From a virus: 64,000 bases of DNA. Each line of letters opens with the position of its first letter. Position 1 is the first letter of the stretch. The DNA lies in the IMG/VR virus record IMGVR_UViG_3300003690_000002, positions 32,001-96,000 of that record; one strand, given 5' to 3'. Under the pieces are notes generated by a model. That model did no database searches. It was not told where the DNA came from and saw nothing but the letters and a program-made list of their open reading frames with translations. Of this stretch, positions 1 through 64,000 are shown piece after piece. The position numbers were made by a program, and so were the translations under genes.

Positions 1-221
1 CAATCTCTTTTTTGCAGATTCGTTCCAAATTTATTAATAAGATAATAAATATTACGCCCAAAGCTATCACAAATCCAGCATTTATAAGTATTTTTAATTA
101 AATTTATAGATAATTTGCGCTTGCGGTGGTCGCAATTTGGACAAAAGAAAAGATATTCGTTATTGGAACGATAATATTCTCCAAAGATCTGTGCAAGGAT
201 TTGAAGCTTTTCAAGGCTCAT
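1..221 (-). CDS. DNA primase-type N-terminal zinc-binding domain (partial, runs off window edge; not in ORF track)
   Basis: Manual translation from ATG at 221: MSLEKLQILAQIFGEYYRSNNEYLFFCPNCDHRKRKLSINLIKNTYKCWICDSFGRNIYYLINKFGTNLQKRD..., with no stop to the window edge. The CPxC..H..KLS(I)N...KCWxC pattern is typical of phage primase Zn-ribbons. Confidence 0.8.
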   Translation of the reverse strand, partial: MSLEKLQILAQIFGEYYRSNNEYLFFCPNCDHRKRKLSINLIKNTYKCWICDSFGRNIYYLINKFGTNLQKRD

Positions 222-230
222 ACTACTATA

Positions 231-259
231 ATAGTATCAAAAATGATCTAAAAAGTAAA
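231..259 (-). promoter_or_regulatory. sigma70-like promoter upstream of the primase ORF
   Basis: Minus strand reads TTTACT-N17-TACTAT, ending 9 nt before the ATG at 221, within the 222-269 intergenic gap. No SD motif, so the transcript would be near-leaderless. The AT-rich background lowers specificity. Confidence 0.45.
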
Positions 260-269
260 GAAATTAATG

Positions 270-824
270 CTATTTTGTTCTTTTTATTATGTTAGATCGA
301 TTTTTCTCTTTTTCAAGCAAAAAATATCCAGCACGAGCAATAATTACAGAGTCTGCCTTGTCATAACTACCTTTTACTGGATTTCCACGTTGTGTATATT
401 TTACACTAAAGCTTTTTTCATTTTCATCTATAAATTTTAAAATAACTTTTTTTGTATTTTGTCCTCTTTTGATAGAAACTCCGCATAGTTTTCTTGCAGT
501 CGATGCATTTATATATTGTGGATCTATGTCGAAAAGATCTCTTAATATCCAACAGACTATACCATTGAATCGTTGAATTTTTGAAATTACCTGTGCGGAG
601 CTTCTTCCAGCTGCAAACATATTCAAAGGCTCCTCAACATAAATCTTTTCAATTGGATATTGAGACTTAATATAACAGAGGTTATCTCTTATAATATCAA
701 GCTTTTGATAAAAAGAAAGATTTTTTTTATCCGTTCTCCATGCCGAACAATGTATCAATTCGTTATTTTTATCAAGTATTGATACACCAGTAGCACTAGT
801 GCTTATGTCCATTCCTAATATCAT
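270..824 (-). CDS. RuvC-like Holliday junction resolvase
   Basis: N-terminal ILGMDISTSATG, IYVEEP, NASTARKLCG and C-terminal YDKADSVIIA give the RNase H-fold acidic residues (D, E, D..D) in RuvC spacing. Confidence 0.8.
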   Translation of the reverse strand: MILGMDISTSATGVSILDKNNELIHCSAWRTDKKNLSFYQKLDIIRDNLCYIKSQYPIEKIYVEEPLNMFAAGRSSAQVISKIQRFNGIVCWILRDLFDIDPQYINASTARKLCGVSIKRGQNTKKVILKFIDENEKSFSVKYTQRGNPVKGSYDKADSVIIARAGYFLLEKEKNRSNIIKRTK

Positions 825-828
825 TTTT

Positions 829-2037
829 TTAAAAGTCTAATTTTAATTTAAACGTATATTCATCATTTTCTTTTTTACGAAGAGGTGTAGCTAGCTTAGC
901 TATAGCAATTAAGTTTCTATTTTCATCATAAACTCCAATTTTACTTATATAAGTTTGTTTAACAAAACTTGAGCTATAGCCAGAATATGAACTACTTTCT
1001 ATATTTTTAATAGTAGTGCTTCCTGTTTCTGAATATGTAAAACTGCTTGTTTCTGTAGTTAAAGATTGTCCCTGTGCAACGTATGTCATGTTGCTTGAAT
1101 GATTTAGTTTTCCTCTTGGTGCGTGTGCGAACATTGTAACGGTGGGAATATAGCTTGTTCCTTTAAAAGATAAACTAAAACTTGAAGAAGCTGCCGCCGC
1201 AGTGCCAGATATTGTTTGCGCAAAATATGTCCACTTTGGTGCTTCGACTGATGATATCCCCGACCCCGATATGTATATGTCATTTGATTGTCCCGATGAA
1301 AGATCCCAGCTTCCTGTGAGAAAAATAAACCCTTCATTATATAATACGACACCTGCAACAGAACCTGGTCTATTTGAGCCAGTCGTCTCAATTAATTCCC
1401 CATTCCCATTTTTATCCTGAAGTTCTCCCAGCAAGGTTCCTGTTAAATAAAACTTTAAATTTACTGAACCTTTTTTAATCATGGAGCCATAAAATATAGA
1501 TGGTATACTTATTAATCCAACCTCTTGTGTTGATTTGTCCCACCCCCGACCTATAGATGACGAATATGCATAATGTGGTGTTAATGGTTTATAAAAATTT
1601 AATGTATTTCTTAATGCTTTAATATATCGCCTAGTAGTATCTGATGTAAAAAACAACTCTTTTGTAATATTGGCTACCATCGGATAACTTCCAGTGATTT
1701 CATCACCATAGGCGAAATCGGAATTAAAACTACCTTTCGAAACTGTGGAAAAAGAGGTTAAACTTCCCTGTTTTGTGACAAAAGGGTATACTAGTGTTTT
1801 AGTCCCCACTCCGGTAGATGGGTTGTATAAATGACCGATGGAATCTCTATTGATGTTTATCTCATGTAAACTAACTGCTCCGGCTTGAGCCATAAGTGAA
1901 GATGAATTGTATGTACCGCTTATATTATATTTATTATTATAATAAGTTGAACCACTATAAAAATAAAATTCTAATCTCGGGTACGCTTTTATACGATTAT
2001 GAAAAATATCATTTTTTTTAAACTTATAATAGGGCAT
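829..2037 (-). CDS. virion structural protein (tail/baseplate-associated), paralog of 2105-3235
   Basis: S/T/G-rich. The C-terminus TYISKIGVYDENRNLIAIAKLATPL resembles the C-terminal motif of tail-collar fibre domains. Lies in the structural module. Confidence 0.55.
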   Translation of the reverse strand: MPYYKFKKNDIFHNRIKAYPRLEFYFYSGSTYYNNKYNISGTYNSSSLMAQAGAVSLHEININRDSIGHLYNPSTGVGTKTLVYPFVTKQGSLTSFSTVSKGSFNSDFAYGDEITGSYPMVANITKELFFTSDTTRRYIKALRNTLNFYKPLTPHYAYSSSIGRGWDKSTQEVGLISIPSIFYGSMIKKGSVNLKFYLTGTLLGELQDKNGNGELIETTGSNRPGSVAGVVLYNEGFIFLTGSWDLSSGQSNDIYISGSGISSVEAPKWTYFAQTISGTAAAASSSFSLSFKGTSYIPTVTMFAHAPRGKLNHSSNMTYVAQGQSLTTETSSFTYSETGSTTIKNIESSSYSGYSSSFVKQTYISKIGVYDENRNLIAIAKLATPLRKKENDEYTFKLKLDF

Positions 2038-2079
2038 GCCACCATTTCCAAATATCTACTTGTGTTATTATATGTTATT

Positions 2080-2088
2080 ATAATTAGT
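2080..2088 (-). promoter_or_regulatory. candidate late-promoter motif ACTAATTAT
   Basis: In the 2038-2104 gap, about 43 nt upstream of the ATG at 2037, overlapping the first copy of a tandem TATAATAACA x2. The same 9-mer occurs upstream of the starts at 4203 and 25116. Confidence 0.45.
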
Positions 2089-2104
2089 TAGTTTATAAAA
2101 TTGT

Positions 2105-3235
2105 TTAATAATCTAATCTAACACGAAGTGTTAATTCAGTATTTGGATCTTTTTTGAGCGGCTCGCTCACTTTTGCAACAGCAAGCAATTCATTATCTGC
2201 AGAATACATACCAATTGATGTAATATACGATACTGGCATATCACTTGTCGTGTTCTTTACTCTAAGCTGACTTGCGGTAAGATAAGTCGGGTTAGAACTA
2301 TAATTAAATTCATTGTGATTTGCTCTGCAAAAATAAATTGTTGAATTAAGCTCAGTCGTATTATTAAAAGCAATATTATGAATTCGATTCCGCAATCCAT
2401 CTGCGATATCTGTTATATTGGCACCGGTTATAACAGCTGCCATTGAAGAAGTATCATATGTTGCCCCTGCTGTGCCCCACTGAGAACTTGTTGAGTGGAC
2501 ATTAAGAAATGCCTCCGAAGAGTGCGATGCTGAAAACGCAGCAGTGGGAACAACTATAATTCCTGCTTGATAAAATATTAACCCAAGACCGCTACCTTCT
2601 ACAATATCTGCTACCACCGAAGATGTATATAGAATACCAAATTCTCCGGCTGGAGAAGTGGTTCGAAACTCATTTGCCGCATTTGTATCATATAAAGTTT
2701 TCAAATGAGGTCCAATATCACCGCTACCTGGTGATGCGGTACGGCTCCAAGCAGCATTAACATCAAATGGTATGCCCCCTGTATTAAAACCTATACTAAA
2801 AGTGCCTTTCTTAATTTCATCTTTTGTAAGAAGTCGAGAAAAGTTTACAAAATGAGTGTTTACAAACTTGCCTCCTGCTTGAGTCAAATCACCATCTGCG
2901 TCAAATTGTTGTATTCCTCCAGTATGATCATGACCCATCAAAACTTGTGCCATTTGATTGTATATATTTATCTTTTTGTTATTTTGTGGATTACCGACAT
3001 CCTGCAACAAAGAGCTAGAATGATAACCAAAGGTTATATCAAAAATATGATTTGCAGAAGAACTTAGATATGGATAATCATAAACAGATTCAAACATTCC
3101 ATGTGAATATTTTTTAATGTTTGCTTCGGCATAGGTTCCTGAGCCGATTGTTCCTGTAATTGGTATCGCCTCATGTAAAAGTGTTTTCGTAGATGTTCTA
3201 TCTGTATTTAAAAATGTTTTAAACGTTGTCGCCAT
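2105..3235 (-). CDS. virion structural protein (tail/baseplate-associated), paralog of 829-2037
   Basis: Shares IKKG, G(L/V)(I/V)xYxxG, NxSSNxTY and YI(T/S)xIGxYxxxxxL(L/I)A(V/I)AK motifs with 829-2037. Confidence 0.55.
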   Translation of the reverse strand: MATTFKTFLNTDRTSTKTLLHEAIPITGTIGSGTYAEANIKKYSHGMFESVYDYPYLSSSANHIFDITFGYHSSSLLQDVGNPQNNKKINIYNQMAQVLMGHDHTGGIQQFDADGDLTQAGGKFVNTHFVNFSRLLTKDEIKKGTFSIGFNTGGIPFDVNAAWSRTASPGSGDIGPHLKTLYDTNAANEFRTTSPAGEFGILYTSSVVADIVEGSGLGLIFYQAGIIVVPTAAFSASHSSEAFLNVHSTSSQWGTAGATYDTSSMAAVITGANITDIADGLRNRIHNIAFNNTTELNSTIYFCRANHNEFNYSSNPTYLTASQLRVKNTTSDMPVSYITSIGMYSADNELLAVAKVSEPLKKDPNTELTLRVRLDY

Positions 3236-3255
3236 AGTTTATCCTTTAATTTTTC

Positions 3256-4203
3256 TTAATATTTTTTAATATATCGTATAGGAACATCAATTGAGTACCC
3301 AGTCGTAGCTCCTGAAATTTTTACAATCGTATCAATATAATAAACATTTGTGCCTGAAAATGTTGTTGTATCTGTTCCGCCGAGTTGAGTAAATAAATAA
3401 GTGCTTGTATTTAACTCAACAGAGGCTCGTACTTTAAATGTCATATATGTCCCTCTAGGTCCAGCTATGACCTGATCGGCTCCCCCTTCGGTTGCGCTGC
3501 TGCCATCTCCTGTTTCTGAATTATTATATACTAATCCGCTAGTCCCTAGTGAAAGAAAATAACTTGCAATGTTGTCATCATCAATAAATGATATCGGTGC
3601 GCCATTGCCAGCGATGTCGACAATACTGCCTAATCTATTATCCATTTCAACAATATATTGTCGCTCTTCTAAATCTGCATCAATTTGAAATTTTGGAGAA
3701 ATAGCTGTTGTGTCAAGCCCTTGATCAAGTCTTATATATGATACTGCCCCTGTGGCTCCTGGAGCTTCGCCGTTTAATACTCCATTAGTGCTGTTGCCTT
3801 TTACGTTTGCGTCGCCATATGTCTCTTGGTCAACACAAACAACAAATGTGCTCAAAGTAGAATGTCTTTCCGCTGCGCTGACATTGTCGGTCCCGGTAGT
3901 TCCATATATTTTAAGAACTGGAAGATATAATAAATTTGTGCGTGGAATAGAGATTAACTTAGATTTCATTGTCGAAGTGTTATTTGTAAATGCTTCCAAT
4001 ATCGGCGTTTGCAAAATCTCCAAGTCATAATATGCACTACCGCTCGAATGAGACTTATTATATGTACCATAATCAATTTCGTCATCACCAAAAGCGTATT
4101 TTGCGATCTTAAAAGAACCGTCGCCTTTTGCTAATCGAAATCGTCCGGTATCTGTTAACACTGCATCTAAAATAATATCACCAGAATTGTCCAAAAATGC
4201 CAT
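3256..4203 (-). CDS. putative virion structural protein
   Basis: N-terminus ILDAVLTDTGRFRLAKGDGSFKIAKYAFGDDEIDY resembles the N-terminus of 11052-12068. T/S/G-rich, beta-rich composition. SD-like AAGGA upstream. Confidence 0.5.
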   Translation of the reverse strand: MAFLDNSGDIILDAVLTDTGRFRLAKGDGSFKIAKYAFGDDEIDYGTYNKSHSSGSAYYDLEILQTPILEAFTNNTSTMKSKLISIPRTNLLYLPVLKIYGTTGTDNVSAAERHSTLSTFVVCVDQETYGDANVKGNSTNGVLNGEAPGATGAVSYIRLDQGLDTTAISPKFQIDADLEERQYIVEMDNRLGSIVDIAGNGAPISFIDDDNIASYFLSLGTSGLVYNNSETGDGSSATEGGADQVIAGPRGTYMTFKVRASVELNTSTYLFTQLGGTDTTTFSGTNVYYIDTIVKISGATTGYSIDVPIRYIKKY

Positions 4204-4224
4204 AATAAGTTCCTTTTTTCTTTA

Positions 4225-4233
4225 ATAATTAGT
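4225..4233 (-). promoter_or_regulatory. candidate late-promoter motif ACTAATTAT
   Basis: Minus strand TAATACTAATTATTAAAGAAAAAAGGAACTTATTATG; the motif lies 22 nt upstream of the start at 4203. Confidence 0.45.
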
Positions 4234-4234
4234 A

Positions 4235-7153
4235 TTATATTGTTGTTTTCGTACTACCATCTTCATTTTTTATTATTTCTTTTTGTCTTGTTTTAAAAAT
4301 GAGATTAAAATTTAATTTTCGCCCAGTTGATTTTGATGTAATTATAAATTTAAATTTCTGATCCCACACTTTTTCTCCCGCCACTATTCCAGGCATTATA
4401 GAATCCGGAACAACCCTAATATTTGGCGGCACCCTCTTTGGGGAGTCAACAATGGCGTCGTCAAGTAGGGTTTGACCCAGAGAAGGAAATATTTGAATAT
4501 ATTTTTTCATTGTCTTGGCTGGTTGTGAGTCTTTTCGTCTTTTTTCTTCTTCAAGATCTAAAATCTTCACACTTAAATATGCAGTGTGTGTTGCGCCTGC
4601 TTGGATCGCATCGGGCGGGGGTGAATTATCAACCAATTCAACTTCATATATCACTGTTGGGTTAGAAAAGAATCCATGTGAATCTCTAGTCCTAAATGTA
4701 TAATAATATTTTTTATTTGTTTCTTGAATTATATCTACAGTTGCGTTATACATTGGCGATAAAAGTCTTCCCGTCTCTGCAAAATCTTCATACTCAGTCG
4801 GTTTAATGTCGGTTTTAAAAATTTCAAACCCACCAATAGAGTTGCTTCCCAATATTGGATCGTCTGATTTAAATTTTATTTTCTCTGCTGATTTAAATAG
4901 AAGCCCAGTTTTATCATCATATATGGTACCGCCTTGTTGATTTAATCTTATTTTGTTTATAGCCTCTTCGTCTTCTTTATTTATTATAATTGGCTTAGCG
5001 GACATTTCACCCGTCGTGTCATTAAATGTTATTAATACTCTATCATTTTTGTCTTTATATGGAATCATTGCAACTTCTGGCGTGAGAGGTGGTTTGCTGA
5101 CAATAAGCTTATTATAAAATGAATAATACGGAACTTCAAATATTTTAACAGAAGGTCTTGTTGTAACATTAAAATTCGCAAGATGTGGAGTACCCTTGCT
5201 TTCTCCGTTAACGAAAGATACGTCACCGTACTTATATTCTCTTCCATATACCAATTGAAAAGCCACTATATTATATTTATATGTTTCATTGAACCTTACC
5301 TGCGTATCAATATATCGAAATACATCAACATCGTTCGAATTGGGGATGTAAAAACTCTGTATATGCTGTCCGCCGAGGTCTAATTTATCAATCCTATAAC
5401 ATATTGTTTCAGAAAATGCCTTTTTCTCGCCAAGCATCATCTCTCTATATGATATTCGATGTTCTCTTACTTTTTCTTCTTTTTTGGCTTTGAACATTAT
5501 TGGAAATATTTGTTGAAAAAACTTAATCTTTTCACCACTTTCAGATCCTGGCTCTTTCGTTGGGTCAAGAAAAGTAATAGGTCCTCCTTCTCCCATCGCA
5601 TCAGTAACATCATCCCATGTTGCCGGTCCGCCTAACCACATCAACCAGTCATCAAAATCCCAATATGTTCTAGTGTCCCCTTTGCTTAGGGTAAGCTCGT
5701 TTGCAAGCTTGGTCGTCGAGGTAGTTTCACTTCCGTATGATTCGATTGTTTGTAGTGTTTCTGTGTTTTGTTCCCCGTCTTGTGGTGCATTTGTGCTCGT
5801 ATAAGCAATAAATGTGTCCGTGGCAACATCGTATTCTCCTTTTTGTATAAAAGGTCGTTTAATTAATGAAGTGGTGTCCATTGTGCCGATGAACCCTGTT
5901 GACCATGGCGTGAGATGTTTTGGATATAGCGTTAAATAAGTAGTTAATAATTTACTCAACCCTGTCTTTTTAATAAGATCAGAAAATTCATTCGCACCTG
6001 TTGAAAACTCAATATCAACATACATAGGAAAACTTCCTCTGGTGTCAATATAATCTGTTAAAAGATTAATATCTGTTAATGTAAAACAAATATTCGTAAA
6101 TGAATTCGATATGTTCTCATATTCTGGTTTTAACTTTTGACCCAGATGAGATATTATAGTTAATCCATTTGGTTGAGTGTTTCCTTTCATTGTCTCTATA
6201 AGCAGTTTATGAACTATTGGCCATTTCTTAAAATAGTGATTAAAATTTAAATTTCTTGTTGCAACTGCGTCGATAACTTCGCCAGTTTCAGGCTTAGTAA
6301 CAGGTTCTATTTTTATATCTGAAAGACCAGACGAACCACCAATACCAGTGTCAACCTCTAAATTAAACAATGTTGTATGCTTCCAGAGGTTTTGTTGATA
6401 AATTGTCCATTTTGGATTGCCAATTTTAATTGTTTCTGTGTTTGGACCGGTATCGTTGATGGAGACAGTAGTGCTGAATATTTTTTCTTTGTCTGGCATG
6501 AGTTCTTGAGCCATTATTGCATATAGATTTGGTAACCATTTGACTGATATCTGGTTAGAATTAATATACTGTTCATAAAAAAGCGCCGTATGGTTATAAA
6601 CTGCTTCACATTTTGCATATATGGGTCTTCCTGGTAAATCTGTGTATCTATTAATTTCGCTAATAGAATATGGTACAGGAATTTCAATTGTATGGTCAGC
6701 AAACCACTGATTTGTTGCCACATCTGCATTAACAAATGCCTTAAACTGTTCAAAAGTTGGATGTTCGTGTTGAAGTCCAAGTTCTGCACTAAATAACTTC
6801 ATTGATTTTAATGTTACTTCTGCTGATCCAATGTTTGTTTCATGATTCCATGTATCTTGAGTGATCTCATCAGCTTTAGAAAAATCTACATTATATCCTT
6901 TGCTTTGACCGGTGGCACCTCCCTGCTCAGTTCCTGCTGTGTTTTTGGCAGCAGGGTCGGTATTTCCCCATTTATAATCAGATGGTCCCGTGCCGTTATT
7001 ATATATAAAATAACAAAAGCCATTATTATATCGAAATCTATCCCTGACTACATCACCTTGAGGGTTAAGAACTGTGTTCGCGTTCTTACCCCCTGTCGAG
7101 GTGAAGAGTTCAACTAATAAATTTTCTGGTGAGAAAATTACCGTTTTAGACAT
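4235..7153 (-). CDS. large hypothetical virion protein (972 aa) with FnIII/Ig-like motifs
   Basis: Long ORF with SD AAGGAG. The segments RYIDTQVRFNETYKYNIVAFQ and KKYYYTFRTRDSHGFFSNPT look like FnIII-type strands. Confidence 0.5.
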   Translation of the reverse strand: MSKTVIFSPENLLVELFTSTGGKNANTVLNPQGDVVRDRFRYNNGFCYFIYNNGTGPSDYKWGNTDPAAKNTAGTEQGGATGQSKGYNVDFSKADEITQDTWNHETNIGSAEVTLKSMKLFSAELGLQHEHPTFEQFKAFVNADVATNQWFADHTIEIPVPYSISEINRYTDLPGRPIYAKCEAVYNHTALFYEQYINSNQISVKWLPNLYAIMAQELMPDKEKIFSTTVSINDTGPNTETIKIGNPKWTIYQQNLWKHTTLFNLEVDTGIGGSSGLSDIKIEPVTKPETGEVIDAVATRNLNFNHYFKKWPIVHKLLIETMKGNTQPNGLTIISHLGQKLKPEYENISNSFTNICFTLTDINLLTDYIDTRGSFPMYVDIEFSTGANEFSDLIKKTGLSKLLTTYLTLYPKHLTPWSTGFIGTMDTTSLIKRPFIQKGEYDVATDTFIAYTSTNAPQDGEQNTETLQTIESYGSETTSTTKLANELTLSKGDTRTYWDFDDWLMWLGGPATWDDVTDAMGEGGPITFLDPTKEPGSESGEKIKFFQQIFPIMFKAKKEEKVREHRISYREMMLGEKKAFSETICYRIDKLDLGGQHIQSFYIPNSNDVDVFRYIDTQVRFNETYKYNIVAFQLVYGREYKYGDVSFVNGESKGTPHLANFNVTTRPSVKIFEVPYYSFYNKLIVSKPPLTPEVAMIPYKDKNDRVLITFNDTTGEMSAKPIIINKEDEEAINKIRLNQQGGTIYDDKTGLLFKSAEKIKFKSDDPILGSNSIGGFEIFKTDIKPTEYEDFAETGRLLSPMYNATVDIIQETNKKYYYTFRTRDSHGFFSNPTVIYEVELVDNSPPPDAIQAGATHTAYLSVKILDLEEEKRRKDSQPAKTMKKYIQIFPSLGQTLLDDAIVDSPKRVPPNIRVVPDSIMPGIVAGEKVWDQKFKFIITSKSTGRKLNFNLIFKTRQKEIIKNEDGSTKTTI

Positions 7154-7167
7154 ATATTAACACTCCT

Positions 7168-10100
7168 TTAACCATATGTGCCACCACCGCCACCGCCACC
7201 CATCGTGCCTGCTCCACCACCGACAGTGCCCACAGTCTGCCCAGAGGCTACAGTGACTGCCGTTGTACTATATTCAATTTGCGATCCATCTATTAAGTCT
7301 GTAAATTCCTTAATCTGGGCAGTTATCTTCGTCATCATGCTTTCAAACGCCACGCTCTTAGAGCCAGCCATGCCTGTCATCACGGTCTCAAGAATAAATA
7401 TTTCATTAAAAGTTGGCAAGTCCAGACTTTTAGAATTTGTTGACATCGGAGGTGGTAATAAGTTATTAATATATTGTTTCAATCTGCAGACCATAATATT
7501 TCCGCTGTTATTTTCAAATTCTTGGAAATTTAAAGGCACCCAAACTGGTCGTTGGAGAGATCTTCCATTTGTTGTTTTCGCAAAACCAGTCAAGACCTCT
7601 ACTCTCATTATTCTTCCATAGTTAAAATAAAACGCACCAGCGAGCGAAGCGTGCTGCATTGGATCTGGTGGGGGGTTCACGTGTGGAGAGTCCTGGGGCG
7701 ACATATTATCAAGCTTTAACCGTTGTGTGATTTTTGAATCCTCTTCCAACCCTGATGAAAACCAATTATAATTGACGCTTTCGGGATCCGTACTTGATAA
7801 AAATAATGATTTAAGCTGATTTGGTAAATTTATTATAAAATTATTTAAAAATCTATTGGGGGGTACTGTACTAGAAAAAGGCTCTATATCCGCTGTATCA
7901 CTTGATGGTGGCAGTTTTGCTTTAATTGCTGTCAATATATTGTTTGTACTGTTTAAATTAAATTGTTGAATTGTTGCTATAGCTGGTGATTGGAATTTAT
8001 TTCCTAATGCTAATGGAGTGGCTGAGAATTCTGTACCAAATATTTTATCTTTTTGGAGCGTCAATAGCAACGAGTTTGGATTAGAATCTTCTTCTTTGGA
8101 TTTTTGCGAGTCTAAATTTAAGTCATCAAATTCATCTAATATAAAATCTTCTTGTAAAAACTTTGATTCTTTTCCTACATATTCACCTACACCTATCTTT
8201 TGATTGTTTGTTACCAGAAAATCATCTATAATAGCAAAAGAATTTGCAATTTTTGTAACTGGAGTTATCATCATGTTTTCATCTGCACTCATTGCGACTA
8301 AAGGTGCTTTTATGTTTTGTTGGTCTGTGGTTAATTTAGATTTTGAACTAAGTCCGAAATTTGGAATTGGTATTTGTGGAGACTTTTTTAGTGAATTATA
8401 GATCATAATTTTAGTTACAAGTTTTGAATAAACATCTGGGTCAAAAGCTTCTTTGCCGGATGGAACATCAACAATTTCATGCGGATCATCAAAAGATGGT
8501 AACGATACAGCAATTGGAGATAAATATGTTAAAGCTGTATTATTAAGACTATCATTTAATGAAGTAATATTTTCTGGGTGTGCTGCTAATGATGGATCAA
8601 CCTTATAATTTTTAAAATATTTTAAAACTTCTTTAGTTACTCTTTTAAAATATTGTGAGGCAGTATATGTAACAAGTCCACTACTCGCAAGACCATGGTT
8701 GGCGCCGCCGCCGCCTTGAAACATAGACCCAAAATAATTATATCCAGCTTGACTTCCGGCAACGTTAAGATTAGATTTAAAAATTGTTGGAAATGTTTTT
8801 TCAATTTTAAAAATTCTTCGGGGTGATTTGACCATTGTGCCAGAACTAGTCTTTCCGGTACGCTTAAATGTTGAAGTGGTTGATGCTTCATCCCCAATTT
8901 GATCTTCTAGGACTTTTAAAACTTTTGCCATTAGGTTTTCAAATAAAAGTAATGTTTCTATAGTCGCCGTCTTGGGATGTGCCATTAACCAAAAAATATT
9001 TAAAAGCGGGGAGAGGGCGCCCTCCACGCCGGGGGGGACGCCAAAAACATATTCCATTGTTGAATGTAATGTAGCTACTGCTGTCATGGCGCGTGCTGCG
9101 TAAGAGTTTACACCCACTCCGGCAGCTCTTTTAATAAAATCTTGAGTAAAAGTGTTTGTTTTATAATCATAGTTGCCCCCCGACATTTTGATAGTTGCAT
9201 CATGAAAAGATTCCTCTTCGATTTTCTTTGAATATTCCCAATCTTCTATGTGTGGACTTTGTAATGTGTTTTTTAATTGTTCAGTTGTTTGCCGAAAAGA
9301 TGGTATTTTTGCTTCTTCTATTAAACTTTTCCAACCGCTGTATGCATCTCGCAACTCCATTAGTTGTTCACTTAACCATTGAATAGACCCATCTTGCATT
9401 TCTAATTCAACTATATATTGATAATTGCTCTCTCCTCCATTTTTTGCAGAAGAATCAATTCCTTGAAAATAAATAATTTGATCAGTAGTGGTGGGAGACG
9501 AAAATGTCATATCAAATGAAAGATTATCTACAGAGATTAAAGGTTGCTCTGGTGGAGTTTTTTCCACATCTGGATTAAGTAGCGCTATAAGCTCTGGTAT
9601 TTGATTTTTATCGAGAGAGTATGCGCCAGATTTATTAACAGCTTGTGTAAGTTCGTTTTCTGTAACTTCTTCTCTAACTTTCTTTCTAAACAATTTTATA
9701 TCTATTATATGAGATTGTCCCATTATACTAGCCGCCACGGCATTGTTAATATCTAAAAATTTTGGATATCTCATATGGTCTCTCATAATATTATAAATGT
9801 CTATTCCAAAAAAGAATCTACAATTACCATTTTGATCTTTTGACGAAAAGAAATCTGTAAAATAATTATTTTTTAATACCTTATGACAAGGAGATGGATT
9901 GCGAATCGCAACATCAGGATTACTAAGTTCTTTTTCAAGTATTGTTTTAATTTGATCAAATTTAATAGTTTTATTAAATATTTTATTTAAAGATCTCATA
10001 TCTTGGATTTTAAAATTTGGAGTTTTCTTTGCTATCAAAGATTCTTCTGTCCCAGGGGTAGAAGTAGAATCTGCACTAGTCATCCATTTCCCAGATGGCA

Positions 10101-11061
10101 GTTGATGGACCTGCCCTGTCCATATTCTACCAACACTATCATAAAAAGTTGTAGAGAAAGGGTTAACCTTCCCATCGCTAATAACAACCTCAGAAGATAT
10201 TTTTCCATTAATAGCTTTAACATTCTGTGGTCCGCTATTCATAAAGCTTAATTGTAAATCATATAACTCTGCTAAATCTGAAAAGTCTATGAAGGCAAAA
10301 ACAAAATATGACAAATGAGAGGTGCTACTTGATATCGAACTTAATGGTGCGTTTGTCCATTCGAATAATATATGTTGAAACTTATTCCCGTCGTCATCAT
10401 ATTCAATTATGCCTTTAAAAGCATCTGGTTTTTTTTCATCAGGTTCTTCTTCGAGCCTATCTCTCAAAAGAAATCTCTCTTCTTGTAACATACCGATGGG
10501 TCCTGAATACATAATTTCCATATACTCGTCACTACCTATAATCAAACTTCCTGCTAATATTTTTTGTGTGGTTTCAGCAGAAGTACATTGAACTACTCTT
10601 ATTTTTAAAAAATCAAGCAGTCCGTGCCCGTCGCCTAATAATACATTTGAAAGCCATGAAGCTGCAGAGTTTCCATTCATTTTTTCTTTTAAAGATATTT
10701 GAAGCGTTGTTCCTATATCTTCTGTATTATAGAGCGCTGGATTGTCGGAAATAAAAGTTTCCATAGCTTTATTCTCGCCCATGCTTAAAACACCTTTTTT
10801 GTGCAATAGTTTATAAGCTTCGTCTGCAAATTTATTTATAGTTTCATCTGCTGATATTGTAATGCCTTCATTCGCGATGCCCCCCATATTAAAACCCCCC
10901 ACTGTTTTGTTGCGTATATGGGGATTGTTTGCGGACGATTGAGGAGATTTTGCAAATGTAGAAGATTGACTAGTCGTTTCTAATATAATCTTTTTTATAT
11001 TAACATCAGGGGTAAAATCACCTAAAAAACTTTTTTGATTAATAGCAACCATTAATCGCAC
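7168..11061 (-). CDS. large hypothetical virion protein (1297 aa) with Gly-rich C-terminus
   Basis: Uninterrupted 1297-codon ORF in the structural block, ending ...VGGGAGTMGGGGGGGTYG. No family recognised. Confidence 0.5.
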   Translation of the reverse strand: MRLMVAINQKSFLGDFTPDVNIKKIILETTSQSSTFAKSPQSSANNPHIRNKTVGGFNMGGIANEGITISADETINKFADEAYKLLHKKGVLSMGENKAMETFISDNPALYNTEDIGTTLQISLKEKMNGNSAASWLSNVLLGDGHGLLDFLKIRVVQCTSAETTQKILAGSLIIGSDEYMEIMYSGPIGMLQEERFLLRDRLEEEPDEKKPDAFKGIIEYDDDGNKFQHILFEWTNAPLSSISSSTSHLSYFVFAFIDFSDLAELYDLQLSFMNSGPQNVKAINGKISSEVVISDGKVNPFSTTFYDSVGRIWTGQVHQLPSGKWMTSADSTSTPGTEESLIAKKTPNFKIQDMRSLNKIFNKTIKFDQIKTILEKELSNPDVAIRNPSPCHKVLKNNYFTDFFSSKDQNGNCRFFFGIDIYNIMRDHMRYPKFLDINNAVAASIMGQSHIIDIKLFRKKVREEVTENELTQAVNKSGAYSLDKNQIPELIALLNPDVEKTPPEQPLISVDNLSFDMTFSSPTTTDQIIYFQGIDSSAKNGGESNYQYIVELEMQDGSIQWLSEQLMELRDAYSGWKSLIEEAKIPSFRQTTEQLKNTLQSPHIEDWEYSKKIEEESFHDATIKMSGGNYDYKTNTFTQDFIKRAAGVGVNSYAARAMTAVATLHSTMEYVFGVPPGVEGALSPLLNIFWLMAHPKTATIETLLLFENLMAKVLKVLEDQIGDEASTTSTFKRTGKTSSGTMVKSPRRIFKIEKTFPTIFKSNLNVAGSQAGYNYFGSMFQGGGGANHGLASSGLVTYTASQYFKRVTKEVLKYFKNYKVDPSLAAHPENITSLNDSLNNTALTYLSPIAVSLPSFDDPHEIVDVPSGKEAFDPDVYSKLVTKIMIYNSLKKSPQIPIPNFGLSSKSKLTTDQQNIKAPLVAMSADENMMITPVTKIANSFAIIDDFLVTNNQKIGVGEYVGKESKFLQEDFILDEFDDLNLDSQKSKEEDSNPNSLLLTLQKDKIFGTEFSATPLALGNKFQSPAIATIQQFNLNSTNNILTAIKAKLPPSSDTADIEPFSSTVPPNRFLNNFIINLPNQLKSLFLSSTDPESVNYNWFSSGLEEDSKITQRLKLDNMSPQDSPHVNPPPDPMQHASLAGAFYFNYGRIMRVEVLTGFAKTTNGRSLQRPVWVPLNFQEFENNSGNIMVCRLKQYINNLLPPPMSTNSKSLDLPTFNEIFILETVMTGMAGSKSVAFESMMTKITAQIKEFTDLIDGSQIEYSTTAVTVASGQTVGTVGGGAGTMGGGGGGGTYG

Positions 11062-12068
11062 TCCCGAATTTGTTCTGGTGGTACAAGTATGTCAGATATC
11101 CCTGCCAGGGTCTCATCAGGGCAATCAAGGATATCATCAATGAAAACGTCCTCAGCACCACGACCTTTGACAGCAGCGCATAAAAACTCTTCATCAATTT
11201 CTTTGTCTACAAAAACATTAAAATAATATTCAACATAATTAGAATCAACGTCCATAAATTCTCCGCCAGCAAAATCATCTATATCTGAAATATATTCTTT
11301 ATCTCTTGCAAAATACAACGGTAATAATATCTCTTTTGTTGTCGCACTACCTGCTCCTTGATTAGATTCAATTATTTGTGTCTCGACTTTGCAAACTTCA
11401 ATTTCAAAATTATCTTTGTCAAACATAACATTTCTTTCATTAATTTGAAGTAACAAAGAATTTCCCTGGATAAAAACACCTGCCATTTCGGCATAAGCTT
11501 CTGGGCTTGAGACTGGAATTTTATCAACACTTTGCTGCCAAGTGTTTGGACTAAAGTCTAAGAATGCCTCTTTATCAACTGTAATATCATAATAAATTGT
11601 TGAATTCAACTGGGGGGTTCTTAAATTAAAGTTCGATCCAGTTGTAAAATTTGCGGATGAAGATAGATCAGCATCTAAATATTCTATAATCCATTGTGGA
11701 TTATATGGATTTCCAAGCTCTGATGTACCCAGCGGTGATGCTAGTGCATAGTGTTTTTCTGCCGTTGGTTGAATCGTAAATATTTCAGATAACTTTTTTT
11801 CATTTGAAAAATAATGTTCATTAGTTTGATGTACTCGGCTCTCGATTGAAGAAAAAACATATTGAGTTTTTGGGCGTAGAGCTTCTTGGATTCGTGGTTT
11901 TGCTTCATTTTGTTCTTCTATGATACCTGTATGTTGGTTATCGTATATAATATCATCATCAAAGAAGGCATAGTATAGAGGCTTAAGTTTGCCCAGTGAT
12001 AATAAATACTTTCCATGTTGAGTTAGCTGTAAATCTATAACGTCTTCTTTTCTATTAAAAAATCCCAT
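11052..12068 (-). CDS. putative virion structural protein, N-terminus related to 3256-4203
   Basis: VIDLQLTQHGKYLLSLGKLKPLYYAFFDDDIIYD aligns by eye with ILDAVLTDTGRFRLAKG...YAFGDDEIDY. Confidence 0.5.
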   Translation of the reverse strand: MGFFNRKEDVIDLQLTQHGKYLLSLGKLKPLYYAFFDDDIIYDNQHTGIIEEQNEAKPRIQEALRPKTQYVFSSIESRVHQTNEHYFSNEKKLSEIFTIQPTAEKHYALASPLGTSELGNPYNPQWIIEYLDADLSSSANFTTGSNFNLRTPQLNSTIYYDITVDKEAFLDFSPNTWQQSVDKIPVSSPEAYAEMAGVFIQGNSLLLQINERNVMFDKDNFEIEVCKVETQIIESNQGAGSATTKEILLPLYFARDKEYISDIDDFAGGEFMDVDSNYVEYYFNVFVDKEIDEEFLCAAVKGRGAEDVFIDDILDCPDETLAGISDILVPPEQIRECD

Positions 12069-12095
12069 TTATTAATATGTTTCCTATCCCTTGGA

Positions 12096-15000
12096 TCATT
12101 CGTCGTCTTCTTTAATTAGTGTATCTTGAACAGCTTTTTTATCTTCAAGTTGTGACGTTGCGATCTTCGCTGCTTTTGAGCTTGCTATCTGCGCTTCTGT
12201 TGGCGATGTGCTTATTGTAAATGCCTCTTTCGGAACAGTAGATAACGATTCATAAGGACTAACTTGTTCTGTAGTTGATGGAATCGTTACCCTTGCATCT
12301 ATTTTGACTAATTCTACTAACGAAAAATAATCATATGGCCAGTTATAACTATATGGTAATTCACCCTCTATTGTAGAGGTTTTTCCACCCTGTTCAAATT
12401 TAAACTTAAATTTTGCATCATCTTTTGAATCAGATGTTAATTTATAGTAGTTACTTTTTCCTCTTTGCTTAACTTTAAATACCATCCATCTTAACTTACT
12501 TGGCACTCTTCCATCTGTTGATTTATAAAATTCATTTGCCAAAAGTTGGTGATTTACTGTGGCGTGAGCTGTTTTAAATGGGGTTTTTGGATCCATTCCC
12601 ATATCTGGTGGTAAGTTCTGCCACATGTCTGCTAAGTCTTTTTGGGTAAATTTAACTCCAAAATTAAAAAGATACATCGCAATAGGATTTATATCTGGAT
12701 ATGTAAGAAAATCAAACTGGGGAGGGAATACATAATTTTTCATTGAATTGACCATGTGTCGTATAGACACTCCAGGTCTTTTTGCCTCTTCTATATCTTC
12801 AAGTTTGGTTGCACCTACATTAAGTGCTATAGCCTCTTTTATCATAGCTCTATCAAGAGTAAAAAACTTCTTCTCAACGCCTTCTTCAACAAAAGGTATT
12901 GCCACAACAGCTTCCAAAACTGTTTTCATTTCTGCGACTGTACCAAGTTTATATGATTTTTTTGTATCAAATCCGACAAGATCTGCTAAAGATTTATAGT
13001 TCGGGTATACTCCGATATCAGTTGGATCTATAATATCCATAAATACTCCTTTATTGGATCCAGTTGGAATTTGTCCATATTGGTGCCACATTCCTTTGGC
13101 AATCGAAGCAGTGCCATATTGAGGTAAAGTAACAATTGAGCCGCTAAAATCTAATATTGGACATTCCCATTTGGGTTGAATAGCCCATCGTTGGTTATCG
13201 GCAGAAGAAACTGAAGTTATATTTCCATCTGCATCAAATGTGGGGCTTGGCTCATTTGACAATTGGAGAAAATTTAAACACGAATCAGGTTTCATTTCAG
13301 GTGAAGGATCTCCCTTGTGCGCAGCATAGGGCGAGGCAAACGTATTGTGCACATCCGTACCGTTATCCTGAACCCAATAGTGAGACATCCATTTGGTTTC
13401 TTTAATCCGCCATGGGATTATATTGCAATTATTCATAATTTCTGTCAAGGTTAACCTAAGAGGTTTATCGGGCATGCCTTCTATTGGACCGCCGATTGCC
13501 CCTTTTGCTAGCGCGCCGGTTATTGTAAGTGTAAATTTGAGTCTTGATGACCCATTATAATAAGGTGGTGTGTGCGATGAATATGATGCACTAGTAGTCC
13601 CCTGGATGGTTAAGGAATTTGCTGGTCCGATATCGTCGCTGAGCAGCGAACCTACTGCATAAGGTGGTCCGAATGAAGAACCATAACTATCAATACTTGC
13701 TGTTCTTTCATACATTTTTATTGTTGGCGGATTATAAATAAGATTTGATTCGCGTTGTTCGAGATTCTTCAAAGCAACAGATGGTCGCCACGGAGTATAA
13801 TCTGAAAAACCGTCGCCACCGCCGTTGACTATCTCTGAATTTCTAATTGTGCCATGGCTAAGCTCTACATGCATCACATATGTTGCACCAGATACAACAT
13901 TAAAATAGTTTGGATCTTTTTCCGGAGCCGAAAGCGCTGTTGTCAGTTTTCCACCTGCTAAGAAAAAATCTGGGACTGCTGCTAGGAAGTTATGCATTCC
14001 CAATGTATATAATTGATTGTGAGCTGCTTTGATGGAGGCTGTGCTGTCAATATGAGCATGGGGGTGTGGTTCTGCATCAACAATTAAAATTCCGCCATAT
14101 TTACTTGGATCAATTATTGCTTCAAATGGCATTCTATATCGAGGAAGGGTTTTAATTCTCGGTATACCAGCAACAACAACACCGCCCCGATCAGATTCGT
14201 AGCTATCATTTCTTGAACTGCCAGTAGTAACAAAAGAACCAGTATGAACTGGATAATCAACAGACATGCCAGATTTAATACTATTATATAATATCCCAGG
14301 AGCAAAAAATGGCGTAAGTGCAGTTCTAAAACTTTTCTGAGTGCCGCTTAATTCCACCGTTGGACCATATGATTCTGAAAATAAAGTAGCTAATTGAAGC
14401 GTTCTTAAGGCAGGATAAAATCCATCATATGGTAAAAATTTCATGTAAGCCTTGCATTGCAAACCAAGGTAGTGAGGCTCGTCTGAAACGCTAACATGAT
14501 CATCATTTATTTGATCGAAATATTTTAAAAACTCTGTATTACTGTAAGTTGTATAAAAATTAGCCTCGCCGCTACTACTAATAGAAGAGCCTGTCAGCGA
14601 TAAAAATTTTGGATTTTCTGCTCTAAAGTTTCCGCCGTGTTCATTAATATAAAATGGCATATGCTCACTTATTCTAAATTCGGGAATAATTGTATAATCT
14701 TTACCACAGCGTCTCATTTGATCAGCCCATGTATTATAATTTTCTGGGAACGGATCTTTCCCTGCTTGCGCGCCTGCTTCCCAAAGAGTATCATTAGTAA
14801 ATATTTCTGCACGTGCAGATTGAGAGGTATAAACTTCACCAAAAGTTGATGCAATTGGTCTTGCGTAAAGTGCCCCATATGGTTTCGAGGCTGGTGTTGC
14901 CTGCCAATCAGAATCAGAACCAATATTCCCTGAAAAAACTTGATAATTATTTAATAATTCGCCCGCTCCAGTAAACCCACCACTCAAAATATCAGTGGAG

Positions 15001-18000
15001 GCTGTTAAAAACCCAAGTCTTGCATCTAATGGCCATCTGCTTTGTCTAGCAATAGTCAATCCTTGTGAGTTTGTTATACTAGCGGTTACTAAATCTGTTG
15101 CTCTTCCGTTTCCGGGGTTTTCATATGGTAATTCGACTCGTTGAGTACCATGTGTGGTGCCTCTATCTTTTCTCCAGAACGGCGCAACAAACATCTCTCG
15201 ACTTCTAGCTTTATTAAAATAAGTATATTTTTCTTTTGGATAGATTGTTTCTCGATATAATAATTTTCCAAACTTTTTAATTGGATTTGATTCTTTTGGC
15301 AATGTGATAAGATCGGGATCGTATAATGAAAGAAGCTTGTAGTATTTTTGATTTAGATTTGGTGAAGTAATGCCTAGCTTGTTATTTAATTCGCAGTTTA
15401 CAAATTTTACTAAATTATTAGCATAAGTGTGTCTAACTGACAGTGGTTGAAGCTTGCCATTCTCTGTCTCAATTACAAACGTTTGGCTAATTGGCTTAAA
15501 TTTTGATGTACAAACTGATTCTGAATAATGCGTAAAAGTATCACCTCTAATTGCTTTAGATGATGTAAGCACATTAGAGGACTTCCCCTTTCCATCGTGG
15601 GCAGATTTAATAATAAAAGTTTTTGTTTTTGGGGCGTCTTGTATTGATAAGATATTCTTTTTTCTGTGGAGACGTGCGACTGGATGCTCTCCAGTTCTAA
15701 TTTGCTTCCACGATGGATATCCATAGTTGCCTCCACGGTGGTGTAATAAACCGTTTAAACCACACATGCCTTCGTCGTAATTCACGTAATCTAAAGACAA
15801 TGAATAGCGAGGCTTTACCGCATCAGAAATTGATAAATAATAATTAGGTCCGATGGTAGTAGACGGTGAGTAAATGGTATGATTTCCCAGAATGCCGCTT
15901 ATATGACTAGCTGCGAGGCTGCGACCGTCAATTGAAGCTTCTGGCGGGTATCCAAGAGTGTTCTGAGATGCTGATATAGGCTCATGCATGACCAAATTCA
16001 TGCCGACAAAATCAACTTTTATTCTATGGTAATATGCGGCGCCGTATTGTAAGGCATTTGCCGTAAGCAATCGACTGCCCCCTTGACCCACTGCGGCCAC
16101 TTCGCTCTCACTAATGAATGTAATACTAGTCGATGCCCCGCCAGCATTGCTTCGATCAGGCTCTTCATAACCAAAAAATGGTAGATTCCCAGACATCGAA
16201 GCAGTAATCCATGCATATTGTTTGTCACTTCTTGGAATTTGATGTTGAACCCAATAATTATCATGGACCGTGGCAGTTAAATATGCCTCGCCACCGTAGA
16301 AAGGATCGCCAGAAAATATACTAGATCCAGTATGAGATCCAGAAAGCACTATCCGCTTTCTTGAATTTCTATTAGTTTTATAAAATGATGCGCTACTATG
16401 ATAAGTTGTTTCAGAAACGGATCCACTAGTGCCAGGAAAATATGTTTGATCAGCCAAGAAATAACTTGCTGAATTATGTTGGTCACTAAAATATCCAAAT
16501 TGTTTAACATGGTCTGTATATAATAGTCTAAGAGGTTCTCTGACTGTAAAGTTTCTATAATTTAGCATATTTTGTACAGCGTATTCTTCTGATTCAACAT
16601 CAAGATAACCTCTTGACATAACTTCCGGACCGCCAGGGGCAGAAAATCTTTCTACAAAAACAAACTTATTGGTTCCAGATACAGCCCGGTTAGGAAGTGT
16701 AAAATCGAAAACACCAGAAACGGCAGCAGATTCGACAATTTCTAAAGTAAAACCTTCATTTTTCACAAAAGCTCTATTGTTTGTTCTTCTTCCCGATGTA
16801 TGAAGTATCTCATAATCATGCATATAATTTCCAATTTGCGTCTCATATCTTACACCAGTTGAACCACTTGAACCTGTTGTTTGTCGAATATTTCTAATAT
16901 TCACTGGTCTTTTTGCAGTCCCATCTCTATAGAATGATGCTCTTGGAAGAGTAGAATCGAAACTTCCTATTGGATCACCCTCTCTAAAAGCGGGATTAAT
17001 TACGGAGATGTGATGATTAAGACCAATTCTAAATGCTTCGGGTCTATTATCTTTGGCATCCATTGCGCCGGAATTTATATTAATATGTCGATGTTGATTT
17101 CCTCCGACAAACTTTTCGGTAAATGGACCCTGCATTGGCGTTTCGTAGTCTGGTCCATATATGTCAGCGTGGATATTTGTTATATCATACGTAAACATAG
17201 GTCCGGTGGATGCAGTAGAAGGTTGGTAGCCATAATTGGTAAATCTCGATGACAAATAACTTGGCGAAATTGAAGAACTATGAATATTAAACGGATATAA
17301 AAGATCGCCCTTATATTTTTTATTGTCCTTATGTATTGTTGCTCCAAATCTGGCTTTTGTTTGATCATTTTTATACAAATCATAAGCATCAGTACAATCT
17401 TGAAATAATTCTAAATCTTGACCATATAATGGCGCTGCTGAACCCGTAAAAGAGCGACTAACTTGTGTATACAAAACTGGTTTCAATGAAGAGCTTCCAA
17501 ATCCTTGAAGCGTTTTATAAAAGTCCGGTTTCTTATTGTTAGAATAGTTAATACCGCCGTGTAAAACTTGTGTTTTTTTAACAAATAATTTGTATGGTTT
17601 GGAAAACTTTCTTAATGCGTATGAAGATCCTTCATAGTTATCAACATCATAAAAACTGCTCGATAGATTTGGACCACTCCTCGAAACTACAGTTGTAAAA
17701 GTTTTTAATATAGAGTTTTTATCAGCATCAATATTAGAATCTCCAGACGACAAGGAGGCATCACTTCGCTCTGCACGATCTTTCCACCAAAGACAATTAT
17801 TATATTGTGCTTGTTCGTCTGTTCCACCAGTTAAAGTTGCTGGTGATGATGACGCGCCGTTTTCAACCATAACCCCTATAATATCAGTAAACACAATGCC
17901 ATTGCCAGTTATACCTAGTTGAGTCGCGGTTATAGTTATCCGATTGGAAGTTCCTTCTGCGGCGGTAATCCCTGCGATGCCGTTAGTCACATCCCCGGCG

Positions 18001-21000
18001 CCTGATCCATACGCGACAGAATTGGAAGGCGAGGGAGTACCTCCAGCAATAGCAGTAACGAGGCGTGCGAGCAAGGCGGCGCCGGTTCCGGCTGTGCTAA
18101 CTTCTACTTGATTTGCGGTGGAGGACGAAGGTGTTCCAGCTACCAATTTAACTGTTATATCAACGCCAGTTCCGCCAGCAGCAGTGGGGACATTGACTTT
18201 AAATCTATCATTATTATTATTACCGGCTATTGTTAATAAATTAACTACTTCTGCTTTAATATCGCCGCTCGGTATCGGAGCATGCCCAAATTTCCAATTA
18301 TAGCGTGCGTCTTCTCCACCAAGTAAACTCGCTGCATCTGGCTCAGCGGTTTTCATCTCCAAAGTTGGGAATTTAGTCCAATATTTGTTTCTTTCCAAAA
18401 CATGGCTTTCAACAATCGTTCGAAGGTTTGGAGAAAAGTTTGCTGCGGCTGGGATAAGTTGTAATAACATATCTCCAATAGCAGAATCAACCCATTTATA
18501 GTAACTTACATACCTATCGATATCTGGGGTATTATCGATTCTTTCGAAAAATAATTGTCTTAATTTGGATAAATCTTTATATTCTTGACGATATCTGTTG
18601 ATAGGTTCGCCAATCAAATTATTAAAATCTTTAACTGAAGCAAAATATTTAATTACTTCATCAGAAATTGTTTGATACATGCTTTTTTCAAATGCAAAAA
18701 ATAAATTACCGGGTCGATGATCTTTTGTAAAAACTTTATCAATACTTAATTCAATATTGATCATGTCTTTGCTATTAAGTGTTTCTGGCAATTGGCTTTT
18801 TACGGAATGAACATACTCTCTTTCAATGGAACCACTATCGCTAGTGTAAAAGAAATTTCCTTTACCTGTGTGTTTATTTTTAATAATATTACCAAGCCAT
18901 GAATATCGACTTGATAATGTGGCTGAACCTGTGGCGGCATCTGGTACGAGAAATTGACCGTCTGAGTTTGATCCAGAAACGGTTTCGAAATCCCAATGAA
19001 GTGCCAATGTGTCTATTTTTGGAACATATATAGCTGTGGACCCTGTTGAAATGGTGTTTTGAAACAAATACGCATTTTTATAAGGATCTTCTGCTCCAAA
19101 ATTTAAAGCATCATGGGCGTGCAATTTGATGACATCATTCGATAAATAATCCATCCAATATCTTAATGAAGATATTTTAACATCTGTTCTCTGTAAAATT
19201 GTTCCTGTGAAGTTTGTTCTATGTGCACCAATATATAATCTTTTAGGGGTGGTCATAAAATTGATACCATTATCATATGACATGGTTCCAGTAACTAAAA
19301 ATTCTTCAGCAACAGTATCAGCCACTGCATTAACACCATAAAATTCTACAGTATATGTTTTGCTAAAAACAGCATCGCTTCCAGAAATAAAATCCACAAG
19401 AGGATAATTTGTTGGTTTGACACGAACTGCAAAATTCCATTTTTTATTAGTATACACACCTCTAAACACACTACTGGTAAGATCGGGAATAAAACCGCCT
19501 ATCGATCCAGTTAATCTAAAATAAGCATCCTCGCCGCTATATTGTTCAGTGGCACTATATGACCCTTGCGTAGCTTTTCTTACGGCATATACTTGAAAAT
19601 TTGCATAATCAGGCGCTACTACAGTTAGCCGCCCTGATGCTGTGTGTGCGGTGTGCATTCCAAATAGTGATGATGTATAATGTGGGTAATCAACATACAA
19701 ATCGCTGGCAGGTTCAAACTTTTTAGGAAACATAACTTCTGCTTCAACTGTTGCTGGGAAACCGGCTTCTTTTTTATTACCCCTGGAGGCAGAAATAAAT
19801 GCAACAGAACTAGGACTTTTACTAGAAGTTTGTTGATATACAGTTGCTTCGTATTTTAAATAAGTGCCCGGTGTAGATGCATTAAAATCTACATAATTTT
19901 TTCGTGCTAGAGTTGTTCTATAATTATCTTTAAGTTCATATGTGGCATTCTCACCATAAAGATTTAATTTAACAACATTCTCGTCGATTCCAAAACAATG
20001 TAATAAATTTCGAAACGCAGTCTCCGTTCCTTTTGATTTATAAATATGCGTTAAATTATTATAAATATTTTGATAAATTAAATTTTTAGTATCATGTAGT
20101 TTTTGTTCAAAAGCTTCAGTCTCACTGCGGGAACCAATATTCTCCAAAGTTTCTGCATCTGCAAACAAATCAGGCGTAATAAACCCTTTCGATTCCAAAA
20201 GTCGATGTGAAAAGGGAAGCGGTTTACGACTTCCTGTAGATGGATATGAAGTGTTTTTTAACTCTGTTAAGGATTCAATTTGTAAAAATAATGTGTCAAA
20301 GTAACTTGATAGAATCTGCGTTAATTGTAATAAAGTTCCGTCATCTTCTTCCGTTATCCATTGCGGAATCATATTATATAATCCTGCATTGTTTTCACGG
20401 TCGTAAAGCTCACCTATTTTCTTTTTTTCTACTAATAAATTATTAACTTCTGGATGTATTGAATATATAATTGGGTCTTTATATTCTTGAGTGGCAGCAT
20501 CAGCTTCAACAATTGCAGATGCTGTGTTCCTAGATCCAAGTACGTATCCAGTCCATGTTCCATTGGAAACTCTTCCAGAGTAATCTAAAACTGTCTTATC
20601 TTCTGTTTGTACACTAGAAGTATTGTTAATGCCTTCATTAAATTTATAATATATACCTAAATTAATATTTGCATCGATTGTATTTGTTCCACCTTGAACT
20701 TGCGTAAACCAATGCCTGCCGATATCCCTAGAAGTTCTTGGATTTTTCCAAAATCTAAATTCATCAATTGATGCAGATAGTTTACCCCATCCACGCGCTG
20801 GTGCATCTGCTGAATATCGGCGTTCTCCATCAGATGAGGCTGATGGCGAGGCAACAAGAGATCCGATTGTTGATACTATCGCTCCGCTAACATAGTTAAC
20901 ATTTGTTGAATCAGCAGTTATTTTATGATCATACTGTCCATCAATATATAATTTACAACTTACGTCACTTCCTGTGTTATGAAATACAAAAGCATAATGA

Positions 21001-21797
21001 TGCCATGTGTTTCCTGCAACGAACGTGGTAGTTGCGTTACTAGAACCGATGGATTGCTCTGCAAACCCTGATGTTCCAGACATATATGTAACAAGAAACG
21101 GTGTGGTTGTTAAACCACCAGTCATTTCAATTGTAAGCCTACCATAATTTGCACTAGAAGAATTGCTCGACGTAGTGTGCACATCAAAAATAACTTCTCT
21201 ACCAGTTTGATTTTCTGTATCAAAAGCCTTCTTTTTGAGCCAAAATTCAACTGTGTTTCCTAAATTAGGTCCTCCGCCGATTGCTAAATTTGATGTTCTC
21301 TGTTTTGAATCGTCCCAAATATTATTATTCGGAGAATCTGAATATTTTATATTCGTGCCTGCATTTGGACCACCATATGATAAAATATATTCATAAGATG
21401 CTGAAGCGGGGGCTGCATATCCATTTGATGATGTTCCTGCTAGTGTTCCCCAATCAGTAGGAGAAAATATCGCATATCCGTTTGTTGTTGGATATACATT
21501 GTTAAGAATATACAAATCTAAATATGAAGAACTATTAAACCACTGTGTGCGCTCAATGAGTGCACCATCGTAAGGGTACGTATTGTATATTCTTTTTATA
21601 CTATCTTCATAATATTTTTCTGCAGAGCCGAACTTAGTAAAATTTGATGCACTAGAAAAGTCTATATTTGGTAAAAACCTATCTTTATTGGTGTCGTGTA
21701 CGCCGATGAACGCCTCGCCCTCAATTTCAGATGTAAGATCTGCTCTATTTGTTTTAGAAAGAAGCTTATGTCCTTCGAAAAGTTTTTTAATTGCCAT
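12096..21797 (-). CDS. giant baseplate-associated protein (3233 aa): LamG/concanavalin-A-like domain plus gp7/P2-I-like wedge segment
   Basis: LamG-like motifs TVEFWLKK...WHHYAFV...KLYIDGQ...IDEFRFWK (about 20600-21300). NIYNNLTHIYKSKGTETAFRNLLHCFG matches the YKxKGT wedge-protein pattern. Lies just downstream of the gp25 and gp6-like genes. Confidence 0.6.
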   Translation of the reverse strand: MAIKKLFEGHKLLSKTNRADLTSEIEGEAFIGVHDTNKDRFLPNIDFSSASNFTKFGSAEKYYEDSIKRIYNTYPYDGALIERTQWFNSSSYLDLYILNNVYPTTNGYAIFSPTDWGTLAGTSSNGYAAPASASYEYILSYGGPNAGTNIKYSDSPNNNIWDDSKQRTSNLAIGGGPNLGNTVEFWLKKKAFDTENQTGREVIFDVHTTSSNSSSANYGRLTIEMTGGLTTTPFLVTYMSGTSGFAEQSIGSSNATTTFVAGNTWHHYAFVFHNTGSDVSCKLYIDGQYDHKITADSTNVNYVSGAIVSTIGSLVASPSASSDGERRYSADAPARGWGKLSASIDEFRFWKNPRTSRDIGRHWFTQVQGGTNTIDANINLGIYYKFNEGINNTSSVQTEDKTVLDYSGRVSNGTWTGYVLGSRNTASAIVEADAATQEYKDPIIYSIHPEVNNLLVEKKKIGELYDRENNAGLYNMIPQWITEEDDGTLLQLTQILSSYFDTLFLQIESLTELKNTSYPSTGSRKPLPFSHRLLESKGFITPDLFADAETLENIGSRSETEAFEQKLHDTKNLIYQNIYNNLTHIYKSKGTETAFRNLLHCFGIDENVVKLNLYGENATYELKDNYRTTLARKNYVDFNASTPGTYLKYEATVYQQTSSKSPSSVAFISASRGNKKEAGFPATVEAEVMFPKKFEPASDLYVDYPHYTSSLFGMHTAHTASGRLTVVAPDYANFQVYAVRKATQGSYSATEQYSGEDAYFRLTGSIGGFIPDLTSSVFRGVYTNKKWNFAVRVKPTNYPLVDFISGSDAVFSKTYTVEFYGVNAVADTVAEEFLVTGTMSYDNGINFMTTPKRLYIGAHRTNFTGTILQRTDVKISSLRYWMDYLSNDVIKLHAHDALNFGAEDPYKNAYLFQNTISTGSTAIYVPKIDTLALHWDFETVSGSNSDGQFLVPDAATGSATLSSRYSWLGNIIKNKHTGKGNFFYTSDSGSIEREYVHSVKSQLPETLNSKDMINIELSIDKVFTKDHRPGNLFFAFEKSMYQTISDEVIKYFASVKDFNNLIGEPINRYRQEYKDLSKLRQLFFERIDNTPDIDRYVSYYKWVDSAIGDMLLQLIPAAANFSPNLRTIVESHVLERNKYWTKFPTLEMKTAEPDAASLLGGEDARYNWKFGHAPIPSGDIKAEVVNLLTIAGNNNNDRFKVNVPTAAGGTGVDITVKLVAGTPSSSTANQVEVSTAGTGAALLARLVTAIAGGTPSPSNSVAYGSGAGDVTNGIAGITAAEGTSNRITITATQLGITGNGIVFTDIIGVMVENGASSSPATLTGGTDEQAQYNNCLWWKDRAERSDASLSSGDSNIDADKNSILKTFTTVVSRSGPNLSSSFYDVDNYEGSSYALRKFSKPYKLFVKKTQVLHGGINYSNNKKPDFYKTLQGFGSSSLKPVLYTQVSRSFTGSAAPLYGQDLELFQDCTDAYDLYKNDQTKARFGATIHKDNKKYKGDLLYPFNIHSSSISPSYLSSRFTNYGYQPSTASTGPMFTYDITNIHADIYGPDYETPMQGPFTEKFVGGNQHRHININSGAMDAKDNRPEAFRIGLNHHISVINPAFREGDPIGSFDSTLPRASFYRDGTAKRPVNIRNIRQTTGSSGSTGVRYETQIGNYMHDYEILHTSGRRTNNRAFVKNEGFTLEIVESAAVSGVFDFTLPNRAVSGTNKFVFVERFSAPGGPEVMSRGYLDVESEEYAVQNMLNYRNFTVREPLRLLYTDHVKQFGYFSDQHNSASYFLADQTYFPGTSGSVSETTYHSSASFYKTNRNSRKRIVLSGSHTGSSIFSGDPFYGGEAYLTATVHDNYWVQHQIPRSDKQYAWITASMSGNLPFFGYEEPDRSNAGGASTSITFISESEVAAVGQGGSRLLTANALQYGAAYYHRIKVDFVGMNLVMHEPISASQNTLGYPPEASIDGRSLAASHISGILGNHTIYSPSTTIGPNYYLSISDAVKPRYSLSLDYVNYDEGMCGLNGLLHHRGGNYGYPSWKQIRTGEHPVARLHRKKNILSIQDAPKTKTFIIKSAHDGKGKSSNVLTSSKAIRGDTFTHYSESVCTSKFKPISQTFVIETENGKLQPLSVRHTYANNLVKFVNCELNNKLGITSPNLNQKYYKLLSLYDPDLITLPKESNPIKKFGKLLYRETIYPKEKYTYFNKARSREMFVAPFWRKDRGTTHGTQRVELPYENPGNGRATDLVTASITNSQGLTIARQSRWPLDARLGFLTASTDILSGGFTGAGELLNNYQVFSGNIGSDSDWQATPASKPYGALYARPIASTFGEVYTSQSARAEIFTNDTLWEAGAQAGKDPFPENYNTWADQMRRCGKDYTIIPEFRISEHMPFYINEHGGNFRAENPKFLSLTGSSISSSGEANFYTTYSNTEFLKYFDQINDDHVSVSDEPHYLGLQCKAYMKFLPYDGFYPALRTLQLATLFSESYGPTVELSGTQKSFRTALTPFFAPGILYNSIKSGMSVDYPVHTGSFVTTGSSRNDSYESDRGGVVVAGIPRIKTLPRYRMPFEAIIDPSKYGGILIVDAEPHPHAHIDSTASIKAAHNQLYTLGMHNFLAAVPDFFLAGGKLTTALSAPEKDPNYFNVVSGATYVMHVELSHGTIRNSEIVNGGGDGFSDYTPWRPSVALKNLEQRESNLIYNPPTIKMYERTASIDSYGSSFGPPYAVGSLLSDDIGPANSLTIQGTTSASYSSHTPPYYNGSSRLKFTLTITGALAKGAIGGPIEGMPDKPLRLTLTEIMNNCNIIPWRIKETKWMSHYWVQDNGTDVHNTFASPYAAHKGDPSPEMKPDSCLNFLQLSNEPSPTFDADGNITSVSSADNQRWAIQPKWECPILDFSGSIVTLPQYGTASIAKGMWHQYGQIPTGSNKGVFMDIIDPTDIGVYPNYKSLADLVGFDTKKSYKLGTVAEMKTVLEAVVAIPFVEEGVEKKFFTLDRAMIKEAIALNVGATKLEDIEEAKRPGVSIRHMVNSMKNYVFPPQFDFLTYPDINPIAMYLFNFGVKFTQKDLADMWQNLPPDMGMDPKTPFKTAHATVNHQLLANEFYKSTDGRVPSKLRWMVFKVKQRGKSNYYKLTSDSKDDAKFKFKFEQGGKTSTIEGELPYSYNWPYDYFSLVELVKIDARVTIPSTTEQVSPYESLSTVPKEAFTISTSPTEAQIASSKAAKIATSQLEDKKAVQDTLIKEDDE

Positions 21798-23314
21798 TAT
21801 TGTTCAACCCTAAATGAAAACAACTCCGACTGCTCGTGGTATGAATTATTAATATAATAAACAAATTTAATTCCATACTGATAATCTGGTTCTAATAGCT
21901 TCATATCTAAATCAAAATAATTTCCAGATACGTCAAAAGAAGTTTTTGTATAATTTGTGCTGCCAGAGCCATATTCTATAACATCTTTATCGTCAGAAAT
22001 TCTAATTATTTTATAATATGCATTATCAATTGTTGTTCCCGTTATAACCATTGTAGCTTTTGAATAAATTGTTGGGTTCCAATTTTTTTCTCTAATATAA
22101 AATCTAAATCTTGCATTTTCATCTTTATGATAGGTTGATTTAAGATTGGTGCACGCCGTAACAAATTTTGGGCTTGGATTATATCCAGAACCTAGTAAAA
22201 CGTCTGGAAAAATTGAACCACTATAATATTCTACACTAGCGCTATGCCAGACATCATTAAGTGTAATTAATGGGGTAGCTGTAGCAGTGATTGCCAACGA
22301 AGCAGAATAAGTTCCAGTTGTTACATATCCACCAGTAATATTTGTGTTACCATCATAAAGATATAATTTTGATCCAGATGGGGTTGTTGATCCAGAATAT
22401 AAACTAACTAATATCGTACCTGTATCCACACCCGGAATATTTTTCAATTGCCCTCTGACATAGTTATAAAGATATAAAGTATTTAAATTATCAGCTGCTG
22501 AAGCTAGTGAGCTACTATAGTAAAAATTACCCCTATCGTCTTGTGTCGAAGAATCCCATTGTGCCTCAATTACTGGTCGTTTATAAAAATACTCCGTTCC
22601 TTTTCCAAAAAATCTTTTTGTATAATAAGATCTTGATGCGCCTGTTACATTATGAAGAACATATTTGCTAGTACCTGATCCTGAGTTTTCTCCGGTGGAA
22701 CTTGAAAAATAAGCTTCATGACTAGCAGTTAATTTTATTAAAATGCCATAATTTGTTTTTGAACCCAGAACGTTTCCGGTGCTATTAACCCACTGTTCAA
22801 CCAATTGTGTAATATCAACTTCTAGATCTTCAGTTCCATTAAGAAATGACATTTCAAAAGATGAAGACGCATCAACATATACATCTGCTCCTGCCGTTAC
22901 CCACGATACGTTTTTTGAGGCTGTTAGCCAATTTGATAAATCTTCATCTTTATATGTTTCCATGTCTAGACCAAAGCCTTCACTCCAAGACGTCGAAACT
23001 GCGTTGACAGTTGCTTTAAAATCTTTAGGTAAAGTTAATGAATGTTCAGCATTATATAACTTTAAAATAAAATTAACGCTTCCGCTCGCTGGAATGGTAC
23101 TGCTAAGCCTATCTGTTGCAATATCAGCAGATGGGAATTGTATCAGAACTCTTGCCAATTCAGCAGAACTAGTATTTGCCTGTGCGTAAATTGAAAAAAT
23201 TTCCAAAGTATCGGAAGCGCCCATATTCGATCCTGTTCCCCGAGTAGATAAATTTGACTTATACGCATTTGTTATTGTATTGTCTTTGTTTGCTATATAT
23301 CTTTTAATAGCCAC
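21797..23314 (-). CDS. putative virion structural protein (DNRLRE/CBM96-like N-terminal region)
   Basis: KDNTI...GSNMGASDTLEI...ARVLIQF...FILKLYNA...SWSEGFG pattern. 1-nt overlaps with both neighbours. Confidence 0.45.
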   Translation of the reverse strand: MAIKRYIANKDNTITNAYKSNLSTRGTGSNMGASDTLEIFSIYAQANTSSAELARVLIQFPSADIATDRLSSTIPASGSVNFILKLYNAEHSLTLPKDFKATVNAVSTSWSEGFGLDMETYKDEDLSNWLTASKNVSWVTAGADVYVDASSSFEMSFLNGTEDLEVDITQLVEQWVNSTGNVLGSKTNYGILIKLTASHEAYFSSSTGENSGSGTSKYVLHNVTGASRSYYTKRFFGKGTEYFYKRPVIEAQWDSSTQDDRGNFYYSSSLASAADNLNTLYLYNYVRGQLKNIPGVDTGTILVSLYSGSTTPSGSKLYLYDGNTNITGGYVTTGTYSASLAITATATPLITLNDVWHSASVEYYSGSIFPDVLLGSGYNPSPKFVTACTNLKSTYHKDENARFRFYIREKNWNPTIYSKATMVITGTTIDNAYYKIIRISDDKDVIEYGSGSTNYTKTSFDVSGNYFDLDMKLLEPDYQYGIKFVYYINNSYHEQSELFSFRVEQ

Positions 23315-25116
23315 TATTTAATTGTTCCTTGTATATCAATGTTTGAAAATTTAAGTTCAATAACTGTATCATTTGGCACTATTAAATATCTTCCATCTTG
23401 GGATAAATTTTCTTCAATATCAAATGCCATATCTGAATAAGTTCCACCATATTTTCGTGTTATTTGAACCTTTATTGTATCAATAACTCCTGGAACCCTG
23501 TTTATTACTTGATATAGGTCTGTTAAAAAAACTGATTCACCTATATCAAATGGAGTTCTAAAATAATCGTTTATAGCATCCGATATACTGGTAAATATAC
23601 TTTGTTTCCCTGCTGTTTGGTCGCTTAAAACAACAAAGTTTATACCGATATTTAATATTCTTGTATCAAGTATGTCTATTGTATCATTAATCATTTTACG
23701 ATCATTAAGCCATATTTTTAGATTATTTTTTAGCACAGTATTTGATTCAACAAAATTACCGAATGCGTTTTCTGAAATTATATATAATTTTAAATTTCTT
23801 TTTGTTGAATCTGTATCTTGTACTATAGTACAACGCTTAATTGCCCCGAATTTTGTTGGCATCCTATAAACCAAAGCTACATAATCCTGAGCGGTGACTG
23901 CTCTATTTTGTGCAGCATGGACATTTAATATTCTTTGTTTCATCTCTTCGGCGGACATCAAAGTAACATTGCCGACAACAGGTTCTTCGTTTGTCACTTC
24001 CAAAGAACCGGCTACATCGCTTGTTTTAGATGTATCTAATACAGTATCAGTTGCAAATGAAAATCTTGGCTCAGAAACTGTTGTTACAGAATTGATAGCA
24101 GCATTAACATTAGTTGCTCTGTTCCTTCTATAAACAACCCTTAATGCTGTATTTGAGGGAGATACTCCTAATTTATCTGACGACAATAGATCTGATGGAT
24201 CAAACGACTCGTTAGAAAAATAGTTTTTTGCATGTCTTTGTAAAACTACATTTGCAGGATCATTAATGGTTTCACTATTTATTTCTGAGTCTGACCCGTG
24301 CCCAAATTGTAAAAATGTATTAGTTCTTGTTTGTTCAACAACAAATCTCCTTGGTACAGGCAACGGCTTCAATATTGACCCTGCTTGTTCTTTGGTGTTT
24401 GTATCGTAGTTTGTCACAGCTATATAAACAACATCCTGAGATAGATATTCTACTTCAAAGTATTCATGCCCCTCTGAGTCAACAACGGAAAGAACTTCAG
24501 AAACATTAGAAGAGCCTAGACTAATTCTTAAAAACTTTTGGAAATCACGAACAGTCACTATCTCAGTAACCAATTCTCCTGAAACGGCGTTTCCATATGC
24601 TTTAACTGCATAATGTGTTGGAGCTTGCGTTCCCGAGTCTACCCTAGCAACTATAGTTTCATTTGCTGTTTTTGAAAAATCAACATCTTCAATAAGCGTA
24701 TACATATTGCTTGGTGAAGCGAATCTGCTGCCAGCGGTTAATATTGGAATATAGTTTGTGTCTGGCGCTGTACCAAATGAATCTGCTGGTATTAAAATAT
24801 AAAATGCAAGTCTTCCATATGCTGTCATATTTTGAGAATATTTAAAGCCGATTTGTTTTCCTAATTGAATGATATTATCAAATTCATTTGCTGTATCTAA
24901 AAAATTTTCATTTGCTTGGAAATCTAAATAAAAAGATAGCATATCTCCAACATAAGAAACAAGATCTATCATTAATGATCCAAAAGAAGCTTCATTAAAA
25001 TCTTTATATGTGTCCGGGTAATATCTCTTTGTATAATTTAATAAATCGTTTTTTATGCTATTAAATTCTCTGTTTGTGTACTTAATAGCTTTTCGTGGTG
25101 ATACTCGGTCAACCAT
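23314..25116 (-). CDS. baseplate wedge protein (T4 gp6 / baseplate J-like)
   Basis: YTNREFNSIKNDL..Y...Y.D.YKDFNEASFGSLMIDLVSYVGDMLSFYLDFQANENFLDTA and AQNRAVTAQDY are characteristic gp6-family motifs. Adjacent to the gp25-like gene. Confidence 0.85.
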   Translation of the reverse strand: MVDRVSPRKAIKYTNREFNSIKNDLLNYTKRYYPDTYKDFNEASFGSLMIDLVSYVGDMLSFYLDFQANENFLDTANEFDNIIQLGKQIGFKYSQNMTAYGRLAFYILIPADSFGTAPDTNYIPILTAGSRFASPSNMYTLIEDVDFSKTANETIVARVDSGTQAPTHYAVKAYGNAVSGELVTEIVTVRDFQKFLRISLGSSNVSEVLSVVDSEGHEYFEVEYLSQDVVYIAVTNYDTNTKEQAGSILKPLPVPRRFVVEQTRTNTFLQFGHGSDSEINSETINDPANVVLQRHAKNYFSNESFDPSDLLSSDKLGVSPSNTALRVVYRRNRATNVNAAINSVTTVSEPRFSFATDTVLDTSKTSDVAGSLEVTNEEPVVGNVTLMSAEEMKQRILNVHAAQNRAVTAQDYVALVYRMPTKFGAIKRCTIVQDTDSTKRNLKLYIISENAFGNFVESNTVLKNNLKIWLNDRKMINDTIDILDTRILNIGINFVVLSDQTAGKQSIFTSISDAINDYFRTPFDIGESVFLTDLYQVINRVPGVIDTIKVQITRKYGGTYSDMAFDIEENLSQDGRYLIVPNDTVIELKFSNIDIQGTIK

Positions 25117-25135
25117 ATTGTAAAAGCTCCTTTAT

Positions 25136-25144
25136 ATAATTAGT
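25136..25144 (-). promoter_or_regulatory. candidate late-promoter motif ACTAATTAT
   Basis: Minus strand AACTAATTATATAAAGGAGCTTTTACAATATG, 20 nt upstream of the start at 25116. It overlaps the TAA stop of the gp25-like gene, which partly explains it. Confidence 0.4.
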
Positions 25145-25547
25145 TAAAAGATACAGGTAAGTCTATATCTAATATTTGAGGTTTATCTAATGGTACAAGC
25201 AAATAACGTATTCTAATATATAAAGTATTTATTGCTAACGTCTCATATCCAGCATCTTCTGATGTAAAAAAATTCATATCTATTATTTTTATAAATGGTA
25301 AATATTTTGTAATTTGCTGATTAATTTTCGCATATATCTCTCCCTCTATCTCATTTCCCTTGTGTTTAAATAAATAGTGCTTAAGACCTACGCCAAAATC
25401 TGGATTCATGACTCTTTCACCTGGGCTTGTTAAAAGTAACATTTTAAAATTTTGCTGTACAGTCTCTTCAAAATTTTTATTTAACTCATAGGCACCATCA
25501 GTTTCATCAGTCGCCAATGGGAGCTTGGGAGAAATTCCTATAGCCAT
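25140..25547 (-). CDS. baseplate wedge protein, gp25/GPW family
   Basis: 135 aa with QQNFKMLLLTSPGERVMNPDFGVGLKHYLF...INQQITKYLPFIKI, the classic gp25 signature. Confidence 0.9.
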   Translation of the reverse strand: MAIGISPKLPLATDETDGAYELNKNFEETVQQNFKMLLLTSPGERVMNPDFGVGLKHYLFKHKGNEIEGEIYAKINQQITKYLPFIKIIDMNFFTSEDAGYETLAINTLYIRIRYLLVPLDKPQILDIDLPVSFN

Positions 25548-25646
25548 TTTTTAATATTCCTCTTTTATACTAGTAAATACTATTTTTATTCATTTTTCTT
25601 AATGTTATTGAACTATAAAAGGCTTTTTATTTAGATTGTTTTGTGA

Positions 25647-28600
25647 TCAACAACCACCTGGATGTCCTGGGCAGCCTGCAGCAACCCATGCCTCAACGTC
25701 GCCTTCCCCGGTGCCGTGGTAATAGCCATGTTCAAATGCGAGCTTTTTTGCATATTCTTGAGCGACGGTGCCTGCGGTTTCTTGCAGGTCGTCCACTGGG
25801 TCAATCCAGGCTCTTAGTTCTGGCTCTAAATCATTATAGTCTTCGCCAAAAGTTGTAAGTATTGCATCTGTTAATTCTTCTTCTTCTTGCGCACACAAAG
25901 GCTCTTCAAGGGGTGAATCTGTAGAATCTTTACCTTTACAGTCGGGATATATATTCGTATATTTACAAAATGCCCATGTAGCCCAACCGATTGGAGTCCA
26001 TGGGCCTGGTCCGAATGGTGGGGGTATTCCGCTTTTCCATTTTGGATCAATCAAATCCGCTATTCCTCTTATCATTGTTATTGGAGTAGCTGTAATTATT
26101 GACATCAAATTAAATGATATATTTGGAATGCCTAGTGCTTTTTGTTCTTTTAATTGTTCGGGTGGTTGGTTTTGCCCTGCGGCTTCAAATGTATAATCAT
26201 CACTATTTAATAACATATCAAATAACTGCATCAAAGAATTCTTGGTGGATGCAAATGTCTCATCAAGCAAATCAATGTCAGACATATGTCTGTGATTATA
26301 AATTGCAAAGAGTGTCATTAACTTTTTCAGTGGAAAAGCTGAATCTGGAAGACCGGCGGCGGCCGCAGTGGCGGTGGCACCTGTAGTTGTCTCACCGGGT
26401 GTGTCAGTAGCTGTTTCAATGGTGTCTCCGGATGGTGGTGACTGACCCGTGGTGGTACCAGTTATGCCACCGATAGGACTTGATTCATTGGCAACACCAT
26501 CATCAGGCTGTATAGGTTGTTGAATAAGCCATGAAGCTTGTTCGCTGAATAAATTTTTCCACGTTTCTGTTTGATGTAATTTCTTTAATAGTTCCGCTTC
26601 AGGGTAAGTTATATCGAGATCTGTCCTAAATGTATCTTCTATTGGTATTTCAATGCTGATGAGAGGAACTGGAATGAATTTATACCTTTGCTTTGCTTTG
26701 GCGGCTATCTCTCCCTGCGCCCATTCATTAAGTGACCATCTTTCTATTGGGTTATGGTATACATAATAGCTTTTATTGTGCACATTACGAGGGACCTCAT
26801 AAGTTCCTTCTGTATGTGGGCTTCCGGCGTTTTGCTTGCCTTTGTCCGATGCCTGCGAGCCTTCCCACCCTAACGAACCGAGGTCTCCCAAGAGACCTCG
26901 CCCTTCCATGATGGCGCCCTCTGGGTAGTTTATTTTCATCATATTTGTCAAAGATAGAGTGAGGTCATTGTCGTTCTTGATGATCTTATCTATATCTTCT
27001 TTTGCCATTTCATAAGTATTTTCTAACTCATTTTGTGTTGGCATAATGTATACTAATCTTAATCCGTATTTTGCCTCTTTAAAAACGTCACTATATGTAA
27101 GATCAAGAATTTGTGGATAATTTTCTAAAGAATCCTTATAAGCGTCCACAGAGTTTTCGCTAGTATGATACTCTTGCTGCTCCGGGGGCATGGAATCGAT
27201 ATCGACGATCCAAGAATTTATTGGGTTGCCGTCAGCATCGGACGTATTATAAAGTGCCATGTTCTTTCTCCACTTTACTAAGTTTTCAAATCCAGGCATT
27301 GCCCAATTTATATATCTCATCCATTCCTTTATATTTACAACACCATAATAGTTATGGGTCTTCGAAGGGACAGAATATGTGTATCTAATCTTAACGGTGT
27401 CTGAAGCTGCACCTGGGGGGCTTAATTCTGTGGTTTCTTCGAAGTACTTCGCGCTCAGCTTGGCACCCCATGGTATATATGGGCTTAAGTCCTTTACACT
27501 AGATGGCTTGGTTCCCTCCGTTACACTTGGAAAACTTACTGTGGCGGGACCATGAGCCGATCTCAATCCCCACTCTTGAATGTCTCCTTTTTTGAGACCG
27601 GAGTAACTAGTTGATGGTCTTGCTCTTCTCGTAATACACTCAAGGAACATTTGGTATGCATGGCCTTGCGAACCGAGAAGATGTCCCTTTTCTAAGAGAT
27701 GAGGATATTTTGGGACTTTATTCACCGTTTTTGCGGCAGCGTCGGTCCAGTATATCTCTTTTTCATCATTAAGTTCTCCGCTTATCTTAACATAGCGCTC
27801 TAAAATAAATTTTCCATACATACGTTCATTAGTTCTATCTTCAGATACTGCGGAAACTATGCCCTCAAGTGCTTTTTGGTTTGCTTTTACTTCTGGAACA
27901 CCCGCCGGAGCAGCAAACCTTGACTCAAGAGCATGGTCAAATGTGGGCACAAAATCATCTAAAAACCCACCTACCCAGTGATTTGTTTTTGCGTTCGACT
28001 TTGTTTCTGTTTGACTCGGGGTATCTGTCCCAGGTGCAGTGTGTGTAGTAATTGCTGTTTGATAAAAAATGGGAGAATATATAGGTGTATCATATATTTC
28101 CAGAGCATCGCTTGAAAAGATTAGTTTAGAAAAAGCTTCATTAATTGAATTATACGTATTTGCGCTTACTTTTCTCAATGGTACTTCAAACTTTTCATTC
28201 AAGTCTGTGAAATCGCCCTGTGCGATATATCTTACTGCATCGGCAGAATCTTTAATTTCTATCGGGTTTCCCAAGCTATCTTTAAATACATATCCTAATT
28301 TTCTCATTCTTTCAATAGCATATTGTAAATGAAGAAAAAACTGTTCGCTTAATGGAGGAGAACCTAGTCGCATTCTATCTTTATCATCATCGAGCGTATC
28401 CGGAATTAAATTAATTAAATATTCCATAAAAATCTTATCATCAAATATATCTTTTGAATTAAATTCCGAAAATAAAAATATATTTTTAAGAATAGCTTCA
28501 AGAACGTGTAGACGAATTAATAAACGAATAATTACTTCCATGTTTGCTAAATTAAACACTTTATCAACCGGCTGTAGACCTGGGATGTTTGCTGTAATAG

Positions 28601-31600
28601 CAGAAAAGTCTTTTGTGATACAAGCTAATTCTTGCATAATTTGATCTGCAAGTCCGGGAGATTTACTAATTTGAAGTAAATCTCCTTCTAGTAAGCAATT
28701 ATCTTCTACAATATCACCTATATCCATGCCAACACTCGGCGTAAAAGCTCCTTCTAATTTTCTTAGTGTTGGCTCTTCAAAAACTTTAGAATTTGTTATA
28801 TCTCTTGCTATCTGTAGCAATACACCTTTAAGTGTTTTTTGATATAACTTCTTTTTAATCATGGCAGTAAAATTTATAATATGATTGTTAGACACAATAT
28901 TGGAATTTGCAAACCCAAGTCCTGCCATGATGGCTTGAGAGAATAATTCTGCTTGTGGTGAATATTCAGGGTTCCCTTCACCATGATAACTTGCCCCAAT
29001 AATATCTGTTTCGTTAAAAGTCGGAGCTGTAAACATCGCATCTCTCTGTGGGTATGCTACTTGACTAATCCCATCTTCCAATGACAGTTGCCACTTTCCT
29101 TTAACAAATTTGGTTATTGCCGAGATATCGCTTGATTGGTGTGGTAAGCGTAAAATAATTTTCTTTCCAGACATCCAACCATCCGGGGCAAAGGCTATTG
29201 TTGTCATAGCTGCTGCCACGCCTGTTTCAATATAGGCGTTTTTAGCATAAATACTGTTTCTATCGATTAATTTTTCTCGAAGTTCTGGCAACACCTTTGC
29301 CTTTTTCACTTTCATATCTGCCAACATTGATTCCGGGGACGTCTCAGTCCCACCCGCCAAACTTTGAAGGGTATTAGTCGTCTGCATATCCATAACGCTT
29401 ACACCTCGGCTGGATAAAATCATAAGTGGAACAAAAGATTCAACATCTCCGTTAAAAGATAAAGATACAGTTCTATACATTCCATCCATTGCCACTTCAT
29501 TTGAATATTGTGATGAAGCTGGCAATGGTACTGCTGCACCACCAATACATGGAAAATCTATCTCTATGTCTGGATTTTCCATAAATCCCATTAAATTTCT
29601 AATTTGCTCACTTTTTCTTTTTTTTGCTGAATCGAGCTGCAATCTTACTAATTCAGGATCTAAATTATTTGTCCCGAGTTGGTCTCTAAAGGTTTTTTCA
29701 ACATTGATTAAGTCACATTCATCTATTGCAGGATGTTCCAAAAAGGCAGAAAGCGGGTTCAATAGCTCACAAAAATCTAAATTAACAATCTTTCCAAATT
29801 CCACAAATAAATCTATAACTTTATTTCGCGATCTTAGTTGCTCTGCAAGGTGTGGATATTTAGCTTTAATAATGTTTTGTACTCTTCTTACGGTAGTTGA
29901 GCTTGCATTTCCTTGTAACATATCACAAAGTTCTGTTGGTAATAGCACTAATGAAATATCTTCTAACATTGCAGGCAGAGTATTAATATCAAAATTTAAT
30001 CCAAATTTTGCTAGAATATTAGCGGCAGCGGCAAGATTATAGTTGTCATTATTATAATCTGAAGCTTGATTAATAAGGTCCATTAAATTTTCTTGTTCTA
30101 CGTATTCCTCTTCATCGAATAATCCAGCCAATTTATCTCTAAGCCACTGGCAGGCTGCCAATAATTCTTCCAAAACCCATTTTATACCATCCAATATTAA
30201 ATCAGTTAATAGATCTATCAAAAATTTTTCTAATTTTTTATAGAACCACTTGTTCAAATCTTCCATATTTATTGTTTCAGGTATTCGAGTTTTAATCTGA
30301 GGAAGTTCTGAAGCTTTGTTACTCATAGCTTCGTCGGCATTTTTTGCGCCCTCTTGGGCATCTTTTGCCTTCTCTTCCTCTTTTTTCTCCGAGGTGGGCT
30401 CGCCCTTAATTGCGCCCTCAGCAGCCTCTTCCACGTTTTTAAGCCCTTTTCTGTTTAAATATGGTGCTATTAATTTACCAACCTTTGGAAAAATTATAGA
30501 CATCTTTTGACATAAGCCTTTTTTTGCCAGGTCGTCTAAAAATTTCAAAGCATCTAAAAACCGCTGATTTGCATACTCCAAGTTATCAGAACCCGGATTG
30601 AGATTAGCATAAAGAGGAGTATTAAGATTATGATCTTTTAGATTTTGTTTTAGTTTCTTTTCTTTTGCTCGGTTTGATCTTTCTTCCGCTTCCAAACCTT
30701 TTACTATTAATCTTTGATTCTCTAGATCTAATTCTAAATTTTTCAGCTCTTGCAATTGAGGGGCAACGGTGTAGCTCCATTGGTCCAATTCATATTCTGA
30801 CATGGCATCAGGCGCAGTTGCCAAGAGTGGGAGTGATAGAGAGGCTTTCATTTCTTTTAATAATGTTTGAAGTTGTTCATACTCTAGATATGCCTCATTG
30901 GCTGCTATATACGATTCTAATGTAGCCGCTTTTGCGTCTAGCCTTTGTAAGTTTATAGCTTGGCGTTTACTCTCATGATTTTTTTTGTTTGTGTGTACTT
31001 GATTAATAGCATCTGCTAACCCTTCGGAATTGTTCATCATTTGATGTAAAATCCCGTCTGGCTCTCTAAAGAGATAATCGGAATATCCAGCTTTTTTAAA
31101 CGCTTCAACAAACTCCTCAAATCCAATTTTATCCAGAACAAACTTACATGCTATCACTAACAGCTCTTCTAGTGTCATATCCAAAGATAAACATGAAGCT
31201 AGTTGAGAAGCTAACATTGTAATATCTGTCCTATTTAAAAGATTCTTATAAAGATGATCCAACTCTGGAACGCCTTGAACATCTCGTTCAAAATCTTTAG
31301 CTAAGTCATCAAAAACTAACTCGGCTACTGGTTTTTGAGAAAGTGTTATCCATTTTTTAACATTCTCATTTAATAGTTCTTCTTCGGTTTTTTTTTGTGT
31401 GGCTGTTTTGTAAGGCTTGTTGTTCATCATTCTCTCAAGCCTTTCGGTTTGAGCATTTCGTTCCTCTTTGGATATTTTTTCTGGTGCTCTAGGTGCTGAT
31501 GGGCGTGGGGTTGCCATCCAACGAATAGTTACCGGTGGAACTGTTCTTATATATCTTCTAACAAACTCCGTCCATGGAACTTCACTTAATGGTTTTCTGG

Positions 31601-34600
31601 TAAATAAACCATGAGTCATCCAATATGTATAAAATGCTAATGCATTTGTGGTAGGAGAATCGCCAAAGTTCAAATGTATACAAGACAATCCTATGCCACA
31701 GAATGTCCCTGACCATGCTGGTGACTCCGGACTGTCTGGATCTCCATATGTCATTTGTATTAACTGCGGTGCGCCAAGAACCATTGCTTTTTTTACTACT
31801 TTAGTTTCTGATTCGGGTGCAGGCCCCAAAGTGTTATCACCATCATCAACTGCTCTGATTGCAGTTTGTGTCTCGCTATCTTCTTCGTCACCCCAGACAG
31901 ATGGTAATTTATGACCTGTAGCAACTGCCTTCGGATCGTTATGAAAAAGTATGTATGATATATTAAATGGATGACCAGCTAGGGTTATTGGGTCTTCATA
32001 ACCGGTTTCGTCGTTGGGGTCGTCTGGGTCTGGTGTAAAAGTTGTGAGAGTAACGCCCTCTATATCATAAAAACCAATCTCAATTTTATCTTCAAAATCT
32101 TCTCTAAGGGCAAATCCATTTTGCTTTAAAAATACTTCAAGATTTGCTACCCACGAATTTAATCGCTCGGCTTCTTTTTTAAGATCTATGGCGGGAACAA
32201 TCTCGTGGTGAGGTCCAGCGACGGCTGCTTGGTTTATATCTTCACTATACTTTTCAAGTATTTCAACAACAATAGCTATCTCTTTTCTAAAAGTCTTAGA
32301 ATTAATAACAGTCGTTCTTGAAGCGTTTTTTTGCGCAACTTCCATAAGAAGGCTTGGGTCTTTCGGAGAAAGCGCATCGAAATATACTGCTGGCACTTTT
32401 ACCACAGCTCTTACTATGGTCCTGGTTTTTAGTTTCACATCCGCCTGAGCGCCAGCGTCGGGGGTGGTAGTGGTGATTGTGGGCACCGCGTTATAATCAG
32501 GGCGCTCATCATAAATGATATCATCTGCTGAGATTGGATCTACAATGCGATCTCCTGCATCAAGAAGCCACATAGCAGTTTGGGCATCTGATAAACTATC
32601 AATTGCTAAAGAAACAACGCCGTCCATTGTCTTGACGCCCTCAATGCCCCCAGCAGCCGTTGCTGCCGTCAAGATGGGCTCGGGTAATGCAACCCTGCCA
32701 GGTTGACCGGGAATACTGACGTCGGGGGGGAGTTTTTTAAAATGATACTGTAGAAGCTGGGTTAATCCAGATAATTGTATTTTTGCTAGTTCTCCTGAAC
32801 CAACTAATTCTTGTAATTTTAAAGTCGCGCTTCTCCACTTTTTAAAAGCTGTGGCGGATTCAAAATCTGGATATGTTTTTGTGACAGCATTATCTAACTG
32901 ACCTATCATGGCGCCCGCTATGCCCGCTCCAGGAAGACTCTCCAACTCTAACGTTAACGAGGGGGTGAGGTCAAAGCCGCCCGGTTCGTCGGTGGCGGGT
33001 GATACAAAACTTTCATCTGGAACTTGCCCCTGGCTCGCCAAGCTCTCCAGCCCTTTGTGCCCTGGTAGGGTCACTGGATACTCCTCCGAACTCTGGTGTG
33101 TACCATCTGGCCAATTTACTGTCATTGCTGCCGCATAAGATCCGCGACCCTTGGATATATCTAACTCTGCAAATACGCCTTTTGGCAGACCCTTCATCAT
33201 AAATCCAGATTCTTGAACCTCTTTTATTTTTACTTTCCAATCGATTGGCATATCGCCAGAGGTGATCATTCCATCATTATCTATTGCTTTTACTCTAGAC
33301 ATAGCAGCTTTGATTGCTTCATTATATGAAGCCTTAGCTTCGATTTCTGCTGCGATCTCTTCTGGGGTATTACTTAAATCTACTTCAACTGTGATACAAT
33401 ATCTATTAATTCTAGAATCATAAAAAGGTTGGCATGAATCTAAATTAATCCAATTTGGAGTTGTTGTTTTTTTCACAGTGGCAGTTGGCTTAGCAAGAGG
33501 AAGCCTGGGTTTGGATGATCGTCCTAATATAGCTTGTCCAAGCGGTTTTGTTTGGCTAACTTTAACATAAAGATTGGGCATCGCGATTGGATCATCGTCA
33601 TGAGATACTGTTACTCCAAATTTTTTTGTTGCAATAGATTTCATAAAAAGTTTATCATTATAAATTCTATGAAAATTAAGTTCTGGACCCACATAAAGAC
33701 TTCCAATAGATAAAGGCATCCCTGCTGGAATTGTTCCAATTTTATTGCCTTGCGTATCTACCGGGCTTGCATATATATCAACCCTCCCTGGTTCGAAAAA
33801 ATCGGGGATCGTTGTTTTAAAGTCTTTTTTAATTTTCTTCTTTTGTGTGTCAATGATACCCTTTTTGGTTTTGATTTTCGTTTTTAACGCTTTTATTTGG
33901 TTTGTCCATTGAACGTCTAAATTTGGACAATATGTACCCCCCCAACCTTTTAATTTGCTCTTTGCGCCTACTTGGACGTCGTCTGGACCCGCTCCAATGG
34001 AGCTTGCAAAAGTATCCTTTAATATCAACCCTGCTTCTTTAGCAGCTGCTGGGCTTTCAAAGCCCATTCCTGGCACCAGTGGGTGAGACAAGTGGATATT
34101 ATCTGGGAATCCTGCTGAAAGTATTTTTTGACTATCAACGTTTTGCCAAAAAGAATAAGCAAACATCTTTCCGTTTGGATACTTTTTTATAAAATTAATA
34201 TATTTTTTCTCGCCTTTTGTTAATAACTTCCACACCATAAGGGCTGTAACTGTTTTTCCGCCAGGGGTATCTGGTAGTGGCTGAAATCCGAGCGTTTTAT
34301 ATATAAGACTTATATATAAATTTATTCCATCCATCCGCACCTCGTTTTCAGTCGCGGCGTCCGCAGCGGTGGGCTCACCTTCTGAGCCTTCTTCGGGGTC
34401 GAGGGCATAGATTGCGGCGGACCCATCCCAAATTGTCTTGGGTGAGCGAATTAAATTAAGATGTGCAAAAACTTTGTCGTTATCGTACTCAATAATTTGA
34501 TAAACTTTCCCTTTTACCTTCGGATTGCCTTTCTGTGCTTTTGATATCCATTTACCTGTAGGTGAAAAGCTATCTAATTGATTTTTTAAAAGACTTACTG

Positions 34601-35159
34601 ATTCCAACTCGGCTATAAGTGTAAATAGCTCCTCGTAAGTATCATAAATTGTATCTAAATTGTTCGCTATTATTGCATTTACTACTGATGGAGCTGTCGC
34701 ATAATGTGTCGCCGTTTCTGGAAGTTCTATAATGCTTTTTATCTTCGTGCCAATATCTTCTTTATATAGGGTATAAACACCATGTACAACCGGGCTGTTA
34801 AAAGCGCCTTTTGCGCCATCAGCCCACATAAAATATTCTTTAAACGTTTCCAATGTTTTGTCACCAGCTGGTGTGGATCTTATATCCTCAAGCATGTGAT
34901 CGGCAGACGACGGCTGGTATTCCAAATCGATAGGCGTCTCAGGGGCGAGATCCGTCGCTATAGCCCAGTCGTTGGTGAGCGGCTGACCGGGCGTGGTGCC
35001 ATTTCTTGCTATCCAGCTGCTCTGTCCCTTGTTTTTCTTTCCTCCGGCGCCAATTGAATATACTATTTCATCTTTTACACCATTCAACCCCTTTGGACAA
35101 ACAACTACATATAGTATAGGCTTTTTATTCTCACGAATAAATTTATGTGACATTCCCAT
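25647..35159 (-). CDS. giant hypothetical protein (3170 aa), probably virion/baseplate-associated
   Basis: Uninterrupted 3170-codon ORF between the spike genes and gp25. Coiled-coil segment at about 30620-31000, acidic and Thr/Ala/Pro-rich linkers, and an Ig-like YTLxxxDIGxxI motif near the N-terminus. Confidence 0.55.
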   Translation of the reverse strand: MGMSHKFIRENKKPILYVVVCPKGLNGVKDEIVYSIGAGGKKNKGQSSWIARNGTTPGQPLTNDWAIATDLAPETPIDLEYQPSSADHMLEDIRSTPAGDKTLETFKEYFMWADGAKGAFNSPVVHGVYTLYKEDIGTKIKSIIELPETATHYATAPSVVNAIIANNLDTIYDTYEELFTLIAELESVSLLKNQLDSFSPTGKWISKAQKGNPKVKGKVYQIIEYDNDKVFAHLNLIRSPKTIWDGSAAIYALDPEEGSEGEPTAADAATENEVRMDGINLYISLIYKTLGFQPLPDTPGGKTVTALMVWKLLTKGEKKYINFIKKYPNGKMFAYSFWQNVDSQKILSAGFPDNIHLSHPLVPGMGFESPAAAKEAGLILKDTFASSIGAGPDDVQVGAKSKLKGWGGTYCPNLDVQWTNQIKALKTKIKTKKGIIDTQKKKIKKDFKTTIPDFFEPGRVDIYASPVDTQGNKIGTIPAGMPLSIGSLYVGPELNFHRIYNDKLFMKSIATKKFGVTVSHDDDPIAMPNLYVKVSQTKPLGQAILGRSSKPRLPLAKPTATVKKTTTPNWINLDSCQPFYDSRINRYCITVEVDLSNTPEEIAAEIEAKASYNEAIKAAMSRVKAIDNDGMITSGDMPIDWKVKIKEVQESGFMMKGLPKGVFAELDISKGRGSYAAAMTVNWPDGTHQSSEEYPVTLPGHKGLESLASQGQVPDESFVSPATDEPGGFDLTPSLTLELESLPGAGIAGAMIGQLDNAVTKTYPDFESATAFKKWRSATLKLQELVGSGELAKIQLSGLTQLLQYHFKKLPPDVSIPGQPGRVALPEPILTAATAAGGIEGVKTMDGVVSLAIDSLSDAQTAMWLLDAGDRIVDPISADDIIYDERPDYNAVPTITTTTPDAGAQADVKLKTRTIVRAVVKVPAVYFDALSPKDPSLLMEVAQKNASRTTVINSKTFRKEIAIVVEILEKYSEDINQAAVAGPHHEIVPAIDLKKEAERLNSWVANLEVFLKQNGFALREDFEDKIEIGFYDIEGVTLTTFTPDPDDPNDETGYEDPITLAGHPFNISYILFHNDPKAVATGHKLPSVWGDEEDSETQTAIRAVDDGDNTLGPAPESETKVVKKAMVLGAPQLIQMTYGDPDSPESPAWSGTFCGIGLSCIHLNFGDSPTTNALAFYTYWMTHGLFTRKPLSEVPWTEFVRRYIRTVPPVTIRWMATPRPSAPRAPEKISKEERNAQTERLERMMNNKPYKTATQKKTEEELLNENVKKWITLSQKPVAELVFDDLAKDFERDVQGVPELDHLYKNLLNRTDITMLASQLASCLSLDMTLEELLVIACKFVLDKIGFEEFVEAFKKAGYSDYLFREPDGILHQMMNNSEGLADAINQVHTNKKNHESKRQAINLQRLDAKAATLESYIAANEAYLEYEQLQTLLKEMKASLSLPLLATAPDAMSEYELDQWSYTVAPQLQELKNLELDLENQRLIVKGLEAEERSNRAKEKKLKQNLKDHNLNTPLYANLNPGSDNLEYANQRFLDALKFLDDLAKKGLCQKMSIIFPKVGKLIAPYLNRKGLKNVEEAAEGAIKGEPTSEKKEEEKAKDAQEGAKNADEAMSNKASELPQIKTRIPETINMEDLNKWFYKKLEKFLIDLLTDLILDGIKWVLEELLAACQWLRDKLAGLFDEEEYVEQENLMDLINQASDYNNDNYNLAAAANILAKFGLNFDINTLPAMLEDISLVLLPTELCDMLQGNASSTTVRRVQNIIKAKYPHLAEQLRSRNKVIDLFVEFGKIVNLDFCELLNPLSAFLEHPAIDECDLINVEKTFRDQLGTNNLDPELVRLQLDSAKKRKSEQIRNLMGFMENPDIEIDFPCIGGAAVPLPASSQYSNEVAMDGMYRTVSLSFNGDVESFVPLMILSSRGVSVMDMQTTNTLQSLAGGTETSPESMLADMKVKKAKVLPELREKLIDRNSIYAKNAYIETGVAAAMTTIAFAPDGWMSGKKIILRLPHQSSDISAITKFVKGKWQLSLEDGISQVAYPQRDAMFTAPTFNETDIIGASYHGEGNPEYSPQAELFSQAIMAGLGFANSNIVSNNHIINFTAMIKKKLYQKTLKGVLLQIARDITNSKVFEEPTLRKLEGAFTPSVGMDIGDIVEDNCLLEGDLLQISKSPGLADQIMQELACITKDFSAITANIPGLQPVDKVFNLANMEVIIRLLIRLHVLEAILKNIFLFSEFNSKDIFDDKIFMEYLINLIPDTLDDDKDRMRLGSPPLSEQFFLHLQYAIERMRKLGYVFKDSLGNPIEIKDSADAVRYIAQGDFTDLNEKFEVPLRKVSANTYNSINEAFSKLIFSSDALEIYDTPIYSPIFYQTAITTHTAPGTDTPSQTETKSNAKTNHWVGGFLDDFVPTFDHALESRFAAPAGVPEVKANQKALEGIVSAVSEDRTNERMYGKFILERYVKISGELNDEKEIYWTDAAAKTVNKVPKYPHLLEKGHLLGSQGHAYQMFLECITRRARPSTSYSGLKKGDIQEWGLRSAHGPATVSFPSVTEGTKPSSVKDLSPYIPWGAKLSAKYFEETTELSPPGAASDTVKIRYTYSVPSKTHNYYGVVNIKEWMRYINWAMPGFENLVKWRKNMALYNTSDADGNPINSWIVDIDSMPPEQQEYHTSENSVDAYKDSLENYPQILDLTYSDVFKEAKYGLRLVYIMPTQNELENTYEMAKEDIDKIIKNDNDLTLSLTNMMKINYPEGAIMEGRGLLGDLGSLGWEGSQASDKGKQNAGSPHTEGTYEVPRNVHNKSYYVYHNPIERWSLNEWAQGEIAAKAKQRYKFIPVPLISIEIPIEDTFRTDLDITYPEAELLKKLHQTETWKNLFSEQASWLIQQPIQPDDGVANESSPIGGITGTTTGQSPPSGDTIETATDTPGETTTGATATAAAAGLPDSAFPLKKLMTLFAIYNHRHMSDIDLLDETFASTKNSLMQLFDMLLNSDDYTFEAAGQNQPPEQLKEQKALGIPNISFNLMSIITATPITMIRGIADLIDPKWKSGIPPPFGPGPWTPIGWATWAFCKYTNIYPDCKGKDSTDSPLEEPLCAQEEEELTDAILTTFGEDYNDLEPELRAWIDPVDDLQETAGTVAQEYAKKLAFEHGYYHGTGEGDVEAWVAAGCPGHPGGC

Positions 35160-35173
35160 TTTTTATATTCCTA

Positions 35174-36712
35174 TCAATTCGTATTGTTAAATCGGCTACA
35201 AATAAAATCTGCTCCGACTTGCTTTGTAAAATTGATTTTCCAAGCTATTAAATTTTTTCTATTTGTCGCAAGTGCAGTTTTTGTGCCCGATGCGGCTTTT
35301 ATTAATGCCAATGAGCCACCCTTCGCACAGTCCGTCGATGGAGTGGTGGGCTGAGCAAACCAAGGAGAAAAGTGCCAATGTGTTGCTACGGAGCTATTAA
35401 ACTTCATTTGATATAATACATGAGAGTCTAGTATTCCATTCAGTCCTTCTATATATTCAACTAATTTCTCAAATGCTCTGACGAGAGCTTCTCCTTTTAC
35501 TAATGGTTCTAGATCAGTATCATCATTTCCAGCGATTAAATCAATTCCAGCAACGCTTAACTTTCTTCCGCCTTGTGAATTTTTTGCATCTGTGCCAGTA
35601 ACAAGTTTTATTCCTTCGCGTGCAACTAATCTAATCCCATCGGCTTTTAAGCCAATTGCTGAACGAGGTATCGGATTACCCACACTACCAGCAACCAGCC
35701 CAAAATGTTCATCAATTTTAGTTTTTTGACTCATATAAATCCTTGCAGAGTCAATTTTAAAGTTTGGATCCGCATATATTTTTTCACCGCCTAAATTAAC
35801 AGATCTAGGTCTAGCCCCCATCATTCCAACACAAAGATCTATACATCCAGCCTGGGTGTGTCCTAGTCCGCCATAGCCGCTCATTCTACTGGCTGGTCTA
35901 TCTCTCCCCAAAATTATCCAGGCGTTGTGATCGTTTTTAATAACATTTTCTGATGGGGTATCGATACGATATGGAACTGGCTCGTTAAGCTTATCTCCAG
36001 CAATACCTTTATCTACGCCTTTTAATTCTTGCGGCGTATTTTCTTCCATTGCTAAAACAGATGCAGGTAAGCCATCTTTTAAAACAGCTTTTTTTGAGTT
36101 AAACGTTCTTGGATCGTAATTTGGTGGCATATCTATTGTTGGTATGTCGAAAGCTACAGGGTCTTCCCCTTTCATTGTCTGGCTTGCGCTTTTTAATTGC
36201 TTTTTAATTTCTTTTATAGAGTCAATAGCATCATCGTGAAATTGCGCTTTGTCAGGAAAAACGTCTTCTACTGCACTTCCAGGTACTATAACGTTCGGAT
36301 TAACTGTGGATTTAACTTTTGATAGTTCTTCTTCGGTTTTAGGAGTAATTGCTATAACTGCCGCTGCGGATGGTGTTTTTAGGGCAGCCTCCTTTTCTTC
36401 TAGTATTAATTTTTGATTCTTTATATCTTGTTCTAAAGCTTCCATCTCTTTTTTTACTGCTTCGTCTGGAACCAGGGTTCCGCCACTTCCAGGTGTGCCC
36501 AATAAAGCACCTTGAATTTTATAATTTGGATACATACTTTTATAGTTGGGTAAGATGACGGTTTCTGCTATTTTCTGAACAGAGGCTTTTTCACCAGTAA
36601 GACCCCATGCTTGTACTATAAGAGAAGTTGCTACTTCAACTACTCGTATGTCGGCGCGAGATATAGAACCAATATCAAAATTGCTAATTATTATAAGATA
36701 GTCTGCTGCCAT
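35174..36712 (-). CDS. putative central spike C-terminal part (gp5C/gpV-like beta-rich region with HxH motif)
   Basis: Short beta-strand repeats (DSARIYMSQKT, SAIGLKADGIRLVAREGIKLVTG), PLVKGEALVRAFEKLV, and a C-terminal THWH (HxH at 35372-35380). Directly downstream of the OB-fold gene. Confidence 0.55.
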   Translation of the reverse strand: MAADYLIIISNFDIGSISRADIRVVEVATSLIVQAWGLTGEKASVQKIAETVILPNYKSMYPNYKIQGALLGTPGSGGTLVPDEAVKKEMEALEQDIKNQKLILEEKEAALKTPSAAAVIAITPKTEEELSKVKSTVNPNVIVPGSAVEDVFPDKAQFHDDAIDSIKEIKKQLKSASQTMKGEDPVAFDIPTIDMPPNYDPRTFNSKKAVLKDGLPASVLAMEENTPQELKGVDKGIAGDKLNEPVPYRIDTPSENVIKNDHNAWIILGRDRPASRMSGYGGLGHTQAGCIDLCVGMMGARPRSVNLGGEKIYADPNFKIDSARIYMSQKTKIDEHFGLVAGSVGNPIPRSAIGLKADGIRLVAREGIKLVTGTDAKNSQGGRKLSVAGIDLIAGNDDTDLEPLVKGEALVRAFEKLVEYIEGLNGILDSHVLYQMKFNSSVATHWHFSPWFAQPTTPSTDCAKGGSLALIKAASGTKTALATNRKNLIAWKINFTKQVGADFICSRFNNTN

Positions 36713-36738
36713 TTATATTCTTGTATCCTTTATGTTTT

Positions 36739-39705
36739 TTATAATTTTAATCCAGGTTGACGCCACCCGTCTGGTAGGGCTTTAATATACTCTTTAGTTA
36801 TTATTATTGGCTGCACTTCCATTGAGGCTAAATCTGGAAAGTGCTTTCCTTTATTAGTCCAACCCTGCACGTTTCCAGTATGATTACCATAAAGGTGACT
36901 GCGCAGTAGGAATCCACCCTTTACTTGACCTTTGCTTGAATATCGATCAACTTTGCGGGAAAAGTAATTCCATAGACCCATCCATTTATTGTAAAAAACC
37001 GCAGGTGTACAATATTTAGACATTTGACCATTTCTTTTCCCCTCTGCAGCTGTGATGCCGTTGATGCCCTGACAACCTGTTCCAGTCGCAGGCAGCTTTG
37101 ATCTTTTAGATCTACACCCGCCATGACATCTATATTTAACACCTTCTACCCCAGTCGATACTGCTGTCTGCCCGTAATTGGAATAAGCATTTCTCCAATC
37201 TGACCAACCCTTACTCCAACCAGGCGAGGCACTAGTACCAAGCGGATCGCCCCAGGGCTGACCTGCTTTAGCTCTCTTCATGAAGTTTGGACCTCCTGCT
37301 GGTCCTTGTTGGTGTAACATATACAGGTGTGCTCCATTTACCTCATACCCCATCGCCAATAATATTCTTTTACTACCCATCATCATCTTTACTGTCATCA
37401 TTGCCTGATTGTGTGGGTTTAGCCAATGCTCTAGATCTTTTACAGCGCGGACTTTATTCTGCGCCTTGGATCCTGGACCTCCTGATACCCACGATGGATA
37501 GCCATGTGCCCACAGTCCGGAATATCCATTTTTGCCCATACTGTTTATATAGCCTCCTGATTCAATCAAGCACTTCACTCGTAACATGCCTGCTACGTCG
37601 GGGGCGGACATGCCGAGGCCGGGGGCAGCCCAGACTGCCGCCTTTTCTATAGCGTCTTCAACGACTGGCACCAAAGCTCTAGAAGCTGCATTTGGATATG
37701 CCACGGCCGCTGCGCCTGCAATACCGCCGACACCGCCGCCAGTTGCGCTACCTGGTCCGCAGGCAAGCGAGCCCAATGCTGCAGCTAATATAGAGACAGG
37801 ATCTACTGGAGCAGGGGGGGCAGGGATTGGTGTTGTTTCGATTGTTGTTTCTGGTACCTTGGCTACACCTAGTGATTTTAACTGCTCCTCATATTGCTTT
37901 AACTGAGATTTCAACTTTAGAACTGTAGGCTCTCGCTCCTTAAGATAATGCTGAGCATCTTTGTATTGTTTGTCGGTGGGCGTAGCGGTGCCGCCCATCA
38001 ACTGGAGCGCTCCAGCGTGCACATCGCTGTCAGCTAAGGACTTGTCTGGGGTGGCTTGCGAGAGGAATTCCTTTCTTTTGAGCAGGTACATATTAGCTCT
38101 CCTAACAATGTCCCTTAATGGGTCATTCTCGGTTTTGTATCCGGCGATCTGCTCTTTGTGTTCTTTTACTTTAGCTTTTAGTGTTGCAGCTGTGGTATCG
38201 GCGGCGGGGCTAGCTATGCCTTCGGCGGGTTTCGTTACAATCTGATCTACTCCGGGTACTGCTTTCTCAGCAGAACCGGGCATAACTGTTTGACCAGCAC
38301 CCCTAGCTTGAAATATCGTTTCTAGTGTTCTTGTGTATGCCTCCGCAGCGGCTTTGCCACAATGTATCCCATCTCCAATTGGATGACCAGGTATCATACC
38401 AGGACCAACAAGAGAGTGCACTTGAGCTAAATTTAGAAGTACAACATATTTTTCATCTTTTAACTGTTCAAACATATTTTTTGTTACAATTTGCCGACTT
38501 TTAGCGTATGGAATATATTTCGGGTCGTCTCTATATTTATTTCCAGGCTTTATCCCGCTTCCGGCTGGGGGGGTGTATTTGCGGCAGCATGCCCACTTAT
38601 GGCTTAGAGAGGCGGGGCGGACGCCTGCCGGGACAACACCATTAAAAAGTATTGTTGCCTTTGGGGCTGCGGCTTTAACTGCTTGGCAAAGCTCTTTAAC
38701 TTTTTCTAACCCTTTGCCTTTTGAAAAAGACAGTGAGTCATTGCCTCCAAGATTTATCCATACCAATCTCGTAGTTGGATCTTTTAACTGAAGATGGATT
38801 TTACTCCACTGATGTCCGAGTTTGCTTTTAGTCCAATCACGATTTTTTGTGCTTGGGAGCCAGTGTCTGTGACCTGACCCGGCTTTGCCATGGCGGTAAG
38901 TTTTCCACCCTTTTGATTTAAACCATGCTTGTGTAGCCTTGCCGAGGTGTCCAGAGCACTGACTATCGCCAAATAATACAACTTTTTCATTTTTTGTTAC
39001 ATTTAAATTTGGCAATCCTGTGTGTCTTAAATTTTCTGGCACTTGTGACCATGTTGCTGTCGGTGTTGGTACTGTCTGCAATGAACCCTGCGTACATAAG
39101 CCAATCTGTGGGGAAGTCAGGGCTGCTCCAGCTGTTGCAACCTCGGCGATGGGTTTGATATATATTCCATCGCGAAATTCTGTTTTGTTTTTAAAATCGA
39201 CCCAAACCAAACTTCCAACTTTTGGTTCCTCTACTCTGTTACTTTGAGCAATAAAAGTTGGGTACATCTCAATTATTTGTTGATGATTTCCTTCGGCAGC
39301 CCTGATATCTCCATATTGCGAAGGATCCGGATACATAGCGTGTATTTCTGGTATTCGTACCCTTATTTTTACTAAATGTGTTTGTACGGCTTCTTCGGTT
39401 CGTTCTGGCATAAGACCTGCTAGGGCTCTAAAAAGTTTTGTTATTGGATCGAAACCTTGGCGTGTTGGCTTTCCTTTATTTGCTGTTCTTTCCCCTGCTC
39501 CAACATCAACTCTAAGTACTTGTCCAATATATGGACCAGTGCCTTCTAGCCCTTTTGGTCTAAAAGTTTCTCGCGCAGTTGCCGCAGTAATATCCCATAG
39601 GCTATGCCGTTTATTATCCATCAGTGGCTCTATTAGGGGTTTGTTTACATCATTAAGTACGCCAAAAGGAAAAATCTTTGCTGACTCATTTTTTGCTTTA
39701 CTCAC
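36739..39705 (-). CDS. baseplate hub/spike protein: gp5-type OB-fold + SGNH/GDSL hydrolase + lysozyme-like (lytic transglycosylase) domain
   Basis: OB-fold: YIGQVLRV...VKIRVRIPE...PKVGSLVWVDF. SGNH blocks: LFGDSQ (GDS at 38962-38970), GKAGSG, NLGGNDS, GDGIH (DGIH at 38362-38373). Lysozyme-like: CLIESGG...SGLWA...YMLHQQGPAGG (about 37000-37650). Confidence 0.7.
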   Translation of the reverse strand: MSKAKNESAKIFPFGVLNDVNKPLIEPLMDNKRHSLWDITAATARETFRPKGLEGTGPYIGQVLRVDVGAGERTANKGKPTRQGFDPITKLFRALAGLMPERTEEAVQTHLVKIRVRIPEIHAMYPDPSQYGDIRAAEGNHQQIIEMYPTFIAQSNRVEEPKVGSLVWVDFKNKTEFRDGIYIKPIAEVATAGAALTSPQIGLCTQGSLQTVPTPTATWSQVPENLRHTGLPNLNVTKNEKVVLFGDSQCSGHLGKATQAWFKSKGWKTYRHGKAGSGHRHWLPSTKNRDWTKSKLGHQWSKIHLQLKDPTTRLVWINLGGNDSLSFSKGKGLEKVKELCQAVKAAAPKATILFNGVVPAGVRPASLSHKWACCRKYTPPAGSGIKPGNKYRDDPKYIPYAKSRQIVTKNMFEQLKDEKYVVLLNLAQVHSLVGPGMIPGHPIGDGIHCGKAAAEAYTRTLETIFQARGAGQTVMPGSAEKAVPGVDQIVTKPAEGIASPAADTTAATLKAKVKEHKEQIAGYKTENDPLRDIVRRANMYLLKRKEFLSQATPDKSLADSDVHAGALQLMGGTATPTDKQYKDAQHYLKEREPTVLKLKSQLKQYEEQLKSLGVAKVPETTIETTPIPAPPAPVDPVSILAAALGSLACGPGSATGGGVGGIAGAAAVAYPNAASRALVPVVEDAIEKAAVWAAPGLGMSAPDVAGMLRVKCLIESGGYINSMGKNGYSGLWAHGYPSWVSGGPGSKAQNKVRAVKDLEHWLNPHNQAMMTVKMMMGSKRILLAMGYEVNGAHLYMLHQQGPAGGPNFMKRAKAGQPWGDPLGTSASPGWSKGWSDWRNAYSNYGQTAVSTGVEGVKYRCHGGCRSKRSKLPATGTGCQGINGITAAEGKRNGQMSKYCTPAVFYNKWMGLWNYFSRKVDRYSSKGQVKGGFLLRSHLYGNHTGNVQGWTNKGKHFPDLASMEVQPIIITKEYIKALPDGWRQPGLKL

Positions 39706-40017
39706 TTATCCAGACTCCTGAATTAAGTCGAATAGTTCGTTTTTGTCTTTTTCTGTGAGGTCTTCAGAAGAACTTGTTTTTTTATGCAATAATGAGGTTA
39801 TTTTAACTAATTGTTCATTGGATCTTTGTAGTGTTTCTACATATTTAGCGGCTATAGATCCGAGATCTTTGTGTGTTTCATGTGAAGTAGTGGAATTTTT
39901 AATTTGTACGATGACATCGGACAGGAGGTCTGCTGTCACAGTGCGATCATTTCTAATATTTAAAATTGCTTCTTCTAGATACGATTCAACATCTTCACTT
40001 CCTATACGTCGTCCCAT
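39706..40017 (-). CDS. hypothetical protein (helical)
   Basis: 103 aa, co-oriented with and abutting both neighbours. No family recognised. Confidence 0.6.
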   Translation of the reverse strand: MGRRIGSEDVESYLEEAILNIRNDRTVTADLLSDVIVQIKNSTTSHETHKDLGSIAAKYVETLQRSNEQLVKITSLLHKKTSSSEDLTEKDKNELFDLIQESG

Positions 40018-40682
40018 TTCTTTTTAAAGCTCCTATATTTAATTCTAATCTTGTTAAGATTATTAACCACTTGTTTTGTGTTTAAACCAGTGATCTCTCT
40101 TATGTATAGGTAAATAGCTTTTTTATTAAAAATTTCGATATTCTCAGAGTTCTCAAAAAGTATTTTTACAGCCTCTAAAACCTTTTTTTCATTCTCTTTA
40201 AGTTTTTCCTGTTCCCAAATTTTTACTTCTTCCCACAAGAAACTCCAAAACTCTTTTTCGTCTCTTAGTTCGTAATAATTATTATGGACAACCATGTGCT
40301 CAAGTTCTAGATTTTTTTTAAGATCGCTATATTGAATCTCTCTTCTGTGCCTCATTGCATTCTTCTTAATTTTATGAATAAACCAATTTTTTGTTACAAC
40401 GCTAAAATAAGAAAATGCTTTAGAGCCTTTATTTGGATCATATTTATTCAATATCGTCGTAAGCCATGTTTTACACTCTTCTTTAAGAAGATCTATATTG
40501 GGGAGATTAGTAAATTTATAAGTATAAACAATTTTATCAACCAGTTCGCTGAAAGCCGGTCTTATATATGTAATATATAACTCCGTCCTCGTTTTTAAAT
40601 CGTCGGTTGCCATATATTGAATTATGGCATTTTCATGTACTTTTGTAAAATAGTGGTTACTTGTTCTCCTTCGCCTAATCAT
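40002..40682 (-). CDS. phage sigma-factor-like protein (putative late transcription factor)
   Basis: ILNKYDPNKGSKAFSYFSVVTKNWFI resembles sigma region 2 (FDPxKG..FSxY). ATG at 40682; the track uses TTG at 40685. Confidence 0.65.
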   Translation of the reverse strand: MIRRRRTSNHYFTKVHENAIIQYMATDDLKTRTELYITYIRPAFSELVDKIVYTYKFTNLPNIDLLKEECKTWLTTILNKYDPNKGSKAFSYFSVVTKNWFIHKIKKNAMRHRREIQYSDLKKNLELEHMVVHNNYYELRDEKEFWSFLWEEVKIWEQEKLKENEKKVLEAVKILFENSENIEIFNKKAIYLYIREITGLNTKQVVNNLNKIRIKYRSFKKKWDDV

Positions 40683-40992
40683 CAATTATATCCTCTTCTT
40701 CCAGATCCATTTCTCTTTCAAGCTCTTCTTCTGAATCGACTATTGCATACATATTCCTGTGGGATTTAATTTCTTTGACAACGGCTCTTGAATGCTCTAG
40801 AAGTTTTTTTAATGTTTGATCACCATAAAATGTCTGCATGTTATAAATTTTATCTATATGTGATGAATATTCGTCCAACATTTCAAGTAATTCATCTATA
40901 TTGTCAGAAATATATAAAAGCCTTTTGAGTAGCTGTGCTATGCACCATATTAAAAATATATTAAATATTATCAAAATTGTTAAAATAATCAT
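40675..40992 (-). CDS. hypothetical membrane-anchored protein
   Basis: N-terminal hydrophobic stretch IILTILIIFNIFLIWCIAQLL followed by a coiled-coil-like, acidic tail. Confidence 0.55.
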   Translation of the reverse strand: MIILTILIIFNIFLIWCIAQLLKRLLYISDNIDELLEMLDEYSSHIDKIYNMQTFYGDQTLKKLLEHSRAVVKEIKSHRNMYAIVDSEEELEREMDLEEEDIIDD

Positions 40993-41237
40993 TCTTCAAT
41001 CTTCCGTTTTTTAAAATTTTCTTTTTCTTTCTTGATTTCTTTTTTTGCATCTTCAATAAACGAATTGACAATCTTACCCGCTTTTTTCTGATTGTTAATA
41101 ATTGTAAAATTACTTAATAATCTCATTAAACTATTGGAAGATTTACAATCTGGACAATCTTTTAATTTTTCTTTTATGGAGTGTTTTATTTTAATCGAAG
41201 CATTACATAACTTACACTCATAACTATAGATTGGCAT
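40989..41237 (-). CDS. FmdB-family zinc-ribbon protein
   Basis: Re-called start at ATG 41237: MPIYSYECKLCNASIKIKHSIKEKLKDCPDCKS, i.e. MPxYxYxCxxC...CPxC. Confidence 0.8.
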   Translation of the reverse strand: MPIYSYECKLCNASIKIKHSIKEKLKDCPDCKSSNSLMRLLSNFTIINNQKKAGKIVNSFIEDAKKEIKKEKENFKKRKIEE

Positions 41238-41499
41238 TTTTTTCTGACTGTCCTCCAATGCTCGTGTCTGCTGTTGGATTATCTGTAGATGTTGATAATT
41301 TTTCTTCAAAATCTTTATCAAATTTAACAATAGGAGGATTCATTATTACCAAACCTTCTTCAGAGAGTTTAAACTTGAATCCTTTCAAAGTTAGAACAAT
41401 ATCGCTCTGCTCCATCAAACTTTTTTGAAGCGCTAACATCAACGCGCCGACTGCTTGATCTGTCATATACATATCTTTTGTCATTTTAATCTCCTTCAT
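41224..41499 (-). CDS. hypothetical protein
   Basis: 91 aa; 4-nt overlap with the upstream dehydrogenase gene. No family recognised. Confidence 0.55.
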   Translation of the reverse strand: MKEIKMTKDMYMTDQAVGALMLALQKSLMEQSDIVLTLKGFKFKLSEEGLVIMNPPIVKFDKDFEEKLSTSTDNPTADTSIGGQSEKNANL

Positions 41500-42353
41500 T
41501 TATTTGTCGTACTTATCGCACGACCTTTAAGTTTTTCCCAATCTTTTTCTGGGCGGACTTCTAAATTTTTATACCATATAGCCCTAAGCACAATTGGGTC
41601 AATATTTAAGCTTTCTGCAGTTTTAATTAATGCATTTAAATCTTTTGGGAAACAAGAACCGCCGAAACCAGCTTTTCCATCTGGACCTGGTACTGAAAAG
41701 TGGGTTTTACCTAGTCTTTTATCGTATAAACTATATTCTATAACTTTATCATAATCTATGTTAACTTTTTCACATATTTGTTTGATTTCATTAGAAAAGC
41801 TTACTTTCAGAGCAAGAAAACAATTTGTAAAGTATTTTACCATTTCTGCAGTATCAGATCCGGTTTTAATTAAAACAGTTTCTGGAAAGATCTTTCGATA
41901 CAAATTTTTAACTTTTGTTGAAGCCGGTCGGGGTCCGCCGATTACAATTCTTGTTTGGTTTTTAAAATCATTAATAAAGTTTGCTTCTGTTAAAAACTCT
42001 GGGTTAAATACAATTTGAATATTTTTGCATTCTCTATTCAAATTTTGTGTTGTTCCTGGTGGCACAGTCGACTTAATAATCACAACATGATTTGCTCTTT
42101 GTGTTTCGGATACTTTATCTATTTCATATACAGCTTCTTTAACAATAGACAAATCACAAGAACCATCTTCTCTCATAGGAGTCGGCAAGCAAATAAAAAC
42201 TATATTAACTTTCTTGCAAAGCTCTTCTAATGAATTGCATGTAGAGTGTTTAAACTTATCATAAGTTTCTACTTCTAATTTTTCTTTAAATCCCTCTTTG
42301 ATAGCAGTTCCAACAAAGCCTTGCCCAACAATCCCAATATTTTTAAAATTCAT
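41496..42353 (-). CDS. ugd: UDP-glucose/GDP-mannose 6-dehydrogenase family (short form)
   Basis: IGIVGQGFVG Rossmann motif, ICLPTP, IKSTVPPGTT, FNPEFL, KYFTN, and catalytic GFGGSCFPKD. Ends at 285 aa, lacking the usual C-terminal domain. Confidence 0.85.
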   Translation of the reverse strand: MNFKNIGIVGQGFVGTAIKEGFKEKLEVETYDKFKHSTCNSLEELCKKVNIVFICLPTPMREDGSCDLSIVKEAVYEIDKVSETQRANHVVIIKSTVPPGTTQNLNRECKNIQIVFNPEFLTEANFINDFKNQTRIVIGGPRPASTKVKNLYRKIFPETVLIKTGSDTAEMVKYFTNCFLALKVSFSNEIKQICEKVNIDYDKVIEYSLYDKRLGKTHFSVPGPDGKAGFGGSCFPKDLNALIKTAESLNIDPIVLRAIWYKNLEVRPEKDWEKLKGRAISTTNK

Positions 42354-43224
42354 TTTTTAATCTCTTAAAACACTCATTGATCCCTTCAATTATATTCACT
42401 TTAGGTTTCCATCCTAACTCTCTCAATGGCAGTGTATTGGCTTGTGTATATAATACGTCGCCTTTACGCTCTTCTATATATTGAAATTTTACTTCTGGAA
42501 AATGAGTTAAAACAATATTTTTAATTTCATTTAGAGAAATATTTGAACCTGTCCCTACATCAAAATGTTCGCCACAAAAATTTTCTTCGTGTTCCATGGC
42601 AAATATATTTGCAAAAACAACGTCCTTTATGTGAGCCATATCTCTTCTTTGTTCTCCAGTTCCAGTAATATAAAGACAATAATTATTTCTAATACATGCC
42701 ATAAAATTTGCTATAGCTGTTGGATATGCTCCCTCTGCTTGTTGATCAGGAGAGTAAACATTAAAATACCGCAAAGAAACCGTATCTAGTTGATATAATT
42801 CAGAATATAGTTTACATTCCATTTCAGATATTAATTTTTGTAGCCCATATGGACTATTTGGTCCTTTCCCATTCCCAACGACAGATGATGATCCTGAATA
42901 TATCACTCTTTTTGCCCCAACTTTTTTAGCAAAATTTAAAACATAACTTGTTGTTAAAACATTATTTTGCATTGTAGATACAGGGTTTTCAATACTATAT
43001 GGAACTCTTGGGATGCATGCTAGGTGAAAAACATATTCTGGTTTAAACTCCCAGTAATGTGGGTGAAATCTGCCACTACCGTCACTATATTCCTTGAGGT
43101 CTTTGAGAATATCATGATCCTCCTTGAGATCAATTCCCTGCACTTCGTGCCCTAATTCTTTTAATTTTTTATATAGATGTGAACCTATGTAACCTTTATG
43201 ACCGGTTACTAAACATTTTGTCAT
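42343..43224 (-). CDS. NAD-dependent NDP-sugar epimerase/dehydratase
   Basis: LVTGHKGYIG, HLAC.PRV..S...P, SSSVVG, PYGLQK (YxxxK), LRYFNVY, GTGEQRRD. Confidence 0.9.
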   Translation of the reverse strand: MTKCLVTGHKGYIGSHLYKKLKELGHEVQGIDLKEDHDILKDLKEYSDGSGRFHPHYWEFKPEYVFHLACIPRVPYSIENPVSTMQNNVLTTSYVLNFAKKVGAKRVIYSGSSSVVGNGKGPNSPYGLQKLISEMECKLYSELYQLDTVSLRYFNVYSPDQQAEGAYPTAIANFMACIRNNYCLYITGTGEQRRDMAHIKDVVFANIFAMEHEENFCGEHFDVGTGSNISLNEIKNIVLTHFPEVKFQYIEERKGDVLYTQANTLPLRELGWKPKVNIIEGINECFKRLKNEF

Positions 43225-43231
43225 GTTTGCC

Positions 43232-43594
43232 TCACTTTAAAATTTCATTTATATCATAAATATAATCATTTTTATCAAAATTTGTTGAACATAGGACCAA
43301 AAGAACATCATCTCCAGTCATATACTCTTGTTCGCCCCAAACCATTTGATCCATGAATATGCAATCGCCTATTTTTAAAATCTTTTCTTCTTCAAGATCT
43401 TTTCCTGTTAATTTAACTCGCACTTGTCCCTTGACACAAATTAAATATTGTTGATCCTGCCTGTGTCCGTGATTTCCTCTGACTTCGCCTTGTGGTACAC
43501 CATAAATGAAATACATTCTCTTTGGTTGAAATTTTAAATCTTTAAACTCAACGTAACTTAAAGCTCCTCTATCTTCTATGTGATGTGATAACAT
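43232..43594 (-). CDS. fdtA: FdtA/QdtA-family cupin, dTDP-4-oxo-6-deoxyhexose 3,4-ketoisomerase
   Basis: DRGALSYVE...PKRMYFIYGVP..EVRGNHGH...LLVLCSTNFDKNDYI. Confidence 0.85.
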   Translation of the reverse strand: MLSHHIEDRGALSYVEFKDLKFQPKRMYFIYGVPQGEVRGNHGHRQDQQYLICVKGQVRVKLTGKDLEEEKILKIGDCIFMDQMVWGEQEYMTGDDVLLVLCSTNFDKNDYIYDINEILK

Positions 43595-44507
43595 ATGGCT
43601 TTATCTCCTTGATTATATATTCAATTTCTTTGTTGGTAAGTTTTTCGTGATAGGGTATACTTACTGTTGTTTTATTCTCAAATTCAGATTTTTCAAGACT
43701 CGCATTTTCAACTTTATAACAGTCCATTAAATGTAATGCATTATAATGTATACCGCACTGCACTCCAATTCCTTTCATAAGTTTTAAAAAATTATTATTA
43801 TTTTCCACATTGATTCTATATAAATGCTCACTTGTATTATTTAACTCAAAAGCTAAATTATATCTCTCACGCATTTCTTTAAGTCGATCCATTTTGTTAG
43901 ATAGTTTTTTAAAGTTTTCATTCGCAATAAAAGCCTGGATTGAATTCATATATAATTTCCATCCTGGTAAAATTATTTTTCTTTCCCAACTATTTTCCTC
44001 TAAAGAAATTCCATTTCGAGATAATACTCTCAATTGATCAATTTTGTTTTTATCGTTTGATACTACCATGCCGCCGTCAGAGCTGCCTACTGGTTTTGTG
44101 GGATAAAAACTGAAAATCATTATGTCTTTATCATTGGCTTGTTGTGCAAACTGATCTTTGCATAGCTGTTGTGCAGAATCAATAATTTTATAATCTTCAA
44201 ATCTATGTAAAATATAAGAATTTCCTACCCAGCCTATATCATCTTTATAATTAATTTTATTTCCTGAACATAGAATCGCATTCGCCACCACAGGAGGTAA
44301 AATGCTCGGTATCGTAATGGTAATATCTTTTTGTTCGAATAAAGAAAGAAAAATTGCACTAGTTGCGCTATTCAATGAACATGCATATTTTGCCCCAACA
44401 AAATTAGCGATCTTGTTTTCAAATTCTGTAACCACCTCATCGTGTAAAAGCGGTTGGAATTGTGAAGTATCTACTACATAATCATTAATATGCATTAATT
44501 TAATCAT
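43569..44507 (-). CDS. DegT/DnrJ/EryC1/StrS-family PLP sugar aminotransferase (FdtB-like)
   Basis: FENKIANFVGAKYACSLNSATSAI, IIDSAQ, FSFYPTKPVGSSDGGMV (PLP lysine), GWKLYM. Confidence 0.85.
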   Translation of the reverse strand: MIKLMHINDYVVDTSQFQPLLHDEVVTEFENKIANFVGAKYACSLNSATSAIFLSLFEQKDITITIPSILPPVVANAILCSGNKINYKDDIGWVGNSYILHRFEDYKIIDSAQQLCKDQFAQQANDKDIMIFSFYPTKPVGSSDGGMVVSNDKNKIDQLRVLSRNGISLEENSWERKIILPGWKLYMNSIQAFIANENFKKLSNKMDRLKEMRERYNLAFELNNTSEHLYRINVENNNNFLKLMKGIGVQCGIHYNALHLMDCYKVENASLEKSEFENKTTVSIPYHEKLTNKEIEYIIKEIKPYVITSHRR

Positions 44508-44815
44508 TTTTCACCTTTAGTATTGAAAAATATTTCAGAATTTATTGCTTTATCACAAATAAAATAATCGTAATGTGGTTTGCCTACCCGAACATCGTGA
44601 TATTTCACGCCCCAAGCACGAAGTTGAGCTTTAGTTAAAGAAAGCCAATTTATTCCTGTTACCGAGCCCCTTGCCGTCCAATATATAATGGTCTCACCCT
44701 CATCATATAGTTTGTTTATTTTCTTAATATTGTCTTTTAACGGCATAGCCTTTTTATAATCTCCATCTGTGTTCATACATATGGTACCATCAATGTCAAT
44801 ATAATAAATTTTCAC
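44504..44815 (-). CDS. small capless HAD-superfamily phosphatase
   Basis: Motif I YIDIDGTIC, motif II WTARG, motif III GKP, motif IV ICDKA, within 103 aa. Confidence 0.8.
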   Translation of the reverse strand: MKIYYIDIDGTICMNTDGDYKKAMPLKDNIKKINKLYDEGETIIYWTARGSVTGINWLSLTKAQLRAWGVKYHDVRVGKPHYDYFICDKAINSEIFFNTKGEK

Positions 44816-45666
44816 TAATATCCTCTAAGCTTCTTTCTAATTATTAATTCGCTTTTTGTTACTTTTTTTTCATCACTTCCAAGTATTATATCAATATCTT
44901 TAACTCTTTTATAGAGCATATCCATGGCTATAACTTCCAAACTAGCCCTTTGATCAGTTCCCCACATATTATGTGATAAAGTAATGTGTCTTTCAATTAC
45001 TTTCGCGCCTAACACAGCTGCTATAACTGTGGGTTCTAAATCCTGTTCGTGTCCTGAATATCCAATAACACATCCGTATCTTTTTTTAAGAAATGGAATA
45101 ATTCTTAAATTTAATTCCTTTTTTGGAGTTGGGTAGCTTGAATTTGTATGCATAATTACTGGATTCTTACCTGACTTCATAACTGTATTGACGGCAATAT
45201 CAACCTCTTCTAAAGTAGACATTCCAGTTGACATTATAATTGGCTTATTTGTTCTCGCTGTCTCTATTAATAATTCGGTATTTGTTATTAGTGCCGAGGG
45301 AATTTTTATAAATGGTACGTTGTAATTCATAATAAACTCAAGACTATCCAAATCCCACACAGAGGCTGTCCAGTCAATGGGTTTTTCTAAACAATATTGA
45401 TTTATAGTACTATATGCTTTGTAACCAAATTCAATTTTATGTTTATAATCTATGTAAGCCATGGTACCCCAAGGCGTTTCTCGTAATTTATTTTTTTGAT
45501 GGTTTGGTACGCATATGTCTGGATTACGCTTTTGAAATTTGGCACAATCCCAATTACATGCTGAAACTGCGTCAATAAGTTTTTTTGTCACTTGCATATC
45601 CCCATTGTGATTGATTCCAATTTCTCCAATAAAATATGGATATTTAAGATTTTCAAAATCTACCAT
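44815..45666 (-). CDS. neuB: NeuB-family nonulosonate (sialic-acid-like) synthase, no C-terminal SAF domain
   Basis: FIGEIGINHNGD, AKFQKRNP, IKIPS, IMSTGMST, HTNSSYP, GYSGHE, IERHITL. Start re-called at ATG 45666 with GGAGG SD. Confidence 0.92.
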   Translation of the reverse strand: MVDFENLKYPYFIGEIGINHNGDMQVTKKLIDAVSACNWDCAKFQKRNPDICVPNHQKNKLRETPWGTMAYIDYKHKIEFGYKAYSTINQYCLEKPIDWTASVWDLDSLEFIMNYNVPFIKIPSALITNTELLIETARTNKPIIMSTGMSTLEEVDIAVNTVMKSGKNPVIMHTNSSYPTPKKELNLRIIPFLKKRYGCVIGYSGHEQDLEPTVIAAVLGAKVIERHITLSHNMWGTDQRASLEVIAMDMLYKRVKDIDIILGSDEKKVTKSELIIRKKLRGY

Positions 45667-46355
45667 ATCGTCCAACCTCCATCTATATTGAATACAGCTC
45701 CAGTCGCGTATGATGAACTATCAGAGCACAAGTATTCGATCATTCCGTTTAGTTCATTAATTTTCATCATACGCTTCAAAGGAGTTTTGCTCTTATAAAG
45801 ATCAATAAATTTTTTACTTTGTTCTGTTGATGGTTTAAAAGTTACCCCACCTGGCGCAATACAATTAACTCTAATATTGGGTGCCAAGTGTACAGCTAAA
45901 TATCTTGTTAATTGAACTACTCCAGACTTTGAAACGCAATATCCAATATGTTTTTCTTTTCCTTCCTCATATAAGGCGGGGTTTGGTGAAACAACTCCAT
46001 AAATTGAAGAAAAATTTATAATAGAACCGCTTTTGTTGTTTCTGGCAAATTCGCGACATACCGAAAATAAACTTAACAAATTTACCTGTAAATAAGAATT
46101 GAGTGAATCTAGTGTTATATCAAATAAATTTGTTGAGTCATCTGCAGCATCAATATGTGGATTTAAAGCATATAAGTTGATTAAATAATCGGCTCTGTTG
46201 TCTTTAAAAAATCTTTTTACAAACCCTTCATCAGTTAAATCATGTCCTAGTTGAAGATCGCAGTGAATTACTTCATATCCTTTAGAAATTAAATAAGAAG
46301 AAGTTTCAGTTCCTATTAGCCCTTCTGAACCAGTTATAATAACTTTCTTATTCAC
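45660..46355 (-). CDS. short-chain dehydrogenase/reductase (PtmA-like type found in nonulosonate loci)
   Basis: IITGSEGLIG, INFSSIYG, YCVSK (YxxxK), IRVNCIAPGG, IDGGWTIW. GTG start. Confidence 0.85.
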   Translation of the reverse strand: MNKKVIITGSEGLIGTETSSYLISKGYEVIHCDLQLGHDLTDEGFVKRFFKDNRADYLINLYALNPHIDAADDSTNLFDITLDSLNSYLQVNLLSLFSVCREFARNNKSGSIINFSSIYGVVSPNPALYEEGKEKHIGYCVSKSGVVQLTRYLAVHLAPNIRVNCIAPGGVTFKPSTEQSKKFIDLYKSKTPLKRMMKINELNGMIEYLCSDSSSYATGAVFNIDGGWTIW

Positions 46356-47358
46356 TTGAAGTTCCTAACATTGCGCCTGAAAGGCTTACCTGCGAGCAAT
46401 CTTTAGCCCATTCTCTAAGTTGTTTAACAAAATCAACACCAATATTGTCTGACCAAGTATTACATATTTTTTGAGTAATTGTACCCATAGGGTTTTCTTT
46501 AACGATATCATTAAAATACTCACCATTTAGTCTATTACATGGCAATAAATTAATAAAACTACTAGTAAACATTGCTTCATCACAATCCATGACGTCATAT
46601 GGTTCAAAATTTTTATATACCACTTCTAAATTAATCTGTGGTGCTAAAACTTCAAGCACATACATCATGCTCGAACCCCTGAGCATATTTCTTAATTCGG
46701 GAACTATTAATTTCTCATTCTTTACCATCAAAAAGTTCGCACCAGTGCTTTCTGTGATAAATCCATCTTCGTCGAGCAAAAGAGGCATAGCATCTTTTCC
46801 AAATGTCTTTGTTTGTAAATTTGCCATCTGGTAATGTAACCTACTCCTATTTTTTACCTTGTTTTCTAAAAGTCGCGATGGTATTTGTCTTTGTGATGGT
46901 ATAACAGCATTCGCTCCTGTGTCGTAAAAATGCCCTAAAGATCCAGCAGTTTTATTCAATGGCCATACATTTATAATCCAAGTTGGATCACTCCACGCTT
47001 CTCCTTTTTGTAATTCAAAAACTTCTTTATAAATGGGCAGAGGACCTCTAGAAACATTAATTAAAATACGGCATTCTTCCCCTAAAGAAAAGTGCTCGAT
47101 ATTGCGCTGGAGCGTCTCTTGGCATAAATTATAAACTTCTTTTTTTGATTTTGTAATTGGTATTTGCAAATATCTCATACTTCTAAAAAGTCTATCGATG
47201 TGTTCATCTAAGAGAAAAAATTTATTATTAAAAGTTCTTGCCATTTCAAAAACAGCATCTCCAAACATAAATTGTGAATCGTATATGTGAATCGAAGCTT
47301 TAGATTCGGGCACCCACTCTCCAGAGTGATATGTTACTCTTTCTTTTTTACTGGACAT
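46348..47358 (-). CDS. PLP fold-type IV aminotransferase (BCAT/D-AAT family)
   Basis: FMFGDAVFEMART, HIDRLFRSMRYL, NKVKNRSR (PLP lysine region), LLLDEDGFITESTGANF, DEAMFTSS. Start re-called at ATG 47358 with GGAG SD. Confidence 0.85.
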   Translation of the reverse strand: MSSKKERVTYHSGEWVPESKASIHIYDSQFMFGDAVFEMARTFNNKFFLLDEHIDRLFRSMRYLQIPITKSKKEVYNLCQETLQRNIEHFSLGEECRILINVSRGPLPIYKEVFELQKGEAWSDPTWIINVWPLNKTAGSLGHFYDTGANAVIPSQRQIPSRLLENKVKNRSRLHYQMANLQTKTFGKDAMPLLLDEDGFITESTGANFLMVKNEKLIVPELRNMLRGSSMMYVLEVLAPQINLEVVYKNFEPYDVMDCDEAMFTSSFINLLPCNRLNGEYFNDIVKENPMGTITQKICNTWSDNIGVDFVKQLREWAKDCSQVSLSGAMLGTSSE

Positions 47359-47367
47359 ATGCATCTC

Positions 47368-48129
47368 CTAAATTAATCGCTTGTTGAGCTTATTTTGATT
47401 ATCTAAATAATCTTGATGTTTGTGCCTATTAATTAATGCAATCTCTGGTTGCTCATCTATAAGCCTAATCACATCCATTAAAGAGAAATTATAATTTCCC
47501 ATATTATAAAAATATTCAGAAATAGTAGTAAAGAATTTTAAATCCTCTTCGTAATCTAAAGTTGCTCTAATTTCTGGTCTGTTATATTCTTTTGGTACAT
47601 TTTTAAGTAATTTTGTTTTAAACATTTTCATACTTGAAAGAGTAAGCCATGCCGCTTCTGTATCATTAGTGTTTTTAAGCTCGCACACTTTTTTAATCGT
47701 ATCAGTCTTTACACCAAACGTAAATGCTCCACAAATCATATTTTTCTCATCTATTCTAACAAAATCATGTAATTCTCTTTCATATTGTTCAAAGGCTAAA
47801 TCTATTAATTCTGGTTCGCAAAATAAATCGTCGCCGTCAATGTTGACAAAATAATCAATATTATATTGTAAGGCGGCTTTTAGCCATCTATCAAGCTTGT
47901 CTTCTAAGCTTCCTTGAAAAAAATCAATATGATGAGCTTTAGCAATTTCACAAAGTACCCTATCTTCATCCATAGCGCTAGTACATAAAATTATTTTATT
48001 TGTTTTGTTAGATTTTTTAGCTCGCTCTATACAAAATTCAATTGTTTTCTTGCCACAAATTGTTCTAAGTGCTTTATTTGGAAGCCTGGTTGAACCTGTT
48101 CGAACTGTAATAAATATTCCTTTTGTCAT
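47368..48129 (-). CDS. ulosonate cytidylyltransferase (SpsF/PseF/NeuA/KdsB family)
   Basis: ITVRTGSTRLPNKAL, FQGSLEDKLDR, VNIDGDDLF, RATLDYEED. Start re-called at ATG 48129 with GGAGG SD. Confidence 0.88.
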   Translation of the reverse strand: MTKGIFITVRTGSTRLPNKALRTICGKKTIEFCIERAKKSNKTNKIILCTSAMDEDRVLCEIAKAHHIDFFQGSLEDKLDRWLKAALQYNIDYFVNIDGDDLFCEPELIDLAFEQYERELHDFVRIDEKNMICGAFTFGVKTDTIKKVCELKNTNDTEAAWLTLSSMKMFKTKLLKNVPKEYNRPEIRATLDYEEDLKFFTTISEYFYNMGNYNFSLMDVIRLIDEQPEIALINRHKHQDYLDNQNKLNKRLI

Positions 48130-48139
48130 AAAGCCTCCA

Positions 48140-49843
48140 CTACATTTCAAGTACTTTTTCAATTTGATCACTGTCTACATATTCTCTAGCTTTTAAAAAT
48201 TGTTCTAATGGCATGGCGCCAAAACTAACAGGATTTCCATCTTTGTCATTTAAAACTTTTGTAGCATCATCAAGCTCTAAAACATAATTATGAAAAGAAT
48301 CATCACAAATAGGATCTCCGAAATTATCAAATGAAATTCCAAAATGTTTTTGCAGATTCGGTCGCACAACATTCCACATCGCTGTGCCAGGATAAGCAGT
48401 CGCTGTAAACATTTTCTGATTCACTGCCAGTGTTGCTAGTTCATATTCTGAGGTTCCTTGCGTTAACCCTTCGCGCCAAAAGTCGCGCTGCCATAAAATA
48501 AATGCAACGCTTGTCTTAAGATGTTGCAATTCTTCACCTGGATACCCCATAATCCAAGTACAGTTTGGATGTATATTAGTAGATTTACAGTTTTTAATTG
48601 CATTGACCATGGTAGTTGGAAATTGATAAGTATTTCCATTTATAACAGTGGGCGTTGAGCCATTTTTGAGAATAAAGCCGCCCTTGTTCATATTTTTCAG
48701 TGTATGTTCGCTAGCTGATTCTGCACCAAAACCAATATATACACATCCCGATGCTGACATATCAACCAATCTTTCATCAGCTTCATCCATGCGAGTGTGA
48801 GTACCCCATCTGATTTGATCAAGATCATAATTTTTAAAAACAGAAACCATACGTTTAATGCGTCTTTTATCAACTGCAAAGTTATCATCTGGAAAACCGA
48901 TAAAATCTAAATTATATTTATCAACATAATTTCTTATCTGTTTTGCTATGTGCTCACAAGAACGCATTCCATAATTTCTTTCTCCTTGCGCGCCACGATA
49001 GCAAAATGCACATGCATATGGGCATCCTCTGCTGCTTACTGTTGTTAAACTTCTTTTCATAGAAAAGGAAGTAGCAGAGCTATTATTTGCAGCCAAGCCC
49101 CAAACTGGTACTTTGATATAATCTTCTAAGACGTTATAACCATAAGGATCAGATTCTAATAAATCTAAAGCAGCATATGGTAAAGAATCTAGATTCATAG
49201 GTCTATTACCTTCATATATAAATCGATGTTTATCATTAAACTCGCCTCTATAAAATGGACTTAGTTTTGTAGATTTTATAGCCCGACTAATTCCCAATTC
49301 TTTAATAACTTTAGAATCATGCATTATTAATAAAATAATATCATCTCCCTCTGAACGCCCAACAGCATCAAGTTCAGGAATCCACTCGAAAAGACCGCCA
49401 CTAATTTCGGTTGCCAGTCCATTTCCGGATACTAAAAAAGTATCAGGTTGGTGTTTTCTTATTATTTTTGCGATTTTCTCTTGCCATCGGAGTGTTGTTA
49501 TTTTACCTGAAAATGCAATGACATCTTGATCCCCAACATTATTCAAGTGACGTATAATCATTTTCTCAGCTTCATCATAAGTTAAATGTCTACCATTAAT
49601 AAGATTTTGTTTCTTGGCTAAATCGTCATTAACACGATAAGCATTTAAATCAATTATGTAAGCTTCGGCTCCATATTGTCTAGCAATTGCAGCAAGAATA
49701 CCTGGTCCTTCTGGGGGCACGTTCGGCTTAGCTGATTCTCTCAATGGCATATTAATAAACGTTATTTTCAACCCCTTAAAAGCATCATAAGAAATATTCT
49801 TTATCAATTCATAAGGGTGTGGTGATTTAATTCTTATTTTCAT
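48140..49843 (-). CDS. B12-binding radical SAM protein (class B-like)
   Basis: CxxxCxxC motif in SRGCPYACAFC, FPDDNF, GFGAESAS, WIMGYPGE. N-terminal PPEGPGILAA...IIDLNA cobalamin-domain-like region. Confidence 0.85.
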   Translation of the reverse strand: MKIRIKSPHPYELIKNISYDAFKGLKITFINMPLRESAKPNVPPEGPGILAAIARQYGAEAYIIDLNAYRVNDDLAKKQNLINGRHLTYDEAEKMIIRHLNNVGDQDVIAFSGKITTLRWQEKIAKIIRKHQPDTFLVSGNGLATEISGGLFEWIPELDAVGRSEGDDIILLIMHDSKVIKELGISRAIKSTKLSPFYRGEFNDKHRFIYEGNRPMNLDSLPYAALDLLESDPYGYNVLEDYIKVPVWGLAANNSSATSFSMKRSLTTVSSRGCPYACAFCYRGAQGERNYGMRSCEHIAKQIRNYVDKYNLDFIGFPDDNFAVDKRRIKRMVSVFKNYDLDQIRWGTHTRMDEADERLVDMSASGCVYIGFGAESASEHTLKNMNKGGFILKNGSTPTVINGNTYQFPTTMVNAIKNCKSTNIHPNCTWIMGYPGEELQHLKTSVAFILWQRDFWREGLTQGTSEYELATLAVNQKMFTATAYPGTAMWNVVRPNLQKHFGISFDNFGDPICDDSFHNYVLELDDATKVLNDKDGNPVSFGAMPLEQFLKAREYVDSDQIEKVLEM

Positions 49844-49869
49844 TGTAAAAACCTAATGTAATTATAACT

Positions 49870-50514
49870 TTAAAATCTACAGACTTTAAGATTTTTTAAT
49901 CCGGGATCAAAAGAAGAGTAAGTAAAATAATGAAATAAAATTTCCGGAAATAAAGATGTTATTGTCTTATGAGAATTTTTTATCTTATTTGAAACTATCT
50001 CATCTTGAGGATCCGCCTCATTATGTCCTAAAAAATATTCTGTTTCGTAAAAATCAATTCCAATTACATATATTTCATCTGCTTTTAATTCTAGGGCGGC
50101 ATGCAATAAAGCCATATCAGAGGAATTTTCAACAATATTCATATATTTCTCTAGAGAATCTGAATGATAATTATACGGTATCTTATACAGGCTTTCGAAA
50201 TTGCGTCCTTTGTATCCAGTTCTCCACCAATTTGTATTTCCATCTGGTCGCAATCTGGCTATGTAGACTTCTTGGACATTAAAATTATTTACAAAATCAT
50301 GATCCAAGCCTGACTCACAAATATTAACTTGTTGAATTATTTTTTTATTTTTTAAAAAATTATGTATTTTTTGATTTTCTTTAACAAATAAATTAAATTC
50401 ATTTATTAATATTACATGATCAAAATCAATATCTAAATTTGAATGATCTATGCGCTCTAGTGAGTTACCCCTGCCGCATATTAATATCTTTATTTTTTCA
50501 GCTGTTTTTTCCAT
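49870..50514 (-). CDS. CstII/GT42- or Maf-like putative nonulosonyl (sialyl-type) transferase
   Basis: KILICGRGNSLERIDHSNLDIDFDHVILINEF versus recalled CstII KVIIAGNGPSLKEIDYSRLPNDFDVFRCNQF; SSDMALLHAALELKADEIYVIGIDFY versus TSGVYMCAVAIALGYKEIYLSGIDFY. First gene of the NeuB block in transcription order. Confidence 0.62.
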   Translation of the reverse strand: MEKTAEKIKILICGRGNSLERIDHSNLDIDFDHVILINEFNLFVKENQKIHNFLKNKKIIQQVNICESGLDHDFVNNFNVQEVYIARLRPDGNTNWWRTGYKGRNFESLYKIPYNYHSDSLEKYMNIVENSSDMALLHAALELKADEIYVIGIDFYETEYFLGHNEADPQDEIVSNKIKNSHKTITSLFPEILFHYFTYSSFDPGLKNLKVCRF

Positions 50515-51434
50515 AATTCAGTTGTTATATCCAAACCCCTATCTAATGAAATTGTAGGCTCCCAGTTTAAAACTCTCTTGGCTTTTTCCGAAGTTGAATT
50601 AAGATAATAGATTTCACCTGCGCGGGGTGGTTTCGTTCCCCAATTAACTTTCCCTTTCCAATTGAGTTTTTTTGCGACTAAATCTACTAAATCTTTTATT
50701 TGAATGGCATTATCCGGACCAGTACAGAAGAATTCTCCTTTTGCTAAATCAACATTTTTCAAAATTGTTGTATATAAATTAATCAAATCATCAATAAATA
50801 AAAAATTTCTATATGGTTGTCTGTATCCTAAATTAATTTCGTTTGGGTTTTTTAGCATTTGGACTATTATTTGCTCAACAACAAAAAAATCATTATCCCA
50901 TCTTCCATATGTATTCGTCTGTCTAAGTGCAGTAAATGGAAAATCATATGCTCTTTCAGCATAGCTTAAATAATATTCGCATCCAATTTTAGCTACTGCA
51001 TATGGGGCATTGGGGTATTGTTTTGTTTCTTCATTAAACGCTTTCCATTCTGATTTTGGCACTGCGCCATATGTCTCCATGGTCGACGAAAAAACAAATA
51101 ATTCTAAATTTGTTAAATCTTTTGATTTTTCTATTAAATTAACAGTTCCATCATAATTTACAGTTTGAAAATGAATTGGATCATAAAAACTTTTTTCTAC
51201 TTCCGTTCTTGCTGCTAGATGAATAATAAAATGTGGGTTTGCTTCTCTTAGGTGCGCACCAACTTGCTCAAAATCTGTTAAAGAGCCAACCCACGGTGTA
51301 TATTCGAATCCTAAATTTCTATCGGGATCTTTTTCTACCAAGCCGTGTATTTCATAGCTGCCATCTCGAATTAATTCTTTGGCTAAATATTTTCCTATAA
51401 ACCCGCTTATTCCTGTTATAAACACTTTTTTCAT
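50490..51434 (-). CDS. NDP-sugar 4,6-dehydratase/epimerase (RmlB/Gmd-like)
   Basis: FITGISGFIG, HLAARTEVEKSF..P, FSSTMETYG, PYAVAK. Confidence 0.85.
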   Translation of the reverse strand: MKKVFITGISGFIGKYLAKELIRDGSYEIHGLVEKDPDRNLGFEYTPWVGSLTDFEQVGAHLREANPHFIIHLAARTEVEKSFYDPIHFQTVNYDGTVNLIEKSKDLTNLELFVFSSTMETYGAVPKSEWKAFNEETKQYPNAPYAVAKIGCEYYLSYAERAYDFPFTALRQTNTYGRWDNDFFVVEQIIVQMLKNPNEINLGYRQPYRNFLFIDDLINLYTTILKNVDLAKGEFFCTGPDNAIQIKDLVDLVAKKLNWKGKVNWGTKPPRAGEIYYLNSTSEKAKRVLNWEPTISLDRGLDITTELWKKQLKK

Positions 51435-52174
51435 TTATTTTCTCCTTTTAACTTGCAGTGCTGCAACTTTGATATGTTATAAAAATGATGCCAGACTTTG
51501 TATATTTCATTATCTCCCATGCGCCATCTGCAACTGTGATCTGGATCTGTTAACCAGGGTTTTTGACCATTATAATGATAAATTTTAACTCCGGGGGATA
51601 AAACAAATCTTTTTTGATGTACATTGTATTGTAATGGGATCTCATTAAATAAGTTATGTTTCTTCGTATACCAATTTAGAAAACTTTGATCACTATAGCT
51701 ATTATCATAATCTTTGTGATTTATATTATCTAACATATCATCAAATAACTCTTTATCTGGCTTAAGTACTAAAACCCCTCCACTTAATCCACCATAAGAA
51801 GGGTCTTTAATGGCAGAAATGGGTGGAAAATCAAAAAGCTCATCAATTGGCTCAATCGCGATACAGTCAGCGTCTAGATAAACTAATTTATCAAACTGAG
51901 TTTGATTCCAAATATTCAATTTTGTGAACATCATCCAACTATTATCTTTATATCTATCGATTATTCCATCTACTCTATTAGGAATAATCTTATCAACTAC
52001 GATTAGTTCTAATCCGCTATCTAACAATTGTTTTCGTCCATCTTCTGTCACTTCTTCTGTAACCATACAATATGTTGGAAATTTAACCTTAACATATTCT
52101 AAAGATTTTTTTAACGCAACTGCACCAGGTATAAAATTATCACTACATAAATATGTTATATACGCATAGTTCAT
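51431..52174 (-). CDS. GT8 glycosyltransferase, glycogenin/galactinol-synthase-like
   Basis: YAYITYLCSDNFIPGAVAL..SL, FTKLNIW..TQFDKLVYLDAD (DxD), SGGVLVLKPD, SDQSFLN, HYNGQKPW. Confidence 0.85.
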   Translation of the reverse strand: MNYAYITYLCSDNFIPGAVALKKSLEYVKVKFPTYCMVTEEVTEDGRKQLLDSGLELIVVDKIIPNRVDGIIDRYKDNSWMMFTKLNIWNQTQFDKLVYLDADCIAIEPIDELFDFPPISAIKDPSYGGLSGGVLVLKPDKELFDDMLDNINHKDYDNSYSDQSFLNWYTKKHNLFNEIPLQYNVHQKRFVLSPGVKIYHYNGQKPWLTDPDHSCRWRMGDNEIYKVWHHFYNISKLQHCKLKGENK

Positions 52175-52184
52175 TAATAAAACC

Positions 52185-53084
52185 TCATATCTGATTGTCT
52201 GATTCTTTTACTGAGGGAGCAAAAGGTGGAAGATTTGGTAATTTTGGCTCATATAACCCCTTGTTCCTTAAATCAAAATCATATAGTGGATTGTCAAAAT
52301 GTGTATAGGCAAATAAGCCAAGTGATTCTAAATCGCCCCAACGATGCTTATAAAGACCACCATATTCGTTTATTTTGCTCATCCACTCTGCCCAGCCATG
52401 CTCTAGGAATGTTTTTACATTATAAATATTAAAATTACCACAAGACCAGCGTAAACTGTGCATCTTCATTTCATCATTGTCCTGAATGGCGGCGTTTAGT
52501 TGCTCATCTTTCGGTTTATAGCTATTTTCTGCTAGGTATTCTTTAAAAAATGACCAAAGATTCTCCCTAGTTTCAAGATGATTTTGTCCAACGTGAGACC
52601 ATGTAAATCCAGTGGCAAGTGGGTATTCTTTCATAACGTCAAAAAAATCATAATTAATTTTTGTTTTAAACCAAGAATCATCATCAATTCTCATTATATA
52701 CTCATATTCTTCCAGTTCTTTACCCACACAACCTTTTTCTCCAAATTTATGAAAATTAGATGAAAAATGTTCCATATGTAAGTATCCCAATCGAGAGGAG
52801 GGAAATGAAGAACGGACATAATTTAGGTAACTTCTATTATAAAAAAGCTCACTCTCGGGAATATGAGAAGGAACACCATAATCTATTTGCCTAAAGTTTA
52901 TATCAACACTAACATTCTCTTTGACGTCATCAATATACTCTTGGCTATAAATATCATCAAAATAATAAATATAAACAGGATATTGAAACTCATTATTCCA
53001 ATTTTCATAAAATAACTCTAGTGCTGTTTTTAGCGAATCTGTTCTAGAAGATAATATATATACACAAGCGTTATGCTTTCCCAT
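52185..53084 (-). CDS. GT15 (Kre2/Mnt1-like) glycosyltransferase, putative alpha-1,2-mannosyltransferase
   Basis: GYLHMEHF, EYEYIMRIDDDS, INYDFFDVM, NFNIY, GGLYKHRWGD match the Kre2-family pattern (SYRHMCRF...YDxYWRVEPD...GGFFYERWGD). No N-terminal TM segment. Confidence 0.78.
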   Translation of the reverse strand: MGKHNACVYILSSRTDSLKTALELFYENWNNEFQYPVYIYYFDDIYSQEYIDDVKENVSVDINFRQIDYGVPSHIPESELFYNRSYLNYVRSSFPSSRLGYLHMEHFSSNFHKFGEKGCVGKELEEYEYIMRIDDDSWFKTKINYDFFDVMKEYPLATGFTWSHVGQNHLETRENLWSFFKEYLAENSYKPKDEQLNAAIQDNDEMKMHSLRWSCGNFNIYNVKTFLEHGWAEWMSKINEYGGLYKHRWGDLESLGLFAYTHFDNPLYDFDLRNKGLYEPKLPNLPPFAPSVKESDNQI

Positions 53085-54000
53085 GATAACCCTCCAAGGC
53101 TTTATTTAAAATGTTTGTAATTTTTTGTCCCCTGTGCGCCCAGGTATGATTGCCCAATACGTGTTCATGTGCGCGTTTAATAATTTTTTCTCTTTCTATA
53201 TCATGTGATAAATAATATGTAATTTTTTCTTCAAACTCTTCTAGCGAATCAAACATCACGCAATGAGTATCCTCTTCGAATAAATCATTATATTCTTCCT
53301 TCATCCTATTGCAAATTAATAACGTTGTTCCAGATGCCATTACTTCATAATAGCGAGGACCAATAATATTGGCGGGTCCAGAAGTACTTAGCCATATTTT
53401 CGTTGAATTAATCCTTTTTGCATATGAAGTTAAATTATCATGTTGGTGTGATGTAAAAAAAGTTCTTATGTTTTTCCAACTTTTTATACTTTCTCGTATT
53501 TTTTCTCGCCAATTACTAATTTGCTCCGGTCGCACAACACCAGAAAAACCAAAATCATATTCATTTTTTTGTCCATAGTCTTTAAAAATTGTCTCATTCA
53601 CTGCAAAGGGTATTTTATGAAAAGGAATAAAGGTATATTCTTCATATATTTCGCAATTGTGATGAACAGAAAATGCTGCAACAGGGTTTAAGTTTTTAAT
53701 CCAATCTAACTTTTTAACTAACCCTGTATATTCTTTATTTAAAATAATTGCTATAGGAATATTGCACTCTTTTATGCCTTTTATTTCTTTAGGGTAATTA
53801 TCGCCACAGTCTGTCCAGCCAAAACCAAAACAAATTAAATCTGGCTTTTCTGGGCAATTTGACAAAATATCGCTAATAGTGGAACTGTTAGCCCAGTTTG
53901 CAAATTGATATATTTTATTATATTTCATAAGGGCGCGCATCATCTCATTATAATATGAAAAAGAATTACCGTGGTGCTTTTCAATATATAAAATTTTCAC
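53071..54000 (-). CDS. GT-B glycosyltransferase (CgeB / Glyco_trans_1_2-like)
   Basis: IPFAVNETIF, YDFGFSG, PRYYEVMASGTTLLI, EKITYYLSH..ERE.I...A...VL.NHTW.HR. Confidence 0.75.
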   Translation of the reverse strand: MKILYIEKHHGNSFSYYNEMMRALMKYNKIYQFANWANSSTISDILSNCPEKPDLICFGFGWTDCGDNYPKEIKGIKECNIPIAIILNKEYTGLVKKLDWIKNLNPVAAFSVHHNCEIYEEYTFIPFHKIPFAVNETIFKDYGQKNEYDFGFSGVVRPEQISNWREKIRESIKSWKNIRTFFTSHQHDNLTSYAKRINSTKIWLSTSGPANIIGPRYYEVMASGTTLLICNRMKEEYNDLFEEDTHCVMFDSLEEFEEKITYYLSHDIEREKIIKRAHEHVLGNHTWAHRGQKITNILNKALEGYHGKA

Positions 54001-54665
54001 GCAAACCTTCCCTGCATAATTAACTGATGGGTGGGATTATTACTTGCTGTTTTTCCGGGAGAATAGACCATGTATTGACTAGCGGCTTTTGTAATTTTAT
54101 TCAAATCATAAAAGCATCCAAATCTCTTATCGTAATCATCAAATACCCATATGGGTATTCTACTAGTTGTTTGTAGTTTTTTTAAATTTAAAACATCATT
54201 AATTACAGCGCCTTCTTCATGGGACCCATCTATATAAAAAAGGTCAACTTCTACTCCCAAATCTTCAAGGTGGTCCGCTAAAGCTTTGCTGTCTCCTTGT
54301 ATAAAGGTGGCTTCCTCTTGATATTCTTTTGCATATTTTTTATGATGCACATCTCTTAAATCACAACTCCAAACTTTAGCATCATTTTCTCTGCAATATT
54401 CAGCAAAACTATAAAATTGCCAGCCTTCTGCCGTACCCACCTCAACAATGTTTTTAGCTCCGAACTTCTTCGCAATCAAAGTTAAATAATATGCCCTTTT
54501 AGATATTTTATCAAAAATTGCATCTCTTTCTTGTAGGTTCAAATGGTGAAAAGTAGCTTTATTTATTTGAATAGGTAAATTTATATCATCCCATAATTTT
54601 TGATATCGAGATGGTAAAGTGATATCGTCAAATCTATCATATAATATTTCAATTAAATCAGGCAT
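53997..54665 (-). CDS. class I SAM-dependent methyltransferase (Methyltransf_24-like)
   Basis: IVEVGTAEG, WSCD, FIQGDS, DLFYIDGSHE. Confidence 0.8.
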   Translation of the reverse strand: MPDLIEILYDRFDDITLPSRYQKLWDDINLPIQINKATFHHLNLQERDAIFDKISKRAYYLTLIAKKFGAKNIVEVGTAEGWQFYSFAEYCRENDAKVWSCDLRDVHHKKYAKEYQEEATFIQGDSKALADHLEDLGVEVDLFYIDGSHEEGAVINDVLNLKKLQTTSRIPIWVFDDYDKRFGCFYDLNKITKAASQYMVYSPGKTASNNPTHQLIMQGRFA

Positions 54666-55371
54666 TATAACTCCAAGTGTGTTTCTTAATTACAACAGAC
54701 ATTTTTTTTGCTTGTCTGTCTTTATCTTCTCTAGTTAATCCATTATCTCCTTCAAATTCTTTATGGTGAAAAATCATAGCTCTGGGATTAAATTGATATC
54801 CGTATCCTAAATAAGACAATCTCGTAAAAAATTCTTGTCCGCAGCCGCCATACCCCTCAAATCTTTCAGAAAACATACCACAACCAATCCAATCTTTCCG
54901 TAACATGCAACAATTATTCTCGACCAATATTTCACCAATTTGTTTTGGAGAACAGTCGCCATACTTAGTCAACAAATGAGACATTTTAAAATGCATGGGA
55001 TCTTGTGAATCGTGAGAATTTCTGTATCCTCCAGTTAATATTCTATTTTTAACGGACTTTTTATGTTCTTCTACAAACTGAGGGGTTGGAAAACTATCAT
55101 CATCTAAAATAACAACAGCTTTTCCAGATGTTTCTAATATTCCCATGTTTCTTGCTTTCGCAAGACAATACTTATCTGTCTCTTTTGTGTCTATCCACTT
55201 AATGGAGAAATCAGACTTATAACTTTCCAACATTTTAATAGTATTATCTGTTGAGCCATCTATAGCAACAATTACTTCAAAATTTTTGGCTGCTTGCTCT
55301 TTAAATTTATCTAAATTCTGTCTAAGTACGTCGGAGCGATTATATGTAACAATAACTACAGATAATAACAT
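54658..55371 (-). CDS. GT2 glycosyltransferase
   Basis: LSVVIVTYNR, IVAIDGSTD, LAKARNMG, VILDDD, FEGYGG. Start re-called at ATG 55371. Confidence 0.88.
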   Translation of the reverse strand: MLLSVVIVTYNRSDVLRQNLDKFKEQAAKNFEVIVAIDGSTDNTIKMLESYKSDFSIKWIDTKETDKYCLAKARNMGILETSGKAVVILDDDSFPTPQFVEEHKKSVKNRILTGGYRNSHDSQDPMHFKMSHLLTKYGDCSPKQIGEILVENNCCMLRKDWIGCGMFSERFEGYGGCGQEFFTRLSYLGYGYQFNPRAMIFHHKEFEGDNGLTREDKDRQAKKMSVVIKKHTWSYNA

Positions 55372-55372
55372 C

Positions 55373-56059
55373 TTACCACCTTTGTAATTCATAATTGTGT
55401 GGCAACCATTGAAACCAATAGTTGTTTCGTATATCTACATTCGGATATTTAAGAAGATACGATTTTGTAGACAACTTCCACTTGCAATAATAAAAACTCA
55501 ATTGGTCGCGGCGACTAAAGTTTCTAATTTCATCCCACCACATATTTGATAAATTTATTATATCATCAGAATTATGCTTTCTTAATAAAATTGAATTGGC
55601 ACAAAGTCCATTATTTTTTGGATACTCTTCCTTTTTATATTTCTCCATCTGTTTTCGGACTATTTCAGGATTGTCCTTATTATCTAACACAACCATCTTA
55701 GCTTCATCATATATGCACTGCCGACCCTGGTCATGTTCAAATAGAAGCATATTTGCGTTTTTTAAAAAATCTACTTTTTTAAGAAACGAATTAATATCCT
55801 TTTTAATTAAAAAATTTGCATCAATCCATAGACTAATGTCATATTCTTTCAAAAACTCATGAGGCTTTACTTTAAATATCTTAGCGCCCCTAACAGGATC
55901 TTTATGAGCCGATGCTCTATAAACAACTTGCCATATATCTGATTTTACCTCTTTATTATCTGTAAAGCATATATAATCAAAATCATTATTTATAAAAAGA
56001 GGATTTTTTAATGTATCTTTTTTCCCATATATCGCAGTATAAACAACTTTTTTATTCAT
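55373..56059 (-). CDS. DUF616 (TOD1/MUCI70-like) putative glycosyltransferase
   Basis: VVYTAIYGKKDTL, DYICFTD, KVKPHEFL..YDISLWIDAN, RQCIYDEA, RRDQLSF. Start re-called at ATG 56059. Confidence 0.8.
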   Translation of the reverse strand: MNKKVVYTAIYGKKDTLKNPLFINNDFDYICFTDNKEVKSDIWQVVYRASAHKDPVRGAKIFKVKPHEFLKEYDISLWIDANFLIKKDINSFLKKVDFLKNANMLLFEHDQGRQCIYDEAKMVVLDNKDNPEIVRKQMEKYKKEEYPKNNGLCANSILLRKHNSDDIINLSNMWWDEIRNFSRRDQLSFYYCKWKLSTKSYLLKYPNVDIRNNYWFQWLPHNYELQRW

Positions 56060-56750
56060 ATACACCTCTTTTATTTATAAAAAAAGACGTATCTTTGGGT
56101 ATTTTAAAGCCCATCTCGCTTCTTTTCAGTTTGCCAATATTTATTTTTCTTCTTCTAGCTAGTTCAAATATTGTTTTTCTTTCTGTCCCGACATGAACAA
56201 CTCCTTTCATTTCCGACAGGGTATGATTTAAAATTATTGGTGCAATAATATCAACATAATCTCTGCTTGTATATTGATCAACAAATGCTTTTTCATATGG
56301 AAAAATATGCTCACAAAAACTGGTTCTAATGATTAATGAATTATTGTAAGTCTTTGTTGCCAACTCTCCCGCAGCCTTCGTCATAGAATATATATTAATT
56401 GGATTAATAGAATCTGTTGTTTTATATCTACCCTCTGTTCCATCAAATACATAATCAGTCGAAATATATACAAACCTAGTTGAGTGTTCCTGGCACAGAT
56501 CTATAAGATTTACTGTACCGAGAATATTTGTTTGTCTTGCCAAGTCTGGTCTATTATCGCATCTAGGGGGAGATGTGAAGGCAGCAGCATGTAAAACTAT
56601 ATCTGGCGTGTATTTTAAAAGATGCTTTTCACATATTTTCTTATTTGTAATATCCATTTCTTTATGAGACGGGGCTAAGATATTATCATATAAGTGTTGT
56701 ATCTCCTGCCCTAACAAACCACTACCCCCAGTTAATAATATTTTTTTCAT
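56052..56750 (-). CDS. rmlD: dTDP-4-dehydrorhamnose reductase (RmlD-like)
   Basis: LLTGGSGLLG, HAAAFT, YISTDYVFDG, NPINIYSMTKAAGE. Confidence 0.85.
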   Translation of the reverse strand: MKKILLTGGSGLLGQEIQHLYDNILAPSHKEMDITNKKICEKHLLKYTPDIVLHAAAFTSPPRCDNRPDLARQTNILGTVNLIDLCQEHSTRFVYISTDYVFDGTEGRYKTTDSINPINIYSMTKAAGELATKTYNNSLIIRTSFCEHIFPYEKAFVDQYTSRDYVDIIAPIILNHTLSEMKGVVHVGTERKTIFELARRRKINIGKLKRSEMGFKIPKDTSFFINKRGVYE

Positions 56751-57718
56751 TTCATTTCTAATTCTTTAAAGGTTTGAATATTGTAATATTTTTTGTCTAA
56801 AAAATTATAATCTTCTATTGGGTCAATATTGGCTAATATCTTCCGTACCGATTCGCGGGGGGAGGTCTTGGAGACAAAATCAAGTTCAATTTTTGCTTTT
56901 ACATTAGATGCTTTATAGTTTCTAATGTCTTGGCGATTTAATGTCTCTATTTGAATATCATATCCATGACTATTCAATTCTTCTTTTATTTCATCAGCTA
57001 AGCGACCAATTGTATAATTATCATAACATAAATTATATATACCACTATTTTCAAGATTTGCTTCAATTGCTCTTATATAACCCGTTGCAACATCATCAAT
57101 ATCGATTAGCGGTCTCCATAAATTTGGATTATGAACAACTATTTTCCCTTCAGTTAAAGCAGTTTTTGTCATAGCGTTAACAACCAAATCATATCTCATT
57201 CGCGGAGACCAGCCGCCTACAGTTCCCTTTCTTAAAATAATTGGTCTAAAATTCTTACTTGTCAAATTTAAAATAGCCTGTTCTCCAATTAATTTAGAAA
57301 TACCATATGGGTATTGCGGAGCAACTGGGGATTCTTCATCCATTAGTTCGTTTGCTGTATATCCGTAAATACTACACGAACTAGCATAAATAAAGCGAGA
57401 TATTCCCGCTCGTTTGGCTGCATATGCCAAATATGCTGGTACTGCACTATTTTCTACAAAATTCATTGATGGATTAAAATCTGCCATTGGGTCATTGGAA
57501 AGCCCTGCCATAAAAACAACTACATCATATTTTTCTGCATTCAACTCCTGGTGGGAGACATTCATAATATTTTTTTCTTTAATTTTTGCCGCTTTTGGTA
57601 AAAAATTACCAAACCACATAAGGTCAACTACAGTAACATCATATTTTCTTTTTACTAATTTATGAACTAGGTGGGTGCCGACATATCCGGCGCCACCGGC
57701 TACGAGAATCTTTTTCAT
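56747..57718 (-). CDS. NAD-dependent NDP-sugar epimerase/dehydratase
   Basis: LVAGGAGYVG, AGLSNDP, YASSCSIYG, PYGISK, SPRMRYDLVVN. Confidence 0.88.
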   Translation of the reverse strand: MKKILVAGGAGYVGTHLVHKLVKRKYDVTVVDLMWFGNFLPKAAKIKEKNIMNVSHQELNAEKYDVVVFMAGLSNDPMADFNPSMNFVENSAVPAYLAYAAKRAGISRFIYASSCSIYGYTANELMDEESPVAPQYPYGISKLIGEQAILNLTSKNFRPIILRKGTVGGWSPRMRYDLVVNAMTKTALTEGKIVVHNPNLWRPLIDIDDVATGYIRAIEANLENSGIYNLCYDNYTIGRLADEIKEELNSHGYDIQIETLNRQDIRNYKASNVKAKIELDFVSKTSPRESVRKILANIDPIEDYNFLDKKYYNIQTFKELEMK

Positions 57719-57738
57719 TTTATTGTTTTATCTTCCTT

Positions 57739-58302
57739 TTAATAGAACTTTGGGTCTCTATCATATTCTAAAAAATTTTGTGCTTCTTGATCCTTCAAGG
57801 ACAAAACAGCATCTTTTTTATCTATACCCCATTTGATATTTAAAAATTTATCAAATGGATTAATACCAGATTCTCCATTTTGATTATAAACACTAGAGCA
57901 TTTATATAAAACAACAGTATCTTCTTCGAGTGCTAGGATTCCATGAGCAAATCCGGGTGGTACCCATAATTGTTTGTGATTTTTATCTGTTAATGTCACT
58001 GACATGTATTCTCCATAAGTTACAGAATCTTTTCTTATGTCGACAATAATATCTTTCACAGATCCCCTTGTTGCCCTTACAAGTTTTCCCATTGGTTCGT
58101 CCCACTGGTAATGTAACCCTCTTATGACATTCTTTTTTGAGATTGATTGATTATCTTGTTGCATATTCTCTGTAAACCCTAGATCGAAAAGATTGGCTAC
58201 ATTATAAGATTCATAAAAATATCCACGATCATCATCAAAAATGCGCGGAATAATAATCAAAACTCCTCTGAATTTAGTTTTTTTAATTTCAAATTTATTC
58301 AT
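57739..58302 (-). CDS. rmlC: dTDP-4-dehydrorhamnose 3,5-epimerase
   Basis: DDRGYFYESY, QDNQSIS..NVIRGLHYQ, GKLV...G...D..VDIR, LWVPPGFAHG. ATG at 58302; the track uses TTG at 58320. Confidence 0.92.
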   Translation of the reverse strand: MNKFEIKKTKFRGVLIIIPRIFDDDRGYFYESYNVANLFDLGFTENMQQDNQSISKKNVIRGLHYQWDEPMGKLVRATRGSVKDIIVDIRKDSVTYGEYMSVTLTDKNHKQLWVPPGFAHGILALEEDTVVLYKCSSVYNQNGESGINPFDKFLNIKWGIDKKDAVLSLKDQEAQNFLEYDRDPKFY

Positions 58303-58316
58303 CTGCAGCCCTTTTT

Positions 58317-59348
58317 TCAAAAAATCAAGCTAGGTATTTTTTCTTTCCATAGCTTTGTGAATAATGCATTGTCGCTTCTGTATTGGTTGTCTATCTTTTT
58401 TTCAGTTTTATTTGAAAAATGGTTAAATGATTCATCATGGAAAAAATGAATATCTTTTCCAAAATACATTACTTTTCTATTCTGTTCCAATGCTCGCAAG
58501 CATAAATCCACATCTTGCAAAATTTTTGACAAAGATGGATTAAGCCCCCCAATGGATATAAACCACTCCAAATCAATTATTTGTAAAGCACCAGTAACAA
58601 AATCAGTTCCAATGTCGCAATTTATTCGTGGATCATTTTTATTCGTAAACCTTCGATAGTGTATTGGCACAAAAGAACCATTTGGTGATGAAATCCATCT
58701 TGAGCCGCCAAACTGAACTGTTCCTTTGGATTTCCCGTCTCTCATTGATGGGAAATGCGTTAAAATATTTATACTATCTTTATCATTATGCAGACTTTCA
58801 TGTGGATATAATAATTTTGACCCTGAGATGACTGCTCCGGCTTCTATGTGTTTTTTTAAGAAAGTATCGAAGTATTCAAGTTTATCTATCCACAAATCAC
58901 TATTCCAAAGTATAATTTTTTTCACGCCTGATTTATAAGCTAATAGTGCAGGAATATTATTCAACATCGAAAAATTAAATCCTTTATCATTATCAATACG
59001 TAAATAGTTTACATCGTATTTGTTGCAAACTTTTTCAATATCTTCGTCCGATCTATCATCAACGACTATTAAATTGATGGTATCAAAAAAATTATTTATT
59101 TTAAAATTTAAAAGTGTATAGTTTAGTAAATTTATATTATCTTTAATCGGCAATATTACAAGCGGTTTTGTGTTGTCAAATTGCTTTTTTTGTTTCCATA
59201 TGCATATATATAAAATATTTTTTTTAGAATATTTAGAATCAGCAACATGAACTAATTCATCTTGGTGGGTTTCAAATTCTTTTTCTATAATAAAATTTTC
59301 GTCTTCAAATAAATTACAACTAAAAAATTTAACATTTTTATTTTTCAT
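58317..59348 (-). CDS. GT2-like (GT-A) glycosyltransferase with N-terminal extension
   Basis: LVILPIKD, IVVDDRS, FNFSMLNN, ILWNSD, FVTGAL, IGGLNP...QDVDLCLR. Confidence 0.75.
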   Translation of the reverse strand: MKNKNVKFFSCNLFEDENFIIEKEFETHQDELVHVADSKYSKKNILYICIWKQKKQFDNTKPLVILPIKDNINLLNYTLLNFKINNFFDTINLIVVDDRSDEDIEKVCNKYDVNYLRIDNDKGFNFSMLNNIPALLAYKSGVKKIILWNSDLWIDKLEYFDTFLKKHIEAGAVISGSKLLYPHESLHNDKDSINILTHFPSMRDGKSKGTVQFGGSRWISSPNGSFVPIHYRRFTNKNDPRINCDIGTDFVTGALQIIDLEWFISIGGLNPSLSKILQDVDLCLRALEQNRKVMYFGKDIHFFHDESFNHFSNKTEKKIDNQYRSDNALFTKLWKEKIPSLIF

Positions 59349-60574
59349 ATAATGACAATATCATCATTTTCATCGGATATAAATAATTGTGCAAATTTCT
59401 CATATTGTTTTTTTTCAGTAAAGTTTTCAAGAAGCCATTGTTGTAGTTCTTTTGCTTGTTTTACAAATCTTCCATAATCTTTTCGAACTTCGCGAAGTTT
59501 CATCTTATAACTACCTTGTTTCGCATAACACCATTGTGAATCTTGTTGCAAAACTCCTTCCCAAACAGCCTCTTTTGGTATGGGTGCCAAATCATAATCA
59601 ATTTTTGCAAAAAACGCTTTAGTTTTCATTCTACCATTTTTTTCAACTGCTTTATAAAGAAAGTCACAATAGCCACTCCAGTCAACAGCTAAAATCGGTA
59701 ATGCATTATATGCAGCTTCGAATAGTGGTAAACCAAAACCCTCACCATGAGTTATCGAAATCAAAGCTTTAATTTTTGGATGCAAATAAAGAGCCGTCAT
59801 TTCCTCATCTGTCATATCTCCATGTAATAAATAAACTTTACATTTTCTTTGCGGATATTCTTTTAATAAAGATTCAACTGTTTGTTCGGTATGATATTTA
59901 TCGATATTTGAGTTATTTTTAATATTAAGTTTAAGTACTAATCCTATTTGTTTATCGATAAATTCTTCAACAAACCATTTAACTGTATTTACAATATTTT
60001 TTCTTGGACCCCATTGTGCAACTGTTAAAAAATTAAAATTTGTTTTAAAATCTAAAGATATATCTGCTGATTTATGATTTCTAACTGGATAGTGTACAAC
60101 ATGAATCGGGGTCTTGCATTTTAAATGTACTTCTTGCTCTGTTTGTGGATGTTTAGCAGAATAAACTGTATTCTCATAAACAGATTTTGAATGATTTGAA
60201 ATTGTTATAATTTGATCCATAAGAGAGGCTTTTTCTATCCACACTGGGGCTACTTTTGTTGTCTCAATCCCTGCTGTCACACCAATATTTATGGAAGCTA
60301 ATTTTTCCCATTCATTTGGGATCGTAACTTGAAACGATATATCATATTGACCATTCTTCTGTTGGTGTTCGATAGTTTTGGCTAGTATACTATCCATCCA
60401 CCTTCTTTCTTCATTATCTTCATATAACCAGCCGGTTTGTCCCCATCCTGTGGTTATTAAATGTATGTCAAAGTGTTCTTCATACGCCCTTAAAGCTCTT
60501 AAAACAAACCTTGTATGTTCACCATACCCACTTCTACTTAAAGCGGGACCTCTTACTAAAGCTTTTTTTCTCAT
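59345..60574 (-). CDS. GT4 (GT-B) glycosyltransferase
   Basis: SRSGYGEHTR, RKNIVNTVKWFVEEF, THGEGFGLPLFEAA (EX7E-type motif). Confidence 0.85.
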   Translation of the reverse strand: MRKKALVRGPALSRSGYGEHTRFVLRALRAYEEHFDIHLITTGWGQTGWLYEDNEERRWMDSILAKTIEHQQKNGQYDISFQVTIPNEWEKLASINIGVTAGIETTKVAPVWIEKASLMDQIITISNHSKSVYENTVYSAKHPQTEQEVHLKCKTPIHVVHYPVRNHKSADISLDFKTNFNFLTVAQWGPRKNIVNTVKWFVEEFIDKQIGLVLKLNIKNNSNIDKYHTEQTVESLLKEYPQRKCKVYLLHGDMTDEEMTALYLHPKIKALISITHGEGFGLPLFEAAYNALPILAVDWSGYCDFLYKAVEKNGRMKTKAFFAKIDYDLAPIPKEAVWEGVLQQDSQWCYAKQGSYKMKLREVRKDYGRFVKQAKELQQWLLENFTEKKQYEKFAQLFISDENDDIVII

Positions 60575-61836
60575 ATTATCTCTTTAAAAGTCCATAATTT
60601 ATAATTTTCTCTTGTTGACCATGATCCATATTCATTATATACAAAAGTAAAAACTTCATCCCATTTTTTAATAAAATTTTCAAAATTATAATTTTTTGTA
60701 ACATGTTTACGACCCAGTGTGCCAATTTTATTTCTCTCTTCTTTTGACATGTTATAAATTTTAAGTAAAGCATCAACCACATCTTTACCATTTAATCTAT
60801 CTTCGTAAATCCATGGAATATCCTGGGAGCCAATTATTGCTTTTGAAGCTGGCTCAATGCCGACACCAAACCAATTTTCACCATCAGTTACTTGTTCTTG
60901 CAATCCTCCAGTCATATTAACAATAACTGGTGTTCCGCATGATAATGATTCTAAAGTTGATAGCCCAAAACCCTCTGCATCAGATACATTTATAGTACAA
61001 TCTGCCATATTATAAAGCATTGATAAGTGCTCAATTGATAATTTCTGTTTTGAAAATAAAACTTGACCTTGTTTTAATTGTAAGTACTCTAATATTTCTT
61101 CTAGATCTTGCCCATTTGGATCTTTAGGGTCAGTGTGCATTATTAAACAAGCATTGTCGTGTCCAACAATATCTAAAAACTCTTTAAACCAAAAAATTAA
61201 ACTGCCGCTTTGTTTTCTTCGTGCGTTTCTATTATTCCAAAAGAAAACTAATTTATCTGGATTTGAATCATCTGAAAAATGTTCTTTTTTAAATCCTAAA
61301 ATATCTTCTTCTGGTATTGTTCGAAAAATATTTGTATCAACCGCGTGTGGAAGATACATGCTTTTAACTTTTGGTGCGACATTCTTAACAATCTTGTCCG
61401 TAAGTTTAGATATACTAACGATTAAATCATTTGACTCATAAAACTTCTTATTAAAAACTGGATATGGGTAATTATCCCACACGTGGTAATACACCATTGG
61501 GATTAAAGGTCTAATCTCGTTTTCTATCATCCACAACCACCCCCAAAATCGTGGATCTGTCATAAGCCAAAGAATATCTGGTCTTTCATTACGTATTACA
61601 GAACGAACAACATCTTGTGTGCCATATCCATCGACTGGATGGATTATCCAATCATCTTTAAATTCTTCGACTCGAACAGGTTGGTGGTTTTCATGTTTAA
61701 TTGCTCCACCAAGGCTTATAAATTTATATTTTCCTGTGCGAAGCATTCCCTCGATCATATATTTAGATTGTGTTCCAATCCCGGAGGGGGAAAGTGGGTG
61801 GTCCCCCAATGTTAAAATTTTAATTTTTTTGGTCAT
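60571..61836 (-). CDS. GT4 (GT-B) glycosyltransferase
   Basis: SPSGIGTQ, LPHAVD, NNRNARRKQ, SDAEGFGLSTLESLSCGTPVI. Confidence 0.85.
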   Translation of the reverse strand: MTKKIKILTLGDHPLSPSGIGTQSKYMIEGMLRTGKYKFISLGGAIKHENHQPVRVEEFKDDWIIHPVDGYGTQDVVRSVIRNERPDILWLMTDPRFWGWLWMIENEIRPLIPMVYYHVWDNYPYPVFNKKFYESNDLIVSISKLTDKIVKNVAPKVKSMYLPHAVDTNIFRTIPEEDILGFKKEHFSDDSNPDKLVFFWNNRNARRKQSGSLIFWFKEFLDIVGHDNACLIMHTDPKDPNGQDLEEILEYLQLKQGQVLFSKQKLSIEHLSMLYNMADCTINVSDAEGFGLSTLESLSCGTPVIVNMTGGLQEQVTDGENWFGVGIEPASKAIIGSQDIPWIYEDRLNGKDVVDALLKIYNMSKEERNKIGTLGRKHVTKNYNFENFIKKWDEVFTFVYNEYGSWSTRENYKLWTFKEII

Positions 61837-61849
61837 CTATTCCTCTTAA

Positions 61850-62626
61850 TCAAGGGCAGTGTTTTGTTTTATAAAATTCACATGTGCCATATGGCTTATG
61901 GCATGATAGTTTATTTTTAAGGTATCTTTTTTTATTAATATTATACACGGCTTTAGAAAGAAATTTTAAGGCATTATCTGTTTTTTTCTTTCCACTTGTG
62001 ACTCTAAATATTTCAACATTATTTTTGGTGGCAGTTCTTTTTAACAAAGCAAAATGTGTTTCTATTAAATCTGGGTCGATATCATGCTTTAATGCGAAAA
62101 AATGCTTATATAAAGTAAGTTGATAGGTTGTCAACTTATCGCTTTTTCTACGAGCATCCCAACCCCAAGAACAAGTTTTCCAATCAATAATATGATACCC
62201 ACCATCCACAGTTTTGATGACTAGATCAATAAAGCCTTTAAAGTTATATTCTGTAACGTCCGCCATCGGCTCAAATAGTTTTTCTTCTATCGAAACTATC
62301 TCATATTCTCCAAAATAATCTTTTACTGCTGGTATTATAAATCCAATCAAGAAACACCCTTGTACCCGCATGTCGCTTACAAGTTTTTTATTTAGTTTAT
62401 AATCTTCTGGTAGCTGTTTTAATTCTTTTAAAAATTGTTGTTGAAAATAGGAGGGTGCATTTTGAATATTCTGCTCCACAAGCCCTTCACATGTAATATG
62501 AATGGCTTTGCCAAAAGCAGTATATTCATTGCCTTTAAACTTTTTTATATTATCTAAATAAACTAATTTATGTTTCCAAGGACAATCGTTCCATATTTTT
62601 AATTCCGAGAATGATATGTGGGGCAT
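61850..62626 (-). CDS. PD-(D/E)XK nuclease, AddB/Cas4-like, putative 4Fe-4S
   Basis: ISFSEL...CP, FGKAIH, FKGFIDLV, IIDWKT, QLTLY. One N-terminal Cys plus C-terminal CHKPYGTCEFYKTKHCP. Confidence 0.85.
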   Translation of the reverse strand: MPHISFSELKIWNDCPWKHKLVYLDNIKKFKGNEYTAFGKAIHITCEGLVEQNIQNAPSYFQQQFLKELKQLPEDYKLNKKLVSDMRVQGCFLIGFIIPAVKDYFGEYEIVSIEEKLFEPMADVTEYNFKGFIDLVIKTVDGGYHIIDWKTCSWGWDARRKSDKLTTYQLTLYKHFFALKHDIDPDLIETHFALLKRTATKNNVEIFRVTSGKKKTDNALKFLSKAVYNINKKRYLKNKLSCHKPYGTCEFYKTKHCP

Positions 62627-62637
62627 CTATTACCTTC

Positions 62638-62979
62638 TTATTTGGAAGTGTTCGAACTTTTTTTAGAGGAAGTCTTCATAACTGACTCTACTTTCGGAGG
62701 GGTGGGAGTTTTTTTGGATTGTTGACTGCTCGAAGAAATTACTTCAAATACCCACATGCATTCGTTGTTATTATAACGACCTCTGTTTGAGATCGTATTG
62801 TTTTCTAGACAAGCACCAAAAGTGATATTTTTGTTGTGTAGAAAAGATTTGATATCCGATGTGTAATATGTTCTATATTCGGATGGGTTGGTACCATTAT
62901 ATACTGGCAATTTTACACAAAGACATACCGTATTATCTTGTTTGTTGTGTGTTAGTGTACATTCACTGTCTTTTAACAT
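62638..62979 (-). CDS. hypothetical protein
   Basis: 113 aa, SD AGGAG, co-oriented. No family recognised. Confidence 0.5.
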   Translation of the reverse strand: MLKDSECTLTHNKQDNTVCLCVKLPVYNGTNPSEYRTYYTSDIKSFLHNKNITFGACLENNTISNRGRYNNNECMWVFEVISSSSQQSKKTPTPPKVESVMKTSSKKSSNTSK

Positions 62980-63003
62980 TTTTTATGCTCCTATTTGTTG
63001 TCC

Positions 63004-63678
63004 CTATTCGTAATTAGAGATCAAACTTATTTTATTAAAAAGTTGTGGGCTGACATTTTTCAAATATCTTCTGTCTCCTAAAAAATATTCTTCGAATCCT
63101 CTAGCAAAATATTCCCTAAGAGAAGTTACTGCATATGGTGAAATAAATAGTCCCATTACATACATTAATAATTCAGAGTATCCAATTTTTTTATAAAGAA
63201 AGTCATCTAGCTCTTTGGAGTAATTTGTTTTATTAAAATTATATTTTAAAGTATCATGACCATATTCCTTTAATATAAAATTTAATTTATTTCTTTTGCC
63301 AATAAATTCTTTCTCTAATATGCCATCGGAATAAATATCACTTGGCATCAATTCTTCAACGCTATGAGCTATTTCGTGCACAATGTCATCAATCATATCT
63401 TTATCGTCACTCTGTTCGTTTGTTAGGTAAATAGAACCATCCTCATATACAGCATTGACATGTTTTTCTTTAAAAACATCAAAATCTCCAATAAATATTG
63501 AATCAATTAAATAAACAAAGTGCCTTGGAATAATATTTTCAATTTTTAATAATACAAAATCTATATCAACATTTTTAGGTAACTTATCCTTAATATATAC
63601 ATTTATAGTACCATAAAAATGCCTTTCGTTCAACTCTTTTTTTGTTTTTTTTGATGATTTTTTTATATAATCTTTCAC
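63004..63678 (-). CDS. putative zinc metallopeptidase-like protein (HExxH)
   Basis: IVHEIAHSVEE and downstream LREYFARGFEEYF. Confidence 0.55.
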   Translation of the reverse strand: MKDYIKKSSKKTKKELNERHFYGTINVYIKDKLPKNVDIDFVLLKIENIIPRHFVYLIDSIFIGDFDVFKEKHVNAVYEDGSIYLTNEQSDDKDMIDDIVHEIAHSVEELMPSDIYSDGILEKEFIGKRNKLNFILKEYGHDTLKYNFNKTNYSKELDDFLYKKIGYSELLMYVMGLFISPYAVTSLREYFARGFEEYFLGDRRYLKNVSPQLFNKISLISNYE

Positions 63679-63695
63679 TTATATTTTCCAAACAT

Positions 63696-63986
63696 TTAAT
63701 CAAGAATTTCCTCTTGGTGTTTTTCTTTATATAGCTTTTCTCCAACTTCGACATCGGTCAATGCCTGTTTATAGCCTCTAATAAAGTTCTCTTCAGCTAT
63801 TGGCAATAAGAAATCTGGGAACTCCTTCGCCATTACTTCAATTACCATCTCAATAGTCACTTCATCATTTTTTGGTTTAAGTTGTGAACCGACGTAATCT
63901 ACTATCCATGTTTTTAACTCGTTATCTTTCTCAACTGGTTTAAAAATATCGGGATTGTCATCATAATCAATTTCATCATTATTCAT
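63696..63986 (-). CDS. hypothetical protein
   Basis: 96 aa, acidic, co-oriented, with GAAGGGG upstream. Confidence 0.55.
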   Translation of the reverse strand: MNNDEIDYDDNPDIFKPVEKDNELKTWIVDYVGSQLKPKNDEVTIEMVIEVMAKEFPDFLLPIAEENFIRGYKQALTDVEVGEKLYKEKHQEEILD

Positions 63987-64000
63987 ATTATTGCCCCTTC

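Follow-up and report, generated by a model that had tools for sequence, protein, structure and literature searches.

We found that a complete marine phage genome of 186 kb carries a sugar cassette of seven adjoining genes on the minus strand, at positions 44504-50514 of the window (the whole stretch of 64,000 nucleotides that was analysed; Table 1). In our opinion it is moderately probable that these genes encode a cytoplasmic pathway which makes, tailors, activates and transfers a sialic-acid-like 3-deoxy-ulosonic acid of the Kdn type, and which runs via a phosphorylated route. Our data support the overall interpretation given in a preliminary description of this DNA, which had read the block as a phage cassette for a sialic acid-like sugar. 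All seven consecutive genes named there were found in their places as open reading frames on the minus strand, with neighbouring frames either overlapping or lying no more than 26 nt apart. The same description had called the cassette self-contained, which was overstated, as the sugar phosphate, PEP, CTP, SAM and cobalamin must come from the host and the block is only one part of a larger island.

Table 1. Genes of the sugar cassette and the island around it, with positions in the window
Feature	Position	Strand	Basis
GT42/Maf-fold transferase, 214 aa	49870-50514	-	Family profile and AF2 fold
B12-type radical SAM enzyme, 567 aa	48140-49843	-	Radical_SAM, 63.5 bits
KdsB/NeuA-family cytidylyltransferase	47368-48171 (likely start Met15 at 48129)	-	CTP_transf_3, 72.6 bits
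Fold-type IV (class IV) aminotransferase	46348-47364	-	Aminotran_4, 136.9 bits
PtmA-like SDR, 231 aa	45660-46355	-	adh_short_C2, 112.8 bits
SAF-less NeuB synthase	44815-45675 (likely start Met4 at 45666, 283 aa)	-	NeuB, 224 bits
C0-type HAD phosphatase, 103 aa	44504-44815	-	DxDxT motif; TIGR01689, 35 bits
Glycan island of about 20 kb around the cassette (context, outside the cassette proper)	41496-61836	-	Pfam and NCBIfam

In the pathway that we propose, the SAF-less NeuB would combine PEP with an aldose phosphate of the host, most likely mannose-6-phosphate, to give an ulosonate phosphate, and the 103-aa HAD would take off the phosphate. The NAD-dependent SDR may then oxidise a hydroxyl group, and the class-IV aminotransferase would convert the resulting carbonyl into an amine. 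This oxidise-and-aminate logic is modelled on the synthesis of Kdo8N by KdsC, then KdnB, then KdnA, and the carbon freed by the phosphatase would be the simplest guess for the position of the amine. The B12-type radical SAM enzyme could modify the sugar further in an optional step, most likely by C-methylation. In gentamicin synthesis, C-methylation by GenK precedes the action of GenQ and GenB1, an oxidation/transamination pair working on an amino sugar. The KdsB/NeuA-family enzyme would yield the CMP-sugar, which the miniature GT42-fold enzyme would use to move the sugar onto a glycan or protein within the infected cell. The acceptor is probably a glycan made by the neighbouring soluble glycosyltransferases, on which the added sugar would form an acidic cap.

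The NeuB synthase scores 222.4 bits against the NeuB/LegI model TIGR03569 and 165.8 bits against the PseI model TIGR03586, in both cases below the cut-off (399.65 for the equivalog and 340.25, respectively). It lacks the C-terminal SAF domain: the protein stops at residue 286, TIGR03569 is matched over positions 2-274 of 329, and the close relatives are all 282-286 aa long. In canonical NeuB/LegI enzymes, the SAF (antifreeze-like) domain gives Arg314 to the sugar site. The metal-binding residues His209 and His230 as well as the PEP-binding residues (K, Q, S, N and D) are kept, but the position of Glu134 of the Neisseria meningitidis enzyme is changed to Leu. In the NeuB tree, the phage enzyme falls in a SAF-less clade (SH-aLRT 98, stem length 0.43), which is separate from the SAF-bearing NeuB/LegI-like and PseI paralogues of the same phage lineage; a genuine PseI (locus L113, 356 bits) was also placed outside this clade. 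By the tree and by the NCBIfam scores, the enzyme does not group with the canonical Neu, Leg and Pse synthases, which is the comparison that the preliminary description had proposed. The phage protein belongs to a sub-clade (SH-aLRT 98) that tracks the presence of an aminotransferase, all viral members having one nearby. Such tracking would also suit a NeuB whose special substrate is a sugar phosphate already carrying the amine.

The small HAD has its intact DxDxT motif at residues 8-12 and matches PDB entry 9IQW (E 1e-9), and we presume that it is the ulosonate-phosphate phosphatase. Its gene abuts that of NeuB at position 44815, and the cytidylyltransferase gene sits two genes upstream of NeuB. 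A small phage HAD adjoins 20 of 83 SAF-less viral NeuBs, compared with 0 of 30 SAF-bearing ones (p = 0.0015), and most cellular SAF-less NeuBs (67 of 82) have a KdsC-type HAD within 2.5 kb. The best PDB match of the latter HADs is 3E81, the entry for BT1713, with 103 bits, essentially tied with KdsC. In the related loci L008-L010, the small HAD comes after KdsA. Several cellular members show the three functions fused or side by side: Herbidospora has CTP_transf_3, HAD and NeuB in one ORF of 683 aa, Anaerolineae have a fusion of CTP_transf_3 and HAD next to NeuB, and in Ignavibacteriales the genes for a CMP-transferase, a class-III aminotransferase, an SDR, a HAD and NeuB are consecutive. Streptomyces, for which a Kdn wall polymer has been described (PMC11481543), carries the fused form (locus L162). 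A fusion of NeuB with a phosphatase in Leptospira was earlier interpreted likewise, as a phosphorylated route (PMC3438082).

The CMP-Kdn pathways of Bacteroides thetaiotaomicron and Prymnesium parvum have the order of NeuB-family synthase, HAD phosphatase and cytidylyltransferase in common (PMC6200933). In B. thetaiotaomicron, these are the Kdn-9-P synthase BT1714, the Kdn-9-P phosphatase BT1713 and CMP-Kdn synthetase, with a sugar phosphate as the starting material; the specificity of Kdn-9-P synthases for Man-6-P is strict (PMC6200933). The likeness to the Bacteroides route had already been pointed out, and it is strengthened by the cellular domain fusions and the counts of adjacent HAD genes. 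However, the phage HAD is not orthologous, being a protein of 103 aa of the TIGR01689/9IQW type, and the phage adds the SDR, the aminotransferase, the B12-type radical SAM enzyme and the transferase.

It had also been stated that precursor enzymes of the Neu, Pse and Leg routes are not recognisable in the block, which is correct and extends to the complete genome. A search of the whole genome for Epimerase_2, KdsA, NTP_transferase, SIS, Hexapep, GNAT and PseG domains found none, so that the hydrolysing epimerase (NeuC/LegG), PseG, acetyltransferases, KdsA, SIS and NDP-sugar nucleotidyltransferase genes missing from the block do not lie elsewhere. The lack of genes for free-sugar precursors gives indirect support to a synthase that would use mannose-6-phosphate or another aldose phosphate and not a free sugar. 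This bears on the two genes that directly adjoin the cassette, a LegB-like gene at 50490-51434 and a PseC/FdtB-like DegT gene at 43569-44507. With host enzymes filling the gaps, these two could lead to a diamino nonulosonic acid of the legionaminic or pseudaminic type. Their best NCBIfam names are LegB (119 bits) and PseC (103 bits), and Leg clusters typically include a PtmA-like SDR (PMC4481668). However, we consider such a sugar decidedly improbable, as these scores are far under the cut-offs of 475 and 423, respectively, and acetyltransferase, LegG/NeuC, PseG and nucleotidyltransferase are all absent from the complete genome. DegT312 travels with FdtA as a separate module for a 3-amino-3,6-dideoxyhexose and is missing from loci L176 and L177, yet the cassette persists there. 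Moreover, NeuB lies outside the SAF-bearing clades, the sister phages hold separate SAF-bearing paralogues for that purpose, and the Leg and Pse routes work without a phosphatase.

For the cytidylyltransferase, the KdsB-type NCBIfam models outscore PseF, and the best PDB match is 6OEW (70 bits), with KdsB at 34 bits. The gene is kept in all type-A loci. The class-IV aminotransferase is not an IlvE orthologue, reaching 115.3 bits against TIGR01122 with a cut-off of 245.55; in the PDB it matches branched-chain aminotransferases (106 bits) and (R)-amine transaminases (about 60 bits). It takes the slot of a 402-aa DegT of sister phages (L006, L012 and L016 versus L003, L013 and L018), and in Ignavibacteria the slot is filled by a class-III enzyme. 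The use of three unrelated PLP families in the same slot points to a single amination step, with a free, non-nucleotide-linked sugar as its substrate. The DegT-402 of the sister phages matches BtrR (165 bits), KdnA (154 bits, rank 7) and NtdA (91 bits) in the PDB, its matches including, besides KdnA, other aminotransferases that act on non-nucleotide-linked substrates.

The SDR matches PRK09186 (127.6 bits) and FlagModPtmA (75 bits), has the motifs TGxxGxxG, Asp33 and YxxxK, and is predicted to prefer NAD. Its gene adjoins NeuB in 36 of 80 cellular loci and in most of the viral loci with a NeuB of 59% or higher identity to that of the phage; PtmA-like SDRs accompany NeuB also in cellular loci without an aminotransferase. 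The Kdo8N pathway of Shewanella (KdsC, KdnB, KdnA and KdsB) resembles the proposed route in that a free ulosonate is dephosphorylated, oxidised, transaminated and CMP-activated. The two differ in the enzymes, since the phage synthase is of the NeuB type and not of the KdsA type, an SDR stands in for the iron alcohol dehydrogenase KdnB, and a class-IV aminotransferase for the DegT-type KdnA.

The same enzymes could act in another order, with amination first. SDR and aminotransferase would then make an amino-hexose-6-phosphate, the type-A NeuB would condense it with PEP, and the HAD would act afterwards, leading to the same class of end product. There is a precedent in NtdC and NtdA, which make kanosamine-6-phosphate. 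The sub-clade of NeuBs, with an aminotransferase near every viral member, would be expected if the specificity of NeuB had changed, and the sugar-site position held by Glu134 in Neisseria meningitidis is Leu129 in the phage enzyme (KIGSGE and KIPSAL, respectively). GFO/IDH/MocA oxidoreductases of the NtdC/PtmF type are present in cellular cassettes, and the sister phages' DegT also matches NtdA in the PDB, although much more weakly than KdnA or BtrR. At locus L182, a type-A NeuB (73% identity) lacks the trio of SDR231, DegT402 and class-IV enzyme, though another DegT follows NeuB there. Furthermore, depending on its position, an unacylated amine would impede ring closure or make the free ulosonate less stable. 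Taken together, we regard amination before condensation as unlikely, but as deserving serious weight.

The radical SAM enzyme has its CxxxCxxC motif at residue 274. Its B12-binding domain scores 20.1 bits, under the cut-off of 32.1, and some homologues of 70% identity carry a PF02310 match. The best NCBIfam families are PhpK (77 bits, cut-off 600) and the Sden_1168 methyltransferases, both far under their cut-offs, and no close characterised relative was found (TokK, 30 bits). The enzyme resembles the class B (cobalamin-dependent) radical SAM methyltransferases GenK, Fom3, PhpK and TokK in having a putative N-terminal B12-type domain (sub-cut-off in the phage) followed by the CxxxCxxC core, whereas its family is mostly viral, with 77% viral members in its Atlas cluster, and is distant from the characterised enzymes. 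It is probably a C-methyltransferase that serves as an optional tailoring enzyme.

Radical SAM enzyme and aminotransferase might also work together on something other than the sugar backbone. In natural-product pathways, beta-methyl amino acids are made by a branched-chain aminotransferase paired with a methyltransferase or B12-type radical SAM enzyme, and the two phage enzymes could build or modify a side group, such as a beta-methylated amino or keto acid, that is attached later. Alternatively, the aminotransferase could target the keto group at C2 of the open-chain ulosonate, given that class-IV aminotransferases are most closely related to alpha-keto-acid enzymes and that ulosonates are alpha-keto acids. 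Both variants appear improbable to us. The class-IV enzyme sits exactly in the slot of DegT-402 in sister phages and of the class-III aminotransferase in Ignavibacteria, and it occurs without the radical SAM enzyme, and vice versa (L012, L018 and L187). There is no ligase or acyltransferase for attaching a side group, and with an amine at C2 the sugar would lose the anomeric centre needed by the cytidylyltransferase.

The assignment of the 214-aa protein as a CstII/Maf-like transferase is borne out by its fold. Against Pfam CST-I it scores 17.3 bits (E 3.5e-3), under the gathering score of 25 bits, and just 2 of 47 family members show a CST-I match of any kind. However, a PDB search with the profile of this 47-member family matched solely GT42 sialyltransferases (Cst-I, Cst-II and lipooligosaccharide sialyltransferase). 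The AF2 model (pLDDT 93) gave VIA Z scores of 14.4 with Cst-II, 14.2 with Cst-I, 12.0 with Maf and 9.5 with GT29, the next unrelated folds being at about 5, and superposes on Cst-II (1RO8) with an rmsd of 3.4 Å over 180 residues. The family keeps the motifs R-G-x-S, N38 and G-x-D-F-Y-E..Y. Thus, fold and nucleotide/phosphate-binding motifs (G-x-S, N, G-x-DFY..Y) are common to the phage protein and the Campylobacter Cst-I/Cst-II and Maf flagellin nonulosonate transferases, from which it differs by its length of just 214 aa and by an identity of 16-20%. The family has no conserved histidine that would correspond to the catalytic His188 of Cst-II; His195 occurs in 36% of the members, the phage protein included. 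We presume that the protein is a CMP-ulosonate transferase. Its family is small, with 84 clusters at 50% identity among 1.84 billion proteins, and homologues are found beside the module in loci L003, L006, L008, L013, L017 and L022.

The surrounding island contains about nine glycosyltransferase-like genes, an RmlC/RmlD-like module, a GalE-like SDR and a short UDP-glucose dehydrogenase. Its module of 4,6-dehydratase, FdtA and DegT is split by the cassette, with the halves on either side. Among the island proteins there are no TM-like segments, except for one borderline stretch within the cytoplasmic DegT enzyme encoded at 43569-44507. No minus-strand terminators were found and promoter-like sites are no more frequent than expected by chance, and therefore the cassette is not a separate transcription unit. 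In related phages, the island always has the PD-(D/E)XK-GT4-GT4 genes on one side and the orf91-Zn-ribbon-orf227 genes on the other.

Some phages have gene clusters for attaching Kdo or other sugars to 5-hydroxymethylcytosine (bioRxiv 10.1101/2023.12.21.572611), and the island including the cassette might likewise decorate the phage DNA instead of proteins or envelope glycans. The island enzymes are all soluble, and a PD-(D/E)XK nuclease is encoded at the island border. However, the complete genome holds neither a dCMP hydroxymethylase of the thymidylate synthase family nor a cytosine-5 DNA methyltransferase, and the transferase has the fold of sialyltransferases and Maf, not that of the T4 beta-glucosyltransferase. 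A search for TET/JBP gave no match either, but its control was silent. We therefore hold a role in DNA decoration to be highly improbable.

Host-recognition islands rich in glycosyltransferases have been described in general terms for marine T4-like phages (PMC7029224). The islands of pelagimyophages and cyanomyophages are similar to that of our phage in being large, non-syntenic sets of LPS-type sugar genes at a fixed position beside tail-fibre and baseplate genes. Our phage represents another lineage, its baseplate wedge protein sharing about 30% identity with the homologues in Microcystis phage Mel-JY01 and the Flavobacterium immuto phages. Sialic, neuraminic or Kdo genes are not mentioned in that study (PMC7029224).

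In related phages, transferase, cytidylyltransferase and NeuB form a core, usually together with the HAD. Around this core, radical SAM enzyme, SDR and aminotransferase come and go independently of each other, the last being a DegT or class-IV enzyme, or class III in Ignavibacteria. The SDR occurs without an aminotransferase in loci L030-L032 and L073, and an aminotransferase without the SDR in L024. The three are not strictly coupled, and therefore the pairing of oxidation and amination is not proven. It is possible, if on the whole doubtful, that the lineage makes an undescribed nonulosonic acid, with a Kdn-type backbone, an amino group that is free or further modified and a C-methyl group from the radical SAM enzyme, and that the minimal GT42 enzyme puts it on the phage's own virion proteins. 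If this is true, the free swapping of radical SAM enzyme, SDR and three aminotransferase families would give rise to a combinatorial family of acidic sugars, and through it to more varied surfaces among ocean phages.

As to the suggestion that this is an undescribed phage system, no published description of the cassette was found in the literature, but the system is not peculiar to this phage. The modular gene kit is widespread in phages and bacteria. This type of NeuB is present on more than 537 IMG/VR contigs, and homologues of a clade member from Chitinophagales occur in 172 of 401 sampled Bacteroidia genomes, most of them at 65-87% identity.

Using Pfam and NCBIfam, we found that the seven open reading frames of the cassette are genuine and that each carries the domain ascribed to it in the preliminary description. 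The likely true start of the cytidylyltransferase is Met15 (48129) and that of the synthase NeuB is Met4 (45666), which gives 283 aa, as in P0001. For the B12-type radical SAM enzyme (rSAM), the ESM Atlas supplied no functional name. Extra checks were given to the two weakest domain calls, the HAD phosphatase and the transferase. In the 103-aa HAD the DxDxT motif is intact, and the protein matches TIGR01689, the small 'capsule biosynthesis phosphatase' family (35 bits), as well as PDB entry 9IQW (E 1e-9), on which our literature search found nothing directly relevant. The transferase (214 aa) scores below the cut-off of Pfam CST-I and belongs to a small family, with 84 clusters at 50% identity among 1.84 billion proteins. 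A profile built from 47 family members found no PDB structures other than GT42 sialyltransferases, with Cst-I at E 1.6e-6. Its AlphaFold model (pLDDT 93, pTM 0.91) aligns with Cst-II over 180 residues (Z 14.4, rmsd 3.4 Å), followed by Cst-I (Z 14.2), Maf (12.0) and mammalian GT29 (9.5), compared with about 5 for unrelated Rossmann folds. The family keeps the nucleotide- and phosphate-binding motifs and has no conserved histidine at the position of Cst-II His188.

The NeuB does not group with the canonical Neu, Leg or Pse synthases. It reaches 222 bits against the NeuB/LegI equivalog (cut-off 400) and 166 bits against PseI (cut-off 340), and it has no C-terminal antifreeze-like (SAF) domain. 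Matches in the PDB are uniformly distant: 6NCS, itself SAF-less, with 101 bits, SpsE with 98, PseI with 87 and Neisseria meningitidis NeuB with 65. In a maximum-likelihood tree of 84 rows, none of them a characterised Kdn-9-P synthase, all 60 SAF-less proteins fall into one clade (SH-aLRT 98, stem 0.43). Paralogues with a SAF domain, from the same phage lineage, branch apart and are NeuB/LegI-like by NCBIfam, with one PseI above the cut-off. Metagenomic relatives number at least 8000, of which the best 120 share 69-76% identity, apart from the window's own protein, and are all 281-298 aa long; relatives are encoded on at least 537 IMG/VR contigs. It has been reported that SAF-less NeuBs form an 'environmental' group which includes Streptomyces (PMC8208679). 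In many phages of the lineage (L028-L091), a single island has two or three paralogues, one of them SAF-less beside one or two with SAF that are NeuB/LegI-like, which argues for several nonulosonic acids per phage. Three contigs from metagenome-assembled genomes (Methanoregula, L092; Staskawiczbacteria, L093; Omnitrophica, L094) encode NeuBs that share 62-70% identity with the phage gene and are placed inside the phage type-A sub-clade; these could be recent phage-cell transfers or mis-binned phage contigs. On the Omnitrophica contig, a DegT aminotransferase (65% identity) and a different B12-type rSAM adjoin the gene.

The precursor enzymes that are absent from the cassette were not found elsewhere in the phage either. 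Domain searches of the complete genome gave no matches to Epimerase_2 (NeuC/LegG), DAHP_synth_1 (KdsA), NTP_transferase, SIS, Hexapep, Acetyltransf_1 or Glyco_tran_28_C (PseG). A product of the Leg or Pse type is highly unlikely in our judgement. The small HAD acts as the KdsC partner of a phage KdsA in loci L008-L010, a role ruled out here by the lack of KdsA in this genome.

The suggested parallel between NeuB, HAD and cytidylyltransferase and the phosphorylated route gained support from cellular genomes. Members of the clade (46-50% identity) are commonly carried by Actinomycetes, Anaerolineae, Ignavibacteria, Chlorobi, Planctomycetes and Bacteroidota. In Herbidospora, CTP_transf_3, HAD and NeuB lie within a single 683-aa reading frame; a CTP_transf_3-HAD fusion precedes NeuB in Anaerolineae, and the order in Ignavibacteriales is CMP-transferase, class-III aminotransferase, SDR, HAD and NeuB. 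Of 82 cellular SAF-less NeuBs, 67 have a KdsC-type HAD no more than 2.5 kb away. In phages, the small HAD adjoins 20 of 83 SAF-less but none of 30 SAF-bearing NeuBs (Fisher p = 0.0015). The NeuB of a Chitinophagales clade member has matches, most with 65-87% identity, in 172 of 401 sampled Bacteroidia genomes, a tally that takes in one unpublished genome (G369), on which no single conclusion depends. The HAD beside a Bacteroidota member matches BT1713, the Kdn-9-P phosphatase of Bacteroides thetaiotaomicron, with 103 bits and KdsC with 100 bits, so this match does not discriminate between the two. Man-6-P is the substrate of the Kdn-9-P synthases known from B. thetaiotaomicron and P. parvum, which also require a phosphatase (PMC6200933), a NeuB-phosphatase fusion of Leptospira has been interpreted as a phosphorylated route (PMC3438082), and the wall teichulosonic acid of Streptomyces is a Kdn polymer (PMC11481543, PMC13011467). 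In our reading, the published Kdn and Leptospira work agrees with a phosphorylated route.

We favour, with moderate confidence, a pathway of condensation, dephosphorylation, oxidation and amination, rSAM tailoring, CMP activation and transfer, in this order. NeuB would join PEP to a host aldose phosphate, probably Man-6-P, and the HAD would strip the phosphate from the product. The free ulosonate would then be oxidised by the SDR and aminated by the aminotransferase in the fashion of Kdo8N, and optionally modified by the rSAM, probably with a methyl group. The sugar would be activated by the cytidylyltransferase and transferred in the cytoplasm by the miniature GT42 enzyme. In sister phages, the DegT aminotransferase matches KdnA of the Kdo8N route with 154 bits, which is not its top match; others include aminotransferases acting on substrates that are not nucleotide-linked. 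Our literature search on KdnA and KdnB found nothing directly relevant. The main competing explanation reverses the order, with the hexose-6-P aminated before condensation. It is favoured by the 15-row sub-clade (SH-aLRT 98) in which the window's NeuB stands with the viral loci that have an aminotransferase, and by the altered sugar site, where a leucine occupies the position of N. meningitidis Glu134. The metal-binding histidines and PEP-binding residues of the enzyme are retained. We consider amination after condensation the better account and the reversed order possible, if rather doubtful.

The island occupies a fixed position in related phages, between the PD-(D/E)XK-GT4-GT4 and the orf91-Zn-ribbon-orf105-orf227-orf103 genes, and its content varies. 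Some loci have NeuB and HAD only. Others have transferase, rSAM, cytidylyltransferase, NeuB and HAD (L174, L180, L182; the transferase of L182 is Maf/MptE-like, 47 bits), or cytidylyltransferase, a 402-aa DegT, SDR, NeuB and HAD, either as such (L006, L016) or with an rSAM (L012/L176). A class-IV aminotransferase replaces DegT between cytidylyltransferase and SDR-NeuB-HAD, with no rSAM, in L018/L185 and L187, and the full set of the window recurs in L003, L013 and L015. Aminotransferases from three unrelated PLP families fill a single slot. Since the SDR occurs without an aminotransferase (L030-L032, L073) and the aminotransferase without an SDR (L024), the rSAM, SDR and aminotransferase are tailoring genes, each optional independently of the others, and the core consists of synthase, phosphatase, activating enzyme and transferase. 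That rSAM and aminotransferase serve a side group is unlikely. Obligate pairing of rSAM and class-IV aminotransferase was ruled out, as L012 combines the rSAM with DegT and L018, L185 and L187 have the class-IV enzyme but no rSAM. Apparent rSAM-NeuB-HAD trios lacking a cytidylyltransferase were likewise rejected: a short CTP_transf_3 gene lies between rSAM and NeuB, with a Maf-like gene upstream in L182. At the same position, the islands of L008-L010 (about 12100-20800) hold KdsA with a small HAD, a second cytidylyltransferase, a RuBisCO-large-subunit-like protein (394 aa), a sulfotransferase and a radical SAM/SPASM enzyme, a predicted sugar-tailoring repertoire that is very different.

Sugars of the sialic acid type have key roles in recognition and masking. 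To our knowledge, the backbone types and biosynthetic pathways described for them number only a handful. Taken singly, the Kdn route, GT42 enzymes, class B rSAMs and glycan islands of phages are nothing new, and the kit is widespread, not unique to the window. The literature searched gave no account of a phage cassette for making an ulosonate by the phosphorylated route, with exchangeable amination and rSAM tailoring and its own miniature sialyltransferase, and nothing directly relevant on phage-encoded Kdn or sialic acid synthesis. The SAF-less clade is large and biochemically uncharacterised, spans phages, Bacteroidia, Actinomycetes, Chloroflexota, Ignavibacteria and other groups, and its members are firmly coupled to a phosphatase and a CMP-transferase. 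As the core is combined in phages with changing sets of three kinds of tailoring enzyme, the compact, all-soluble seven-gene set with its own transferase lends itself to direct expression as a way to amino- or methyl-nonulosonic acids that may be new, to a new minimal scaffold of the sialyltransferase type and to a B12 radical SAM enzyme that would modify sugars. If the proposal is true, abundant marine phages devote genes at their host-recognition locus to decorating the virion or the infected cell with acidic glycans.

The block is not a separate operon. Its genes are translationally coupled to their neighbours, promoter-like sites were at chance level (63 found, 62.5 expected), promoter and terminator scans gave no block boundary, and there are no minus-strand terminators at 41-53 kb of the window. 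By Pfam and NCBIfam, the surrounding 20-kb island encodes glycosyltransferases (two GT4, GT2, GT8, GT15-like, TOD1/MUCI70-like and Glyco_trans_1_2), a methyltransferase, an RmlC/RmlD-like module, a GalE-like SDR, a short UDP-glucose dehydrogenase, a LegB/RmlB-like 4,6-dehydratase, FdtA and a second DegT aminotransferase. Apart from one borderline stretch in a cytoplasmic DegT enzyme, its proteins have no transmembrane-like segments, so genes for a flippase, a polymerase or a priming transferase are missing from the island. That the island, cassette included, serves DNA hypermodification has a real precedent in Kdo on 5hmC (bioRxiv 10.1101/2023.12.21.572611), but the complete genome has neither a dCMP hydroxymethylase family member nor a cytosine-5 methyltransferase, and we regard this explanation as very improbable. 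A TET/JBP search gave no match, and its control gave none either. The flanking dehydratase, DegT312 and FdtA form a separate module, which is split in two by the cassette, as if by insertion of the latter. L176 and L177 lack DegT312 and FdtA and retain the cassette, which there adjoins the right border of the island. No nucleotidyltransferase for making NDP-glucose was found in the complete genome. RmlA and RmlB are absent as well, so that a rhamnose-type module would depend on host dTDP-4-keto-6-deoxyglucose.

Features of the window with their positions
Feature	Position	Strand	Remarks
T4-type baseplate wedge protein	23314-25116	-	PHROG 219, E 1e-20
988-aa protein	36739-39705		directly downstream of the island; weak GDSL/SGNH hydrolase-like stretch, 24.7 bits, below cut-off
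Glycan island	41496-61836		
UDP-glucose dehydrogenase homologue	41496-42353		285 aa; N-terminal and central domains, no C-terminal UDP-binding domain; short form also in L003, 70% identical
FdtA 3,4-ketoisomerase	43232-43594		NDP-3-amino-3,6-dideoxyhexose module
DegT aminotransferase (DegT312)	43569-44507		NDP-3-amino-3,6-dideoxyhexose module
Seven-gene cassette	44504-50514	-	
4,6-dehydratase	50490-51434		NDP-3-amino-3,6-dideoxyhexose module
Glycosyltransferase-like genes	52185-53084, 55373-56065		families mainly eukaryotic (GT15 fungal alpha-1,2-mannosyltransferase, 65 bits; TOD1/MUCI70, 73 bits)
RmlC, RmlD-like protein (232 aa, short) and another SDR	56052-58320		
224-aa protein	63004-63678		upstream of the island; weak zinc-metallopeptidase-like matches (ATLF 23.8 bits, Peptidase_M90), all below cut-off

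The viral record is complete (186,398 bp, direct terminal repeats), and the window covers its bases 32001-96000. Every accepted gene of at least 100 aa in the window lies on the minus strand, and packing is tight. The baseplate wedge protein, together with three giant proteins of 3233, 3170 and 1297 aa, points to a large myovirus. By the wedge protein, the virus is closest among cultured phages to Microcystis phage Mel-JY01 and the Flavobacterium 'immuto' phages (about 30% identity), by which an identity as pelagimyophage or classical cyanomyophage was ruled out. Pfam and Ser/Thr composition of the giant neighbouring proteins yielded no hint of an acceptor. Judging from its hydrolase-like stretch, the 988-aa protein may be a fibre-borne glycan esterase.
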